DNA of 64,000 bases, taken from contig NC_134028.1 of NCBI RefSeq assembly GCF_964204645.1, positions 17,615,653-17,679,652 on the forward strand, given 5' to 3'. The translations under genes and the position numbers were made by a program. Numbering within the stretch: position 1 is the first letter of the stretch; the number at the start of each line of letters is the position of its first letter. This document shows, one piece after another, positions 1-64,000 of the stretch. This DNA is from Tubulanus polymorphus. Lineage: Eukaryota; Animalia; Nemertea. A model generated the notes under the pieces. The model saw only the letters and a program-made list of their open reading frames with translations, was not told the DNA's origin and made no database searches.

Positions 1-414
1 AAATCTATACGCTACAAATATAACAATAACAGTTCCACCTAAAATCCAAATTATTTCATATTTCTGTTGTTCTTTACTTGGTGTATAATAATCTGATAAT
101 TTAGGTTTGTATAGACGTAATTTTTCTTTATTGCTTACCGCGTTATATAAACTCATTGCATCATCGACTGATTGAAAATCTCTATGTGAAATCTTCTGAT
201 CATATAATTTCTTGTTAATATAATCCATATAGTTTTGCCTCTTTTCTCTATATTCTTCTGCTCCTTTATTGTATTTTTCTAATGCTAAGTTATGACTTCT
301 TTGTTCTCCTAATGAACTATTTTTATCAATATCCTTAAATAAATAACCACCACCAGTAAATGCTAAAGCGTTAACAATTGCCGATCCTATAATAGTTATA
401 ATTGCAGAAGCCAT
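1..414 (-). CDS. Polinton conserved protein with hydrophobic N- and C-termini (homolog of 21437-21847), truncated by the window edge
   Basis: Reverse strand reads MASAIITIIGSAIVNALAFTGGGYLF from ATG 414. Confidence 0.8.
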   Translation of the reverse strand, partial: MASAIITIIGSAIVNALAFTGGGYLFKDIDKNSSLGEQRSHNLALEKYNKGAEEYREKRQNYMDYINKKLYDQKISHRDFQSVDDAMSLYNAVSNKEKLRLYKPKLSDYYTPSKEQQKYEIIWILGGTVIVIFVAYRF

Positions 415-438
415 TTATTTAGTAAAATAATTACGCAT

Positions 439-660
439 TTATATGGGAGGAATATATTTTTGTTTTTCCAAATAATCAATAGTTAAATTAGATAAAGTAA
501 CTGCTAATGTTAATTTTAAGATATCATTTATATCAAATCTATCAATATTAACACTTCCCATTTTGAATACTTTTTTTAATACCATTGAATAACCAAAAGT
601 TCCAACTGATAGTAATGCTCCATTATATAATCCAGTTATTATCCACTTATTATCACTCAT
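439..660 (-). CDS. Polinton small (73 aa) predicted membrane protein
   Basis: Intact ORF with hydrophobic segments and a TAAATG start; homolog of the frameshifted 21189-21412. Confidence 0.75.
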   Translation of the reverse strand: MSDNKWIITGLYNGALLSVGTFGYSMVLKKVFKMGSVNIDRFDINDILKLTLAVTLSNLTIDYLEKQKYIPPI

Positions 661-1015
661 TTATTTATCAAAAAAATTACTATCATCAAAATATTTAGTT
701 ATCTTATTTATAATTATTTCAACATTTATTTCATTACTAGTTTCATGATTATCATATATTTTGGTTAATATGTTTTTAATATCATCTATGATAAAATCTT
801 CATCTAATTCATAAAATCTTCAAGATTCTCTAATTAAATTAGTAATCCTTTCTACATTTAAAGTTTCTTTATCTATTGTTTTTTCATACTCAAATGTTGT
901 TTCATTAGAAAATGCAATATTTTTAATATGTGTAATTACATCATTAATGTTAAATTTCTTCCTCATGTTTAAAATCAAACCCAAAACATATACTCGGTCC
1001 AACAGTTATATTCAT
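661..1015 (-). pseudogene. Polinton hypothetical protein (homolog of 20829-21188), frameshifted
   Basis: KFNINDVITHIKNIAFSNETTFEYE matches the 119-aa ORF of the full copy. Confidence 0.75.
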
Positions 1016-1031
1016 TTATATAATGAAAAAA

Positions 1032-1636
1032 TTACTCTCTACATCTTATAACTAATTCATATATCACAGGAAAGTTATTTAAATCAATTAAATATCCATT
1101 ATGATTTCTTTAATTTGAAATTATTGAAATGTGGAATGCAAGGTTTAAAATCACATTCTGTTAAATTATAATTTAGTTGAGTTCCAAATTGTTTAACATT
1201 TTTTAATGGTAAAATATTTAGTATACTAGAATTGCAAGTTTTATCTTTAGTTGCTTCAAATGTTTTTTTAGGATCAATTAAATTGCAATAAATATAGAAA
1301 TGTGTGCTAGGTATTATATATGGTGTAGTATCAACATTTGAATAAAGTTTATCTGGTGTAATTCCTAACAGTTTAGCTACAGGTTTTTTAACTGAAAATT
1401 GATATTTTTCATTATGAGCTAACCCTATCTTCATTTTATTTCCTGATTGAAAAAAATAAATGTTCAAGACTTTTATCCGATACATTGTAAAGAGTATTAC
1501 ATAAACTTATATTAACTAATTTTAAATCAACACAATTCTTGAATTCTCTATCTAATTGAACTAGTAAATTATGTGATTTATAATTTGTAAGTTTTCTTGA
1601 ATCAACAAATATTCTGTATTCTTTTAATTCTACCAT
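1032..1636 (-). pseudogene. Polinton minor capsid protein (penton), with internal deletion/frameshifts
   Basis: MVELKEYRIFVDSRKL...HFYIYCNLI...LPLKN matches 20055-20812. Confidence 0.75.
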
Positions 1637-1653
1637 TTATTTTACATATTTTC

Positions 1654-2007
1654 TTATTCGAAATCTATTTCATGGTGCCCTTTTTCATTCTTACCTTTGT
1701 ATACGAAATAGAAATCTCCAGAACATAATTCTTCTAGATCTTCACTTGATAATCTATGAAATCTATCTGGTAAATATGTTCTGAATTTATATGTATTTCC
1801 TTTTAATCCTTCATATTCTAAGTGTATAACTAATTTATCTCCATGTTTGTTAGTAACTGTATCAATATTTGTAATTAGATATTTCTTATGGATTATTAAT
1901 TCTTTTAACTTCTTAAATTTATAATCTACTGATTTGACATTTGAAGTATCTTTTATTCTATCTAGAAATAATTTGTTGTTCTCACTGTGTGTTTGTTTAC
2001 TCTCCAT
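1654..2007 (-). CDS. Polinton 117-aa protein downstream of PolB (candidate OB-fold ssDNA-binding protein)
   Basis: Intact and near-identical to 19684-20037. The function is inferred from position and a beta-rich pattern only. Confidence 0.7.
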   Translation of the reverse strand: MESKQTHSENNKLFLDRIKDTSNVKSVDYKFKKLKELIIHKKYLITNIDTVTNKHGDKLVIHLEYEGLKGNTYKFRTYLPDRFHRLSSEDLEELCSGDFYFVYKGKNEKGHHEIDFE

Positions 2008-2036
2008 TTATAATACATATTTTTATTAAAATTTGA

Positions 2037-5000
2037 TTAACACGTTAGAATTCTTTTCATTATCTCGTTCTCTTTTGTTTCTTCTCTTTTAAATTTTAAG
2101 TATTCATCTAAATTACAACCATAAGCAACTGTATGAATTCCTTCATCCAGAATATTTTTTTATCATCAAATGGGTTTAGACTTATCTTTTCAATTTCTTC
2201 AATAAACATTTCATGATCTTCAGATCTTAAACATCTCATCTTATGTTTTCTAACTTCTTCATTGAATATACAATTGATGTAATCTTTGAAATGAATATTC
2301 TTTTCTACTACACTTTTGGTTATTCCTTTTAACTTTTTAGCTTCATGTTCTTTAGTTTTATATGAATACATTTTAGATCTAATACCGATGAATTCAATCA
2401 TTTCTTCACCACCTAATTCATCTTTGAATTTACCGGGAACTTTTTTATTATCATTGCTAAACAATTCATGATCTTTAGGATAATTACTGAAATCAAAATG
2501 ATGTTTTAATGTTTTTAAATCATCAGTTATGTTATTAGTTTTTATCTTTAATATGTAAGAATCGGTATCAAAATATAAGATTTCTATATGTTTTTCTCCA
2601 AAAAGTGGTTATAATACATTATAATAGAATTCATACATTAGTAATTTTGATAATTCTAAAACTAAAGCACCAACATAGATTGGTTTATTAAATTTAATTG
2701 ATGTTCTTCTCATCTTAACTGCAGCTAAATTTTCATCAAATATTCTGTTACCTAAAAACTTAGGATATGATTGTAAATGCCTTATCCTTTTACCATTACT
2801 AACTAACTCAATATCATTTCTATTTCTAATATTTTCACAAGTCTTACCATAGAATGCATTGTTCATTAGTTTGAAGAAATCTTTCTCAAAATCAGTTTTA
2901 GCTTCAGTTCTCTGTTTGGTGTTAAAATCTATATATTTTTCTAACCACTTAGATTGAGTAAATGAAATATAACTATGTACTTTTTTAGCATCATTCCTTG
3001 TTTTAGATAAAACTTTAACATTCTATAATGTACTACATAATTATATTTATCTTCTTGAGTTACCATTAACTTTTCTGTATGAATATGATTTTCGGGTTTA
3101 ATTCTTTTTTGATAACTTGATAATTCTTCATGAGTTACAGTTTTATGTTCTGGACAGTATGCTAGATTTCTAGATTTAAATTTAATATGTTCAGGATATT
3201 CTAAATCGACAATAAAGAAGTAACCAGTAACTGAATCATCTGCAATATCTAGGATTCTTTTCTTCCAATCAAATTTATCATTATTTTCATGTTGTGAAAC
3301 TTCACTTATTTCAAATACTCCATAAGGTTGTGGTTCCATCATTGCCCAACCATACAAATTATTTGCATCTATATATAATAACTTATATCCAGGGTTATCA
3401 TTTACATTGAAATATCTATCCCCTAATACACCTAAAACTCCTCCTCTTATAGATTTTTCAAATAATAATAATTGATCTATATTTGTTAACAAATCCATTT
3501 TTATATCTGTAAATTTTAAACCACAATCCCATGTTAAACCTGGGCTAGAATAACAATGACATGGATCAATATTGAAATATTTTAGGTTTACATCTCTAAA
3601 CCTTTCGAATATATCGGTTAATAATAATACATCTGATTTTAGATATGAATCTACTAATTGTCCATGATTTTGAAATGATTCCAAATATTCAATGTTCTAT
3701 TATAGACTTCATCTTTAACATATTCATTTTTTAATTCATCATAGAATTGTTCTTTTAATAATTCAGTTATGTTAAAATCATTATGATTTTTATAGAAAGA
3801 ATATGGAATTGCGCCTTTATATCTCATTTATTGAAAATCATCATTATTTGGGTAGTGTTGCTTTAATATTTTTAATTCATCATCAGCTAATGATTTTGAT
3901 AAGTTATCTAATGAACTATTTAAAAATCTATATGAATCTATAAATCTTAGGCAACCAAATTGGAATGATATATAATTCTCAGATGTTCTAGCTAACATTT
4001 TAAATTTATAAGTTGGTATTTTATCTTTTGATCTATTTGAATTTAATCTTTCTATTTCATTATTAATTTCTTCTATTTTATGGCATAACTGTTTGATAAA
4101 TAAATGAGCATCATATCCTGATAAATTATGAAATATAACTGGTACAAAGTTAATTTTCTTAGCTTGTAAGTTACAATTCTCATGTGCAGCACCTCTAAAC
4201 TTTCCATTCAAATGATCATGGTCTCTCACTTTTTTATCTTTATAATTAAATATCTTTTCACAATAATAACATTTATCTGCAAACTCAAATGCTTCTTTAT
4301 CTTCTTCTGTCATTATAATTTCTATATTTTTATTTAACTTTTCATTAAATTTTATTTCATATTCAATTAATAAGTCACAAAAATGATTAATAACATTTTC
4401 ATTTCTATAATGATAATATTCACTTTTAATTAGTTCTGGATAATCAGATTTAATATATAACCCGAAAGCTGCAGCTGATTGATGAATCTTTTTAATAGTA
4501 TTTGTTTTTGGTGGTTCATCTGAAAAATCATTTTCATTAGAATTTAATTTCTTTCTTTTATAATATATTTCTTTTCTATCTTGATCAGTTAATTCTTAAT
4601 TTAATGATTCAAAATCTCCATGTATAACAAATGGTACTTTATTTTTGTAATCATATTTTTTGAATTCTAATATTTTATCCTTTTCATTTGGTAAAACTAA
4701 TTTACAATAATCATGATTTTCACATAATTGTTTATGATTTAATAATGCACTTTCAGTACTGAATTTATGTAAACATTTTCTACATAGATATATTTTATTA
4801 TCAAAATCATTTTCTGATTTAAAAAATAAATCGATTCTTTTAATCCACATATAATGATTCTCATAATATAATATATCTATAACATCGTTTGAATCATAAT
4901 CTTTTGATAGGTATAAAGGTTCTAATGTATAATGTTTTATATTGTTACCTTTTGTATTTGGTAATTTGATTAAATCAAATACATTTATCTTTATATTATT

Positions 5001-5578
5001 ATCTCTTTCTATTTTTGGGATGTTTTTAATTCTAACAGGATACTTATCTATCTTATAATTATTTTCAAATGGTTTATAATGAGTTAATCTAAAACTATGT
5101 GTAATATCTTCTGTTGGATGTAAGCAACTTATAATTGTCCATAGAAAACATTTATCATCTTCATTTTGTACATTTATTACAGCATTAGTTTTAAATGGTA
5201 GTTTAATATAACTCGATGCTTCAATATCTGGTTCTTTATAACATGATAAATTATTTTCATCTATTGGTTTTGATTTAGTTAACTTATTATATTTTGTGTT
5301 ATAAACATGTAAAGTCATAAATATTATTTCATCAAATATTAAACCTGATCCTTCAAAATATTTCTCTTCTATTTTAGTTTTTACTTCATTATAACATTTA
5401 TCTAATTTATCATCTATATGTTGTTTAGATATAATATGTTGTGAATGAGAATTTATATTATATATTGGTTTATCTTCAGATTTTATGAATTTAACTTTAG
5501 AAGATATACTAATTTTAGGGTATTCAACATCAGTTATTATTTTTACAATATTTTTCATATTTTCTAAATGTTTTCCAT
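2037..5578 (-). pseudogene. polB: Protein-primed family B DNA polymerase (pPolB), multiply frameshifted, N-terminal zinc fingers deleted
   Basis: ORF fragments carry LLYIDANNLYGWAM (motif A), MNNAFYGKT (motif B), VPGKFKDE, and the EndoVII-like CYYC..RDHDHLNGKFRGAAH..CN insert. Confidence 0.92.
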
Positions 5579-5657
5579 TTTAATACGAAAATTTTTATTA
5601 AAATTGATTTTAGAAGTTATTCATTTATATTTTATTCATATATATGAATATTTTAAG

Positions 5658-5809
5658 AGTAATAGGGGTTTAGTTGTTTCATATCAAAGGTTGAAGGGGC
5701 GAGTGAGTAAAAAATAAAAAATAAATTCGAGTGTGCGAGAATTTATTTTTTATTTTTTACTCACTCGACCCTTCGACCTTTGGTATGAAACAACTAAACC
5801 CCTATTACT
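5658..5809. repeat. 152-bp terminal imperfect hairpin of Polinton copy 1
   Basis: AGTAATAGGGGTTTAGTTGTTTCATA... at 5658 is the reverse complement of ...TATGAAACAACTAAACCCCTATTACT ending at 5809. Confidence 0.93.
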
Positions 5810-6511
5810 GTTTCAGATGTCTTGTAGAAGGTCACCGGGGAACAAGTTGTAAAGCGACCCGGATTTGCGGAGTCAACAAATGTAAAGATACACACAACCG
5901 ATTGTTGCATAGAGAAAAACTAATCAACGTCGACGCACCTAGAGCGAGCTACTGCCAGAGCGCTGCAACGGAAGGGGAGCGTTGCAACACACAGCCATCA
6001 GAAGACGTAAGCCTGATAACTCAGAACACCAGATGCAACTTCATAACCATGAGAACAGTACCAGTGATTTTGAAAAATGGTGAGAAGAAACTTCGAATAA
6101 ACGCCTTACTAGACGATGCAAGCACCAAAACATACCTGAACAGTGACGTAGCTGCAGAACTAGGGCTGAGAGGGTCGATGGAAAAAGTAACAGTTAACGT
6201 TATCAACGGACAAACGGAGACGTTTATAACTACACCAGTCGAAGTACAGTTAGAGAGTGTGAACATACCCTAGTCAGTGTATACACCACAGATAGAGTAA
6301 CAGGCCAGATGAAAGCAGTTGACTGGAACGGCTATAGAGATAAGTGGAATCATCTGAAAGGCATACAGTTCCCACGTTTAGGAAAACGACCTATTGTAGA
6401 CATGTTAATAGGTATAGACAACATTGAACTACATTATTCGAGATATACGCGGAAGACCGAAAGAGCCAGTGGCAAGATTAACACCACTTGGGTGGACTTG
6501 TATTGGTTGTC
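5810..6511 (+). pseudogene. BEL/Pao LTR retrotransposon: Gag zinc knuckles and aspartic protease region
   Basis: CFRCLVEGHRGTSC and C..C...HNRLLH knuckles; ALLDDASTKTY protease motif; MLIGID; ARLTPLGWTCIG just before the insertion. Confidence 0.88.
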
Positions 6512-6853
6512 AGTAATAGGGGTAATAGGCTTTCAGATCAAAGGTCGAAGGGTCGAGCTCATAAAAAATGAAAAATATGAAAATAATAACAATTTCTACT
6601 TGAATTAGTCGCGAAACTCATAAAAAATGAAAAATAATTCTCACACACTCGAATTTATTTTTCATTTTTACTCGCTAGAAAAAAGTGTGAGTAAAGTGTG
6701 AGTGAAATAAATTCGAGCGCGCGAGAATTATTTTTCATTTTTTATGAGTTTCACTCCTAATTCAAGTAGAAATTGTTATTATTTTCATGTTTTTCATTTT
6801 TAATGAACTCGACCATTCAACCTTTAACCTGAAAGCCCATTACCCCTATTACT
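6512..6853. repeat. 342-bp terminal imperfect hairpin
   Basis: AGTAATAGGGGTAATAGGCTTTCAG... pairs with ...CTGAAAGCCCATTACCCCTATTACT; the inner arms are also complementary. Confidence 0.92.
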
Positions 6854-7003
6854 CTTAAAATAATCATATACATGAATAAAATATATATGAATAACATATA
6901 AATTGATAGATTATTCAATATAAAAGTGTGAGTGAAATAATTCATATTTAAAACATTGAATATTTATATTTGAATGAGTTTTAATAAAAGTTTTGTTATT
7001 AAA

Positions 7004-7427
7004 ATGAAGAAAGAAGAAGAAGAACCCAACTTTAAAATCGAATTTAGTGTCCGCAAGACATTATAAAATTGAAAATATTACTGTAATTAATCAAATATTA
7101 TCAAATCAAACATATTTAATTACTAAACTAATTGATACTTTTGATAATGGTGTTAAAAATCCTAAAGTATTCAATACAGTTTTAAATTTTAAAGGAACTT
7201 TAGATGAAAACATAATTAATATTCTTAAAACTCCTTTCAATGAAAGAAATGATGATATAATACTTTCAAAAGATTACAATGATTTGATTAACTTAAGAAT
7301 TGAAAAAAGACAATTATATTATTTCAATTTTGATAATAAACAAATTATCTATAATGAAAATTCAACAAATATTGGAATTCAATGTAAATTAGATATTGAA
7401 AAATCATTTAAAGATATTGCAGTTTAA
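7004..7427 (+). pseudogene. Hypothetical protein, paralog of 10349-10870, with an N-terminal deletion/frameshift
   Basis: ATG 7004 MKKEEEEPNFKIEF, then YKIENITVINQILSNQTYLITKLIDT...KRQLYY, matching the 173-aa ORF. Confidence 0.7.
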
Positions 7428-7609
7428 TGTAAATTAGATGATGAATTTAGAAAATTCAATCCTAATGAAAATTGCATTGTTATTGCGGAGGTAAATATTT
7501 AAAATCACATAAATCAAAGCATTATGAAACAATTAAACATAAAAACTGGTGTAAAGAGTAACAATTCTACATTATAATTATTGAATTGAGTTAAATGATT
7601 TAAATATCT

Positions 7610-9325
7610 AATAGACTGTTAAAATGATAAATTGTTTGACAGTTGAAATGATAAATTGTTTGACAGTTGAAATGATAAGACAGTTGAAATGATAAATTGT
7701 TTGACAGTTGAAATGATAAATTGTTTGACAGTTGAAATGATAAATTGTTTGACAGTTGAAATGATAAATTGTTTGACAGTTGAAATGATAAATTGTTTGA
7801 CAGTTGAAATGATAAAACAGCTGAAATGATAAATTGTTTGACAGTTGAAATGTTAAATTGTTTGACAGTTGAAATGATAAATTGTTTGACAGTTGAAATG
7901 ATAAGACAGTTGAAATGATAAATTGTTTGACAGTTGAAATGATAAATTGTTTGACAGTTGAAATGATAAATTGTTTGACAGTTGAAATGATAAGACAGTT
8001 GAAATGATAAATTGTTTGACAGTTGAAATGATAAATTGTTTGGCAGTTGAAATGTTAAATTGTTTGACAGTTGAAATGATAAATTGTTTGACAGTTGAAA
8101 TGATAAATTGTTTGACAGTTGAAATGATAAATTGTTTGACAGTTGAAATGATAAGACAGCTGAAATGATAAATTGTTTGACTGTTGAAATGTTAAATTGT
8201 TTGACAGTTGAAATGATAAATTGTTTGACAGTTGAAATGATAAATTGTTTCACAGTTGAAATGATAAATTGTTTCACAGTTGAAATGTTAAATTGTTTGA
8301 CAGTTGACATGATAGGACAGCTGAAATGATAAATTGTTTGACTGTTGAAATGTTAAATTGTTTGACTGTTGAAATGATAAATTGTTTGACAGTTAAAATG
8401 ATAAATTGTTTGACAGTTGAAATGATAAATTGAAATGATAAATTGTTTGACAGTTGAAATGATAAATTGTTCGACAGTTGAAATGATAAATTGTTTGACA
8501 GTTGAAATGTTAAATTGTTTGACAGTTGAAATGATAAATTGTTTGACAGTTGAAATGATAAATTGTTCGACTGTTGAAATGATAAATTGTTTGACAGTTG
8601 AAATGTTATATTGTTTGACAGTTGAAATGTTAAATTGTTTGACAGTTGAAATGATAAATTGTTTTACAGTTGAAATGTTAAATTGTTTGACAGTTGAAAT
8701 GACAAATTGTTTGACAGCTGAAATGATAAATTGTTCGACTGTTGAAATGATTTGACAGTTTAAATGATAAATTGTTTGACAGTTGAAATGATAAATTGTT
8801 CGACTGTTGAAATGATAAATTGTTTGACAGTTGAAATGATAAATTGTTTGACAGTTGAAATGATGAATTGTTTGAGAGTTGAAATAATAAATTGTTTGAC
8901 AGTTGAAATGTTAAATTGTTTGACAGTTGAAATGATAAATTGTTTGACAGTTGAAATGATAAATTGTTTGACAGTTGTAATGATAAATTGTTTGACAGTT
9001 GAAATGATAAATTGTTCGACTGTTGAAATGATAAATTGTTTGACAGTTGAAATTATAAATTGTTTGACAGTTGAAATGATAAATTGTTCGACTGTTGAAA
9101 TGATAAATTGTTTGACAGTTGAAATGATAAATTCTTTGACAGTTGAAATGATAAATTGTTCGACTGTTGAAATGATAAATTGTTTGACAGTTGAAATGAT
9201 AAATTGTTCGACTGTTGAAATCATAAATTGTTTGACAGTTGAAATGTTAAATTGTTTGACAGTTGAAATGATAAATTGTTTGACAGTTGAAATGTTAAAT
9301 TGTTAGACTGTTGAAATGTTTAATT
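7610..9325 (+). repeat. 24-bp tandem array (TTGACAGTTGAAATGATAAATTGT)n, about 70 units, with 17-bp deletion variants
   Basis: Directly visible; it produces the spurious MINCLTVE/ISTVKQFI peptide repeats. Confidence 0.95.
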
Positions 9326-9454
9326 GTTTGGTTGTAAATTTAATTGTTATTTGATTTAATCATTTAAAAGTTTAATATTTTTAAAATGATTATAAAATAT
9401 TTAATTAAAAACTAGCAAATATTTTATGAACTGTTTAATTTTTCTCTTAAATAA

Positions 9455-9532
9455 ATGGATGGTTTCATCCCAACTGGGAAAAGTGATTTGAAACATTATT
9501 TAGTTGCTGGAGGTTTAATATTAGCAGCATAA
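9455..9532 (+). CDS. Putative 25-aa hydrophobic micro-ORF (MDGFIPTGKSDLKHYLVAGGLILAA)
   Basis: Preceded by TTTTTCTCTTAAATAAATG like the Polinton structural genes; partly duplicated in inverted orientation (ATG at 9649, minus strand). Confidence 0.4.
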   Translation: MDGFIPTGKSDLKHYLVAGGLILAA

Positions 9533-9581
9533 TTTTTGACATTTTTTAATAGCTGTCAAACAATTTATCATTTTAAATGTC

Positions 9582-10351
9582 AATATTAAACCTCCAGCAA
9601 TTAAATAATGTTTCAAATCACTTTTCCCAGTTGGGATGAAACCATCCATTTATTTAAGAGAAAAATTAAACAGTTCATAAAATATTTGCTAGTTTTTGAT
9701 TAAATATTTTATAATCATTTTAAAAATATTAAACTTTTAAATGATTAAATCAAATAACAATTAAATTTACAACCAAACAATTTAACATTTCAACAGTCTA
9801 ACAATTTAACATTTCAACTGTCAAACAATTTATCATTTCAACTGTCAAACAATTTAACATTTCAACTGTCAAACAATTTATGATTTCAACAGTCGAACAA
9901 TTTATCATTTCAACTGTCAAACAATTTATCATTTCAACAGTCGAACAATTTATCATTTCAACTGTCAAAGAATTTATCATTTCAACTGTCAAAGAATTTA
10001 TCATTTCAACAGTCGAACAATTTATCATTTCATCAGTCGAACAATTTATCATTTCAACTGTCAAACAATTTATCATTTCAACTGTCAAACAATTTATCAT
10101 TTCAACAGTCAAACAATTTATCATTTCAACTGTCAAACAATTTATCATTTCAACTGTCAAACAATTTATCATTTTAACAGTCAAACACTTTATCATTTCA
10201 ACAGTCGAACAATTTATCATTTTAACAGTCGAACAATTTATCATTTCAACAGTCGAACAATTTATCATTTCAACAGTCGAACAATTTATCATTTTAACAG
10301 TCGAACAATTTATCATTTCAGCTGTCAAACAATTTATCATTTTAAATGTCA
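9582..10351 (-). repeat. Inverted duplicate of the 9522-leftward unique segment plus 24-bp array
   Basis: 9582-9800 is the reverse complement of ~9300-9522, and the array then continues in reverse orientation; 59-bp non-palindromic spacer. Confidence 0.92.
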
Positions 10352-10870
10352 AACAATTGCAATATCTTTATAAGAATTTTTATTAACTGATTCACACTGA
10401 ATTGCAATATCTTTAAAAGAATTATTGTTTTCTAAATCACATTGAATTTCAATATTTGATGTATTTTCATTATAAATAATTTGTTTATTATCAAAATTAC
10501 AATAATATAATTGTCGTTTTTCAATTCTTAAGTCTATCCTATCATTACCTTTTGAAAGTATTATATCACTTTCTCTTTCATTAAAAGGAAATTTAAGAAT
10601 ATTTATTATGTTTTCATCTAAATTACCTTTATAATTTAAAACTGTATTAAATATTTTAGGATTTTTGGCGCCATTATCTAAAGTATCTATTAGTTCAGTT
10701 ATTAAATATGTTTCATTTAATACTATTTGATTAATTACAGTAATATTATTAATTTTATATTGTCTTCCATATACTAAATTTTTTGCTGAGATACAATTTT
10801 TAATGTTAAATAGTGAAAATAATTCATTCAATTCTTTTATTTCAATTTTAAATTCCATTTCTTCTTTCAT
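10349..10870 (-). CDS. Hypothetical 173-aa protein of the non-autonomous element
   Basis: Intact ORF with TATATAAATG start; paralog at 7004-7427; C-terminal repeated (K/I)xIxIQC motifs. Confidence 0.7.
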   Translation of the reverse strand: MKEEMEFKIEIKELNELFSLFNIKNCISAKNLVYGRQYKINNITVINQIVLNETYLITELIDTLDNGAKNPKIFNTVLNYKGNLDENIINILKFPFNERESDIILSKGNDRIDLRIEKRQLYYCNFDNKQIIYNENTSNIEIQCDLENNNSFKDIAIQCESVNKNSYKDIAIV

Positions 10871-10884
10871 TTATATAGCAAAAT

Positions 10885-11140
10885 TATTACTCACACTTTA
10901 CTCACACTTTTATTATTGAAAATCTAACTTATTTTACTCACACTTTACACACACTTTTAACATTGAAAATCTAACTTATTTTACTCACACTTTTAACGTC
11001 GAAAATCTAACTTATTTTACTCACACTTTACTCACACTTTTAACGTTGAAAATCTAAATTATTTTACTCACACTTTACTCACACTTTTAACATTGAAAAT
11101 CTAACTTATTTTACTCACACTTTACTCACACTTTTAATAT
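10885..11140. repeat. ~47-bp tandem repeat (TTATTTTACTCACACTTTACTCACACTTTTAACATTGAAAATCTAAC), 5-6 units
   Basis: Directly visible upstream of the 173-aa ORF. Confidence 0.9.
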
Positions 11141-11159
11141 TGACCAATTTTATCATTTT

Positions 11160-11408
11160 ATTAGCGCTTTTATATTAAAAAGTGTGTTTATTTTTGGAAA
11201 AAAGCAAAAAATTTAATTTTTCTAAACTTAATTTTATTTCTTAATTCGCGGATACTTTCTCTCCATATTTAGTTTTTATCTTTTCTAATTTCAATATTTT
11301 ATGTTCACTTTCTTTTGTAACATCAACTAACTTTTTTATTTCAAATTGTTTTTTTGCTGGTTTTATTCTGTTATTTATTGTTGCTAAGAATGCTTTTCTA
11401 TCTCCCAT
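11160..11408 (-). pseudogene. Divergent homolog of the Polinton 117-aa (SSB-like) gene
   Basis: MGDRKAFLATINNRIK..FEIKKLVDV..EHKILKLEKIKTKYGEKV resembles LFLDRIK..YKFKKLTEL..KYLITNIDTVTNNYGDKL; start TTTTTTTTCCTTATAAATG; stop at 11241. Confidence 0.55.
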
Positions 11409-11493
11409 TTATAAGGAAAAAAAATTACTTGTGGTGATGAGTGGTGTCTCGTACTCTCGTACTCTGATCTGAAACCCACATCTTCTAATTACT

Positions 11494-13203
11494 CAACACA
11501 ATGGAGATACGTACCTACGAAAGCAAATCCTGCCGATTTAGCATCGAGGGGTATGACCGCAGATGAACTGGCGGATGATAATAGTATATGGTGGACTGGT
11601 CCAAGATTTCTCGTGAAGAATGAAGACGAGTGGCCAGTGAATCGAGTCGAGACAAGCCAGGTAACCAAACAAGAACTGAAGAAAGATTCATCTCCAGGGA
11701 GACAGAATTCACGATGCTTATCAAACTTAAAGAAACTGACGAAGATTGGCGTTTGAATCCAGAACGATATTCACAATGGAATCGTCTATTGCGCGTTCAT
11801 GCGTGGGTACACAGATTCATCGACAATTGTAGAATACCGAAAACTGAGAGGAGTGAAGGCGAGCTGTCTGCAGATGAGTTACTAAACATCGAAGAAGAGA
11901 TAATTCGAAGATGTCAGATCGAAGGATTCAAAGAAGAATACTCTTTGTTGGTTTAAGGAAAAATTTTACAATCAAACAGCAAACTCCTCAGTTTAAAGCC
12001 AAGATTAGACGAGGAAGGTTTGATAAGATGCGAAGGAAGATTAAAATATGCAGAATTCTTAGCTTACGATGTGAAGAATCCGATCATATTATCAAGGCAT
12101 CACCACGTAACAAAGTTGATAGTAAGTCACCACCACGAGAAATACCATCATGTTGGTGGTACAAATCAAGTGTTGGCAAGTTTATCCTCGCGATACTGGG
12201 TGATCAGCGCCAGAGAAGTGATCCGAGATGTTGAACGTGAATGCTGCACATGTAAGAAACGAAAAGCTAATGCTGCAACACAGGTCATGGCACCGTTGCC
12301 ACGACTTGGGGTAAAATGCCTATACGCGCATTCGTAAGAACAGCAGTGGATTTTGGTGGACCATTCATCACGAAACAGGGTGCCGGAAAGAGCAGAGAAA
12401 AGCGTTACTTTTGTGTGTCTTTTCACATGTTTGTCAAGCAGAGCAGTCCATTTAGAACTCGCATTCGGTTTGGACACAGATGCGTTTTTGAATGGATTCT
12501 ACCGAATGGTTAATCGACGAGGGCTGCCAATAGAGATGAACTCAGACAACGGAACGAATTTTGTTGGAGCCAACAACGAACTCAAAGAATTGGTGAAACT
12601 TTTAGACAAAGAAAAGATGAGACGTACAACGGCAAACCAAGGTGTGAAATGGTACTTTAATCCGCCACTCGCACCCCATTTTGGAGGAGTCCACGAGACG
12701 ATGATCAAGTCAGCGAAACGAGCTATATACGCTATACTGGGGAATGCAGACGTAAACGATGAAGAGTTATTAACTCCAGGCCGTTAACTTACCAGTCGGC
12801 TAACCCAGATGATGACGTTCCGTTGACACCAAATCATTTCTTGTTCGGTCAAATGGGAGGTGAGTTCGCGCCAGATACTGTAGATGAAACGGATTTCAGT
12901 CCACGAAGAAGATGGCAACGTGTCCAAGAACTTATGAAACATTTTTGGCAAAGATGGATGAGAGAATGGTTACCACAGTTGAATTCGCGCAAAAAATGGA
13001 CAGATACTAAACGAGATTTTAAAGTCGGGGATGTCGTTTTAGTAATATCGTCAGATACACCAAGGGGTAAATGGCCTTTAGGGCGCGTGTTAGAGATCTT
13101 TCCAGGGAAAGACGGGCACGTTGGAGTAGTTAAGTTACAAGTTGGTAAAACAACATTGGTTAGAACAATTGCAAAATTATGTCCGATAGAAACTACCGAG
13201 TAG
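11494..13203 (+). pseudogene. BEL/Pao pol: RNase H C-terminus, integrase (HHCC, DDE) and C-terminal domain, frameshifted
   Basis: QWRYVPTKANPADLASRG, WWTGPRFL, H..HH.G...C..C, VDFGGPF, SDNGTNFVGA, APHFGGVHE, TPNHFL, WPLGRV...PGKDG. Confidence 0.93.
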
Positions 13204-13392
13204 CAATTGTAGATTATTATTGATTCATTTAAAAACATTAAAATTACATGTATATTAGTAACTAGAATTTAAGATTTGTAAAACATGTGTAGAATTTATT
13301 TCATAGATATGTATATGTATTTTAGCTGAATTTATTGTTGACATTGTAGATTAAAAACATGACAATCCGTAGGATTATCAGGAAGGGGAGAA

Positions 13393-13754
13393 TGTTGAGA
13401 AGCGAACAAGTGTAATATGTAAAACTTTCATTGATTAGACTAATGACATTATAATACCTGCGCTACACTTTATCTAGACTTTCTGACGAATTCACATGAT
13501 GATGAATGTTTAATATAATTAGTGATAATAGGTTTTGAAGATAAAATGATAAGAGTTTAGTATATTAGAGCAGTTCAAAAGTCGAAATTTAGACACATCA
13601 GAAACAGCAATAAAGAAGCAGAAACACAGAAATCTTCTTGTGGTTAGTTTGTCGTATAGCCATTTTGAATTGGTCAAGTTTAGAAATCAAGGTCGTTGAG
13701 TCGCGGAAGGCTTCTAGAAATTACGTTCGTCTCAGAGAGAGAAAACAAACGACA
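13393..13754 (+). repeat. 3' LTR of the BEL element (right end approximate)
   Basis: Polypurine tract GGAAGGGGAGAA (13381-13392) followed by TGTT; internal AATAAA; candidate ...ACA end. Confidence 0.65.
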
Positions 13755-13954
13755 GAAAAGTATCAGGTGATTATCGATAGCCTACTACGGTACACACAGT
13801 TGACAAACAGTTAGGCCTGTGCCGGTTGGTGCGTACTGGGAATAAATATACTGGTTGGTCAGTTGGTTCGGTTGTGAAGTGTGGAAGCTAAGAAAGCCTA
13901 CCGCAGTACGGGTATTTATTTGTCTATAGGCCTATTATATAGTAGCCAATACCA

Positions 13955-14625
13955 GTAAGTACGTAGTTGTTACTCGTACGTGACTGTATGGTGATCTCCA
14001 CAGGTTAACCGTACGTGAGTTCCCTACTAACGCCGTACGTGAGTTCCTCTAGTAGCCAATACGGTAAAAGTGCAGCTCCGCACCTCTCCGCGTGTAAACG
14101 GTTCAATCAATTACGTTAAATATCATTGTTTCGTTTCAAAATGTCATCAGCAATTCAGTACGTTGCCATTGGTTAATTTTAAGATATTTTCACTAGAGAG
14201 AGTAGAAAGATTTTACCCAGGATTCTGTCATTCAGCAGATTGCGTCAATCACGAGAGGTGCGGATCTGCACTTTTACCGCCAATTACCATTTTTTAAGTA
14301 CGAAGTTGTTACCCGTACGTGCCAGTGACTGTACGGTGATATCCACAGGTTAACCGTACGTGAGTTCCCTTAAAAGGCCGTAAGTAAGTTCCTATAATCT
14401 GCAAACGTGCATGCGTGAAAGAATAGAGTTTGGGTTGGGTGAGGCTAGGCTATTTGTAAATCAAATTTCATCCACCCTGCAGTTACGTTCTGTGGCACAG
14501 TGGGTAAATCACTGGACTGCAACTGGATTTTTTTTTCATTTGGTTTCGAATCCCAATATTGCAAGTCTGAGCGTCAACATACTCACATACGGCTAACCTG
14601 TAGAAATAACCGTACAGTCGCTGAT
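13955..14625. repeat. Short dispersed repeat, two direct copies (~13957, ~14296) and one inverted (~14581); MITE-like
   Basis: GTGACTGTAYGGTGATMTCCACAGGTTAACCGTACGTGAGT occurs twice; its reverse complement ACTCACATACGGCTAACCTGTAGAAATAACCGTACAGTC is at 14581. Confidence 0.6.
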
Positions 14626-14958
14626 GGCATGATGGCGGCTTGGTCATAACGTCTGGAATAGCAGAGAGCAGAAAAGTTTAAAATTTAGTGATTTAATGGA
14701 GTTTCCACAGGATAAATTATATCTGATGGATAAAGCTCAACGCCGTGCATCCGACGGTATGTTTGTATAGAACTTTTGGTGGTGTTTTTGCCGTATTTTC
14801 ATCGCTCGTTTATCGTCCATGCATTCTTAAACTGTACATATAAATAAACATTTGTCGGGGCCATACTACACACCTGTCATACCGGTCGTCTCGCTCCGCA
14901 TGAGTAAAGCTACCTGTTGGTAAATACTATACTATACAGTGTGTGCCAATAGAAGTAA

Positions 14959-15145
14959 ATGTCGGCTATACAGCAATTAAAGACGGCTAATCTCGCTGGG
15001 CTCAATAAATACAGCCGCGACGAATTAGCGGAATATATACTGTCCCAGACTCAGAATCCCGGACCCACAACCGACGGGAAGGCAGGCGATGATGAACCGC
15101 CTGTAGATGCCGGTGCCGTCGGAGGTTTCGAAATGATTACACGAC
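14959..15145 (+). pseudogene. LINE ORF1, 5' part
   Basis: MSAIQQLK...EMITRQ joins in frame to ILESEKRL at ~31870 once the Polinton and one TSD copy are removed. Confidence 0.8.
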
Positions 15146-15742
15146 AGTAATAGGGGTAATGGGCTTTCAGATCAAAGGTCGAAGGGTCGAGCTCATTAAA
15201 AAACAAAACATTAAAAGTAATTAAAAACTATAATATATTTTCATAACCGTGTGTATTTTATATTAAAACTAAATATTTATTCTAAGATATCAATAATCTA
15301 AAAAGCATATTGTATTAAATCAATTGGTCGCTCCGCTTCGCTACCGCTCCGCTCCGCGACCAATTGATTTATTTACAATACACAAATTCATATAATCAAA
15401 TATATTCAAATGATAATAATTATTCTATTGTTCAACTGAAATACACACGGTTTGAAAATATATTATAGTTTTAAATTACTTTTAATATTTGTTATTAATG
15501 AACTCGACCATTCAACCTTTAACCCGAAAGCCCATTACCCCTATTACTCTGAAAATATTCATATACATGAATAACATTTAAATCATTGAACTTCTAAAAT
15601 CAATTTTGATAAAAAATTTAGTATTAAAATGGAAGCAAATAAGTACTACTGTCCAACATGTAATATCAATGTAGATAAATCCCAAAAAGCAAGACACAAT
15701 AAAACTAAAACACATTTAGAGAATAAATTGAAACTAGAATAT
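15146..15742 (+). repeat. Left TIR, containing a 403-bp hairpin (15146-15548) and the first 38 PolB codons
   Basis: Reverse complement of 31266-31863; internal palindrome ending CCCCTATTACT at 15548. Confidence 0.95.
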
Positions 15743-18700
15743 AAAGATGATATATTAGAAACTAAATTAGATGAATTAAAGAATGAAAAAGAAATATATA
15801 AATGTGATACATGTTATCAACCATTCAGTGATAAAAGATATTATAATGAACATTTAAAATCTAAAAGTCATATTAGAAATAAGAATAATGATATTTTAGG
15901 TGAAGATTATTTTGATAAAGATAATGATAAGAAACAGAAGACAATTAAAAACATAAAAAATAAATTAAACAATAAAAGACCATACATGGAAGATGTAAGA
16001 AATTATATTAATTCATTAGATAATAAAAAAGATATAGAGATAACCGAAGCATTTAAAAGTGATATTGGTCCAGCAGCTGTCGAGTTTAAATTTCATAAAG
16101 GAAAAACATTAGAAGAAAATAAAAAACATTTAGAAAATATGAAAAATATTATAAAGATAATTACTGATGTTGAATATCCTAAAATTAGTATATCAGTTAA
16201 AGTAAAGTTTATAAAATCTGAAGATAAACCAATATATAATATAAATTCTCATTCACAACATATTATTTCAAAACAACATATAGATGATAAATTAGATAAA
16301 TGTTATAATGAAGTAAAAACTAAAATAGAAGAGAAATATTTTGAAGGATCTGGTTTAATATTTGATGAAATAATATTTATGACTTTACATGTTTATAACA
16401 CAAAATATATTAAGTTAACTAAATCAAAACCAATTGATGAAAATAATTTATCATATTATAAAGATGATAGTATAAATGGAACAAGTTATATTAAACTACC
16501 ATTTAAAACTAATGCTGTAATAAATGTACAAAATTTTGATAATAAATGTTTTCTATGGGCTATAATAAGTTGTTTACATCCTGCAACTTATAATATTTGT
16601 AGATTAACTCATTATAAACCATTTGAAAATAATTATAAGATAGATAAGTATCCTGTTATAATTAAAGACATCCCAAAAATAGAAAGAGATAATAATTTAA
16701 AGATAAATGTATTTGATTTAATCAAATTACCAAATACAAAAGGTAACAATATAAAACATTATACATTAGAACCTTTATATCTATCAAAAGATTATGATTC
16801 AAACGATGTTATAGATATACTATATTATGAGAATCATTATATGTGGATTAAACAAATCGATTTATTTTTTAAATCAGAAAATGATCACCATAAAATATAT
16901 CTTTGTAGAAAATGTTTACATAGATTCAGTAATGAAAGTGCATTATTAAATCATAAACAATTATGTGAAAATCATGATTATTGTAAATTAGTTTTACCAA
17001 ATGAAAAGGATAAAATATTAGAATTCAAAAAATATGATTACAAAAATAAAGTACCATTCGTAATATATGGAGATTTTGAATCATTAAATAAAGAACTAAC
17101 TGATCAAGATAGAAAAGAAATATATTATAAAAGAAAGAAATTAAATTCTAATGAAAATGATTTTTCAGATGAACCACCAAAAACAAATACTATTAAAAAG
17201 ATTCATCAATCAGCTGCTGCTTTCGGGTTATATATAAAATCTGATTATCCAGAACTAATTGAAAGTGAATATTATAATTATAGAAATGAAAATGTTATCA
17301 ATCATTTTTGTGACTTATTGATTGAATATGAAATAAGATTTAGTAAATTATTGAATACAAATATAGAAATTATAATGACAGAAGATAAAGAAGCATTTGC
17401 GTTTGCAGGTAAATGTTATTATTGTGAAAAGATATTTAATTATAAAGATAAAAAAGTAAGAGACCATGATCATTTGAACGGAAAGTTTAGAGGCGCTGCA
17501 CATGAGAATTGTAACTTACAAGCTAAGAAAATTAATTTTGTACCAGTTATATTTCATAATCTATCAGGATATGATGCACATTTATTTATCAAACAGTTAT
17601 GCCATAAAATAGAAGAAATCAATAATGAAATAGAAATATTAAATTCAAATAGATCAAAAGATAAAATACCAACTTATAAATTTAGAAGGTTAGCTAAAAC
17701 ATCTGAGAATTATATATCATTCCAATTTGGTTGCCTAAGATTTATAGATTCATATAGATTTTTAAATAGTTCATTAGATAACTTATCAAAATCATTAGTT
17801 GATGATGAATTGAAAATATTAAAGCAACACTACCCAAATAATGATGATTTCAAATTAATGAGATATAAAGGAGCAATTCCATATTCTTTCTATAAAAATC
17901 ATAATGATTTTAACATAACTGAATTATTAAAAGAACAATTCTATGATGAATTAAAAAATGAATATGTTAAAGATGAAGACTATAATAGAACATTGAATAT
18001 TTGGAATCATTTCAAAATAGAAAATCATGGGCAATTAGTAGATTTATATTTAAAATCAGATGTATTATTATTAACCGATTTATTCGAAAGGTTTAGAGAT
18101 GTAAACCTAAAATATTTTAACATTGATCCTTGTCATTGTTATTCATCACCAGGATTAACATGGGATTGTGGATTAAAATTTACAAATATAAAAATGGATT
18201 TGTTAACAAATATAGATCAATTACTATTATTTGAAAAATCTATAAGAGGAGGTGTTTCAGGTGTATTAGGTGATAGATATTTCAATGTAAATGATAACCC
18301 TGGATATAAGTTATTATATATAGATGCAAATAATTTGTATGGTTGGGCAATGATGGAACCACAACCTTATGGAGTATTTGAATTAACTGAAGTTTTACAG
18401 AATAAAAATAATGATAAATTTGATTGGAAGAAAAGAATCCTAGATATTGCAGATGATTCAGATACTGGTTACTTCTTTGTTGTAGATTTAGAATATCCTG
18501 AACATATTAAATTTAAATCTAGAAATCTAGCTTACTGTCCAGAACATAAAACTGTAACTCATGAAGAATTACCAAATTATCAAAAAAGAATTAAACCCGA
18601 AAATCATATTCATACAGAAAAGTTAATGGTAACTCAAGAAGATAAATATAATTATGTAGTACATTATAGAATGTAAAAGTTTTATTTGAATCAAGGAATG

Positions 18701-19654
18701 ATTCTAAAAAAAGTACATAGATATATTTCATTTAGTCAATGTACGTGGTTAGAAAAATATATAGATTTTAACACCAAACAGAGAACTGAAGCTAAAACTG
18801 ATTTCGAGAAAGATTTCTTCAAGTTAATGAATAATGCATTCTATGGTAAGACTTGTGAAAATATTAGAAATAGAAATGATATTGAGTTAGTCAGTAATGG
18901 TAAAAGAATTAGACATTTACAAACATATCCTAAATTTATAGGTAACAGAATATTTGATGAAAATTTAGCCGCAGTTAAAATGAGAAGAACATCAATGAAA
19001 TTTAATAAACCAATCTATGTTGGCGCTTCAGTTTTAGAATTATCAAAATTACTAATGTATGAATTCTATTATAATGTATTACAACCACTTTTTGGAGAAA
19101 AACATATAGAAATATTATATTTTGATACAGATTCTTACATATTAAAGATAAAAACTGATAACATAACTGATGATTTAAAAACATTAAAACATCATTTTGA
19201 TTTTAGTAACTATCCTAAAATTCATGAATTGTTTAGCAATGATAATAAAAAAGTTCCCGGTAAATTCAATGAATTAGGCGGTGAAGAAATGATTGAATTC
19301 ATAGGTATTCGATCTAAAATGTATTCATATAAAACTAAAGAACATGAAGCTAAAAAGTTAAAAGGAATAACCAAAAGTGTAGTAGAAAAGAATATTCATT
19401 TCAAAGATTACATCAATTGTATATTCAAAGAAGAAGTTAGAAAACATAAGATGAGATGTTTAAGATCTGAAGATCATGAAATGTTTATTGAAGAGATAGA
19501 AAAGATAAGTCTAAACCCATTTGATGATAAAAGATATATTTTAGATGATGGAATTCATACAGTTGCTTATGGTTGTAATTTAGATGAATACTTAAAATTT
19601 AAAAGAGAAGAAACAAAAGAGAACGAGATAATGAAAAGAATTCTAACGTGTTAA
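15629..19654 (+). CDS. polB: Protein-primed DNA polymerase B with N-terminal C2H2 fingers and EndoVII-like insert; one premature stop at 18674-18676
   Basis: ExoI YGDFES, FHNLSGYD, YLKSDV, motif A YIDANNLYGWAM, motif B KLMNNAFYGKT, motif C YFDTDSY. The TAA replaces the TTA (Leu) seen in copy 1. Confidence 0.96.
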
Positions 19655-19683
19655 TCAAATTTTAATAAAAATATGTTATTAAA

Positions 19684-20037
19684 ATGGAGAGTAAACAAGC
19701 ACACAGTGAGAACAACAAATTATTTCTAGATAGAATTAAAGATACTACAAATGTAAAATCTGTAGATTATAAATTCAAAAAGTTAACAGAATTAACAATC
19801 CATAAGAAATATCTAATTACAAATATTGATACAGTTACTAATAACTATGGAGATAAATTAGTTATACACTTAGAATATGAAGGATTAAAAGGAAATACAT
19901 ATAAATTTAGAACATATTTACCAGATAGATTTCATAGATTATCAAGTGAAGATTTAGAAGAATTATGTTCTGGAGATTTCTATTTCGTATACAAAAGTAA
20001 GAATGAAAAAGGGCACCATGAAATAGATTTCGAATGA
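19684..20037 (+). CDS. 117-aa protein, candidate OB-fold ssDNA-binding protein
   Basis: Intact in both copies and adjacent to PolB; KKLxEL...YxI...YGDKLVIxL...YLPxRF pattern. The function is inferred. Confidence 0.7.
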   Translation: MESKQAHSENNKLFLDRIKDTTNVKSVDYKFKKLTELTIHKKYLITNIDTVTNNYGDKLVIHLEYEGLKGNTYKFRTYLPDRFHRLSSEDLEELCSGDFYFVYKSKNEKGHHEIDFE

Positions 20038-20054
20038 GAAAATATGTAAAATAA

Positions 20055-20812
20055 ATGGCGGAATTAAAAGAATACAGAATATTTGTTGATTCTAGAAAAC
20101 TTACAAATTATAAATCACATAATTTATTAGTACAATTAGATAGAGAATTTAAGAATTGTGTTGATTTAAAATTAGTAAATATAAGTTTATGTAATTCTTT
20201 TTACAATATATCGAATAAAACTATTGAACATAGAGCTTTTTTAATTTTTAATAAAAATAAAAATGAATGGGTCTATATATATTTAAAACCGGGGTTATAT
20301 AATTTAGATACATTAGCACAAGAAATTAATAGAAAAGCCTGGCACAAATTAGGTAGTAGTTCTGGGTTTAGTGTTAGATTTTTAAAAAGTGAGAGTTCTG
20401 ATAGAATAAAGATAAGGTTGTCTAATAGTGAAAAACATAAATTTATGGTAAAAAAACCTATAGCTAAACTGTTAGGAATTCTTCCAGATAGATCTTTTAC
20501 AAATATTGACGCTACTACACCAAACTTAATACCTTACACACATTTTTATATTTATTGCAATTTAATCGATCCTACAAAAACATTCGAAGCAACTAAAGAT
20601 ATAACTTGTAATTCTGGTTTACCATTTTACCATTGAAGAATGTTAAACAATTTGGAACGCAAATAAATTATAATTTAGCTGAATGTGATTTCAAACCATG
20701 CATTCCTAAATTCAATAATTTTAAATTAGAAATAAGAGATCATAATGGATATTTAATTGATTTGAATAACTTTCCTGTAATTTATGAATTAGTTATAAGA
20801 TGTAAAGAGTAA
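20055..20812 (+). pseudogene. Minor capsid protein (penton, single jelly roll), frameshift near 20615
   Basis: IFVDSR...LVNISLCNS.YN...PGLYN...FYIYCNLI...; C-terminus IRDHNGYLIDLNNFPVIYELVI in the shifted frame. This pattern is typical of Polinton pentons. Confidence 0.8.
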
Positions 20813-20828
20813 TTTTTTTATTATATAA

Positions 20829-21188
20829 ATGAATATAACTGTTGGACCGAGTATATGTTTTGGGTTTGATTTTAAACGTGAGAAAGAAATGAAATTTAAC
20901 ATTAATGATGTAATTACACATATCAAAAATATTACATTTTCTAGTGAAACAACATTTGAGTATGAAACAACAATAGATAAAGAAACTTTAAATGTAGAAA
21001 AGATTACTAATATAATTAGAGAATCTTTAAGATTTTATGAATTAGATGAAGATTTTATCATAGATGATATCAAAAACATATTATCCAAAATATATGATAA
21101 TCATAAAAGTAGTAATGAAATAAATGTTGAATTAATTATAAATAAGATAACTAAATATTTTGATGATAGTAATTTTTTTGATAAATAA
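20829..21188 (+). CDS. Polinton hypothetical protein (119 aa)
   Basis: Intact ORF, T-run/TAAATG start, conserved in copy 1. Confidence 0.75.
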   Translation: MNITVGPSICFGFDFKREKEMKFNINDVITHIKNITFSSETTFEYETTIDKETLNVEKITNIIRESLRFYELDEDFIIDDIKNILSKIYDNHKSSNEINVELIINKITKYFDDSNFFDK

Positions 21189-21412
21189 ATGAGTGATAAT
21201 AAGTGGATAATAACTGGATTATATAATGGCGCATTACTATCAGTTGGAACTGTTGGTTATTCAATGGTATTAAAAAAAGTATTCAAAATGGGAAGTGTTT
21301 TAATGTTGATAGATTTGATATAAATGATATCTTAAAATTAACATTAGCAGTTACTTTATCTAATTTAACAATTGATTATTTGGAAAAACAAAAATATATT
21401 CCTCCCATATAA
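21189..21412 (+). pseudogene. Small membrane protein, frameshifted (intact at 439-660)
   Basis: MSDNKWIITGLYNGALLSVG...QKYIPPI with a small insertion near 21300. Confidence 0.75.
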
Positions 21413-21436
21413 ATACATAATTTTTTTGCTAAATAA

Positions 21437-21847
21437 ATGGCGTCTGCAATTATAACTATTATAGGATCGGCAATTGTTAACGCTTTAGCATTTACTGGTG
21501 GTGGATATTTATTTAAACATATTGATAAAAATAGTTCATTAGGAGAACAAAGAAGACATAATTTAGCATTAGTGAAATATAATAAAGCTGCAGAGAAAAG
21601 AGGCAAAACTATATGGATTACATCAATAAAGAATTATATGATCAGAAGATTTCACAGAGATTTTCAATCAGTTGATGATGCAATGAGTTTATATAACGCG
21701 GTAACCAATAAAGAAAAATTACATCTATACAAACCTAAATTATCAGATTATTATACCCCAAGTAAAGAACAACAGAAATATGAAATAATATGGATTTTAG
21801 GTGGAACTGTTATTGTTATATTTGTTGCTTATAAGTTTACTAATTAG
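21437..21847 (+). CDS. Polinton conserved protein with hydrophobic N-terminus and C-terminal TM helix
   Basis: MASAIITIIGSAIVNALAFTGGGYLF...RRHNLA...PKLSDYYTPS...IIWILGGTVIVIFVAY; the middle appears locally frameshifted relative to copy 1. Confidence 0.75.
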   Translation: MASAIITIIGSAIVNALAFTGGGYLFKHIDKNSSLGEQRRHNLALVKYNKAAEKRGKTIWITSIKNYMIRRFHRDFQSVDDAMSLYNAVTNKEKLHLYKPKLSDYYTPSKEQQKYEIIWILGGTVIVIFVAYKFTN

Positions 21848-21867
21848 TAATTTTTTTTGCTAAATAA

Positions 21868-22302
21868 ATGGAAGATAAAGTTGATAGTATTGATATTATT
21901 CCTCATGATATAAATAAAACTAAATTAAAAACATATTTAGAAAAACAAATATTAGAATTTGAAAGTGACTTAAAAGTTAAAAAGAAAAAATATCTAAAAA
22001 GTAAAATTATATATTATTTGATTATAAGTGATTCGGTTACAATTAGTTCTGTAATAACATTTCTAGCAATATTCAGTCCATTAACACCTATAGCTATATC
22101 AATTGGTGTGTTAGGATTAAGTTCAAGTGTTTTAACTGGTATAAGTTCAAAATTAAATATAAAAAGTAATAAAGAAAAAATTAAAACTAATATAAAAGAA
22201 ATTAATAAATTAAAGAACACACTAGATTATATCATAAGTTTAAATGGTCATATAACAGTTGAAGAACAAGATAAATTATTAAAAGAATTAATAAATTATT
22301 AA
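21868..22302 (+). CDS. Polinton coiled-coil protein with a hydrophobic hairpin (144 aa)
   Basis: Central ~45-aa hydrophobic stretch flanked by Lys-rich helices. Confidence 0.75.
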   Translation: MEDKVDSIDIIPHDINKTKLKTYLEKQILEFESDLKVKKKKYLKSKIIYYLIISDSVTISSVITFLAIFSPLTPIAISIGVLGLSSSVLTGISSKLNIKSNKEKIKTNIKEINKLKNTLDYIISLNGHITVEEQDKLLKELINY

Positions 22303-22318
22303 TTTTTTAATTATATAA

Positions 22319-23706
22319 ATGGTAGATAGTTTTCCAAAAGCTTTCCAATATAATAAATCAATTAAATATAATATTCCAGCAATAGATTTTAATAAAGATA
22401 TTACATATAGAAATGAAGTTTTAGATTCATTAACTAATTTAGAAATTTATGTTACTGAAACTAATAATTATAATGCAACGATGGAAAATATATTTCATGT
22501 ATATTTAATTAATTTTAAAAAATTGAAAGATGAAAAACAATGGTTATTAAAATCTAATATGAAGTATTGGCAGAATCAATTAAATTTTGCTGTTTATTGT
22601 TCAACAACAGGATGTGGAATAAGTTGGAATGATCATTTGAATAATTCTAAATATAAACTAATTCAAAGTTTATTTAGATTTCATACATACTTTCAAATCA
22701 GAATAATATTAAATGAATTAGAGTGCGCTTTACCAGGATCAAGATATTTTAAAGAATTAGATAATAATATTAATTTATCTAAGTTTTATAAAATTTGTAA
22801 TGAATTTAATATAGATATAAATAATTCTGATTTTAGAACAAAAATTGGAACAATAAGATCACTTCCTTGCCCTAAAAAGATTGCAGAATATTGTGCACTT
22901 CCCATACCATCTAATAGTTTTTATAATATCTATAATAATAAATTAGGTTATGGTAAAATAGAAACTAAGGATTTAGAAACATTAAATTTCAATAAATTAC
23001 CGAAATTTTATGATAATTTAAAACAAGAAAACAATAATGGTTGGGTTTATTTTATTTTAGAAAATAGTGAAGGTTTTACTAAATCAGGTATAGAAAGAAT
23101 AAATCAATCAATTAGAACTTATTTGATTTGTATTCTAGGATCACAAGTTGAAACAAGATCCCCGATAATTGGAAATTTGAATACATCATTCGATACACAA
23201 AAACAATTTAAAGTTTTATTTGAAGATTCCATACATAATGATAAAAATAGATCGATTCCAGAATGCATTATAAGATATCAAAATTATTTAGATAAATCTC
23301 ATGTAAGACTTAATTATTGTATAGGCCCTAATCTATTAATTATTTCTAATGATTTAGTATTAAAGATGGGAAACATAATTGGTTATAATAATCTAATTAA
23401 AACTGCAACAATAAATAATTCATTTGGATTGAATGATATAAATAAAAAGATTATTACTGCTCCAAAATTAATGGAAGGCGAAAAAAATATAAAACACATT
23501 CAATCAACAGAAACTAAAACTAAGAATATTAATTAAATAATGATTCTAAAATAAAAGATTATAATACATCAGAAAATAATAGAACTGATATTATTCAACA
23601 TGATATAATTAATCTAAATGATGATAATAAATCCCATGAAAATACTAAATTAGCTATAACTTGTATAGGAATTGTAATCGGAGGAATATTATATTTTAAA
23701 TTTTAA
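22319..23706 (+). CDS. Polinton conserved hypothetical protein; C-terminal TM tail lies beyond a frameshift at ~23535
   Basis: 405-aa ORF (WQNQLNFAVYCSTTGCGISW, RFHTYFQIR); the downstream frame ends HENTKLAITCIGIVIGGILYFKF*. Confidence 0.75.
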
Positions 23707-23722
23707 TTTTTGTATTATGTAA

Positions 23723-25180
23723 ATGGCAGAAGATGGAGAAGGTTTTCCAATGGATCCTTTAGGTGATGAACCCGGTATAAGTGATGAACCACAACCTGAT
23801 TTTAATGAAACTAATATTGATAATGATGATGAATCAGCATATAATTCTAATTTAGAAGATAGTGGTTCTAAAGTCCCATCAACAGAAGAAAATGATAGAA
23901 GAATTAGATCGAGAATACCTACTGAAAATTTAGACCCCAGGTTAGAAAGAGAATATATTGAAGATAATGAATATATTCATAAATTCAAACCTGTATTTAA
24001 AGAATCTGGATATAATATAAATGATAAAGTCGCCAGATTTTTAGTAAAAAAATTAAAGTTTTTAGATGGTGAATATTATTATCATTTGAAAGATGATTAT
24101 TATATTGATATCTCTAATAAAAATGAAGACAAAATAGTAGCAAAATCAACTTTGCTTAAGTTTGACTCATTACTATCTAGAATTAAAATAATAAGAAATG
24201 GTAATGAAATAGAAGATGTAACACAAGAATTATTAACTGATAAAAATAAAAGAGTATTTAAACAAAGAATTAATAAGTTATTTGAAACAATCAAAGATAA
24301 TCCAGAAACAGAAACAACTTCTGAACAGAATAAAACTTCAAAAACTAGTAAACTTAAATCAAACGAAGTTCAAACTGAAAAACTTTTACCGAATGGATTA
24401 CTTGATGCAACAGATCAAGAAATAGAAGCTTTAAGTATGTTTTCTAAAAAAACAATTAGAGAAATAATAAGTATACGAAATGAAGCCGATAAAATTGCGC
24501 GCGAAAAACATTAGATATAATAAAATTAAACCTTTAGAAAATAAATCATTTGACACCAGAAAAGAATTAGAACAATTAAAATTAGATAGAGAATTTTAAG
24601 TTATTGAAGAAATTGAATTTAAAAAAAGAAATGCATATTTAGAAATGAAATTGATGATTTAGAATATAACATAGAATTTCATAAAGAAAAAATGAAATTA
24701 TTATTAAAATCATATGATTATTGTATTAATAGATTAAAAGTTGTTGTTAAAGAGTTAATACTAAAACCAAATTCTGACATATCACTAAAAGATAGAATAA
24801 AATTATTATTTAAGTTTGAAGGAATAACAATTCTTTCAATTCTAACAGCTGTAACTATGTTATTTACAACAATTGGTTTAGCAATATCAAATGCTTTAAA
24901 ATCTACACCTACTCCCAATAAACCAGATAAACCCCCGAATGATAATAATTCTATACAAGATAAAGTTAAATATGGTTTAAAGAAATTGGCAAAATATTTA
25001 TGGGAACTATCTAAAAAATCTGCAGCATTGCCAGGAATTATTGCATCAATTGTTGGTTTTATATTGAAATCTGCAGGTAATATTCTTAACTTTGCTGCTG
25101 AACATATTATTTTATTTTTAATTACAGTTGTAAGTGCTATTATTTTTGGGTTAGTAAATATGATATCAAAAAATAAATAA
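23723..25180 (+). pseudogene. Large acidic/coiled-coil protein with C-terminal membrane segments, frameshifted at ~24510-24690
   Basis: ORFs 23723-24514 and 24692-25180 are joined by a coiled-coil-like segment; GITILSILTAV and LPGIIASIVGFIL TM helices. Confidence 0.7.
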
Positions 25181-25200
25181 TTAATTTTTTTGTTAAATAA

Positions 25201-26449
25201 ATGAGTGGGAGTTATATCAATCCTTCGAAGAATCATAGAATATCTAATGCTATTAAAGCAGAAAGATCACATCGTATAATTACTCATAACCCTTCTAATA
25301 TTAATCCCGATGAAACTTTATACGTTAGAATCCCTCGATTAACACAAAATACTTTTTACGTTCCAAATAGTATTTATTTATCGGCTGATATAAAAGTAAT
25401 CGGTAATAATAATAATTATGTTGTTGATAATGTTGGAAGATATTTGATTAAAAAGTTAATAATAAAGATTGGTCCAGAAACAGTTTTCTCATTAGATGAT
25501 TATAATTTATTTATGCATTATAAAGATTTATGGTTAACTAAAGAAAATAGAAATAATATGATATTTCAAGGCATCCAACCAGAAAACCAAAATAAATTAA
25601 GATCTGAAGCCAATAATGCAGTAGTAACTAATGCTGTAGATAATTTGATAAAAAAAATTTATGGAAGCAAATATAAAATTCCATTAGACTTTGAATTGAT
25701 AAATAATAATGCACCTTTATATAAATACGCAATTCAAGAAGACGTTATATTCGAAATAACATTTGCTCCTGTAAATGAAATTGTATTATCTAGCGTTGTT
25801 AAAGATATGAGTTATGAATTATCGAATATATGTTTAGAATATGACACAGTAACTGATGAAAATATTTCAAGTATAATTCAAACTAAATACAATCAAGGAT
25901 TTTCATTATTATATGATTATATTGATAAATTTAAAACCGTAACTATTAATGCAAATGATGAAATAATTAATGAGAATATTAACTTCCCAAGAAGATCTAT
26001 TAAAGGTATATTAATATTTTTTACCATTGCAACATATACTAATGGCGCAATAAATGTTGATAATTATTATAATCCTGAAATAACAAAAGTAGAAATAACT
26101 ATCGAAGGAATAGCAAATAAAATATTTTGTCAAGGAATGAGAATGATTGATCAATGGCCAGAAATTAGAAAACATTTTATGAATGAAAAAGTAAAATCAT
26201 CTGAAAATTGTAACATTAATCAAATTGATTATTATACCGGCAATAAATATGCATTATGGTTAGATTTTAGAACAACAGAGGATAATTCATTACATGGTTC
26301 TGGAAAAAAAACTACGGAACACTAAAGATGGAATACAATTATTCATGACAAAGAATAAAGGAATCAAAAATTTTAAAATGCACATTTATATTATATCTGA
26401 CGCGCAATTAAATATTGTAAATTCTCAATTAGATAGTGTTATGTATTAA
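25201..26449 (+). CDS. Major capsid protein (double jelly roll), frameshift in the A-run near 26305
   Basis: ITHNPSNINPDETLYVRIPRL...NICLEYD...NINFPRRSIKGIL..YNPEITKVEITIEG...LWLDFRT.EDN.LHGSG; size and motifs fit this Polinton MCP family. Confidence 0.82.
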
Positions 26450-26481
26450 AATTTTAACTTTAATAAAAATATATATAATAA

Positions 26482-27246
26482 ATGGAAGGAGGTAAAGTAT
26501 ATAAACATATTCCATACATCGATACACATGAAAATAATGATGGTTTATATTATGTAATACCTTGTAATATCGCTTTGATATTTGATCCTATTTTCAAAAA
26601 TTATAAAACTAAACTAATAGAAATCGATAATAATTTAAGTAATGTAATTGATAATAATGTAATACCTACTACATCTAATAATGTAATACCTACTACATCC
26701 AATAATGTAATACCTACTACATATAATAATGCAATAATATTAAATGTTAGTAAAAATATAAATTATTGTGATTATTGTAAAGGTGAATTTTCAAACGCTC
26801 CATCAAATTGGAATAAACATATGAATACAAGGGTACATATAAATAATGTTATAGAACGTGTTGGTTTAAAAGAATTTATAGAACACCCATTTAGATATGT
26901 TACAAAGTTTGTTTCAAATCAAAAAGTAAATGGTAAAGAATTATATAAAGATTTATTATTAGCAACACCTAATAAAGATGAATTAGATCTAACCGATGCT
27001 AATGAAATATTAGAATCAAACACTGTAAATGAAATATTAGGAGCAAACACTAATAAAGATTCTATGAAACATAAAGTAGAAAATAATGATAACTTTGATT
27101 GGATGAATAAGCATAACAATGAAACAACTATTGATGATGCGGTAAAAAAGGCGAAGAATAAGTACAAAAATAATGAAGAATTAGAAGAAGATTCGGTAGA
27201 GAAATTGAGAAAATTGTTAGGGGGGTCTGATAGTGAAAATGATTAA
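26482..27246 (+). CDS. Accessory protein with a C2H2 zinc finger and (NNVIPTTS)x3 repeat
   Basis: CDYC...WNKHMNTRVH; 24-bp internal repeat at ~26655-26725. Confidence 0.7.
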   Translation: MEGGKVYKHIPYIDTHENNDGLYYVIPCNIALIFDPIFKNYKTKLIEIDNNLSNVIDNNVIPTTSNNVIPTTSNNVIPTTYNNAIILNVSKNINYCDYCKGEFSNAPSNWNKHMNTRVHINNVIERVGLKEFIEHPFRYVTKFVSNQKVNGKELYKDLLLATPNKDELDLTDANEILESNTVNEILGANTNKDSMKHKVENNDNFDWMNKHNNETTIDDAVKKAKNKYKNNEELEEDSVEKLRKLLGGSDSEND

Positions 27247-27432
27247 GATATTAATTATATTTAACTCAAATAATAATATTAGTTGAAAATTGTATAAAAT
27301 AATAGTAAATAAAAAAGGGGGTTTTAAGTATTTAAGGTATCTAATAGGGTATCAGGTATAAGGGTATCAGGTATTAGGGTATCTAATGGGGTGTCAGGTA
27401 TTAGGGTATCTAATACATAGTCATACAAATAG

Positions 27433-27953
27433 TTATTTTATAAATTTATATTCATAGGGAAATTGTAGTCTCAGTAATAATTTTGAACCTTTATTATTCT
27501 TTAATTTATTCATATATTCATCATGTAATTCAGTAGGTATAATTTGATTTTCTTCCAATGATTGTTGCATAGATTTTTTATCTTTGTTATAAAATAAAAC
27601 TAGAAATCTAATGTTTTCTCTAAAGTCTTTAACAATTGAATTATATTTTTGATTTAAAACCCATGTTGTTATCCCAAAATGTCTCCCAGAGAAAGCTAAA
27701 TAACATAACTCACTTTCTCTCACTTTTGAATCATGTAAACTTGCGCAATCATCTACAATGAATAATGTATTTGATCCTTTATAAGTATCAATTGCTATTT
27801 TTATACAATTATCTAAATTTTCTTTTACTGTTTTAGGAAATAATTCTTATAAATAGTTTCTAACAAATCTAATATGAAATGTGTTTTACCACAATTGGTT
27901 ACACCAGTAACTAACATATTATGCGGTTCAAATATAAATAAATCTTTATTCAT
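27433..27953 (-). pseudogene. A32/FtsK-like DNA packaging ATPase with an internal deletion
   Basis: Reverse strand MNKDLFIFEPHNMLVTGVTNCGKTHF (Walker A), LFIVDDCA (Walker B), LAFSGRH..TTWVLNQKY..FRENI. Confidence 0.88.
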
Positions 27954-29043
27954 TTATTCTTTTAATTTTACTAGATAAAATCCATTCATTAAATTTATCA
28001 TCGTATCCTTTATATTTCACCGAAGAATACTTTTTTCCTTTAAGAGTTTTTGTTTTCAATACTTTTTCTATTTTGTATTCTATTTCATCTGGGTTTGGTA
28101 CAAGTGATAATTCTTGTTCATAGAAATAACCTAATATTTCTTCATCTTTTAGATCTTCTAATTTATAAACAAAAGGTTTAGTTAATATTATCTTTTTAAT
28201 TTTAAATATTTCTTCAGTAAAATTTGGGGTATAACCTTTATAAAAGGTTTTTCTATATTTAGATATTCTTACGTGTTGTCCAATTTTGAATCTAGGTTCA
28301 CCGAAATCGTGTGTAACAAACGCCCCATATAAATTATTCCAAACTATTTCCGAATTATCTTCTTTTCTAGCTTGTATAGGTTTCATATTTATAGAACTAT
28401 GTTTAGAATTATTATAACCTTTCACTAAATCATCTAACATATTTATAGACTCACCGATATATTTATATGTTTCATTAGCAGTAAAATATTTCCACATTCT
28501 AGTTTTCAATGTTTTATTAAATCTTTCTATAATAGATGCTTTTTTATCTGAGTGTGTTGAAAAATATTTTACATCGTTATCAGATAATAGTTTTTTAAAA
28601 TGTTTGTTATAAAATTCCTTACCTTCATCAAATTGTATCTTATCTGGAATAGCTTCTTTAAATATAGATTTAAAAGCATTTGTAACTTCTATTCCAGTTT
28701 TATTTTTGATTGGAATTGACCATGCGTATCGACTGAATATATCTATAACATTCAGTATCCAGAAATATGCTTTGTTGTATTCCTCTAAGTTCTTCATGTC
28801 AATTAAATCTGCTTGCCATTGTCGATCGATATATGAAACCATAACTTTCCTTGTTAAATAAGTTTTATCCATTTTCTTGTGTATTTGATATGTTGGTTGA
28901 TTTTGTAACCATGATTTTAATTCACTATATTTTATACCACCATTATCAGATTTAATTTTATTCCATAATTCTGAAACGTTAGAATATGATACTTCACTTT
29001 CTGGGTTATAATATAAATCTCTTAAATATTGTCCTTTTTTCAT
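27946..29043 (-). CDS. int: Retroviral-like (rve) integrase with C-terminal chromodomain, intact
   Basis: WQADLIDM (D), IQFDEGKEF (D), IIERFNKTLK (E); YKIEKVLK...VKYKGYDDKFNEWI chromo-like tail. Confidence 0.95.
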   Translation of the reverse strand: MKKGQYLRDLYYNPESEVSYSNVSELWNKIKSDNGGIKYSELKSWLQNQPTYQIHKKMDKTYLTRKVMVSYIDRQWQADLIDMKNLEEYNKAYFWILNVIDIFSRYAWSIPIKNKTGIEVTNAFKSIFKEAIPDKIQFDEGKEFYNKHFKKLLSDNDVKYFSTHSDKKASIIERFNKTLKTRMWKYFTANETYKYIGESINMLDDLVKGYNNSKHSSINMKPIQARKEDNSEIVWNNLYGAFVTHDFGEPRFKIGQHVRISKYRKTFYKGYTPNFTEEIFKIKKIILTKPFVYKLEDLKDEEILGYFYEQELSLVPNPDEIEYKIEKVLKTKTLKGKKYSSVKYKGYDDKFNEWILSSKIKRINE

Positions 29044-29049
29044 TCTATT

Positions 29050-29448
29050 TTAATCCATTAATAATAATTTAGATTTAGTTTCAATGACTTTATGATTTGA
29101 CTTATTTTCTGGTATAATATGTTTCCGATTGTCATTGGAATCATCTTTATCATCAGATTTGAATTTTGATTTATATATTACACCGGATAATATAATAACT
29201 GTTACTAATCCAATTGTAATATATAATTTATAATTACTTCCAACATTAGAAGAATTAGATGGATAATCATTCGAATCAATATCAGATAATTTCTGTGATT
29301 CATTTATATCAGTTAATTTCTTTTTCTTAGCTTTTTTTAATTCTGAAGATCTTTTACCTAATTCTCTTGCCCATTTAATTTGTTTCTCGGATCTAGCCTT
29401 TTTCTTAACGTCACTGTGTGGGCGCCGTACGGCAATACCATCACTCAT
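29050..29448 (-). CDS. Basic protein with a single TM helix (132 aa)
   Basis: Lys/Arg-rich N-terminus and LYITIGLVTVIILSGVIY. Confidence 0.7.
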   Translation of the reverse strand: MSDGIAVRRPHSDVKKKARSEKQIKWARELGKRSSELKKAKKKKLTDINESQKLSDIDSNDYPSNSSNVGSNYKLYITIGLVTVIILSGVIYKSKFKSDDKDDSNDNRKHIIPENKSNHKVIETKSKLLLMD

Positions 29449-30043
29449 TTATTTTAGTTAATTTTTGTTCTGATTCATTTTCTGTTTCGACGTTTGGTTG
29501 TAGTACATCTGTTTCGTTCTTACCTGATTTATATTCCATAGGCTTGATGTTCGAAAATGTTATGACGCCAGTAGAAATTAATGTCAAAACCGATCCTAAT
29601 TGAAATGAAGCATATCCAACCCATTTTTGTAATTCAGTCATAACTAAATAGTCATTTTTCAAATCACTATATAATTTATTTTCATCATCAATTGGTATTA
29701 ACTGGTTACATAACTTAGAATAACATTTGACAATACCATTCGAAATAGAATCATTTATTTTAGCTAATCTTGCCTCTTCATAAATCTTAAAATATTTTAT
29801 TACTTTATCTGGTTTCATAACATCTAATTCTTGAAAAGTAATGATTCTATTTAAAAACTCCTTAGATTTCCCGCCAGCAATTAATAATTCAAGATGATGC
29901 TTACAATAAAAGTAGTATTCATAATCTATATTGTTATTAACTTGAATAGAATTAGAAACAACTGTATCTTTATTATCACTTATACCCAAATCATCTAATG
30001 TCTTTTCAATATCAATACTATTCTTATTAGATTTCTTTGACAT
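29441..30043 (-). CDS. Polinton hypothetical protein (200 aa) with a C-terminal hydrophobic segment
   Basis: Intact ORF with TTTTTTCCTCTAATATAAATG start. Confidence 0.72.
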   Translation of the reverse strand: MSKKSNKNSIDIEKTLDDLGISDNKDTVVSNSIQVNNNIDYEYYFYCKHHLELLIAGGKSKEFLNRIITFQELDVMKPDKVIKYFKIYEEARLAKINDSISNGIVKCYSKLCNQLIPIDDENKLYSDLKNDYLVMTELQKWVGYASFQLGSVLTLISTGVITFSNIKPMEYKSGKNETDVLQPNVETENESEQKLTKINE

Positions 30044-30373
30044 TTATATTAGAGGAAAAAAGCAAAAAAAGATATGATAAGTATTCTTCAAATGATACCA
30101 GTATCTCTTTAGATTAATACTAGCTTAGTTAAAGGTAAAGAATTTTAGTATTAGTTATTGTTTTTTTAGTATTTTTTATTTGTGATATAAAGTATTCTTT
30201 TTTGAAAAGAAAATATTAAAAATATGATAGAATTCACTAGCTAGTTGAAGTTATTGTTTTTTAAATACTTTTTATTTAAAATCTATTTGATATCACCATG
30301 TGGGTGCCGTACGGCACCATCTCACTACTTTTGTTTATCTATTAGGAGCAGTAGTTATAACTGTCCAGATAAG

Positions 30374-31048
30374 TCATTTCGGATCCTTGATATCAAATTC
30401 CTCAACGTATTGTTCATTATTTTGATTATTGTTCCATTGATCAATAAATTTCTTTGCCTTTGTTAACTGTTCTAAATATAACTGTAAATCTAGTTTATTA
30501 GATTTGATTTGATTTTCTTTCTTTTCTAAAGTCCTTAAATTTTTCCAACCCCAAATAAGTTTTTTATTGTATTCATCATTCATGTTAAATTTAGATATTG
30601 GTAACACGTGATCAATATGGTAATAATCCCCATAATTATCTATATTCATTTTATCATCGAATTGAAATATAATCCATGATTTGAGAAATTCATCTGAACA
30701 ACCCAATAAATTAGATAGTGTTTCTGAATGTGTTTCTTTGTTGAATAATTGTGTTAATCTAGATCTTAAGCATTGTTTTAATCTAAAATTAAGATCTGTT
30801 TGATATCTTTCTCTCATATATTCTGTCATATAATCATTATAAGCTTCTCTATTATCTTCTCGATATTGTTTAGTATATAGTTTAGTACAAGTTTTACAAC
30901 AATATTGAAAACCATCTTTGCTAATCTTACGCTTACTAAATTCTGTTAATGATTTATCTAATTCACATTTAGAACACTTCTTGTAGTATATGTTTATAAC
31001 GCCAGTGTTATTTGTAATATTGATAATTTGTGGTTGTTCTGGTTCCAT
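30374..31048 (-). CDS. Zn-ribbon plus HNH endonuclease (type common in large DNA viruses)
   Basis: KKCSKC..K.L.EF...G.Q..CK.C; LLGCS..FL; YHIDHVLPIS...NLRTL...EN..KSNK. Confidence 0.85.
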   Translation of the reverse strand: MEPEQPQIINITNNTGVINIYYKKCSKCELDKSLTEFSKRKISKDGFQYCCKTCTKLYTKQYREDNREAYNDYMTEYMRERYQTDLNFRLKQCLRSRLTQLFNKETHSETLSNLLGCSDEFLKSWIIFQFDDKMNIDNYGDYYHIDHVLPISKFNMNDEYNKKLIWGWKNLRTLEKKENQIKSNKLDLQLYLEQLTKAKKFIDQWNNNQNNEQYVEEFDIKDPK

Positions 31049-31127
31049 TTATTATACGTATTTTTTTACTAAATTGGTTAATAATTTTAGAATCCTCTTC
31101 AATTTCTTCGACCAACGTCATCCTTTT

Positions 31128-31379
31128 TCATTCCTCGCTGCTTTTGATAAGTTGTTTCGATTCCTTGATATCAAATTCCTCAACGTATTGTTCATTATTT
31201 GGATCATTATTCCATAATTCAATAAATTTCTTTGCCTTTGTTAACTGTTCTGAATATAACTGTAAATATTCTAGTTTCAATTTATTCTCTAAATGTGTTT
31301 TAGTTTTATTGTGTCTTGCTTTTTGGGATTTATCTACATTGATTTTACATGTTGGACAGTAGTACTTATTTGCTTCCAT
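31128..31379 (-). CDS. Chimeric 83-aa ORF: PolB N-terminal zinc finger (from the TIR) fused to a duplicated HNH C-terminus
   Basis: First 38 aa are near-identical to PolB; LQLYSEQLTKAKKFI..NNEQYVEEFDIK is duplicated from 30374-30490. Confidence 0.7.
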   Translation of the reverse strand: MEANKYYCPTCKINVDKSQKARHNKTKTHLENKLKLEYLQLYSEQLTKAKKFIELWNNDPNNEQYVEEFDIKESKQLIKSSEE

Positions 31380-31863
31380 TTTAATACTAAATTTTTTATT
31401 AAAATTGATTTTAGAAGTTCAATGATTTAAATGTTATTCATGTATATGAATATTTTAAGAGTAATAGGGGTAATGGGCTTTCGGGTTAAAGGTTGAATGG
31501 TCGAGTTCATTAATAACAAATATTAAAAGTAATTTAAAACTATAATATATTTTCATAACCGTGTGTATTTCAGTTGAACAATAGAATAATTATTATCATT
31601 TGAATATATTTGATTATATGAATTTGTGTATTGTAAATAAATCAATTGGTCGCGGAGCGGAGCGGTAGCGAAGTGGAGCGACCAATTGATTTAATACAAT
31701 ATGCTTTTTAAATTATTGATATCTTAGAATAAATATTTAGTTTTAATATAAAATACACACGGTTATAAAAATATATTATAGTTTTTAATTACTTTTAATG
31801 TTTTGTTTTTTAATGAGCTCGACCCTTCGACCTTTGATCTGAAAGCCCATTACCCCTATTACT
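31266..31863 (-). repeat. Right TIR with hairpin (31460-31863)
   Basis: Near-exact reverse complement of the left TIR. Confidence 0.95.
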
Positions 31864-31869
31864 CACGAC

Positions 31870-32535
31870 AGATATTGGAGTCCGAAAAGAGATTGAGTGG
31901 ATCGATTACGCGAGTGCAGCAAGAGCTGGATTCTAAATTCCATGCCATACAAACTCAACTGAAGATGACGCAGATAGAAAACAGACAATTGAAACAGCAA
32001 TTCGAAAGTTTAATCGGTTCGGTAGAATGCCAACAGTCGTTAATCGAAAATTTCGACTACAAAGCGCGGGAGAAAAATCTGATTGTACTAGGTATACCGC
32101 AAACAACCGACATTGTATTACCAAACGGGGTACATTTAAAAACCGATGAGGAAAAATTGAAGCAGTTATTCACCGCAGCAGGGAAAGCAGACATAGCCTT
32201 CAGTTATCGTCGTATCGGAGCGACGCCACGCAGTGGCCAGTAGAACGAAAATAGATCGAACCGCCCACTACTAGTTGAGTTAGAATCTGCGGAAAGAAAT
32301 TATAGCTCACAAAGGCAACATCGAGACTGATCCAACATTCGCCAACCTCAACCTCCGGATAAAACGCGATCAACATCCGGCTATACGACGCGAGTGGGCG
32401 CGACTTTACGAAGCGGAAAAGGCCGAGAAAGCCAAACCAGAAAATGCAACTGCTAATATAACATTTGATAAGAAAAAGCGTCACATTATGAAAGACAACG
32501 TAGTCATTGATAGATTTTTAATGAATTTTCAGTAG
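31870..32535 (+). pseudogene. LINE ORF1, 3' part (coiled coil plus RRM-like domain), frameshifted
   Basis: Coiled coil followed by REKNLIVLGIPQ...YRRIG, typical of LINE ORF1. Confidence 0.75.
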
Positions 32536-32559
32536 GCGGGCAGAGTCGATTAAATCCGA

Positions 32560-33121
32560 AAATAAGTATATGTACCTGGAATATAAATGGTGTTGGGCAA
32601 AAATTAGAAAACAATATTGTTATATCTACATTATCTCAGTATGACATTATATGTATAAATGAAGTAAAAACTTCATTAGAGTTCGGACTGGCAGGCTATG
32701 TAACTTACTATAGTCCTGGAAAACAGCAACATCGTGGTGGTTGTGCAGTTTTAATTAGGCACAAAGTTAATGACGAGTTGTGCTATATAGATTGCTCAAA
32801 CCCGGAAATCATTAGTTTCAGACTTTCCAGTATATCGGATGTACTATTCGTATCATGTTACGTTCCACCGAAAGACTCACCATATTTTTCTCTGGACGTT
32901 ATATCGACGCTGAATGACATCATTCAGTCAAAACAATACAATATGTGTATATTAGGTGATCTGAATTGTCGATATTCGAATTTGCGTAATGCGTTTCTTG
33001 AGTCTATAACACAATCGAAACCGGGAGTGCAGTATTCCGAATCACCTGATCTCGTCATTAGACCCAATGAGAATGCAAAAATATTGTGCGATGTTCTAAA
33101 ACCCTTAGTATTGGTGAATAG
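32560..33121 (+). pseudogene. LINE ORF2 apurinic endonuclease domain (5' part)
   Basis: CTWNINGV, DIICINEVK, GGCAVLI, SCYVPP, ILGDLNCR. Confidence 0.9.
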
Positions 33122-34395
33122 TGATCCACAGCTAGATTTTCGTAGTATTTGAAAATGTTTCGTAGTATTTAGAAATGTTCTTAATTTTGTTTCCGTATGC
33201 GTAGGGGTTACGTTAAAGCCGTCAGACAAGAACGTACTAGTAGTAAGAATTACGAAAGTTCTTGTTTGATGCTTTCATCTACCAACGCAAACCATAAATC
33301 AGTCTATAAACAACAATTCTTTCTCGGTTCTTCTGCTGTGAGATCTGGCAAACATTCGGAAAATCTTTATATAAAACTTTTAAATAGTTGGAACCATATT
33401 TGGTTGGGTCGGAACAATTGAGTGTATTTATAATGAGGCTCGTGAAGGGATCACGCTGATACTTGATGATATTCCCGGCTACTTTCCGTAAAAGGAAAAA
33501 CCGGAAGTTTAGGAAGATGTGGTTGTTTTGCTTATCCTGTATTAAAATAGAACTAGTTAAATTGTAGATAAAATAATTAGTATAAGTATTTCAAATAATT
33601 TAAGAATTGATAATCAATCACAATGTATTCTGAATCGTAGTTAATTATAATAATTAAAAAAAGAAACAATGAATTTGTACTGTAATTAGAAAAGAAAACA
33701 AAGTTTTGAAAAGATATTTAATTTGAGTAATCTAGATGTTGTTTAAGAACAAATTGTTAATAATCGCTAATGTTTTAGAAAAATTAATTTGTGTTAAATG
33801 TTAAAACTAGCTGTCTGAAGTTTCTGTTGTCTGTATGCGCTCGTCGGTAATTCACAGACAATAGCTGCTCTCTCAACAACGACTAGCAAGGAGTGAGTAA
33901 ATCACAACGCGTCATGACAGGAGGGTTGGAAGAAAAAGTTTATATCAGCAAATCAGTTTCTTAAAAACCTTTAGATCAGCAAATCAGTAGGGCTAAATTT
34001 TCCGTAACTAAAAACGGTCATGACAGTTGGGTAGCTGCTCCTTGCCAAAAAGCGGAAGACCCTGCGTGGGAGAGTCGGTATTTTAAGAATGCCGATTCTT
34101 TCTATAAAAGGGACCCGCATCTTGAGAGAGCAGTCACTGGAGAGAATCTGTACCTTAGTAAGACGAGTGTCGACAACAGGACAGGAGAAGCTTCGGAACG
34201 ATAGGGATTCAAATACAATAGGGATTAGGAAAATCATTCTTTGTTCAAGGTAAATAAAATATATTATCTTCAATATTATCATCCGGTATTTCAATTTATT
34301 CATTCGGATTTGTGCACGGACACGTTCTCTCGCCAGGGCCTTACTCAAGTATTTTATAGATAACGACTAAGGAGAGGATTGTGACCGGTGTATCA
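33122..34395 (+). mobile_element. Solo LTR (Gypsy-type), 1274 bp, 4-bp TSD ATAG
   Basis: TGAT...ATCA termini; ATAG at 33118-33121 and 34396-34399; TATAAAA (~34104) and AATAAA (~34254). Removing it restores LINE ORF2 (LVLVNRLQ). Confidence 0.9.
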
Positions 34396-34399
34396 ATAG

Positions 34400-36887
34400 G
34401 TTACAGAGCGCAGGACTTAGCTTTCCGCACCAGCTAACATTCAGACAACGAGCAAACTGGGTCTCTGAGTTAGACCATATTTACGTATCACCGACCATAA
34501 TAGACTCCGTGATGGATCTTCATATAGATCAAAACCTAGCATTACCGTGTAATCATGCTCCGGTTTGTGCTACTTTTTCTATTCCGAAGCTTGTAACGGT
34601 GTCGTCCCGTATGAACCGGCTAGAGCAGAGGATATCAGATCTGAGTTACAACGACGATGGAAATACTCAGAACGCCAAGCCAACACAGAAACAAATAAAA
34701 TGGCGTAACATTGATAAACAGGCGTTCAAAAATGCTCTGAACCTAACGAATCCACCAGATATCGGCGAACATGCGAATATCGACGCTAATAGCGTATTTA
34801 CTGAGATAGACGATACATTCAGAGATATACTAGCGCAATCTAGAGTATTACCCACCAGGCCCGCGACCGACAAGGCGGTGAAGTGGAAAGATCTAGCGGA
34901 AAGTGGTGATTCCAAAACAATTTGGATGAAAATAAACTGGAAAGGAAATATAGTAGGCACCGAGGCCAATTCAGATCCTCAACCGACCGACGAGGAGTTT
35001 AAAAACCACTTTGAATCATTACTTAATCCTCCGCATTCCCGGCCTATTGATAACACGTTACCAGTCCATCAACCATACGTACCGTTAACGGACGACCCGA
35101 TTACACCGATGGAAGTATTGGACGCAATAGAGACAATCAAGACTGATAAAAGTGGTGGACCTTCGGGTATATCTCCAGCTATTCTTAAGTTCTTACCGAA
35201 CTCATGGGTCGTATTCTTTGCACAAATGTTGACAGTATTATTTTATAGCGCAGTGTTCCCAGCCACTTAGGCCGCATCACGCCTCGTTGTAATTTTTAAA
35301 AAAGGCGCTCACAACTTATGCGGTAATTACCGAGGAATCGCCATTCCTGATACATTTTGCAAACTGTTTGACATTATTCTGTGTAAAAGACTCGAAATGT
35401 GGTTCCGACCTAAGCGCGAACAGGCCGGCGCACAAAAGAAACGAGGGTGTATTGAGCAGATTCTGTCATTGCGTCTCTTGATTGATTTTGCCGTGTGCAA
35501 AAAGAAGAAATTGTATATTGTGTATGTGGATTTAGCAAAAGCATACGACAAAGTCCCCCGCGATGCTCTCATCAGGACATTGTGCAAATTGGGTTGCGGA
35601 TTCGTCATGGTGGCAGCTCTGAGCGTGTTATATAGCGATACAAAAATGATCCTAGGATCCGCGGTGATCTCGGCGACGATGGGTGTCCGTCAGGGCCAAC
35701 CAAGCAGTTGTTTCCTCTTCACGTGTTATATCGATGAATTAGTTAGCGATTTGAGAATTATTGCAAACGACGGATTCTTAAAATGTGTCCATTGTCTGTT
35801 ATCAATGGACGACACTGTTCTCTTAGCAACTAGCAGAGAACGAGCTATAGAAAAACTCCAGATTCTTGTGAACTTTTGTGTAAGATCGGGTATGGAAATA
35901 AACGAGAAAAAGACTCAATTTATGGTTATTAATGGATCTAGTACTGACTATGCGCCACTCGAGTGTCGTAATTTAAAGGTTGATAATTGCAGCGATTACG
36001 TTTACCTTGGAGCGACTTTTACACAGGACGGGAAAAGCTTGTCGTCCGTAAAAAGACACATGGCTGCCAAACAGTCACATGTGATTAAATTTGCTGCTTT
36101 TGTGGCCAAAAACACGGACTTTCCTTATCAGATAAAGAAAAAAGTTCTCGATGCAGCATTATTGTCAGCCATCCTGTACGGCTGCGAAGCGTGGATCGGC
36201 TTGACGGCGATAAACACCGCAAGGACAGCGTATATGACAGCGATAAAGACATTACTTGGTGTTCGGATCACTACACCGAATGATATATGTTTAGTAGAAG
36301 CGGATAATCCTTCCTTAATAGCTAGAGTACAATCAGCGCAAATTAAAGTTATTAAGAAACTAGTTATGGAAAGGAAAGATATCCTCGATGATCCATTTAT
36401 GAGAATATGGAATATTCGTGTTGAACAAAACACGTTTGCGGCGAGGTATCTTACGAAACTTCTCGAATCCGAAAACATGATCGAATCAGATAAAAATCAA
36501 AGACAAGAACTCATTATCAGATCATCCGTCAATCGAACTCGATTTCGAACGTACCTCAACATAAATCCGCAGTTATCTGTTCACGGGTTATATACGGATT
36601 TAAATATCCCAGAGTATGAACGCATAGCCGCGACCAAACTTAGGCTATCATCCCAAAACCTCGCAATTGAGTCGGGGCGGTGGTCACGAATCCCCTCAGA
36701 ACAGAGACTATGTTCTTGCGGCGATGTGCAGGACGAGGAGCATATACTATGCACGTGTCCCCGTACATTATTATTGAGAAATAAACTCCCAAACCTGAAT
36801 TATGACAGTATTCAGAAGTTTTTCAAATCTGAGGATATTAAACAGTTATCCAGAATGTGTGAGCTGGGTTTAAAAGTATACGAGTGA
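34400..36887 (+). pseudogene. LINE ORF2: end of endonuclease, reverse transcriptase, C-terminal Cys/His motif; stop at 35268-35270
   Basis: ELDHI, NHAPV, NYRGIA, EQAGAQ, YVDLAKAYD, GVRQG, LLSMDDTVL, YLG, KLRLSS..LAIESGRW..LCSCG..DEEH...C. Confidence 0.93.
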
Positions 36888-38799
36888 CAATATATGTTAG
36901 TTAATTATAATTAAAAGAAAGAGACAAACGAAACAAACAAAGAAAACCATATTATGCGTGAATCGCCATCTATGTTAATTATGTTGGTAAAATTTACTAT
37001 AATTTATTATTTACTATATTAAATTTTTTGTTGAAAATCGATGACTCTGCCCGTAAATATAATGTATATGTATTATAGCGATGATTTTAAGTAAAATAAA
37101 ATCTAATCTAATCTAATCTAACAACAGCGTTTTAAGTATTAAGTGAGTACGACAAGCCTACCATGCCTATGTACTACAAACACAACTTTTTCCCTCTCGT
37201 CGGCCCTACAGTGATGTTACTATAACTGGTCCAATTATAACATGGATAGGATTTGGTCAGGACTAGCCTAAAGTCTAATTCAGTCTATGTACTAATTCAC
37301 TCGAAAGGCCTATTTTTAAAATCAATACAGTGAAGTATTCACACGCAGAAAGGCTAATTGATTTGAGCCATGTGATTAAATTTGGCCAGGCCTTCTCTGA
37401 CCTGCTGACATAATTAGTCAAACCAAAACGTTCATGTGGTCACGGCTTGTATACCAGAAATCATTGAAGGCCTGTACATTTTGCTGTTCGTAGGTTTGGT
37501 ATACCGATTTCTCCATTCTTGACTGATAAGTGTACATTATAGCGTACGCAATATACAATTGTTCCAATGGGAATAGGGCCTATTGATTGGGCTTATTATT
37601 TCCTGCTTTAGAATACTGAAATAAGCCCAACGTTCATTCAAATATCCAACATCGGTGAAAGTTTGATTACTGTATACATGTACTGTAGGTTTTCATGTTG
37701 TATGAATATTTTGCAGTTCAAATGGGTATGACGCTGATTTCAATGTCAAACGCATGCAGTTAGATGGTCAAGGACAGTCAACACCAAGATATCTCTCTTC
37801 GACCGATGTTGCACTATAGAAGATCTGATTCTTTCAACTCAAGGAAAGTGATTCAACACGATCGACATAACACTGGAATAGGTTTGCAGTAACTAACGGT
37901 TCATTTCATTTAGTCCTATGTACTTTTTAGCCAATTTGGATTTGATTGTAATTGAAACTCTGGAACTGTTAACAAAAGACAAGTTGAAAAAAACACAAGT
38001 TATGCTTGATTCTCATGTTCAAATTTAATTCAAATTCAAATTTATTTTATTACATTATATTTACAAAGCATATCATTGGTTCATACAGTAATAAAAATTA
38101 GGACAGAACAAATATCATTGCAGAATTTCCAAAAAGGCAATGAATTTCTATAACTAAATGAACATTATTTTTCTAATAACTCAGATCAAGAGTGACTCTC
38201 CCGTTTATTAGGAAACACACGCAACTAGTGGAATAGGTTTGATTTACACACATGTTGCAGGTATCAATTGTTTATCACTATAGAATTTGTAATCCATAAA
38301 AGCCAAAATCAATATCAGCCGGAAACCCAGACCAGATCAATTCATAATTTATTCATTGAATCTACACTACAATAGGCCTATATGTATTTATTCAAATATT
38401 TCAATAAAAACATAAACTTCTTAAATCTATTCTAAATCATAATACGTTCTTATCTGTAAATTCACTCAATCTATCGACTCAGCAGGTGCTTCAAATGAGT
38501 TCTTAATAGGACAGATCCATTTTTAAGCATGGTGATAATACAGTATCATGATGTTTGAAAGCCAAAATAAATGCCTGGTCAAATGAATTAATATTTGTTG
38601 ATTGTACGTCCGCGTATGTTCGGTTTCAAAGCTGAATCATATTTGACGTTTACACAGTGGTAGCATATTAGGTTCGAATCTGTCAATGCATTTTATTCTA
38701 TGTATCGATATTTCAATTAACTACAATTCCCATCTTTCTGAATGGCTTTGCAGAAAACCCGCCATCGCTGCTTAGCAGCTATATTAACAATACATTTTT

Positions 38800-39470
38800 T
38801 ACCGCACTCAACACATGATGTACATATTCCCTTTTGCCTTTCATTTTCTTATACATGAACTCATCCAGTGGATTCTTAGTTTTGTCGAAATCAACAAATT
38901 CTGCTGGTTGAGACACAGAGCTGTCAATGAACTCCCCTAATTCACTTAATATTGTATCACACTTAAACTTTCTTCCACATGTTTAGTACGTGCCAATGAA
39001 TTGAGAACTTGACTGAATTTATTTTTTGCTTAATCAGGTTTTGAGACCATTAAATTCGGATCGAAACAAACAATATCGCGTATCAATGTGTATCTCACTG
39101 GTGATTTCAGAATGATGTGACCGACAGTTGCTGATAGAAAGTCCTTTACTTCAGATCGAAATTCATAAATCTGACGTTCACTTATTTTGTTAATAGCCTT
39201 CAGTTCTTTAAGCTGTTTGTCAGGCAGCGAAACCAACATCTACCAGCTTTCTATCACAATGAATTTTCCGGTCTTTTACATCAAGTTTAATGATTTTAGC
39301 CAGGGTATCATTATCCCTCATTATATCCCTACAAACAAATCGTCTGTTTGGTAGATGGTAAGAAATGGTTTCATAACCATAACGATAGACAGAAAAGCCT
39401 TCAGTTTTACTTCTATGAGGGTATCGGTGACAGCATTCTTGATGACTTGATACGACGCACACTTTGGCTT
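38800..39470 (-). pseudogene. Degraded fragment of a probable DNA-transposon ORF (hAT-like?)
   Basis: Collinear frameshifted peptides (VDVGFAA..FRSEVKDFL..KSPVRYTLIRDIVCFDP..FVDFDKTKNPLDEF); no catalytic motif seen. Confidence 0.35.
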
Positions 39471-39849
39471 GTCTACTGATTTGAATTTAGTTTCAACATG
39501 TTACACATATAATGCAACCTTCGGCCATATCAGTTTCGCCCGTTCCGCACAAGGTGTATTATCGAGCCACCTGAAAATAAATGGCGACACCGACGTCAAG
39601 CTTATAAGTTAGAATATATATGTAGTATGGAATGTATCTGATTGAAAGGCGGGCACATGGATTTTGATCCACTTAATAGAATGGCAACAATAGAAATCAA
39701 GTTTTTAACTCACCTATGCCGGCAAAACTTTAACGGAGACTGTAGCGGTTGGTGTTCGCTGCGAAACGACTTACCGGGTAGGGCATTACAACTACAACTA
39801 CATAGATCTATTTCGCCAGTGGAAATGCGCGCGCGTCGTCGAAACTATT

Positions 39850-42250
39850 AAGACCCATCTTTTCTTCTTCGACGGTGTACAATTTAAAATCTTTCGTTCG
39901 AATCGAGTTATATTTAATTCTGTGCGGATTGTTCTCCTTTACGATTGGCGGTAAACGTCGAATGTGAGGTCTTGCAGAAGGCAACGTTTAATTCCTTTCG
40001 CCGTTTGCTTGCTTTTGTTTTCTAACGTTTTCACGCAGTACATTTTTCGGTCGAAGCCCGACGAATCCGATGATTTGTTTCGGAATCGGATATTCTTCTT
40101 TGAACGCCCCGCGACGCCGATGATTACCATCGCATTTATAACCGCTTTCTTCGGGATAATTCGACATATCAATGTACTGCCGATTCGCGTACCTGTCCGT
40201 GGCGATTGGGCGGTTCAGCCCGCGAATCACGAACGCCAACGAGTCCGTGTCGCTGAACAACAACCGATATCACCCTCGTACATTTTGCCGATGTAATTGT
40301 CATGGAATTTGTACATGTGAAATTTAGTGCTCTCCACTGCCGACGGCGACCGGTTTGTTGAGAGTGACGACCTCCTTTTTCATCTCTATACCCGCTAGAT
40401 TCTTATCGTAAACGTGGATCCCGGCGAAGTTGTGTTTCGCCGTTAATCGTAAGTTACGCCTTTTCGAACTGACAAACGAAATGTCAGATTTGTCGGCGTC
40501 TCTTCCGATGAATTTCCTGTACAAAGTGTTCAAAATTAACTTGTACAAATCGCTTTCGAACTCCGGTTTCCGTCGTTGTTCGGTGCCGAAGTTGATGACA
40601 CCGGCTAACCAGGCGCTCTGTTCGAACGCGAGTATCTTGTGTATTTTCTTCACGAGCAAGCCTCGTTCTACGTAGAATTTTAGGTTCGCGCTGTGCGTAA
40701 CGTAATTATGTTTAGGGCCAAGGTGCGGTATTAGTTTTTCCCCGCCTCGTTTTATCGGTACCCATTGTCGTGAATAAAGCTTTCGCATTAACGGGCTCCA
40801 GTCCGCGGGAAATATCTCTTGTTTTTTCAGCGCAGATCGGAAATTGCGATTGCGCATCGTGGAGATGTCGCAGCAAAAAAAGTAAGCGATGTTACTTTTA
40901 ACGTCTATAGCACCGATATCGAATTGCCTAACTTCCTCCCGACTCAACCACCTGTAAGAACGAAAGGGAAGCATCCCGGACATCGCGTAACCGTACAAAT
41001 TGCAGCAATCAAAATACGCGATTTCTGCCCTTTCTTCGTTCGCGTCGTGTTCTTCCCCCATTTCCGGTATATTCGCGCTCGCGTATCGGTGGTTAATAGT
41101 TGCAACGCCGCCTCTTATTCCAGCTTTGATGAAATTTACCATGTTCACATCTTTTGGCAACTGGATTTCGATACCCGTGTACTTCAACATGGCGTTGCAC
41201 GCCGCGTGCGGGGTGGAATAGTAGTTGACTATCGATTCCGAATAGTGTATAAAATACGTTTCTATACCCTTGTACGACGTCGGCCAACAGTAAAACGTCG
41301 CAGGCGAGATACAACGTCGTAGTCTACTAGCGTTTTACAATTTATCGCGTTCCACACGCCGAACGTCTGAGCGTAGTCCTCTCGCGACATATGCCTCCGC
41401 TCGAGAACGTTGTAAAAATATTCCTTCGCCGGTAATTTCCGCTCTTTGAATTTTTCAATACCGTCGACGTAGTCGTACGGGTACGCGGTTTTTCGACACA
41501 ACATTTCGTACAAAGGGGGGAAGGCGACGGTCGTTTCTTCTCCGGTCGTCGATGAATTTCCTTTTTTCAATTCTACTAGATTAGCCAACCTATAACGTTT
41601 GATAACTATAAAAAAAACAAAATTCAAGAAGTTGATAACGATAAAACTTTCTTTCGTTTTCGCCAGCATTCTCGGGGTGGGGAATTCCCGCGACTTTGCG
41701 AAAGCCACTAGTTCCCTGATGATCAAATTGAAATCGAATCGCGATCCGTTATGCGCGAACGCAAAAATCTGTCCGTATTTTTGCGCGCGATTTCTGTTGC
41801 AGACGTCGCAAAGAACGCCGAGAAACATTCCGGTGAGATGATCGTGGTGCTTCGCCCGCTTTTCATCGGCGCGGAACTTACGTTGACAATATTCGCATTT
41901 CGTAACTTTCGAGTAATGCAACCAGTCCTTTCCCCTCATGTTCAACGACCGGTATATCTTGTCGTTGATTATAGCTAAGTGATCCCTTTGCAGCACGAAC
42001 CATTTCGCCAATTTTACGATGCAGTCTTCTCCGATGAATATCGCCAAAGGAGAATTATATTTCTCGTTCGAACATAAGCGAATTCCCGCCGCGCATATCG
42101 CGCGATAGCGTTTCACAGGTCCTTTCTCCCGTCGTCGGTCGGTATCGCCGCTGTTTCTATATCGAAAAATACCACGTGATCGGCGTAACACATACTTCTG
42201 AAATTCCTTCACGCAACTTTCTTCGTCTCCCGCGGGCATACGATACACGA
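39850..42250 (-). pseudogene. polB: Older, GC-richer Polinton pPolB of a different family (C-terminal part)
   Basis: KCEYC..KHHDHLTGMFLG.LC..CN, AHNGSRFD, YLACDVLLLADV, GIRGG, YFDCCNLYGYAM, YKLILN, LFSDTDSL. Confidence 0.88.
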
Positions 42251-42429
42251 TGCCTATCTTTATGCCAACCTGTATATTATATACAGGTTGAAAAGAAGCG
42301 GATTTAAAATGTTTCCCTGCTGTACACCTATTGATGATTTATTTACATCTAACATCTGATACTCGTTCACCTTGGGACACCAGGTAATTCTACTGTACAT
42401 GCTTTGTTAAATAGTCATGGTATGTTTTC

Positions 42430-43115
42430 CAAGTTCATAATTTTGTGGTCGTCAAGGAATCGCTCTAAGAGGACACTGTGACGACGGTCGTCCAGCTGTT
42501 ACACAAGATATTAGCAGTGATGTAAATATGGGCTATTCTAAATGGCTCACTTCACTTGTTGGGCAGCTGAATCCACACATGAAGATGCATTTAACTACAT
42601 GCAAGAAAAATGCACAGTACTGCTCAAAAACCGTACACAATGAGTAACCCACTTGTTGTTGTGAATTTATACAGCAAAGCATAATTGCTCAAGCAAAAGC
42701 ACAACTGTATGGTCCATTTTTGGGCTCATGATCGACGAAGTTTCTGACTCTTCAAATTGGGAACAACTCGGCGTTGTTCGCTATGTTCACGAAGGGTTTG
42801 CACAAGGCACAAGAACGTCTTTTGGAATTTGTTGCTTGTGAATAAACCAACGGAGATGCTGTTTCCAACGCACTCATTCAGTGTATCACGTCACAGAAAC
42901 TGGCCCCGAAATGCTGTCGACCGCAGACATACGATGGCGCTGGCAGCATCGCTGGTGCAGAAAAGGCTGCTGCTAATCAATTCCGCGTAAAAACGGAAAG
43001 TCCGGAAGCCATATACTATCACTGGGCGTCGCATGATTTAAAACTTGTGCTCTCTAAAGCCTGTGATGTTCCTGAATTACATAACATGGTATGTCTGTTG
43101 CAGTTTGTAGGTATT
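42430..43115 (+). pseudogene. hAT (ZMYM1-like) transposase fragment
   Basis: Frameshifted peptides GRQGIALRGH, IDEVSDSSNWEQL, QERLLEF, QTYDGAG, YYHWASH. Confidence 0.75.
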
Positions 43116-43880
43116 TTTTGACGCCTTATAAAACGTTATGAAACCTAAACAATGTTAATCATTCAGCGTCATATTACAAACGACAACCGTAAATCGATGT
43201 GCAAAATGTCACAGGTCTATGTGTACACATGCAAACTATTTGGCAAAATATTATTGACAAAGATGTAGAATGTCTTCCTGTGATTATATAATGAGCTCTA
43301 TTTGAACGTCGAAATGTTATGTTGCATTGAAGAGGTATTGTAATTATAGTAATGGATGTATGATTATATCAGAAGCGGCAGGCATAAATCGAAATGATAA
43401 GTAAATCGGATTATTCGGTCGAAATGGCGGAAGTATACACGATTTGGAAGTCTGATATAAAAGTCAGACCCTGACATGGGGATGCTGGTGGAATGACGAA
43501 GCTGTCTACGATCTGTGTAGGGCCGGCGTGAATTTCATCGGCGGCTACGAGCGGTCAATATAAAAACGTGTAAACATAAAATTTCAATATTCAAATGTTT
43601 TAGAAAATATGTTCGATGTTAGGGGTATGCAGGTTTCACGAGATAAGCAATTTATAATAGCATAGCTGTCATATACGGCTCCGCGTCCACTGATGGCATG
43701 TGTATTCAATTCTTTATTGATCCTTATTACATCGAAATTCCGGGATAAAATTCCCAAATTCAATAAAGTTACACATTTTAAAATAAGAAAATACAAAATA
43801 CAAGACACACGGGTAATTCATACAGAATAACATAGATAAGTTATTTAAATGACAATGTCTACTTCAACCCATACTCAAGA
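43115..43880. repeat. Dispersed non-coding repeat; inverted copies at ~51320-51826 and (partial) ~47575-47780
   Basis: For example ACGCCTTATAAAACGTTATGAAACCTAAACAATG vs CATTGTTTAGGTTTCATAA..GGCGT at ~51780-51820; the MSCILYFLILK..LLNLGILS pseudo-ORF is shared. Confidence 0.8.
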
Positions 43881-44332
43881 CTAGGATATCGAGTGACAAA
43901 CCGGGCCGGCTGGCTACACGATATGCTCGAAGTCATGATGAAGCAGACATCAGAAGAGCTCTTTCTTCGACCATGGAGCCAATGAAGTTGCAGACCAGCT
44001 TAGAGGCAAAAGTGAATCGTCGCCGTTAAAAGTCAGTCGCAAGTTGAAAATTTTTTTTTAAATTAGACCAGTCGAAGACCTGTATCATCTACCCAATCGC
44101 CAAACCTCGTAATTCCCCAAATTTCTTAAAACTTCGATTTCAAATTTGCAATTCCACATTAGCTTATCCCAGAAATTCTACATTTTTTCGCAGGCGTCAA
44201 ATAATTTATTAAAATTAATTTTCTTGTTTAAATATTCACTCAAGTGCGCACGTGAACTTGAGAAATGCGTTGAAGAGGTGAATGAAGATCCAACTAGAAT
44301 GGAAAAAATTGATAAATCAAAAATAAAACCAC

Positions 44333-45157
44333 CAGGGGCGGATCCAGACCGTATTAGCCGTATTGCCCAATACGTTCTAGAATTTTTAAGTGCCCTTCGA
44401 AATTTCACCGGCAATATTTTTGACGGCATTATTTCAGCAACCGCTAATTCCGTGTCCGTAATCCGGGCATAATTATAAAATTAATCGGTATATACTGCTG
44501 CCGAGAAAGTGAGGAGAGATAATCATATTTGTAAAGCCTTTAATCATGATAAATTAAAAAGGGCACTTTCCTTTTGCAAGGGGCACTCATGCTTTAGATG
44601 AGGGCACCTTGTCCTTGCCTTTTCAGGAAGGGCTAAAGGGGCACTCGTACTTTAGAAGAGGGCACTATACGCGGAAAATGTTGAAGAAAAGGGCCCTTTC
44701 TTGCCTAATTTTTGGTTTGGCACTTTTGGTTTGGAAAATGGCACACGACATAAGGATAAATGTGAAGACGAGGCAATTTTTGCCGATTGTTAACAATGAA
44801 GGGGCACTTAGCCGTATTCTGTATAATTGTTAAGGGGCACTTTTAAAGATTATAGGGGCACTAGGCGAAGTTGGCGACAACCATTCTTTCATGGGTTCAC
44901 CAGCTTCATTTTTTATCCGCATCTGTTGAAATCTTGTCTCGAATTCGTTTATTCTGGATTGCTCTGCTAGCCTCTAGAAGCCCTCTAAAAGCCTTTAAAT
45001 AGTACCATATTTTAAAAATTTTCTGGGGATGGGCCCCCAGACCCCCTCTAAGGACTTTTCGCCTTCGGCGCTCGCATTGACCTGGATACTGGGTGTGCCC
45101 TAAGATCAGAAAGGTTCCTTCCAATACTGTCTACCCATCCCCCTGGATCCGCCCCTG
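44333..45157. mobile_element. hAT-type MITE with 15-bp TIR CAGGGGCGGATCCAG and internal AGGGCACT motifs
   Basis: Perfect TIRs at 44333 and ending at 45157; no 8-bp TSD retained. Confidence 0.75.
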
Positions 45158-45684
45158 CTTTTTACAAAATATCCCGTGTTCCGATAGTTTTCTCCTGCTG
45201 CTATACGTCGCGAGGCAATAATGGCAAACGTGTACCTTTCGTTTACCAATATCTCTCCTGTTCAAAAGTCTGCTCAAGTGCCTAATCAAATAGAAATGCT
45301 TCCGGTGGTAAAGTAAATTTACTCGTTCGACGCAATGGGGATTTTTCGTGTTGAACAACACGAAGAGTTTTTCATTCGTGTTTAGCCCGAAAACGTTGAT
45401 GGAAATAGCGTTTCTGGTTTCGAATTTCGGGATAGGGACGTGGGAAAACTGAGCATCGAAACGTCTAGACCTTCGTAGGGATTTCTGTAAGTCCAATCGA
45501 AGAGTCGTTGTTTCGTTTTATGACATTTGCTCTTTTTATTTTTTCGCTCGCACATTCGATTCGCGAGTATACAATAAAGAATGCATTTCCCGTCGTCGTT
45601 AGGAACGTTTTCTCGTGGTGCACTCTTTTTCCGCGCTACGCTCGCTGGTAAGGACGGGTGGATAGTACCACCGCTGGCGTAGGG
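45158..45684 (-). pseudogene. N-terminal part of the older Polinton pPolB
   Basis: NDDGKCILYCILA, KFE.RN.ISINVF, VNLLY...HFYLIR.LSRL, C.YCL.......L..H...C, homologous to the same region of the PolB at 15629. Confidence 0.8.
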
Positions 45685-46563
45685 TGTGAGAATACCCTCG
45701 TAACTTTCATTCGTAGAACTTTTTGAAACGTTTTTTTTGAACTTTTTGAAAAATTAATCACAATGTATTTCCGAATCAAAAGTAATATTAACAAGTTGAA
45801 AATAAATGAGTTCGTACCGTAATTTGTGATGAAGACGAAGTTTTGAAAATATATTCAATTTGAGAAATCTGGATGCTATTTAAGAACAAAATGTTAATAG
45901 TCGCTAAAGTTTTAGGAAAATTAATTGTGTTAAATGTTAATACTAGCTCTCTAAAGTTTCTGTTGTTGTATACGTCTGTTGGTAACTCGGAAAGAATAAC
46001 TGTTAGCTCAATGATGATAAAGCAAGGAGTGAGAAAATCAGTCCGCGTCATGACAGGAGGGTTGGAAAGAAAAGGTTAGTTCAGCAAATCAGTTTTGAAA
46101 ATAGTTTTAGATCAGCGAATCATTGGGGCTAAGTTCTATATGACCAAAACAGTCATGCCAGTTAGGTTGCTGCTCCGTGCCAAAAGTTGAGAGGGAGAGT
46201 CGGAATTTTAAGAATGCCGATTCTTTCTATATAAGGGGTGTGCAGTCTTGAGAGAGGAGAGTTCGATTCGAGAGTTCTATTCAAGACCTCGTTTGGAGTG
46301 TTTTGTTCGGGAAAACAGTTGCCCACAGGAGTGTAGTCTAGAAATCATTTCGAGAGCAAGGATCTGGATTGTGGTTTTTGGCTGGAAATTATAACAAACC
46401 GTTTTTAAAGTAAATAAACTTCATTTATATTATTATTATCAATCAGTATTCCGGCACCTATAGTTAATTATTTGGGTTTGTGCAGGGACACGTTCTCTCG
46501 CCAGGGACCGATCTTTACATTTTACAATTAACGATTAAGGAGAGGATTGTGACCGGTGTAACA
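45685..46563 (+). mobile_element. LTR related to the solo LTR at 33122-34395 (left end approximate)
   Basis: Shared blocks CGCGTCATGACAGGAGGGTTGGAAG, TTTTAAGAATGCCGATTCTTTCTATA, GGAGAGGATTGTGACCGGTGTA; ends ...TGTAACA. Confidence 0.8.
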
Positions 46564-47774
46564 ATTGACTAAATAGTAGTGAGTGGATGCATGAGGAGAT
46601 ATCAGTTTTATTAGTAAAAACAAATTCACATTTCCAGGGTTCCTGTGAGGCTGTTCTTAACCGTTAAATGGACATTTTCCCCAGGCAAAAGCGGTCCTTT
46701 TTTCCCCTAATCTAAAAATTGTTTGAGGAATTGTGAAAATAAACTGATTATATTTCCGCTAAAGAAATTTTAGTTTATTTCAATATAACGATCTTTTTAT
46801 AATAATAAAATGCGTGGATCTACCTTCACTACAAAGCATATTGTAATCGACCGGACACCCTATAGCCACCCTTCTTTCCATAATGGTATAGTCCACACAT
46901 CAACTAATGAAACTGTTCTCTATGTGTGTCGCTTCAATGAATGAATGAAGTTCACGTGACAGGCACATACTACTGAGTGGTAGTTTTAATTACGGCAAAG
47001 ACCAAATGATGATATAATAATGCACTTAAATTGGCTCTGAAAATCCTCAAAACTTCCCCTTTTGGGCTTCACGCCTGATGTGTGTCGTCTTTGCACGATC
47101 ACGGAAACCCTGCGTGTCACATTATATCCTTTTTTCTACTTTCGCGCGCTGAACGGTTTATTTTTCGTCAGTCAATCTGAGTCGGCCTGTGTTAATACGA
47201 GGCGGGACGCAGCCGCTATCTGGCCGTGCGTATACAGCACTGCTGTCTCTAGCCTACTACATGTACTAACTCACTCGGGGTATTTCCCAAGAGTACAGCA
47301 TGTTCGCATACTGGTAATTTTTATCAAGAAAATCTCTCACTCGCAGTAATTTAAAGAAATAAAATCCAGGCTAGCGACGAATTGTGCAGCGACAGTAATC
47401 TACCGATCCTCTCCCACTGTCAGTGTAATAAACCACGAACTGCGAAGTAGTTTCGATTTACTACTTAGGGATTTATCAATGCGCGAGCACATGTGAGGAT
47501 AAAGATGGGGATAACACTTTATTGCCGGGTAAAACCGACATAAACAATTCACTGACAGGTATGCCTTCATGGTAGGTCTTGAGTCTGGGTTGAAGTAGAC
47601 ATCGTCATTTAAATAACTTATGTTATTCTGTATGAATTACCCATGTGTCTTGTATTTTGTATTTTCTTATTTTAAAATCTGTAACTTTATTGAATTTGGG
47701 AATTTTATCCTGGAATTTTAATGTAATAAGGATCAATAAAGAATTGAATTGTCACCTTCTACACGTGTCATTAG

Positions 47775-50230
47775 TGGGGCCTCGAGATGTCGCGTTCCAA
47801 CTCGACAAGTCGTCATATTTATGTCGACATACCGCGATATATCGCGTCAAGTCGACATGAATATGTCGACATATCGTGACGTTTTCACGACAAATTTCGC
47901 TTTTTTGCCCATTTTCTACGTGACAAGCTTTATAATGAATATGACATGAATATGTCGCCATATCGTGACGTTTTCACGACAAATTTCGCTTTTTCGCATT
48001 TTCCACGGGACAAACCGTCATTTGAAGACACGTCTAAATGTAAGATGAGGACGCCACTAACATGACGACTAGGTTTCAAGTCGTCATGAATATGTCGACT
48101 TGTCGCGAGGAAAATGGTCGCAAAAACGAAATATGTCGTCAAAACGTCACGATATGTCGACATATTCATGTCGGCTTGACGCGATATATCGCGATATATG
48201 GACATAAATATGACGACTTGTCGAGTTGGAACGCGACATCTCGAGGCCCCTCATCGCTTCCGTACATTTGAAGACACGTCGAAATGTAAGATGAGGACGC
48301 CAGTTTTCTCGACCACTATCCTCGCGACAAGTCGACGTGAATATGTCGACATATCGTGACGTTTTCACGTCAAATTTCGCTTTTTTGCCCATTTTCCACG
48401 ATACAAGCCGTCATTTGAAGACACGTCTAAATGTAAGATGAGGACACCTACGGAAGCGATAAGGGGCCTCGAGATGTCGCGTTCCAACTCGACAAGTCGC
48501 CATATTTATGTCGATATATCGCGATATATCGCGTCAAGTCGACATGAATATGTTGTCATATCGTGACGTTTTCACGACAAATTTCGCTTTTTTGCCAATT
48601 TTCCACGGGAAAAGCCGTCATTTGAAGACACGTCTAAATGTAAGACGAGGACGCCAGTGATATGACGACTGAGTTTCAAGTCGTCATGAATATGTCAACT
48701 CGTCGCGAGGAAAGTGGTCGAGAAAACGAAATATGTCGTCAAAACGTCACGATATATCGACATATTCATGTCGACTTGACGCGATATATCGCGATATATC
48801 GCGATATATCGCATCACGTCGACATGAATATGTCGACATATCATGACGTTTTGACGACATATTTCGTTTTCACGACCATTTTCCTCGCGACAAGTCGACA
48901 TATTCATGACGACTTGAAACTCAGTCGTCATATCACTGGTGTCCTTATCATACATTTAGACATGTCTTCAAATGACGGCTTGTCCCGTGGAAATGGGCAA
49001 AATAGCGAAATTTGTCGTGAAAACGTCACGACATGTCGACATGTTCATGTCGACTTGACGCGATATATCGACATAAATATGGCGAATTGTCGAGTTGGAA
49101 CACGACATCTCGAGGCCCCTTATCGCTTCCGTATAACCGCGTACCGTCGACATAATTATCACTCCTTTAGCTAAAATGTCGTGATACGTATGGCAATTTA
49201 TTGAGACAATATCGCAAAAAGTCGACATAAAAATCACAACATTTTAAATAAGGACTTCCTAGTTACATTGATATATTGAGATAGTTAACCTAATTTCAAT
49301 AAGGGGACGCGTACGTACGGAAGCGATAAGGGGCCTCGAGTTGTCGCGTTCCAACTCGTCAAGTGGCCATATTTATGTCGACATATCGCGATATATCGCG
49401 TCAAGTCGACATGAATATGTCGTTATATCGTGACGTTTTCACGACAAATTTCGCTTTCTCGACCACTTTCCTCGCGACAAGTCGACATATTCATGACGAC
49501 TTGAAATTCAGTCGTCATATTACTGGTGTCCTCATCTTACATTTAGACATGTCTTCAAATGACGGTTTGTCCCGTGGAAAATGGACGAAAAAGCGAAATT
49601 TGTCGTGAAAACGTCACGATATGTCGACATATTCATGTCGACTTGACGCGATATATCGCGGTATGTAGACATAAATATGGCGACTTGTCGAGTTGGAACG
49701 CGACATCTCGAGGCCCCTTATCGCTTCCGTACATACGTATTGATGTTTAATGTTAGATGAATATGAAAGAAGAAATAAAGTTCCTTTTAAGAACAGTCAC
49801 ACGGAGTCGCACGTACGGAAGCGATAAGGAGCCTCGAGATGTCGCGTTCCAACTCGACAAGTCGTCATATTTATGTCGATATATCGAGATATATCGCGTC
49901 AAGTCGACATGAATATGTCGACATATCGTGACGTTTTCACGACAAATTTCGCTTTTTTGCCCATTTTCCACGGGACAAGCCGTCATTTGAAAACACGTCT
50001 AAATGTAAGATGAGGACAATAGTAATATGACGACTGAGTTTCATGTCGTCATGAATATGTCGACTTGTCGCGTGGAAAGTGGTCGAGAAAACGAAATATG
50101 TCGTCAAAACGTCACGATATATCGACATATTCATGTCGACTTGACGCGATATATCGCGGTATGTCGACATAAATATGACGACTTGTCGAGTTGGAACGCG
50201 ACATCTCGAGGCCCCTTATCGCTTCCGTAC
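47775..50230. repeat. Cluster of 4-5 long-TIR MITEs (TIR TACGGAAGCGATAAGGGGCCTCGAG...), rich in GTCGAC/TCGCGA palindromes
   Basis: Complete ~420-bp units at ~49317-49731 and ~49814-50229 in opposite orientation, a longer unit at ~48449-49132, partial units at 47775-48448. Confidence 0.85.
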
Positions 50231-50419
50231 GTGTGTTCTACTTTTTGCGATGCGACACAACTGTCACAACCGACCTACGCGCTCTTGCGACTGGCAGAAA
50301 CTAGTCAAACACAGTCGCTGACAATCGTATGGCAACTGACTTGCACCGAACCTTGCGATGCAATGCGAGGATCGCATCGCATCGCAAGGCCGACCTACGT
50401 CCGGCTTTAAGTTACTGCG

Positions 50420-50975
50420 GAGCCCCAGAAATATCTTTTTTTTTGTTCTAAAGACAGTTCTAAAGACTTGAAAATTCTTTCGTCGGAACAAAATTCATTT
50501 CGTTCAAACCAATAATATTCTGTTCGATTGAACCAATTTGAAAAAATCGTTAGAACAAAGTCGAAGAAACTTTTTTTGTCCAAACGAAAGGTTTTTCGTT
50601 CGAACAATCGGTCGATCGAACAGAATCATTTTAATTTGAACAGAATTTTCTTGTCAGAACATTAAGTTTTTCGTTCGAACAAGTATGTTGTAAAGTTTTT
50701 TCTCCGAACCAAAAGTATTAAGTATTTCGTTCAATCTAACAGAATTGTTTTCATTCAAACATTTGTTCGAAAAAATTTTTTCGCTCAACCAAATTTTTTT
50801 GCCGGGACAAAAAGTTTTTCATTTCAACAATGACATAGCTTTTTATTCGAACACATTTTTTGTCAAAATGAAGAAAAGTTTTGATTTAAACAAAAAGCGT
50901 ATTGTTCGTTCAAACAGAATTGTTTTCATTCGAACAAGATTTTCTCGTTGGAACATTAAGTTTTTGGTACAACAG
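50420..50975. repeat. Degenerate TTCGTTCGAAC-motif array (internal repeats of a MITE-like element)
   Basis: Recurrent TTCGTTC(G/A)AAC with T-runs. Confidence 0.55.
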
Positions 50976-52779
50976 CGTGTAATGGTCATTTCGGAAATTT
51001 ACTCGGTCTGGTATATTTTGGATTACTGTGTATGTCATTTGTCGGGACATAAAACAGAAGACGACTTAGGATACTACCTTGCGTGACTCCACTAGTTAGG
51101 CCGACTTATTCCAAGATGAGGCGTTCCGTTGATTTCGGCTAAGTTTTCGTTCAGAGATAACTTCTGAGCCATTTGAGCGACCTATCATTGATACTGTTTC
51201 CTAATAGCCTGTTTAGTAATGGCTGATTTGTGCCTTATCAAATGCTTTGTAGAAATCCACCGTTGAACAGGATTCTAAAACTGTGCAGAAAACCCGTTAT
51301 CGCTGCTTTGCAGCTATATTCTTATTTTAAAATCTGTAACTTTATTGAATTTGGGAATTTTATCCTGGAATTTCGATGTGATAAGGATCAATAAAGAATT
51401 GTATTCTCACCTAATACACATGCCATTAGTGGACGCGGAGCCGTATATGACAGCTATGCTATTATAAATTGCTAATCTCATGAAACCTGCATACAAAATC
51501 GTGTATACATCCGCCATTTTGACCGAATAATCCGATTGACTTATCATTTCTCTATATGCCTGCCGCTTCTTATATAATCATACATCCTTAACTATTACAA
51601 TACGTCTTCTCATGATATTGGATGCAATATAACATTTCGACGTTCGAATAGAGGGCATTATATAATCACAGGAAGCCATTCTACATCTTTGTCAATAATA
51701 TTATAATAATAATATAGACCTGTGACGTTTTGCACATCGATTTACGGTTGTCGTTTGTAAAATGACGCTGAATGGTTAACATTGTTTAGGTTTCATAATG
51801 GTAACGTTTCATAAGGCGTCAAAAAACTGACTGCATTCCATTGCCCGCTATTGTCTATAGACTATTTAGTCCATTATTAATTTATCACCGCTCACAATTC
51901 TACCTCAAAAACGTACTAAGATTAAATAGAGTAAAGCAGTAACACGTTTCACAAAAAGCCGACGACCGCGGTTAAACCGTACGGGTTAGCAGGTCTTTAA
52001 GGCATTTACAAGACAAATCTAAGCCAAAACTCCAATGGTATCGCCATACTTGCTAGATTGGATACTGAATTGAATAGCCGACTCGGTTACATTCGTAACA
52101 TCGAAAAAATTATAAGCTAACATACGATACCTAATCAAATGAAATGCCCGCCATTTTGTTTTGGGGTCAACATTGGGTTTTCCCAATGGGCTAAGTTCCC
52201 AATTACATCAGAAGATCCCGGAATTTCCCGTATATCCAACAAACATTCGAAGTAGCTCAGGTAACAAGGTCAACTCAGATAGATAGAAGCGAGAAAATTT
52301 ATGGGGTTCATAAAGTGAGGGCCTGTAGGTCAAAAAGTATATCCAGATGAGTCGCACAAAAAACGGCAACACTTCCAGGTAGGATTGAATTTTTATATAT
52401 TTCAATTCCAAGTATGCAAATTCTCACATGTGAAAACGTGCCATTACTTAGTGCTTAAAAGCAGGTTTTTTCGTGTTTTTCAAGAATAATTCCCCTAGAA
52501 ATAACTCCATCACTATGAAATTTGTGGGCTCGAGAACTCATTAAGCCAAACCATGACACCAAAAATTAACACTATTGGTTCAACAGCCAATGTTTGTGCC
52601 TTGTTGACACACCGGTACTCTATTCATTTTCAATGAAAACTGCTTCACCAGACCGTTTCCACAGGCAAACCTACGCTTCGCCAAAAACCATGATATTCTA
52701 TTGTGTAAACTTTTTAATTTTCATTATGGAATCAGAGAAGTAGCTTAAACTTGGTTTGAAAATTACATTAAAAATAGTT

Positions 52780-53735
52780 TTTAAACGGTCTCTTTTAATG
52801 GAGCTGTATCTAATCTTACATCCGTTCCTCAAGGCTTGATTTTGGGCCCTATTCTTTTCATTATATATATATTAATGATATTGGTTAAGCTAAAGAATTT
52901 TGAGTTTTACAATGTTTGCTGATGATACTAATGTTTTCAGAAGTCATAAAAATATCAAAACTCTTACTCGGTTAATTCTGAATTACATGAGTTATGGTTT
53001 CGTGCGAACAGAATTTCTTTAAATTTTAAAAAGACTCATTTTATGTTTTTCAGTAGAGTTAAAACTTAAACAAATTGATATTATTGATAATATATCCATA
53101 ACAAAATTTACATAAATTTAAAGCCCCGATTCATTACTATCATCAGCAAATGCAGTTATATATTGTCCGAGGAAACCTTATTACAGATATATCATTCATT
53201 TATGTATTGTCACTTATCATATTTTAACATCATTTGGGGTAGTACATATCTAGCTTACCTTAATTGTCTGGTTGAATTACAAAAGAAGGCAATTCGTATA
53301 ATTTGTAAAAGAAGATTATTTCGACATCAATTTTTGGCAAAGTGGACAGTTTATGTATCTTTATATGAATAACAAACTACCTAATGTTTTCAAAAATGTC
53401 TTCCCTCCATTGGTGCATATGCAACGTACCCGATTTGGTGGCAACAGAATAATTAGATACGAACAGTAGAAATCGAGCTTAAAAAGATCTTCTATAAAAG
53501 TAAATGGACACAAAATTTATCACTTCATATAAAAACCCTGCCATCCATCAGAATCTTTGAACAAATTGCTTTCTTCCTAATGTTTAGATATACACAGATT
53601 TTTTGGTAACCCGCTTAAAATTTTCTATGAATTTTACAGTAAGTGACTTTTCAGATTTCAGATTTAAATTGTATATTATTTGTTAAAGATAAAAAAAAAT
53701 AAACAAACAATAAACAAATAAACAAATAATAATAA
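52780..53735 (+). pseudogene. 5'-truncated, decayed CR1/L2-group LINE (RT and 3' tail)
   Basis: VPQGLILGPILF, INDI, MFADDTNVF, WFRANRISLN.KKT, IYHSF...LSY...WG, LQKKAIRII; (AAAC/AAAT)n tail. Confidence 0.82.
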
Positions 53736-54463
53736 CGCTTTATCTAATAGTACTTTATTTAAAAAACCTGTCATTTGAACGCTACTTCAATTAATGCATT
53801 CACATGCGCGCGAGCAGCTGTAGTGTGTATTAACCCTTTCTACAATATCACTATACAATACAAGACACAACAACTGTTTACTCGTCACTGCTCATCGACT
53901 TTGAGATAAAATTTCAAATTTGTTACTTGTGATCCCAAGTACCAGTAATTTTTGCCACCCAGGTTTTTATTTTCGAAGTGGCTATGCGTACGGACCCGTC
54001 CGAACAGTATTCCGAGCTATTCTGACGGACCCGTCCGAACAGTATTCCGCGCTATTCTGACGTACTTGTTTTCGTCCGTACTGCCGTACAGTACAAATGC
54101 GCCACCTCTGTACACTGTACACTACACGTGCGTCAGTGAAAGGAAAATGGCGGACGGAGGTGTTTGTGGTGATGGCGTGCAGCGTTATATTTTAGAAGAA
54201 AACAGGAGTTCGTCCTAATCAAAAGTACGTTTTTTAAGTTTCTTTATTTTCTCATACAAAACTATGATATTTTAACATGGAATTTATGTGCACCTAAGAA
54301 CTCTTGAAATGATCTGGCATAACAAATCATGCAACCACAGACCACCATGATATGATGGTTGTGTTATTTTTGTTCGATTATTGTTATGTGTAAGCCTTAC
54401 TACTACATCATTGTCACGCAATCAAAAGACTTTTTATTTTTATTTGATTTTCCCTATTTTCAG

Positions 54464-56102
54464 GACCTTCAAGGATAACTGTCCATTTTCTGTGAAGCTG
54501 AGGACAAGCCCTGGTGGGAATTCATTAGTCGTGAGTGCCATGTCAAAGAATGATGTTCATAACCACGATGTGACCAAGGTAAATCGATTTGGGATATAGA
54601 TCTTTAATGAAACTACTCTTTTATTAGTTTAAAACGAATTCTTCTATTTCAGGCATATTATGAACATCTTCCGCAAGTGAGGCGGTTTGATGGTACGGAA
54701 AAAGAAGTGGTTCAGTCAATGCTAAGCATGCGCTCGAATAAGAAAATTGTACGGAACCACGTAATCAAAACAACTGGAAAAATTGTGAAATTGAAAGATC
54801 TTCATAATATGGCTCATTCTATGAACAAATCGGGCGGAAATGATTTTGAGTCCTTGATTCAAGAAAGGAAATCAACTGCAGGTATGAAATTGTAAATAGT
54901 GTAGTTTGATATTGGTGGTATGAGATGCATGTCTATCTGGACATTACAATATACGTACAATATATTGCTCAATTATTGATTGTCTTTCCCATTTGACAGG
55001 TTCAGTCGTGTAGGTGTTAGTGGACGAAGAAAATACGCTGAAGGGAATATTTTGCCAGTCTCCGGGTATGCGGCGTATGTACGATTCCTATCCGGAGGTG
55101 CTTATGATTGACGCACCTCACAAGCTAAATAATTTGCGTATGCCGTTGTTCGTTATGCTTGTGGTGGATGGAAACGGGGAATCCGAAATCCTTGGACTCT
55201 GGATTGCTTTGGATGAAACGAAGGAATCCATACAAATGATGATTACATTTTTCAAGAAACATAACCGAAAGTGGGATTCCACAAATATCATCATGACAGA
55301 TAAAGACATGACTGAGCGTGAAGTTTTAAAAGAAGAATTTGAGCACGCTCATGCAATAATATGTCTGTTTCATACCTTGCGTTCGTTCCGTCGGGAAGTA
55401 ACTGGTGAAAAGATGAAAATCACCGCCGATCAGCGTATTTCTATCCTGGAAATTTTGACAAAATTAGTGTATTCCAAGACCGAGGATATTTACATGAATC
55501 ATTACGCATTATTGCAAGGACTGGAAATAAAAACAGTTCTGGACTATTTTAATAAAAACTGGCACGAAATCTAAGGTGAATGGGTTGATGGGCTCAAAAG
55601 TGACCACGCCCACTTGATGACATCTACAAATAACCGTCTAGAGAGTATTAATGCTAAAATTAAGAGCGTCGTTTCCAGTTTCAGCAGCATTGTTGTATTT
55701 TGGAAAGACCTAATGAAAGTTGTAGAATGCTTGAATGTTGAGCGAGATCACAGGGTTGCTGAAATTGTATCAAAAATTCCTGTGAACCGGTTTGCTATAG
55801 GCAGTGATGAGAAGAAATATGCAGAGCTGATCACACCTTTTGCTTATTCATGTCTCGTCAAACAAATGTCCGTGGAAAATGTATCACTCGAAAAATATGA
55901 TACTGATGAAAATCGGTGTAACTGCTTAATTTCTAAAGTAATGCAATTGCCGTGCAGACACATATTCAAGTATCGTCGGACTCAAGAAATGTCACTGTTT
56001 GATGAATTGCTATGTTCCAGCAGATGGTACCGTTCATTCTACTTATCAAATCACCGAGTATTTTCTGGCACCGTTGAAAGTAGAAGTGATGTGTCTATGT
56101 GA
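54464..56102 (+). pseudogene. Mutator/MULE transposase (ZSWIM3-like) with spliceosomal introns and premature stops
   Basis: YPEVLMIDAPHKLN...VVDGNGESEI, MTDKD, ICLFH, TNNRLESIN, SWIM CNC...LPCRH; GT-AG introns at ~54579-54652 and ~54882-54999. Confidence 0.88.
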
Positions 56103-56765
56103 AGTGACTACCGTTGCTTCGCAGTGTAACGTCGTCAATATATTTGTGACTTTCTTAGTATCACTTGTGATAGGGGAAATCTAGCTAAGTAGAACGACAA
56201 CCAAAGAAACACATAAACACCTGAAATTCCGAGAGGAGAAGCAATGTTAGTTTATTGAACCATCAGATGAAACTGACCATTTTCGGACAGTTCTCAACCT
56301 TGATGGTTTTGGCTCGTCCCCTTGGATCAGGGCACATACTCAAAATCTCATTGGCTAAGGGTCTCGTTACCCTGGCGATCTGTGTTGTGTTAGTTTGTGA
56401 GCACCAAACATTTGGAGTAATTATCAACGTATTGTCTTAAAGATTTGCTCGACTAGTTTTGTCGAGCTGTGAACAATATGTGTCCAGACAGTTCGTCTCT
56501 CTTTTAAAACAAAGGACAGATGTCATAAAGTTATATACGCTTTATACTAGATGTAACTTGAAAGAAATACACTTTCTAAAAAATAATAATTCAAGGAAAT
56601 TGTCATCATAATTAGAAAGCTGAACTAACGCTGATTAAAACTATGTCCAATATGATGTATGTAACATATATAATCGATGAATAACGTATAGATAGGAATT
56701 AGTAAAATTGAGTTTTTGATTCAGAATGAGGACACTGGAATCCATGTGTTACCAATTACAATACA

Positions 56766-59700
56766 GGGACCTACCGCTAAAACAAAAAGTCATATCCGAT
56801 TGGCACCTAAATCAGAAATAGATATACCTGTAGAAATACCTAAATTCTTAAATCACTCGGTAGTTTTACTTTCGCCATTGCCCGAATTAGTTAATGATAA
56901 TTTTAGTGGAGCTAGGTGTCTTGTGAAAGTTACGAAAGGTTCATCCCGTATGAGGTTAATCAATCCTACTAAAAAATCGATTTCGGTCAAGAAAGGTACA
57001 GTTATAGCACATGTCTCACATTTGGATGAATCATGCCCTATTACGCCCTTAGAAGATCGGCAGGGTACTGCTTCTGTTTCTTCAGTCAATCTACCACCTC
57101 ATGATACTAGCGATTTTCTGAAGTTCGCACCCGAGGCTTCGAAACCTACAGTAGACCCGATAGAATTTGATTTATCAGACTCGAATCTAAATGAAGAACA
57201 AAAATCGAAATTAAAATCTCTTCTGGAACAATATCGTGATAGGTTTTCAACCAATTTGCATGAACTAGGTCATACAAGTATGGGTCAACATAAAATTGAT
57301 ACAGGGGATAATCCTCCGTGTACTCAAGGCCCATACCGGAAACCTCCAGAGATGAGAAAGGAGGAGGAAAGACAGATTACTGAAATGCTTCAAGCCGATA
57401 TAATAGCACCCTCAAATTCACCCTTTCAATCCCCTGTTGTCATGGTAAAAAAGAAAAACGGCGAATATAGATTTGCTGTTGACTATAGGGCATTGAATCG
57501 TATTACTAAAACTGTTGCGTTTCCATTACCTTCACTTCCAGACGTAATTGACTCAATTGGTGAGTCTAACGCGACTCTGTTCTCAAGCCTTGATATGACC
57601 TCGGGTTTTTGGCAACTTAAACTCGACCCCGAGACCATGCACAAAAGTAGTTTTGTGAGTCAGGCAGGTTGTTACATGTTTAAGGGGTTACCTTTCGGGT
57701 TGAAAAATAGTCCGGCTACTTTTCAAATGACTATGAATGAGGTATTGCGAGGATTTCATTGGTCCTTCTGTTTAGTCTATGTGGACGACATTCTAGTCTA
57801 CTCGAAATCGTTTGAGGAGCATTTAGAACATTTAAGATTAATTTTTGATAGACTCAGAGTAGCTAATTTAACGTTGAAGCCATCGAAATGCAAGTTTGCG
57901 CAAAGTCGAGTACATTTTCTAGGATACATATTTTCTGATAAAGGGGTAGAGGCTGATCCTGCCAAGTGCGAGGTGATAAATTCATTCCCAGCACCCACTA
58001 CCAAGACAGAATAACGCGCGTTCTTAGGACTCTGCAATTTTTATAGGCGATTTGTTCAAAACTATTCGCTCATAACAACTCGGCTCACTCCGCTTCTAGA
58101 GAAAGACAGTAAGTTTGTTTGGACTACGGACCATCAAGCAGCCTTTCTGGAGCTGAAAACTCATTTAGTTTCGCCGCCTATCTTAGCTTATCCTGATCCC
58201 AACAAAGAATTTTTCCTTTGTACGGATGCTTCGGATACAGCTATCAGTTACATTTTGGGTCAGCGAAATGATGCGGGACATGAACGTGTCATTGCATATG
58301 GAGGAAAATCCCTCTCACCTACACAACGGCGTTGGGATACGAGAGATAAGGAAGGGCTCGCGATTGTAGTTGGTATCGATACATATCGAGAATATCTATC
58401 AAATAAACCGTTTACTATATACACCGATCACATGTCTCTAACCTATATCAGTAAAGCAAAGGATCAAAATACCCGTGTAGCGCGGTGGGCAACTAAGTTA
58501 CAGGCTTACGAATTTAACATTGTACACAGGCCTGGGAAGAAGAATGTAAATGCGGACATAGTCTCTCGTAGGCCATATCCTGATATTGTCGATGATTCAG
58601 ATCATGATGATTTCCCTTCGCCTAGCAATGTTGCTTCAACTGCAGTTCGTGAGACGCTCGAGTTTGAGTTCACTTATGCGTCTGAGAACACCAGTTTGCC
58701 GATCTGTGTCAATGCTTTGGATAGTGTTGATTTACAAAACCTTCAACGTTCATGCCTCGAATGCAGACCCTTAATTGATTATTTAGAGTCAGGTGCGCTT
58801 CCTCAAGACAAGTCTGGAGCCCAACGCTTGATAGCACACGCTGATTCTTTCCATATTTATGACGGTCTATTGTATAGGAATTTTCCTAAATCTCGGGATT
58901 TCCCAGATGCACTTCCAGTGTTAGTTGTTCCTAAAGCCATGCGGCAGGATGTCCTGCTATCCTACCACGACTGTAAAGCAGGTGGAGGGCATAATGGTAT
59001 ACAGAAAACATACAATAAAATGCGTCATAAATATTACTGGCAGTATATGTTCCGCGATGTAACTCAATATGTGCAGTCGTGTGACCGTTGTCAAACAGCA
59101 AAATCAAGTACCCATCATAAACCACCGCCATTAACGAACATGCCGGTAGAGGATACTTTTGTGCGGTGGCATATGGACTTTCTAGGACCTTTGACAGAGG
59201 CTCCCTCTGGTGAGAAACATATCTTGCTTTTAGTTGACAGTTATTCTAGGTGGTGTGAAGCCTTTGCACTTAAATCTCAAGAAGCATCGGAAGTAGCTAA
59301 GGTACTATACAACGAAATATTCTCCAGATACGGCGCTCCACGCTCCCTAGTATCAGATCGTGGTAGAAATTTTATGTCTAGTCTCGTCTCGTCTGTCTGT
59401 GAGTTGTTTCAGGTCACTAGCACGGCCACTTCCAGCTATCATCCTCAAACAAATAGTGCATGCGAACGAACCAATCGATCGATAGGTCAGATCTTCCGTG
59501 CTCATATCAAAGAGGATCAATCTGACTGGCCTCAGATTCTACCCAGTGTGTTAATGGCTCTGAGAGCTTCGCCTAATGCCTCAACTGGTTTTGCGCCATA
59601 TCATGTAGTTTTCGGCAAACAGATGCCATTGCCTATAGATACGTCTTTGATTCCAAAAGAAAATCTGTCTAAACCTGTAACAGAACACATTGACAAACTC

Positions 59701-60393
59701 AAGACGCAATTAGAAATGGTTAAGTCGATAGCGAATAAGCAAAATGCGGCAGCGCAGGCTAAGAACAAGAGACTTTATGACAGAAAAGCTCAAGAACCGA
59801 GATATAAATTAGGTGACAAAGTGTTGCTTAAGAACGAAAAAGTAGCTAAAGGTCGATCGCGTAAGCTCACTAACAAGTTTGTAGGGCCTTATTATATATC
59901 TCATGTCGGTAAGAATTTCACTTACAGACTGCGATTGTGCTTTGATGACAAACATCATCCATCGCCAGTCAATGCTGCGCGTTTAAAACCGTATTTTGAC
60001 AGGCAGGATTATCCTAGTCTGCGAAATGAGCCTGACAAACCACATAAGTCTTTGTCTAAGGATGATGACAGTAAACAAACACAACCGAAACAACAGTTGC
60101 CTCCAGTTAGAAAGCCAACTGTTAAGAATTCTGAACCTAAGAGTACAGTTGTAAAGGCTAATCAAGCAGTGTCACAACCCGATGATACTTATTACAACAT
60201 CGATAAAATTCTTAGAATGAAGCACGCGCAAGGCAAAAGGCTTTTCTATGTTAAGTGGTCGTGTGGTTCCAAACCTTCCTGGGTTTCCGATACCGATTTG
60301 AATGAGGACGCAAAACGGGAATACTTCCGTACACATACGCTAGATGGTAAACGTAGAAAGCGCTCATGTTTCAAAAGAACAGCCACAACTTAA
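56766..60393 (+). pseudogene. pol: Gypsy/Ty3 pol (RT, RNase H, integrase, chromodomain-like tail), 5'-truncated, one stop at 58012-58014
   Basis: RFAVDYRALN, LDMTSGFWQ, LPFGLKNSP, YVDDIL, TDAS, YTDH, H..GH.G...C..C, HMDFLGP, SDRG, ERTNR, KFVGPY, IDKIL...FYVKW...SWV. Confidence 0.95.
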
Positions 60394-60757
60394 ATCTCAG
60401 TGCTGACTTGACTTAAATCTCAGTGCTCTCAGCTCATTATGAACCTAATTTGTTTGGCTACATCATCAAAAGTAAATCTCTTCAGATTCAATCAAATTTA
60501 ACCCCTCATATTTGCGAAAATAAATTAAACTAATTATATACACTTCGATTCAGGCTGATTCGACCTTTTCAATGTTGAACCCATTATCTCCATATTTGTG
60601 TCTCGTAAACTTAAATGTGTGCCTTGACATGTAGGATTTGAATCATTATATTTAGTATAAGAACTAGTAGGGTTCAACTGTGCTAAGTGGTCCGACGTCA
60701 ACCGCTCTTTTTCGCCTACTTATCTTGTCCTTATATATATTTTTTCTTTTCCCTCAG

Positions 60758-63219
60758 GTGTCTTGGTCCGTTTGTTTTTTATCCTGGTCGTTTTTACTTT
60801 CGTCAATACGAGTCACGCGTTCGAACAACCATTGAATTATGGAGTGATATTTCAACATATGGGAACAATGGGTCAGAAAAATGAATTTTGGCTTCAAACT
60901 TTCAGCTTCTCGTTGCCTGAACCTATGAATTTGCCTGTATTTGGAGATTGTGTCGCTGATAGTCCGGTTTGTTCCCTCAGAAGAAAAACTGCCATTCATT
61001 TAAATGAGCTTCTGACTAGGTTAAACAGTCACATCGAGCATACAGATAAGTTGATACAGGACTTGGTCCCTGTACAGGCTAAACCTATGGGAAAGTCTCG
61101 AAGCCGTCGCACTGCTATTTTAGGATTCATTGGTCAGCTTTCGCGTACTCTTTTTGGCACGGCCACCCTTCATGATGTAGAGCTCCTTGCACAACACATC
61201 AATGCCCTCAATAAGCGCACTCGAAAAATGGCTTCCACATTTGAGCGCCATGGCAAGCATTTATCCTCGTATATGGCAACCTCGTCCAAACGTACTGATC
61301 TAGCATTTAGGGGTATCAAGTCTAATCACAAAGCAATATCCGATTTGTACACACGCTTCCAGGATACAACAAATGAACTTACCAAAGCGTCCGAAGAAAT
61401 TAATGTCTTGTACACCAATTATGTCGAAGCAAGTCAACAGGCCGAATTACAATTACTTGAAATAAAGCAGGCTGTATACGAATTACTTAGAGGTAAATTA
61501 TCTCCAGCTCTGATACCGAAAAATATTATCAAAGACACCATTTTTAGGATTAATGCTGAACTTGCTTCAGATTACCATGGTTTTATATTGGCAGAAAAGG
61601 ATCCTCAATATTATTATGATTTGGCCGAGATCGTCTTCACTAGAAATGGCTCAGCTATTGTTATCGGTATCAAGTTTCCTATTACGTCACTGGAACCTAG
61701 TCTACAACTATATAAAATTACTTCTTTTCCGGTTCCGATAAATGATAGTTCGGATCATTCCACGCAGCTACTAGATCTGCCTCCTTACTTTATCGCCTCC
61801 AAAGATTTACAGTTTTATTCAGATTTCTCATCATCGGATTTACAATCATGTACTAAAATAGGCTCAGCTTATCAATGCCCGCTAAACAAAGCGCTCACGT
61901 CTTTTACCGAATTATCTTGTTCGTCATCGTTGTTCATAGGTCGCAAATCCAAGATCCTTGATCTCTGTGACTTTCGGGTACAATTATCCAATGTAAAACC
62001 ACTTATTATGGAACTTAATCCTTCGGAACTGCTCGTTTATAAAATTCCGTCTATACGCTTGTCTTGTGATAAATCAGAAAAACAACTTAAAGGCTGCAAT
62101 TTTTGTATGCTACATATTCCATGTCTGTGTCGAGTTCACACTCAGGCTTTACAACTTAGACCGCGCTTAAATGCTTGTCGTCCTAAATCTAACATAACTA
62201 AGATTCATCCGATCAATTTAGCAGTCATACAATCTTTTTTCGACAAAACGCTACATCAGACTATTTATGCTAATACGCGATACGATAAACCTATGGTGTT
62301 CACACCTCCCGAGTTTAATATTTACAATCATTCAATGACTTCGCTGCTAGCTAATGATAAATCTGAACACTTGAGTCTGAAACGTATAGCCAAAGCTATA
62401 AACTCGGATAATAATATATACAAAACTTTAGCTGACTCCTTCGCCTCAGGTGACATTGCTATAGACATGTCTGGTCAGGGCTGGGACACTTACATCGCTT
62501 CGGCAGCGCTTGGTTGCGTCGGTGTTTTATTTTTGATTGTAGTCTACCAGCAGTTCCGGTTACGATCCATGGTCACGGCCATAGCTGTTCTACAAAATTT
62601 TCATTCGGCTAAAGCGGCCACAGATATTCCTGAATTTCACTTCAAAGGTCGAGTAATTGAAACCACTTCTAACACTCTTGCTATAGATGTACACACTCTT
62701 GTTCAATATGCGCTTTATGGCCTGTGTGCACTTTTGCTACTGATTGGTATTATTACGGTTATTCGGAAACTGCATATGACATTTATATATAGACCTCATA
62801 CTACGCTTGTCTTAGAGTTGTCAAATACGTCATCTTGTATACATATTCCTATATTGAATTTTGAACTTTGTCCTACTTTCCTACATATTACCACACCGAA
62901 AATAACCGATCTAACAGTCTCTAGCGGCCCTAATTATAAACTGCTTGCGGTCTGGAGTAATTTCTTGGTACAAAACAGAATCAATGATATCGTTTACGCC
63001 GTTCCTACTAAGTTGCGCCTATCATTCTTTCAAGCCCTCCACGCGCGCCGTATCATTAATTCGAAAGTTACGTTTTCAGCTCACTTTGTCCTTATTCATC
63101 AGAATAGATCTATCCTATTATCTAGCCCTCCGCTAACAGATAAGCATGTCATATCTGAATTATGGCAGGATACCAATACACCGCGCCAGCGTCATCAAAT
63201 TTTAGGCGAAGTGGTTTAG
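60758..63219 (+). CDS. env: Envelope/fusion glycoprotein of the Gypsy element (errantivirus/baculovirus F-like), probably expressed from a spliced RNA
   Basis: 818-codon open frame; signal peptide, furin site RSRR followed by TAILGFIGQLSRTLFGTATLHD, Cys-rich ectodomain, TM helices. No ATG; polypyrimidine tract + CAG acceptor at 60741-60757. Confidence 0.88.
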
Positions 63220-63957
63220 TCGAAATTTACAAGTAACATACTTAGTTGATGTATATATACTGCTCCACACGTATGTTAGATCTCATTGTTATTACTTTAT
63301 TATGACATCGTGTTATTTCAAAATTATTCTGTATGTTTATGTCAATTGATGCATGGTCCATGTACTAGAATGTTAAACGATTAATGTGACTATGGTAACG
63401 AAATGTATGACTTTGTGTTATTAAATAATAATATGTGTATTTATCTTTAGCTACAAGGTACTGAATGAAATCAAACGTATAACAAATGAATGATATACAA
63501 TAATATCTCATTATGTCAAACAGAAAAACTTCTTCTGTCAGTACAGTACTTGTAATTTCAGTATTGCGCTATTTGTTTCCGATACTGACCAAAATAATAT
63601 GCTAATTACTACGTATGTATGTTAATAGGCTCCTAAGAAGCCACGGCAACAGTATAGCCACTAGTAGCTACAATGTTTATGATATCTTGTTCATTAATAC
63701 ATGTATAAATATTAAATATGGGGTTAGTTTCTTTTAAAAAAAAAAAAATATTATATACGTCTTACGCATTATGTTATTGGCATTTTTAAATCAATTGCTT
63801 TCTTTTCACTTGTATATTTTGCATGTTTATCCTTATGGTTCTTTCATGGTATATTTGCGTTCAGCGTGTTCGCGTAATGTTGTGTTCGCTATAAACTTTT
63901 CACATATAATGTTCATTTTTTCTTCGCGCTTTCGGGGACGAAAACCAAAGATATACT

Positions 63958-64000
63958 AGGGGAGGATATAACAAGCTCAATTTTACTAATTCATTTCTAT
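63958..64000 (+). repeat. Polypurine tract and start of the Gypsy 3' LTR
   Basis: TTCGGGGACGAA...AGGGGAGGA then TATAAC (variant of TGTAAC) at 63967. Confidence 0.6.

Follow-up and report, generated by a model that had tools for sequence, protein, structure and literature searches.

The window analysed here, 64,000 nucleotides of Tubulanus polymorphus DNA (contig NC_134028.1), contains a 16.7-kb element at 15146-31863 that starts with AGT and carries the 6-bp target-site duplication CACGAC on either side (Table 1). Its left and right terminal inverted repeats (TIRs) are 98.8% identical over 598 columns. The element is a Polinton/Maverick, since TIRs, a 6-bp target duplication, a protein-primed family B polymerase, an integrase, the capsid fold (through the homologue P0133) and a fragment of the A32 ATPase were all found. 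In these features, as well as in its length, AGT start, TP/vOTU polymerase and double jelly-roll capsid, it resembles Polintons as described in the available parts of PMC8097293 and PMC11161782. The reading frame of its polymerase gene is broken by an in-frame stop. Named homologues in insects, a coral and a mussel, together with the neighbouring retrotransposons, pointed to an animal host. Alpha adintoviruses, or group 2 Polintons, are recognized by an OTU domain together with a PF03175-class PolB; PF03175 was present in many of the polymerase homologues, and the ORF of the element and its homologue P0001 gave no PF03175 match.

The structural model of P0133 resembled the capsids of iridovirus, PBCV-1 and mavirus (best E 1.5e-15). 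No minor capsid protein was identified in the main element, several ORFs of which have no assignment, and scans of viral contigs for capsid and integrase genes gave zero matches. For an adenain-type maturation protease, 24 GxHW-bearing ORFs of related loci yielded no match, the matches of these ORFs falling on other genes, and no such motif was found.

Table 1. Coordinates of the main element, its genes and predicted domains, and its relatives in the window.
Feature	Position	Strand	Remarks
Left target-site duplication	15140..15145	.	CACGAC; matches 31864-31869
Right target-site duplication	31864..31869	.	CACGAC; matches 15140-15145
Left TIR	15146..15742	+	597 bp; takes in the start of the polymerase ORF
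Right TIR	31266..31863	-	
Left terminal palindrome	15146..15548	3'-terminal strand -	403 bp; outer arm from 15146, inner arm to 15548
Right terminal palindrome	31460..31863	3'-terminal strand +	404 bp
Family B polymerase ORF	15629..19654	+	76% identity to P0001 over 1357 columns
Predicted terminal-protein domain	16034..16396	+	residues ~136-256; LF/PAD-like fold, invariant Ser241
Predicted vOTU protease domain	16499..16861	+	Cys307, His403; OTU matches, Z 7.6
EndoVII/HNH-like insert in polymerase	17405..17521	+	PF02945 E 1.4e-4, under the curated cut-off
Capsid gene, frameshifted	25201..26446	+	double jelly-roll via model of the 75% identical homologue P0133
A32-like packaging ATPase fragment	27436..27846	-	broken gene; PF04665 E 1.3e-6
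Retroviral-like integrase with chromodomain	27946..29043	-	PF00665 E 4e-9; PF00385 E 1.3e-3
HNH-like nuclease gene	30374..31048	-	HNH_4 E 0.057 only (weak)
Second family copy	6..5809	-	91-94% identity; polymerase frameshifted; extends past window edge
Terminal hairpin of second copy	5658..5809	.	152 bp
Terminal hairpin of gene-poor derivative	6512..6853	.	342 bp
Homologous terminus without inner arm	11424..11493	-	30 of first 46 nt as in the main end, gap-free

Predicted priming domains and candidate nucleases

The polymerase keeps its protein-priming domains, a terminal-protein domain and a vOTU protease domain, both predicted from structural models. Residues 136-256 were modelled as a four-stranded sheet with two helices and aligned to the LF/PAD domain of Y-family polymerases over 103 residues (Z 7.8, rmsd 3.1), and residues 291-411 were modelled like OTU proteases. 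Structural Z-scores of this size are middling, and we trusted them only jointly with the residues Ser241, Cys307 and His403, which were invariant in 79 of 79 sequences. Next to a glycine, Ser241 lies in the model within the loop that joins helix 2 to strand 4; the linking residue of the terminal-protein domain has been described at such a fold and position (PMC11161782, available part). A Foldseek search with the N-terminus of the polymerase gave no match at E≤0.001, and its top rows were all Y-family polymerases. The priming and protease motifs were found in both copies in the window.

The original prediction had named the EndoVII-like insert of the polymerase and the HNH gene as candidate resolvases of the element ends; on present evidence neither is specific to hairpin-ended elements. 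The same insert is found in L108, L121 and L150, three related loci in which no terminal palindrome is seen at the TIR ends. The HNH gene gave a weak match only, and in the close relative L132 its homologue has a different position, directly after the polymerase. No hairpin-specific enzyme was found, and among the ORFs of the element that were scanned, some of which had no match of any kind, there was no Rep/HUH nuclease.

The HNH-like gene is probably mobile. A direct repeat of approximately 130 bp lies at this gene (30368-30496 and 31146-31277). The final ~130 bp of the gene, duplicated, are joined to the start of the polymerase in the right TIR and form a short chimeric ORF (30368-31277). 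The minus strand at 39829-42239 carries pieces of another Polinton-type polymerase, richer in GC, which has an EndoVII insert and is 27% identical to P0001.

Terminal palindromes and probable pairing of the 3' strand

An 11-nt terminal motif occurs exactly eight times in the window, against 0.44 expected by chance. The occurrences form four inverted pairs, at 5658/5809, 6512/6853, 15146/15548 and 31460/31863, and the main element holds four of the eight, as had been predicted. Each pair bounds a segment that folds far better than its shuffled versions: -105 kcal/mol (z -19) for 15147-15548, -112.5 kcal/mol (z -20) for 31460-31863, z -23 for 5659-5809 and z -28 for 6512-6853, with no shuffle of any of the four folding equally well. 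In the predicted folds the first base pairs with the last in all four 3'-terminal strands. The long self-complementary ends that fold exactly to the last base were thereby confirmed, although the 403-bp hairpin is imperfect, approximately 76% self-complementary: its outer ~115 bp are well paired (the first 23 nt of the main element perfectly), the middle is unpaired and the inner stem is small. The shared design claimed for the relatives was likewise found at 152 bp and 342 bp, and the hairpin tips vary freely in length (152, 342 and 403 bp). The terminal palindromes are a family-wide end structure on an otherwise ordinary Polinton.

Active or recent members without the inner arm had been named in advance as evidence against such a design. 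This applies in part: a homologous terminus at 11493 lacks the inner arm, and the other four ends all carry it. The last 400 nt at 11493 fold at only -18 kcal/mol, and the ORF associated with this end is 76% identical to one in the derivative with the 342-bp hairpin. The hairpin-less end is a single copy of undated age. Together, 6512-11493 form a gene-poor, near-palindromic composite centred at about 9552, with tandem arrays of 24 bp and 47 bp and one homologous ORF in each half; its left end is of the hairpin type, its right end is the hairpin-less one, and the two share no target duplication. This composite, which sits inside what we take to be a Pao/BEL retrotransposon, is probably a recombinant of two non-autonomous derivatives.

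Arm orientation was the same in four of four ends: both TIRs of the main element and both relatives have the same arm outside. A mismatch that reads as G.T on one strand is A.C on the opposite strand, and oppositions were counted by a fixed rule for well-aligned stem columns, taking distinct sites only. On the 3'-terminal strands 11 distinct G.T oppositions stood against 2 A.C, with 6 mismatches of other kinds (p = 0.022). The three subfamilies that supply these 11 G.T sites are related, some of the sites being perhaps non-independent, and one of the two A.C oppositions is private to a single TIR. Within the outer 52 nt the count was 7 G.T against 0 A.C. In all four ends the 3'-terminal strand folded 6-10 kcal/mol better than the 5'-terminal strand. 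Subfamily blocks at positions 13-19 and 47-51 are altered in both arms alike, and a G.T at position 35 is kept in all three subfamilies. The mismatches are concentrated in positions 24-47, within the motif that is best conserved between these ends and the hairpin-less relative.

This DNA occurs in four sequencing runs of a single study, the source possibly among them. One raw-read run with the same species label, from a separate study, gave an unphased view of the family. Read depth was approximately 4.5 on the flank and 817 inside the element, which, for a single-copy flank, suggests a copy number of about 100-200. Mixed flanks follow the outer end in 1944 reads. No inner-end position is among the best 6 of 185 loose ends, so that each has fewer than 267 reads, and insertion therefore uses the outer end. 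Reads cross both arms into the interior of the element, with depth continuing from the inner arm inward without a drop, and this ruled out an assembly artefact. Joints skipping approximately 300 bases indicate that short-hairpin subfamilies exist in that individual too. The outer arm had about twice the depth of the inner arm, which may reflect hairpin-less ends or near-perfect hairpins mapping to one arm. Rare strand switches occurred at symmetric positions (15207/15487, 15223/15473 and 15258/15433), at 4-10 reads each against a depth of ~1700.

Among 40 of 174 variants in the reads, 21 lay in the stems. Six of these restore a Watson-Crick pair, two create a G.T on the 3' strand and six more make up three co-varying pairs (29/29%, 28/23% and 57/23%); of the remaining seven, which disrupt a pair or keep a mismatch, three are at the ragged edge of the stem. 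The same 40 variants, whose lowest in-element share was ~19%, included none of the inner arm's five arm-diagnostic sites. The flop orientation thus makes up at most roughly 20% of the reads, which represent integrated copies only, a subset filtered by the integrase, and direct flop-like joints are far fewer. From the fold advantage of the 3' strand, the G.T bias and the compensatory changes, it is very probable that the 3' strand folds back and that the pairing is maintained, in agreement with the original prediction. The pairing is probably under selection on the 3'-terminal strand, for which this evidence is good, if short of conclusive.

Candidate roles of the fold-back ends

We tentatively prefer the explanation that the fold-back end serves a protein-primed Polinton as a local stand-in for the panhandle and as a template for end repair. 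Once a single strand has been displaced or excised, its 3' end would fold in vivo into a long local duplex, which the terminal-protein-primed polymerase would use as its start site in place of a long-range panhandle. If the terminal-protein domain primes opposite the 3'-terminal base, ends would be rebuilt with unchanged orientation and no new enzyme, and the fold-back could act as the template for mending an end that had lost bases. A template switch of the copy-back type may have given rise to the hairpin. In duplex DNA the conserved G.T positions may make the inner copy unfit as an origin or integrase site while leaving it paired in the hairpin. As no hairpin-specific enzyme was found and one homologous end has no hairpin, the hairpin seems to have been added to an ordinary protein-priming system. 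Several points argue against this explanation. Viral or host polymerases would naturally use a template-paired 3'-OH as a primer, so that some self-priming is expected. Mismatches in the most conserved motif would be surprising in a hairpin that has to imitate a duplex binding site. One third of the stem variants work against pairing, and the kept terminal protein would also fit a hybrid mode.

In such a hybrid mode, which we regard as possible but doubtful, the 3' hairpin would self-prime the second strand and the closed end would be regenerated on one side only. Regeneration could proceed through a nick at the outer boundary and terminal-protein-primed patching, or through asymmetric resolution of a dimer junction, with the G.T-spoiled inner arm enforcing a single orientation; a bubble, or junction-resolution, mechanism is known for MVM. 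The exact pairing of the 3' base, perfect over the first 23 nt of the main element, suits self-priming, as the 3'-OH invites extension, and the mismatches in the conserved motif would fit an activity of the outer arm alone when the end is regenerated. The 3'-strand bias is accommodated equally well, the asymmetry of the arms is conserved, and both the near-palindromic derivative at 6512-11493 and the nuclease insert in the polymerase are consistent with this mode. A site-specific nick would, however, be required, the insert is also found in the three loci without a terminal palindrome, and the homologous end at 11493 has no hairpin. AAV ends occur in independent flip and flop forms (PMC11575299, available part), and some parvovirus ends exist in a single form (PMC8242256, available part), which speaks for the hybrid mode. 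The original prediction had proposed a rolling-hairpin or hybrid replication mode. Of this, the 3' fold-back is supported; a rolling hairpin with terminal resolution of the AAV type is not, flop being a minority, and the rolling-hairpin reading is weakened by the single orientation, the kept terminal protein and protease, the non-specific EndoVII insert and the hairpin-less end at 11493.

It is unlikely that the palindromes are near-neutral relics of copy-back template switching whose arms stay similar through occasional arm-to-arm conversion. Copy-back would stop exactly at the terminal base, and the freely differing tips, the rare symmetric strand switches in the reads and the one relative without a hairpin are all as expected of a relic. 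Conversion, however, gives no cause for an excess of G.T on the 3' strand only (11 versus 2), and it would have removed the difference at position 35 in a lineage whose arms have changed together at more than 10 positions. Deamination of the displaced strand would presumably strike the 5' hairpin at least equally.

Still less probable is a role as a release marker, in which a cruciform or lagging-strand hairpin with its base at the host junction is cut there and the element keeps the hairpin of the 3' strand. The base of the stem is the insertion boundary, the polymerase has an EndoVII-like domain, and the 3'-strand bias is predicted here as well. T4 EndoVII cuts four-way junctions. The nuclease insert is, however, unspecific to hairpin-ended elements, arms that are 76% complementary would extrude poorly, and solo hairpins in host DNA are not abundant: among the best 6 of 185 loose ends, no inner-end place reaches 267 reads.

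That the hairpins are independent MITEs inserted at the ends of the element, the origin that the original prediction had named as its own possible undoing, is fitted by their size and shape and is nevertheless exceedingly improbable and refuted for these copies, since the hairpin units have no flanking duplication of their own (it is the element as a whole that the target duplication flanks), all four inner arms lead into one and the same conserved interior sequence, and read depth is steady from inner arm into interior.

Known systems and related loci

Compared with other Polintons, the outer 150-400 bp of each TIR here form a palindrome that is exact through its final base. Neither "hairpin" nor "palindrom" appears as a word in the main text of PMC8097293 or of a preprint on nematode Polintons (10.1101/2023.08.22.554363). 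We found one description of terminal palindromes in related elements, in the available part of a 2026 bioRxiv preprint (10.64898/2026.07.28.741278); subscription papers, supplements, Repbase and Kapitonov and Jurka (2006) were outside our scope and may hold an earlier account for animal Polintons. In that preprint, terminal palindromes are reported for endogenous protist virophages of Halocafeteria seosinensis and for PLV subtype 4, and the idea of hairpin priming is already proposed there. The likeness extends to palindromes within TIRs and an adjoining target duplication. The illustrated palindrome measures 52 nt, the palindromes occur preferentially with replication genes other than pPolB, and the section on palindromes contains no test of selection or orientation. 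In contrast, the palindromes described here are 152-404 nt long, with intact protein-priming domains, strand-biased wobble pairs and a single orientation. Terminal palindromes can accordingly coexist with intact protein-priming domains, opposite to the trend in that preprint.

With the linear replicons of Streptomyces, whose 3' ends fold back and which are protein-primed and repaired on the fold-back template, the ends would share a 3' strand folding through palindromes, terminal-protein priming and a repair template, a likeness of function and not of homology (PMC5449611, available part). The Streptomyces ends have several short palindromes, an internal origin and separate Tap and Tpg proteins, as against one long stem and a fused terminal protein here. 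The panhandle model for adenovirus and PRD1 has the inverted repeats of a displaced strand pair and so restore a duplex origin, direct evidence for the panhandle being described as still lacking (PMC11886824, available part); in the present element each end could pair locally, over no more than 400 nt. The ends share with those of parvoviruses and AAV a terminal palindrome with a paired 3' end, the same at both ends (PMC11575299, PMC8242256, available parts). They differ in that flip and flop are unbalanced, that the scanned ORFs of the element include no Rep/HUH nuclease, and that the element encodes a protein-primed polymerase and an integrase of its own.

The family offers a defined end of 150-400 nt whose mutations indicate one folding strand. 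Natural long, short and hairpin-less versions in one genome make protein priming and self-priming testable against each other on short synthetic DNA. The ends bear on the question of how Polintons leave the chromosome and convert single strands, and the hybrid mode, if true, would make the element a present-day link between the protein-primed and the hairpin-ended DNA viruses of eukaryotes.

A local stem of at least 40 bp was present in 3 of 111 polymerase-related loci, none of them at a proven terminus. Most of these contigs have no ends and short-read assembly may break at palindromes, so the survey says little. Among five loci with TIR-like repeats that were inspected (L108, L121, L128, L150 and L194), none had a terminal palindrome; L150 has a subterminal one at 250-415. 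An intergenic palindrome was seen in another related element (L003:4657-4840). Searching viral contigs with a 15-nt terminal pattern yielded 100 single matches, which we attribute to chance: terminal DNA was shared in none of 211 loci, save for one chance-level match of 27 nt. At L174:5043-5153, a 110-bp palindrome (z ~ -12) lies 300 nt ahead of the gene for a related polymerase, at a step in GC content, and the would-be 3'-terminal strand folds better (-45.3 versus -42.7); this locus is possibly a second hairpin-ended Polinton.

Elsewhere in the window, 47776-50234 contain an array of nested repeats, both direct and inverted, among which are several 300-900-bp palindromes, and 56950-63219 contain an LTR-retrotransposon-like pol followed by a 786-aa, env-like ORF that matches the baculovirus F protein.

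Follow-up and report, generated by a model that had tools for sequence, protein, structure and literature searches.

Whether the Polintons of animals act as transposons, as autonomous viruses or as satellites, and by what means their genes are expressed, is an open question, which we addressed in a stretch of 64,000 nucleotides from the nemertean Tubulanus polymorphus (the window). A first-pass annotation had assigned poxvirus late promoters, consisting of a T-run, a short spacer and TAAATG over the start codon, to the virion and membrane genes of an element integrated there.

The Polinton of the window and its start-codon signal

The element and two relatives have the following features:

1-5812, minus strand: second family copy, left part; same promoters, but terminal hairpin shorter
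6512-11440: third relative, rearranged, with one hairpin end, SSB-like genes and 24-nt arrays
15146-31863: decayed Polinton, 16.7 kb, with 6-bp target duplication, hairpin-forming terminal repeats, capsid, integrase, ATPase and polymerase
15140-15145: target-site duplication CACGAC (left); identical six bases at 31864-31869
15146-15560, plus strand: left terminal inverted repeat, ~415 nt, starting AGT
31449-31863, minus strand: right terminal inverted repeat, ending ACT, then CACGAC
15604-15631, plus strand: A-tract promoter of polB, TTTTGATAA, 12 nt, TAAAATG
15629-19654, plus strand: polB, split near 18676-18698; presumed family B DNA polymerase of the protein-primed type, with an endonuclease VII-like domain
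19660-20037, plus strand: A-tract promoter (TTTTAATAA, 11 nt, TAAAATG) and likely single-strand DNA-binding protein (SSB), 117 aa; ORF 19684-20037
20036-20812, plus strand: TAAATG-started gene, possible minor capsid; broken near 20590-20630
20813-21188, plus strand: T7-N6-TAAATG promoter and 119-aa gene starting at 20829; four unnamed relatives
21173-21415, plus strand: T7-N6-TAAATG promoter and small hydrophobic gene; broken near 21300
21421-21847, plus strand: T7-N6-TAAATG promoter and 136-aa hydrophobic protein, common to outgroup Polintons
21851-22302, plus strand: T8-N6-TAAATG promoter; 144-aa product containing hydrophobic segments
22303-23703, plus strand: T6-N7-TAAATG promoter and conserved Polinton protein of ~440 aa; broken near 23530
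23707-25180, plus strand: T5-N8-TAAATG promoter and single gene in two pieces (23723, 24692), 454-485 aa in relatives
25185-26449, plus strand: double jelly-roll major capsid gene (broken near 26305) behind a T7-N6-TAAATG promoter
26453-27246, plus strand: A-tract promoter (TTTAACTTTAATAA, 12 nt, TAAATG) and likely zinc-finger gene
27433-27970, minus strand: A32-like packaging ATPase, its TAAATG within the integrase 3' end; broken near 27837
27946-29043, minus strand: rve integrase with chromodomain (PF00665, E 4e-9)
29050-29466, minus strand: gene of 132 aa that begins in an A-tract TAAATG and has a single hydrophobic segment
29441-30060, minus strand: T6-N9-TAAATG promoter and conserved 200-aa gene
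30374-31075, minus strand: A-tract TAAATG and likely HNH-type nuclease (HNH match in relative L002, below cut-off)
31128-31404, minus strand: copy of the polB promoter and zinc-finger start joined to a nuclease-gene tail

The left terminal repeat by itself forms an imperfect hairpin of ~400 nt (-106 kcal/mol, z -18). Read ends accumulate at the terminal repeats with many differing flanks, so that many insertion sites are occupied, and most reads are 90-99% alike to the window copy. With at least seven of its genes broken, this copy is not itself a dormant working virus, which the first-pass annotation had thought possible. The two pieces of polB (1015 and 318 aa) show 32-54% identity to relatives; we take the product to be a polymerase from its motifs, its sole Pfam match being the endonuclease VII domain PF02945, below cut-off, with no Pfam match for polB. 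The SSB-gene product matches PRD1 P12 (E 4e-3) and a phage SSB (E 8e-5), the major capsid product the PBCV-1 capsid (E 1.5e-7), and the possible minor capsid protein DUF5901 (E 0.004, below cut-off), while the Pox_A32 match is E 5e-11 in relative L001 and E 0.001 in the window fragment. No known family was found for the 119-aa gene, Pfam gave no adenain-type maturation protease among 19 element and 26 clade ORFs, and PDB sequence searches yielded nothing useful.

The start-codon signal was quantified at 17 element starts that we selected manually from the listed ORFs, 18698 and 24692 being left out as downstream pieces of split genes. TAAATG is present at 13 of these and at 38 of the 645 other ATGs of the element (Fisher p 1e-12), TAAA(A)TG at 16/17 and 45/645, and T5+/N6-10/TAAATG at 8/17 and 1/645. 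Shuffling the 25 upstream bases 20,000 times gave TAA-ATG at a mean of 1.6 starts (maximum 7) and the T-run form at 0.08 (maximum 3), and the predicted enrichment over shuffled sequence was thus borne out. As evidenced by inspection, the annotated motifs with spacers of 6-9 nt do occur at 20829, 21437, 21868, 22319, 23723, 25201 and 30043 (minus strand), and likewise at 1015 (minus), 9455 and 11408 (minus); note that 21189, described as lacking a T-run, has a T7 run. The signal is moreover not specific to virion and membrane genes but element-wide: polB (15629), the SSB gene (19684) and 31379 (minus) begin in TAAAATG, and with 16/17 starts in TAAA(A)TG it therefore extends to replication genes. 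The integrase is the only exception, with TAAAAT a few bases upstream. Across the window, a motif scan returned 27 overlapping matches at 15 distinct sites (chance mean 1.8 matches), all within the three related AT-rich elements and none past 31.9 kb; the T-run TAAATG sites at 9455, 9649 and 11408 lie in the third relative, and two of the 15 are a single site on the antisense strand of polB, counted in each of two copies. The early promoter consensus AAA(N)TGAAAA was found at 0/17 element starts, and TGAAAN4A, at scattered distances, in 4/17.

Clade restriction and architecture of the signal

For comparison we used 80 metagenome relatives, 16 clade loci and 64 outgroup loci. In a quick tree of 50 capsid rows, into which only relatives of the element's capsid were taken, one clade of 15 (SH-aLRT 97) has TAAATG at 14 capsid starts, and in the remaining row the motif lies 4 nt upstream of the start; outside this clade, it is found in 1 of 35 rows. 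Over all genes the signal is present at 49/59 clade starts but only 13/430 outgroup starts, and the difference expected from other Polinton clades was accordingly obtained. It is found at 21/26 starts in clade loci of at least 30% GC, and at 1/53 outgroup starts with upstream sequence matched for AT richness. The signal persists through gene rearrangement and from 20 to 44% GC, and relatives only ~50% alike in capsid sequence keep it, accessory genes included; in many of these relatives the capsid gene is full-length and the gene order rearranged. This retention across divergent loci therefore argues for continuing selection. The long-branch locus L080, outside the clade, has TAA ahead of 3/4 starts. 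The intergenic gaps are indeed short, as first described, but not peculiar to motif bearers, being equally seen in relatives without the motif.

A capsid search of IMG/VR and GTDB genomes gave no relative, the terminal repeat matched none of the relative loci, and the deoxynucleoside kinase of L001 had no named viral relative. Some proteins of relatives are labelled Bartonella, and a marine metagenome run contains a small share of related sequence. Three contig sets filed under the same species name, one of them perhaps RNA, held 0, 0 and 1 partial record of the capsid promoter, and are silent on expression.

The fixed part of the motif is T-N8-TAAATG. T stands at -9 in 54/60 clade starts and in 27/90 non-start TAAATG, a position picked after the profile was seen; among the 49 clade starts, T is found in 94% at -9 and in 71% at -10. 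DNA reads covering many copies show no variant at 2% in TAAATG or at the fixed T, whereas 4 of the 8 spacer bases vary. The long T-run is variable: capsid promoters of relatives have a T-tract in 6, a mixed tract in 4 and an A-tract in 3 cases (n=13), and the tract type is inconstant per gene across the clade, the SSB gene of L001 having a T-tract. Of the late promoter as annotated, TAAATG stands, but not the long T-run as the conserved part. A T-run that merely terminates the upstream gene was rejected, as it occurs between divergent genes and is missing before A-tract genes. T-runs and TAAATG are retained between divergent genes ~30 nt apart, an arrangement that the vaccinia G8R sequence, as given in PMC12917281, also shows; that sequence is furthermore close to the zinc-finger gene promoter TTTAACTTTAATAA.

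A second element, TTT(T)(A/G)ATAA at 11-13 nt before TAAA, is found at 4 window starts and 5/60 clade starts and never at a capsid gene; most of these starts also carry the fixed T, and the intermediate core has no strict consensus. At position -3, T is present in 49/55 clade starts, the opposite of the Kozak A/G bias and the disfavoured base in outgroups, where A/G is found in 47/64 and 188/265 starts. Enriched over AT-matched shuffles, running against the -3 preference and confined to one clade, the motif upholds the original promoter reading.

Alternative readings of the signal

It is rather unlikely that the RNA polymerase, though pox-related, belongs to a cytoplasmic helper other than a poxvirus, be it another member of the pox, asfarvirus and egovirus assemblage or a pGKL2-like linear plasmid acting in trans. 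The yeast elements pGKL1/pGKL2, linear and read by a pox-related polymerase, do have TAAAN initiators and 5' poly(A) leaders (PMC6211774), the fixed T is one base away from the vaccinia description, related sequence exists in the marine run, and the main text of the egovirus preprint has 0 matches for 'promoter'. However, late signals of asfarviruses and pacmanviruses are TATA/TATATA (the ASFV late initiator is TATA, not TAAAT; PMC7163114), other giant-virus late motifs are unlike, and the poxvirus form, found in entomopoxviruses too, is a TAAATG that merges with the start codon and has Ts upstream. Moreover, pGKL1/pGKL2 bring an RNA polymerase of their own, of which no subunit was found among the window and locus ORFs scanned. 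The yeast elements are also not known to have a capsid or to integrate.

We consider it improbable that the element is autonomous and nuclear, with T-N8-TAAATG a compact lineage-specific promoter or a translation signal for host RNA polymerase II or a zinc-finger factor of its own, and the likeness to poxviruses a convergence. Autonomous transposition would easily explain the many genomic insertions, the element has zinc-finger genes, and other subclades have start-proximal words of their own, among them an asfarvirus-like TATA in AT-rich sister elements, and GTTCAA (15 versus 3.4 expected). Yet, given the spacing that RNA polymerase II keeps, a TATA-like box located on the start codon would put the transcription start inside the gene; T at -3 is disfavoured in outgroups, and there is no TATAAA peak 20-40 nt upstream of clade starts. 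Neither does this reading predict a strand-specific deficit of TTTTTNT: observed/expected values for TTTTT[ACG]T are 0.31 on coding strands (12 versus 38.4), 0.91 on antisense strands and 1.10 in the AT-rich outgroup, the avoidance being confined to coding strands. T5VV is also low (0.69; contrast p 0.007, for homologous and hence not independent genes), and the deficit may be only T-tract avoidance. TTTTTNT terminates early transcripts in poxviruses, and its avoidance is therefore not predicted by post-replicative promoters. AATAAA is avoided in none of the groups (0.89-1.01) and thus does not separate nuclear from cytoplasmic expression.

That the promoters are a relic in a clade derived from a pox satellite and now spreading without a helper fits the broken window copy and the high similarity of most reads, but is very unlikely, since the motif is retained in relatives with half-diverged and often full-length capsid genes. 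There is next to no probability that AT richness and tight packing bring stops beside starts, in spite of an AT content of ~76%, the short gaps, the shortness and frequency of the word TAAA and a true stop-start junction at 21189, where TAA is the stop of the upstream gene: TAA is an upstream stop in only 1/60 clade starts, equally AT-rich and equally packed outgroups are without the signal, it holds in loci of 40-44% GC, and enrichment, outgroup and upstream-stop counts led us to reject stop-start coupling, Kozak bias and AT richness as its causes.

A probable pox-like helper and a probable satellite life style

RNA of the family is, in our assessment, probably made by a cytoplasmic RNA polymerase that a co-infecting poxvirus-like virus provides, not by the nuclear polymerase of the host, and the family would hence be a satellite, virophage-like animal virus. 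Retention of the signal in close relatives and its near absence in distant ones suggest a likely parasite of such a virus, helper dependence being likely as judged from the promoters only. The element would be silent or nearly so in uninfected cells. Upon infection, a copy would arrive in the viral factory in the form of naked DNA, and the promoters that work there would be post-replicative instead of early ones, in keeping with the missing early consensus. The polymerase and SSB genes, with their AT-rich core 11-13 nt before TAAA, might then fire like intermediate genes and the T-tract capsid and membrane genes like late genes, a split that is the weakest step of the proposal. Transcription would initiate on the first A of TAAA, slippage giving a poly(A) leader, and the mRNA would consequently never include the T at -3. 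The element's own polymerase, ATPase and capsid would copy and package its DNA, and its own integrase insert new copies. Note that the many germ-line insertions are hard to explain if each round requires infection, that the clade ORFs scanned yielded neither an RNA polymerase subunit nor a pox factor, and that the element is classed as a Polinton, not as a virophage.

Vaccinia intermediate and late promoters have the same TAAA(T)G over the start codon, upstream Ts and a back-to-back arrangement ~30 nt long, and their AT-rich core ~12 bp away may have a counterpart here (PMC11980589, PMC12917281; consensus described also in PMC5294985). The fixed T lies 9 bases before TAAAT, whereas the vaccinia review gives the 10th, one base off or a difference in counting, and the two putative promoter classes split cleanly in the element but loosely across relatives. 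With Mavericks/Polintons (Polintoviricetes; adintoviruses, PMC8502044) it shares repeats, family B polymerase, rve integrase, A32-like ATPase, double jelly-roll capsid and germ-line insertion with 6-bp duplication; it differs in that no adenovirus-type protease was found, and in its element-wide pox-type initiators and long-hairpin terminal repeats. The main text of the adintovirus paper has 0 matches for 'promoter' or 'helper', and we found no paper describing poxvirus-type promoters in such Polintons.

Virophages have late promoters in common with their helper (PMC8547959). Mavirus and endogenous mavirus-like elements are likewise integrating polB/rve viruses with the helper's late promoter on their genes, different types carrying different motifs (PMC8547959); Mavirus, however, has a protist host, CroV as helper, a TCTA motif and dependence established by experiment, as opposed to an animal host and a putative pox-like helper. 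Polinton-like viruses associated with entomopoxviruses, likewise proposed poxvirus hyperparasites, were set beside the clade by description only: they are ~12 kb, have a protease and a tyrosine recombinase or no integrase, and were linked by co-purification (PMC11296320, whose main text has 0 matches for promoters).

More tentatively, and with less than even confidence, we suggest that the Polintons of this group are satellites of pox- and asfar-class viruses and that the promoters of each subclade show its helper: the window clade would be pox-dependent in two steps, intermediate and late, and its AT-rich sisters asfarvirus-dependent, one of them with a captured late transcription factor (one sister locus codes for a VLTF3-like late factor). 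A clade-wide poxvirus-type promoter makes the mode of expression testable. If the pox-like helper is real, promoter borrowing as shown for protist virophages would extend to animal germ-line elements, predicting pox-like viruses in hosts where they are perhaps undescribed. If promoters do advertise the helper, integrated copies would be an inherited, infection-triggered reservoir of virophages in invertebrates and a map to their undiscovered poxviruses.

Anatomy, copies and setting of the element

The element comprises the following features, in window coordinates:

15146-31863: Polinton with inverted repeats of ~415 nt, starting with AGT and ending with ACT
within 15146-31863: family B polymerase with an endonuclease VII-like domain (ORF and domain search, relatives)
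within 15146-31863: rve integrase with a chromodomain (domain search)
within 15146-31863: A32-like ATPase (domain search, relatives)

A CACGAC target duplication flanks it on either side. The capsid model (pLDDT 84) has a predicted double jelly-roll fold with the PBCV-1 capsid as its best structural match (E 1.5e-7), and the predicted fold of a 117-aa protein resembles single-strand binding proteins (PRD1 P12, E 4e-3; phage SSB, E 8e-5). A family search of the element's proteins gave no protease family match. This copy is decayed, with interruptions in polB, in the genes starting at 20055, 21189, 22319 and 23723, and in the capsid and ATPase genes. A raw DNA run labelled as the same species has 81,435 reads on the element, mostly 90-99% alike, and since the 555-582 reads per end that leave it enter unlike flanks (agreement 0.35), the family occupies many genomic sites.

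Each terminal repeat forms an imperfect hairpin of ~400 nt (folding z -18). Imperfect terminal-repeat hairpins of 160-400 nt are found at 15146-15548, 31459-31864, 6512-6853 and 5655-5812, and their arm mismatches are similar across three different elements in the window. Poxvirus genome ends are mismatched hairpins, of which these may be considered reminiscent.

The neighbours are LINE, envelope-bearing gypsy, MULE and BEL/Pao-like sequences, which point to an animal host. Further observations in the window are:

6512-11440: rearranged relative within a BEL/Pao-like retroelement; it has a single hairpin end, genes resembling SSB, arrays of 24-nt units that would translate to 8-aa repeats, an inverted duplication at about 9455/9649, and repeats of 47 nt near 10840-11170
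39900-45800, minus strand: pieces of a second family B polymerase gene, decayed and richer in GC (PF03175, E 9e-9), lacking TAAATG starts
47760-50240: inverted, palindromic repeats of ~260-600 nt arranged in an array, rich in GTCGAC/CGATATATCG
56950-63219, plus strand: gypsy-type retroelement whose envelope gene is baculovirus F-like (PF12259, E 1e-12)

The start-codon motif and its distribution among relatives

The first-pass annotation had proposed poxvirus-late-type promoters, a T-run followed by a spacer and TAAATG, at the structural genes. Every motif position it named was confirmed, the one correction being that 21189, listed without a T-run, has a T7. TAAATG is found at 13 of 17 gene starts as against 38 of 645 other ATGs of the element, TAAA(A)TG at 16 of 17 as against 45 of 645, and the full arrangement with T-run and spacer at 8 of 17 as against a single one of the 645. 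We regard this start-codon motif as real. By the base run upstream of TAAA(A)TG the 16 motif starts divide cleanly into eight T-tract starts, at likely virion genes including the capsid and hydrophobic ones, and eight A-tract starts, at polB, SSB, 20055, 26482, ATPase, 29448, nuclease and 31379; four of the latter carry TTT(T)(A/G)ATAA 11-12 nt ahead of TAAA. The poxvirus early promoter consensus occurs at no gene start of the element.

As relatives we used the best 80 of 240 loci from metagenome contigs, retrieved with a capsid alignment. In a capsid tree of the window and the 49 loci with a long capsid ORF and a usable start (drawn with a midpoint root from a quick IQ-TREE search), a 15-row clade with SH-aLRT 97 has TAAATG at 14 of its 15 capsid starts, and in the fifteenth row it lies 4 nt upstream of the start. 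Outside this clade it is present at 1 of 35 capsid starts, that of the long-branch locus L080. Enrichment over other Polinton clades, by which the annotation had wanted its proposal judged, is borne out by all genes with a homologous N-terminus: 49 of 59 starts in 16 clade loci, two of them (L051 and L069) placed by identity and not by the tree, vs 13 of 430 in the 64 others. With shadow ORFs excluded, the counts are 49 of 55 for the clade, and for the outgroup 3 of 64 at a GC of up to 40%, and 5 of 265. The motif is independent of AT content, being present at only 1 of 53 outgroup starts whose upstream sequence is 80% AT or more, but in clade loci of 20-44% GC. It is also independent of gene packing, persists despite rearranged gene order and extends to accessory genes of the clade, such as a nucleoside kinase.

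A T nine bases before TAAATG is conserved in 94% of 49 clade starts in the profile, and in 54 of 60 clade starts vs 27 of 90 non-start TAAATG, counts made largely on the same starts in which the position had first been noticed. The tract 5' of this fixed T varies among 13 capsid promoters (6 T-rich, 4 mixed, 3 A-rich), so that the division into T- and A-tracts, clear in the element, is loose across the clade. In reads of the many genomic copies, TAAATG and the fixed T of the capsid promoter show no variant at 2%, and 4 of the 8 spacer bases of this one promoter vary. An upstream ORF ends at the TAA of TAAATG in 1 of 60 clade starts. In L009-L013, divergent genes are packed ~30 nt apart, with T-runs and paired CATTTA...TAAATG initiators between them.

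Note that the closest relative, L001, encodes a deoxynucleoside kinase (10340-10981, minus strand) with a T-run TAAATG promoter; a contig of 16,883 nt, approximately the size of a whole element, is listed in the cluster of this kinase and for one member of the L001 capsid cluster. Database entries for hypothetical Bartonella proteins, from short contigs, include capsid homologues in cluster P0047 that are 53% alike; host contamination of those assemblies is the likely cause.

Proposed transcription by a helper virus and alternative readings

Vaccinia late promoters are described as TAAAT(G) over the start codon, the 10th base upstream being a conserved T with other T residues around it, and intermediate promoters as TAAA with an AT-rich, A-preferring upstream region (both PMC11980589). 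The core of intermediate promoters is 12 bp away from TAAA and is read by the viral polymerase itself, its authors cautioning that TAAA is frequent elsewhere (PMC12917281). Vaccinia G8R, as printed there, has TTTAACTTTAAATAA, 12 nt and TAAAATG; the start of element gene 26482 has TTTAACTTTAATAA, 12 nt and TAAATG, a close likeness that is perhaps partly chance in AT-rich DNA.

We consider it probable that the element family exists as a satellite of a pox-like virus, as the annotation had suggested. The polymerase of this helper would read the motif, and the promoters may represent timing classes. The ORFs scanned in the window and in the loci of relatives gave no RNA polymerase subunit. Copies would be silent in uninfected cells; once in the factory of the helper, they would be transcribed from promoters of the post-replicative type, and the element's own enzymes would carry out replication, packaging and re-integration. 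The poxvirus early terminator TTTTTNT (PMC3061580) bears on the same point: once protein sequence and codon usage are taken into account, 38.4 occurrences of TTTTT[ACG]T are expected on clade coding strands and 12 are observed, as compared to 64.8 expected and 45 observed for TTTTT plus two non-T bases (contrast p 0.007). It is not depleted on the clade antisense strands (observed/expected 0.91) or in AT-rich outgroups (1.10); GC-rich outgroups avoid T-runs generally (T5 0.55). The depletion fits a pox-type polymerase, but does not fit neatly with a post-replicative programme.

Such a motif might also serve a non-pox helper with a related polymerase, which we hold to be unlikely; other giant-virus promoters differ (PMC5294985), and yeast cytoplasmic elements use TAAAN (PMC6211774). 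An autonomous nuclear signal we judge to be quite improbable. Host Kozak bias, named by the annotation as a possible source of the motif, in fact opposes it, because 49 of 55 clade starts have T at -3, and in the outgroup this base is mostly a purine (47 of 64 and 188 of 265 starts); avoidance of AATAAA was seen in neither clade nor outgroup. There is very little to recommend a reading of the promoters as relics, decayed as this copy is. An artefact can practically be dismissed, as 20,000 shuffles of the 25 upstream bases reached maxima of 7 for TAA-ATG and 3 for the T-run form.

Start-proximal words in sister lineages

In AT-rich outgroups, 43 of 64 starts have TATA no more than 20 nt away (AT-matched ATGs predict 25.7), and 24 have TATATA (8.7 predicted), with no excess further upstream. 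Clade starts have TAAA in 53 of 55 cases (33 expected), without TATA excess. TATA, TATATA or TATAG within 20 nt of start codons was found in L016-L018, L022, L024, L044, L053, L063, L073, L076 and L077, and in L073, with 47% GC, TATA is present at 6 of 7 starts. A 165-aa ORF of this locus (5082-5579, plus strand) matches the C-terminal part of Pox_VLTF3 (E 3.6e-5, 24 bits vs a cut-off of 25). Pox_VLTF3 is a family of late transcription factors in large DNA viruses; neither the window nor the other 79 loci gave a homologue of this ORF. GC-rich outgroups such as L027, L037, L049 and L062 have yet another word near their starts, the third, GTTCAA (15 against an expectation of 3.4, in 14 loci); its reverse, TTGAAC, was also noted by eye, and GTTCAA was matched to no known promoter.

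The start-proximal TATA of the AT-rich outgroups resembles the asfarvirus late initiator: in ASFV, transcription of late genes begins at TATA and gives short leaders (PMC7163114), and pacmanvirus uses TATATA (PMC11788076). Listings of the openly accessible literature showed no description of poxvirus promoters in Polintons, and the word 'promoter' is absent from the main text, as far as available, of PMC11296320, PMC8502044 and bioRxiv 10.64898/2026.10.13.758929. For mavirus-like elements, PMC8547959 describes late transcription as borrowed, different subclades depending on different large DNA viruses. The TATA starts and the VLTF3-like ORF of L073 are leads in this direction, suggesting that the wider Polinton group may draw on the late transcription of large DNA viruses, with a different virus for each subclade.
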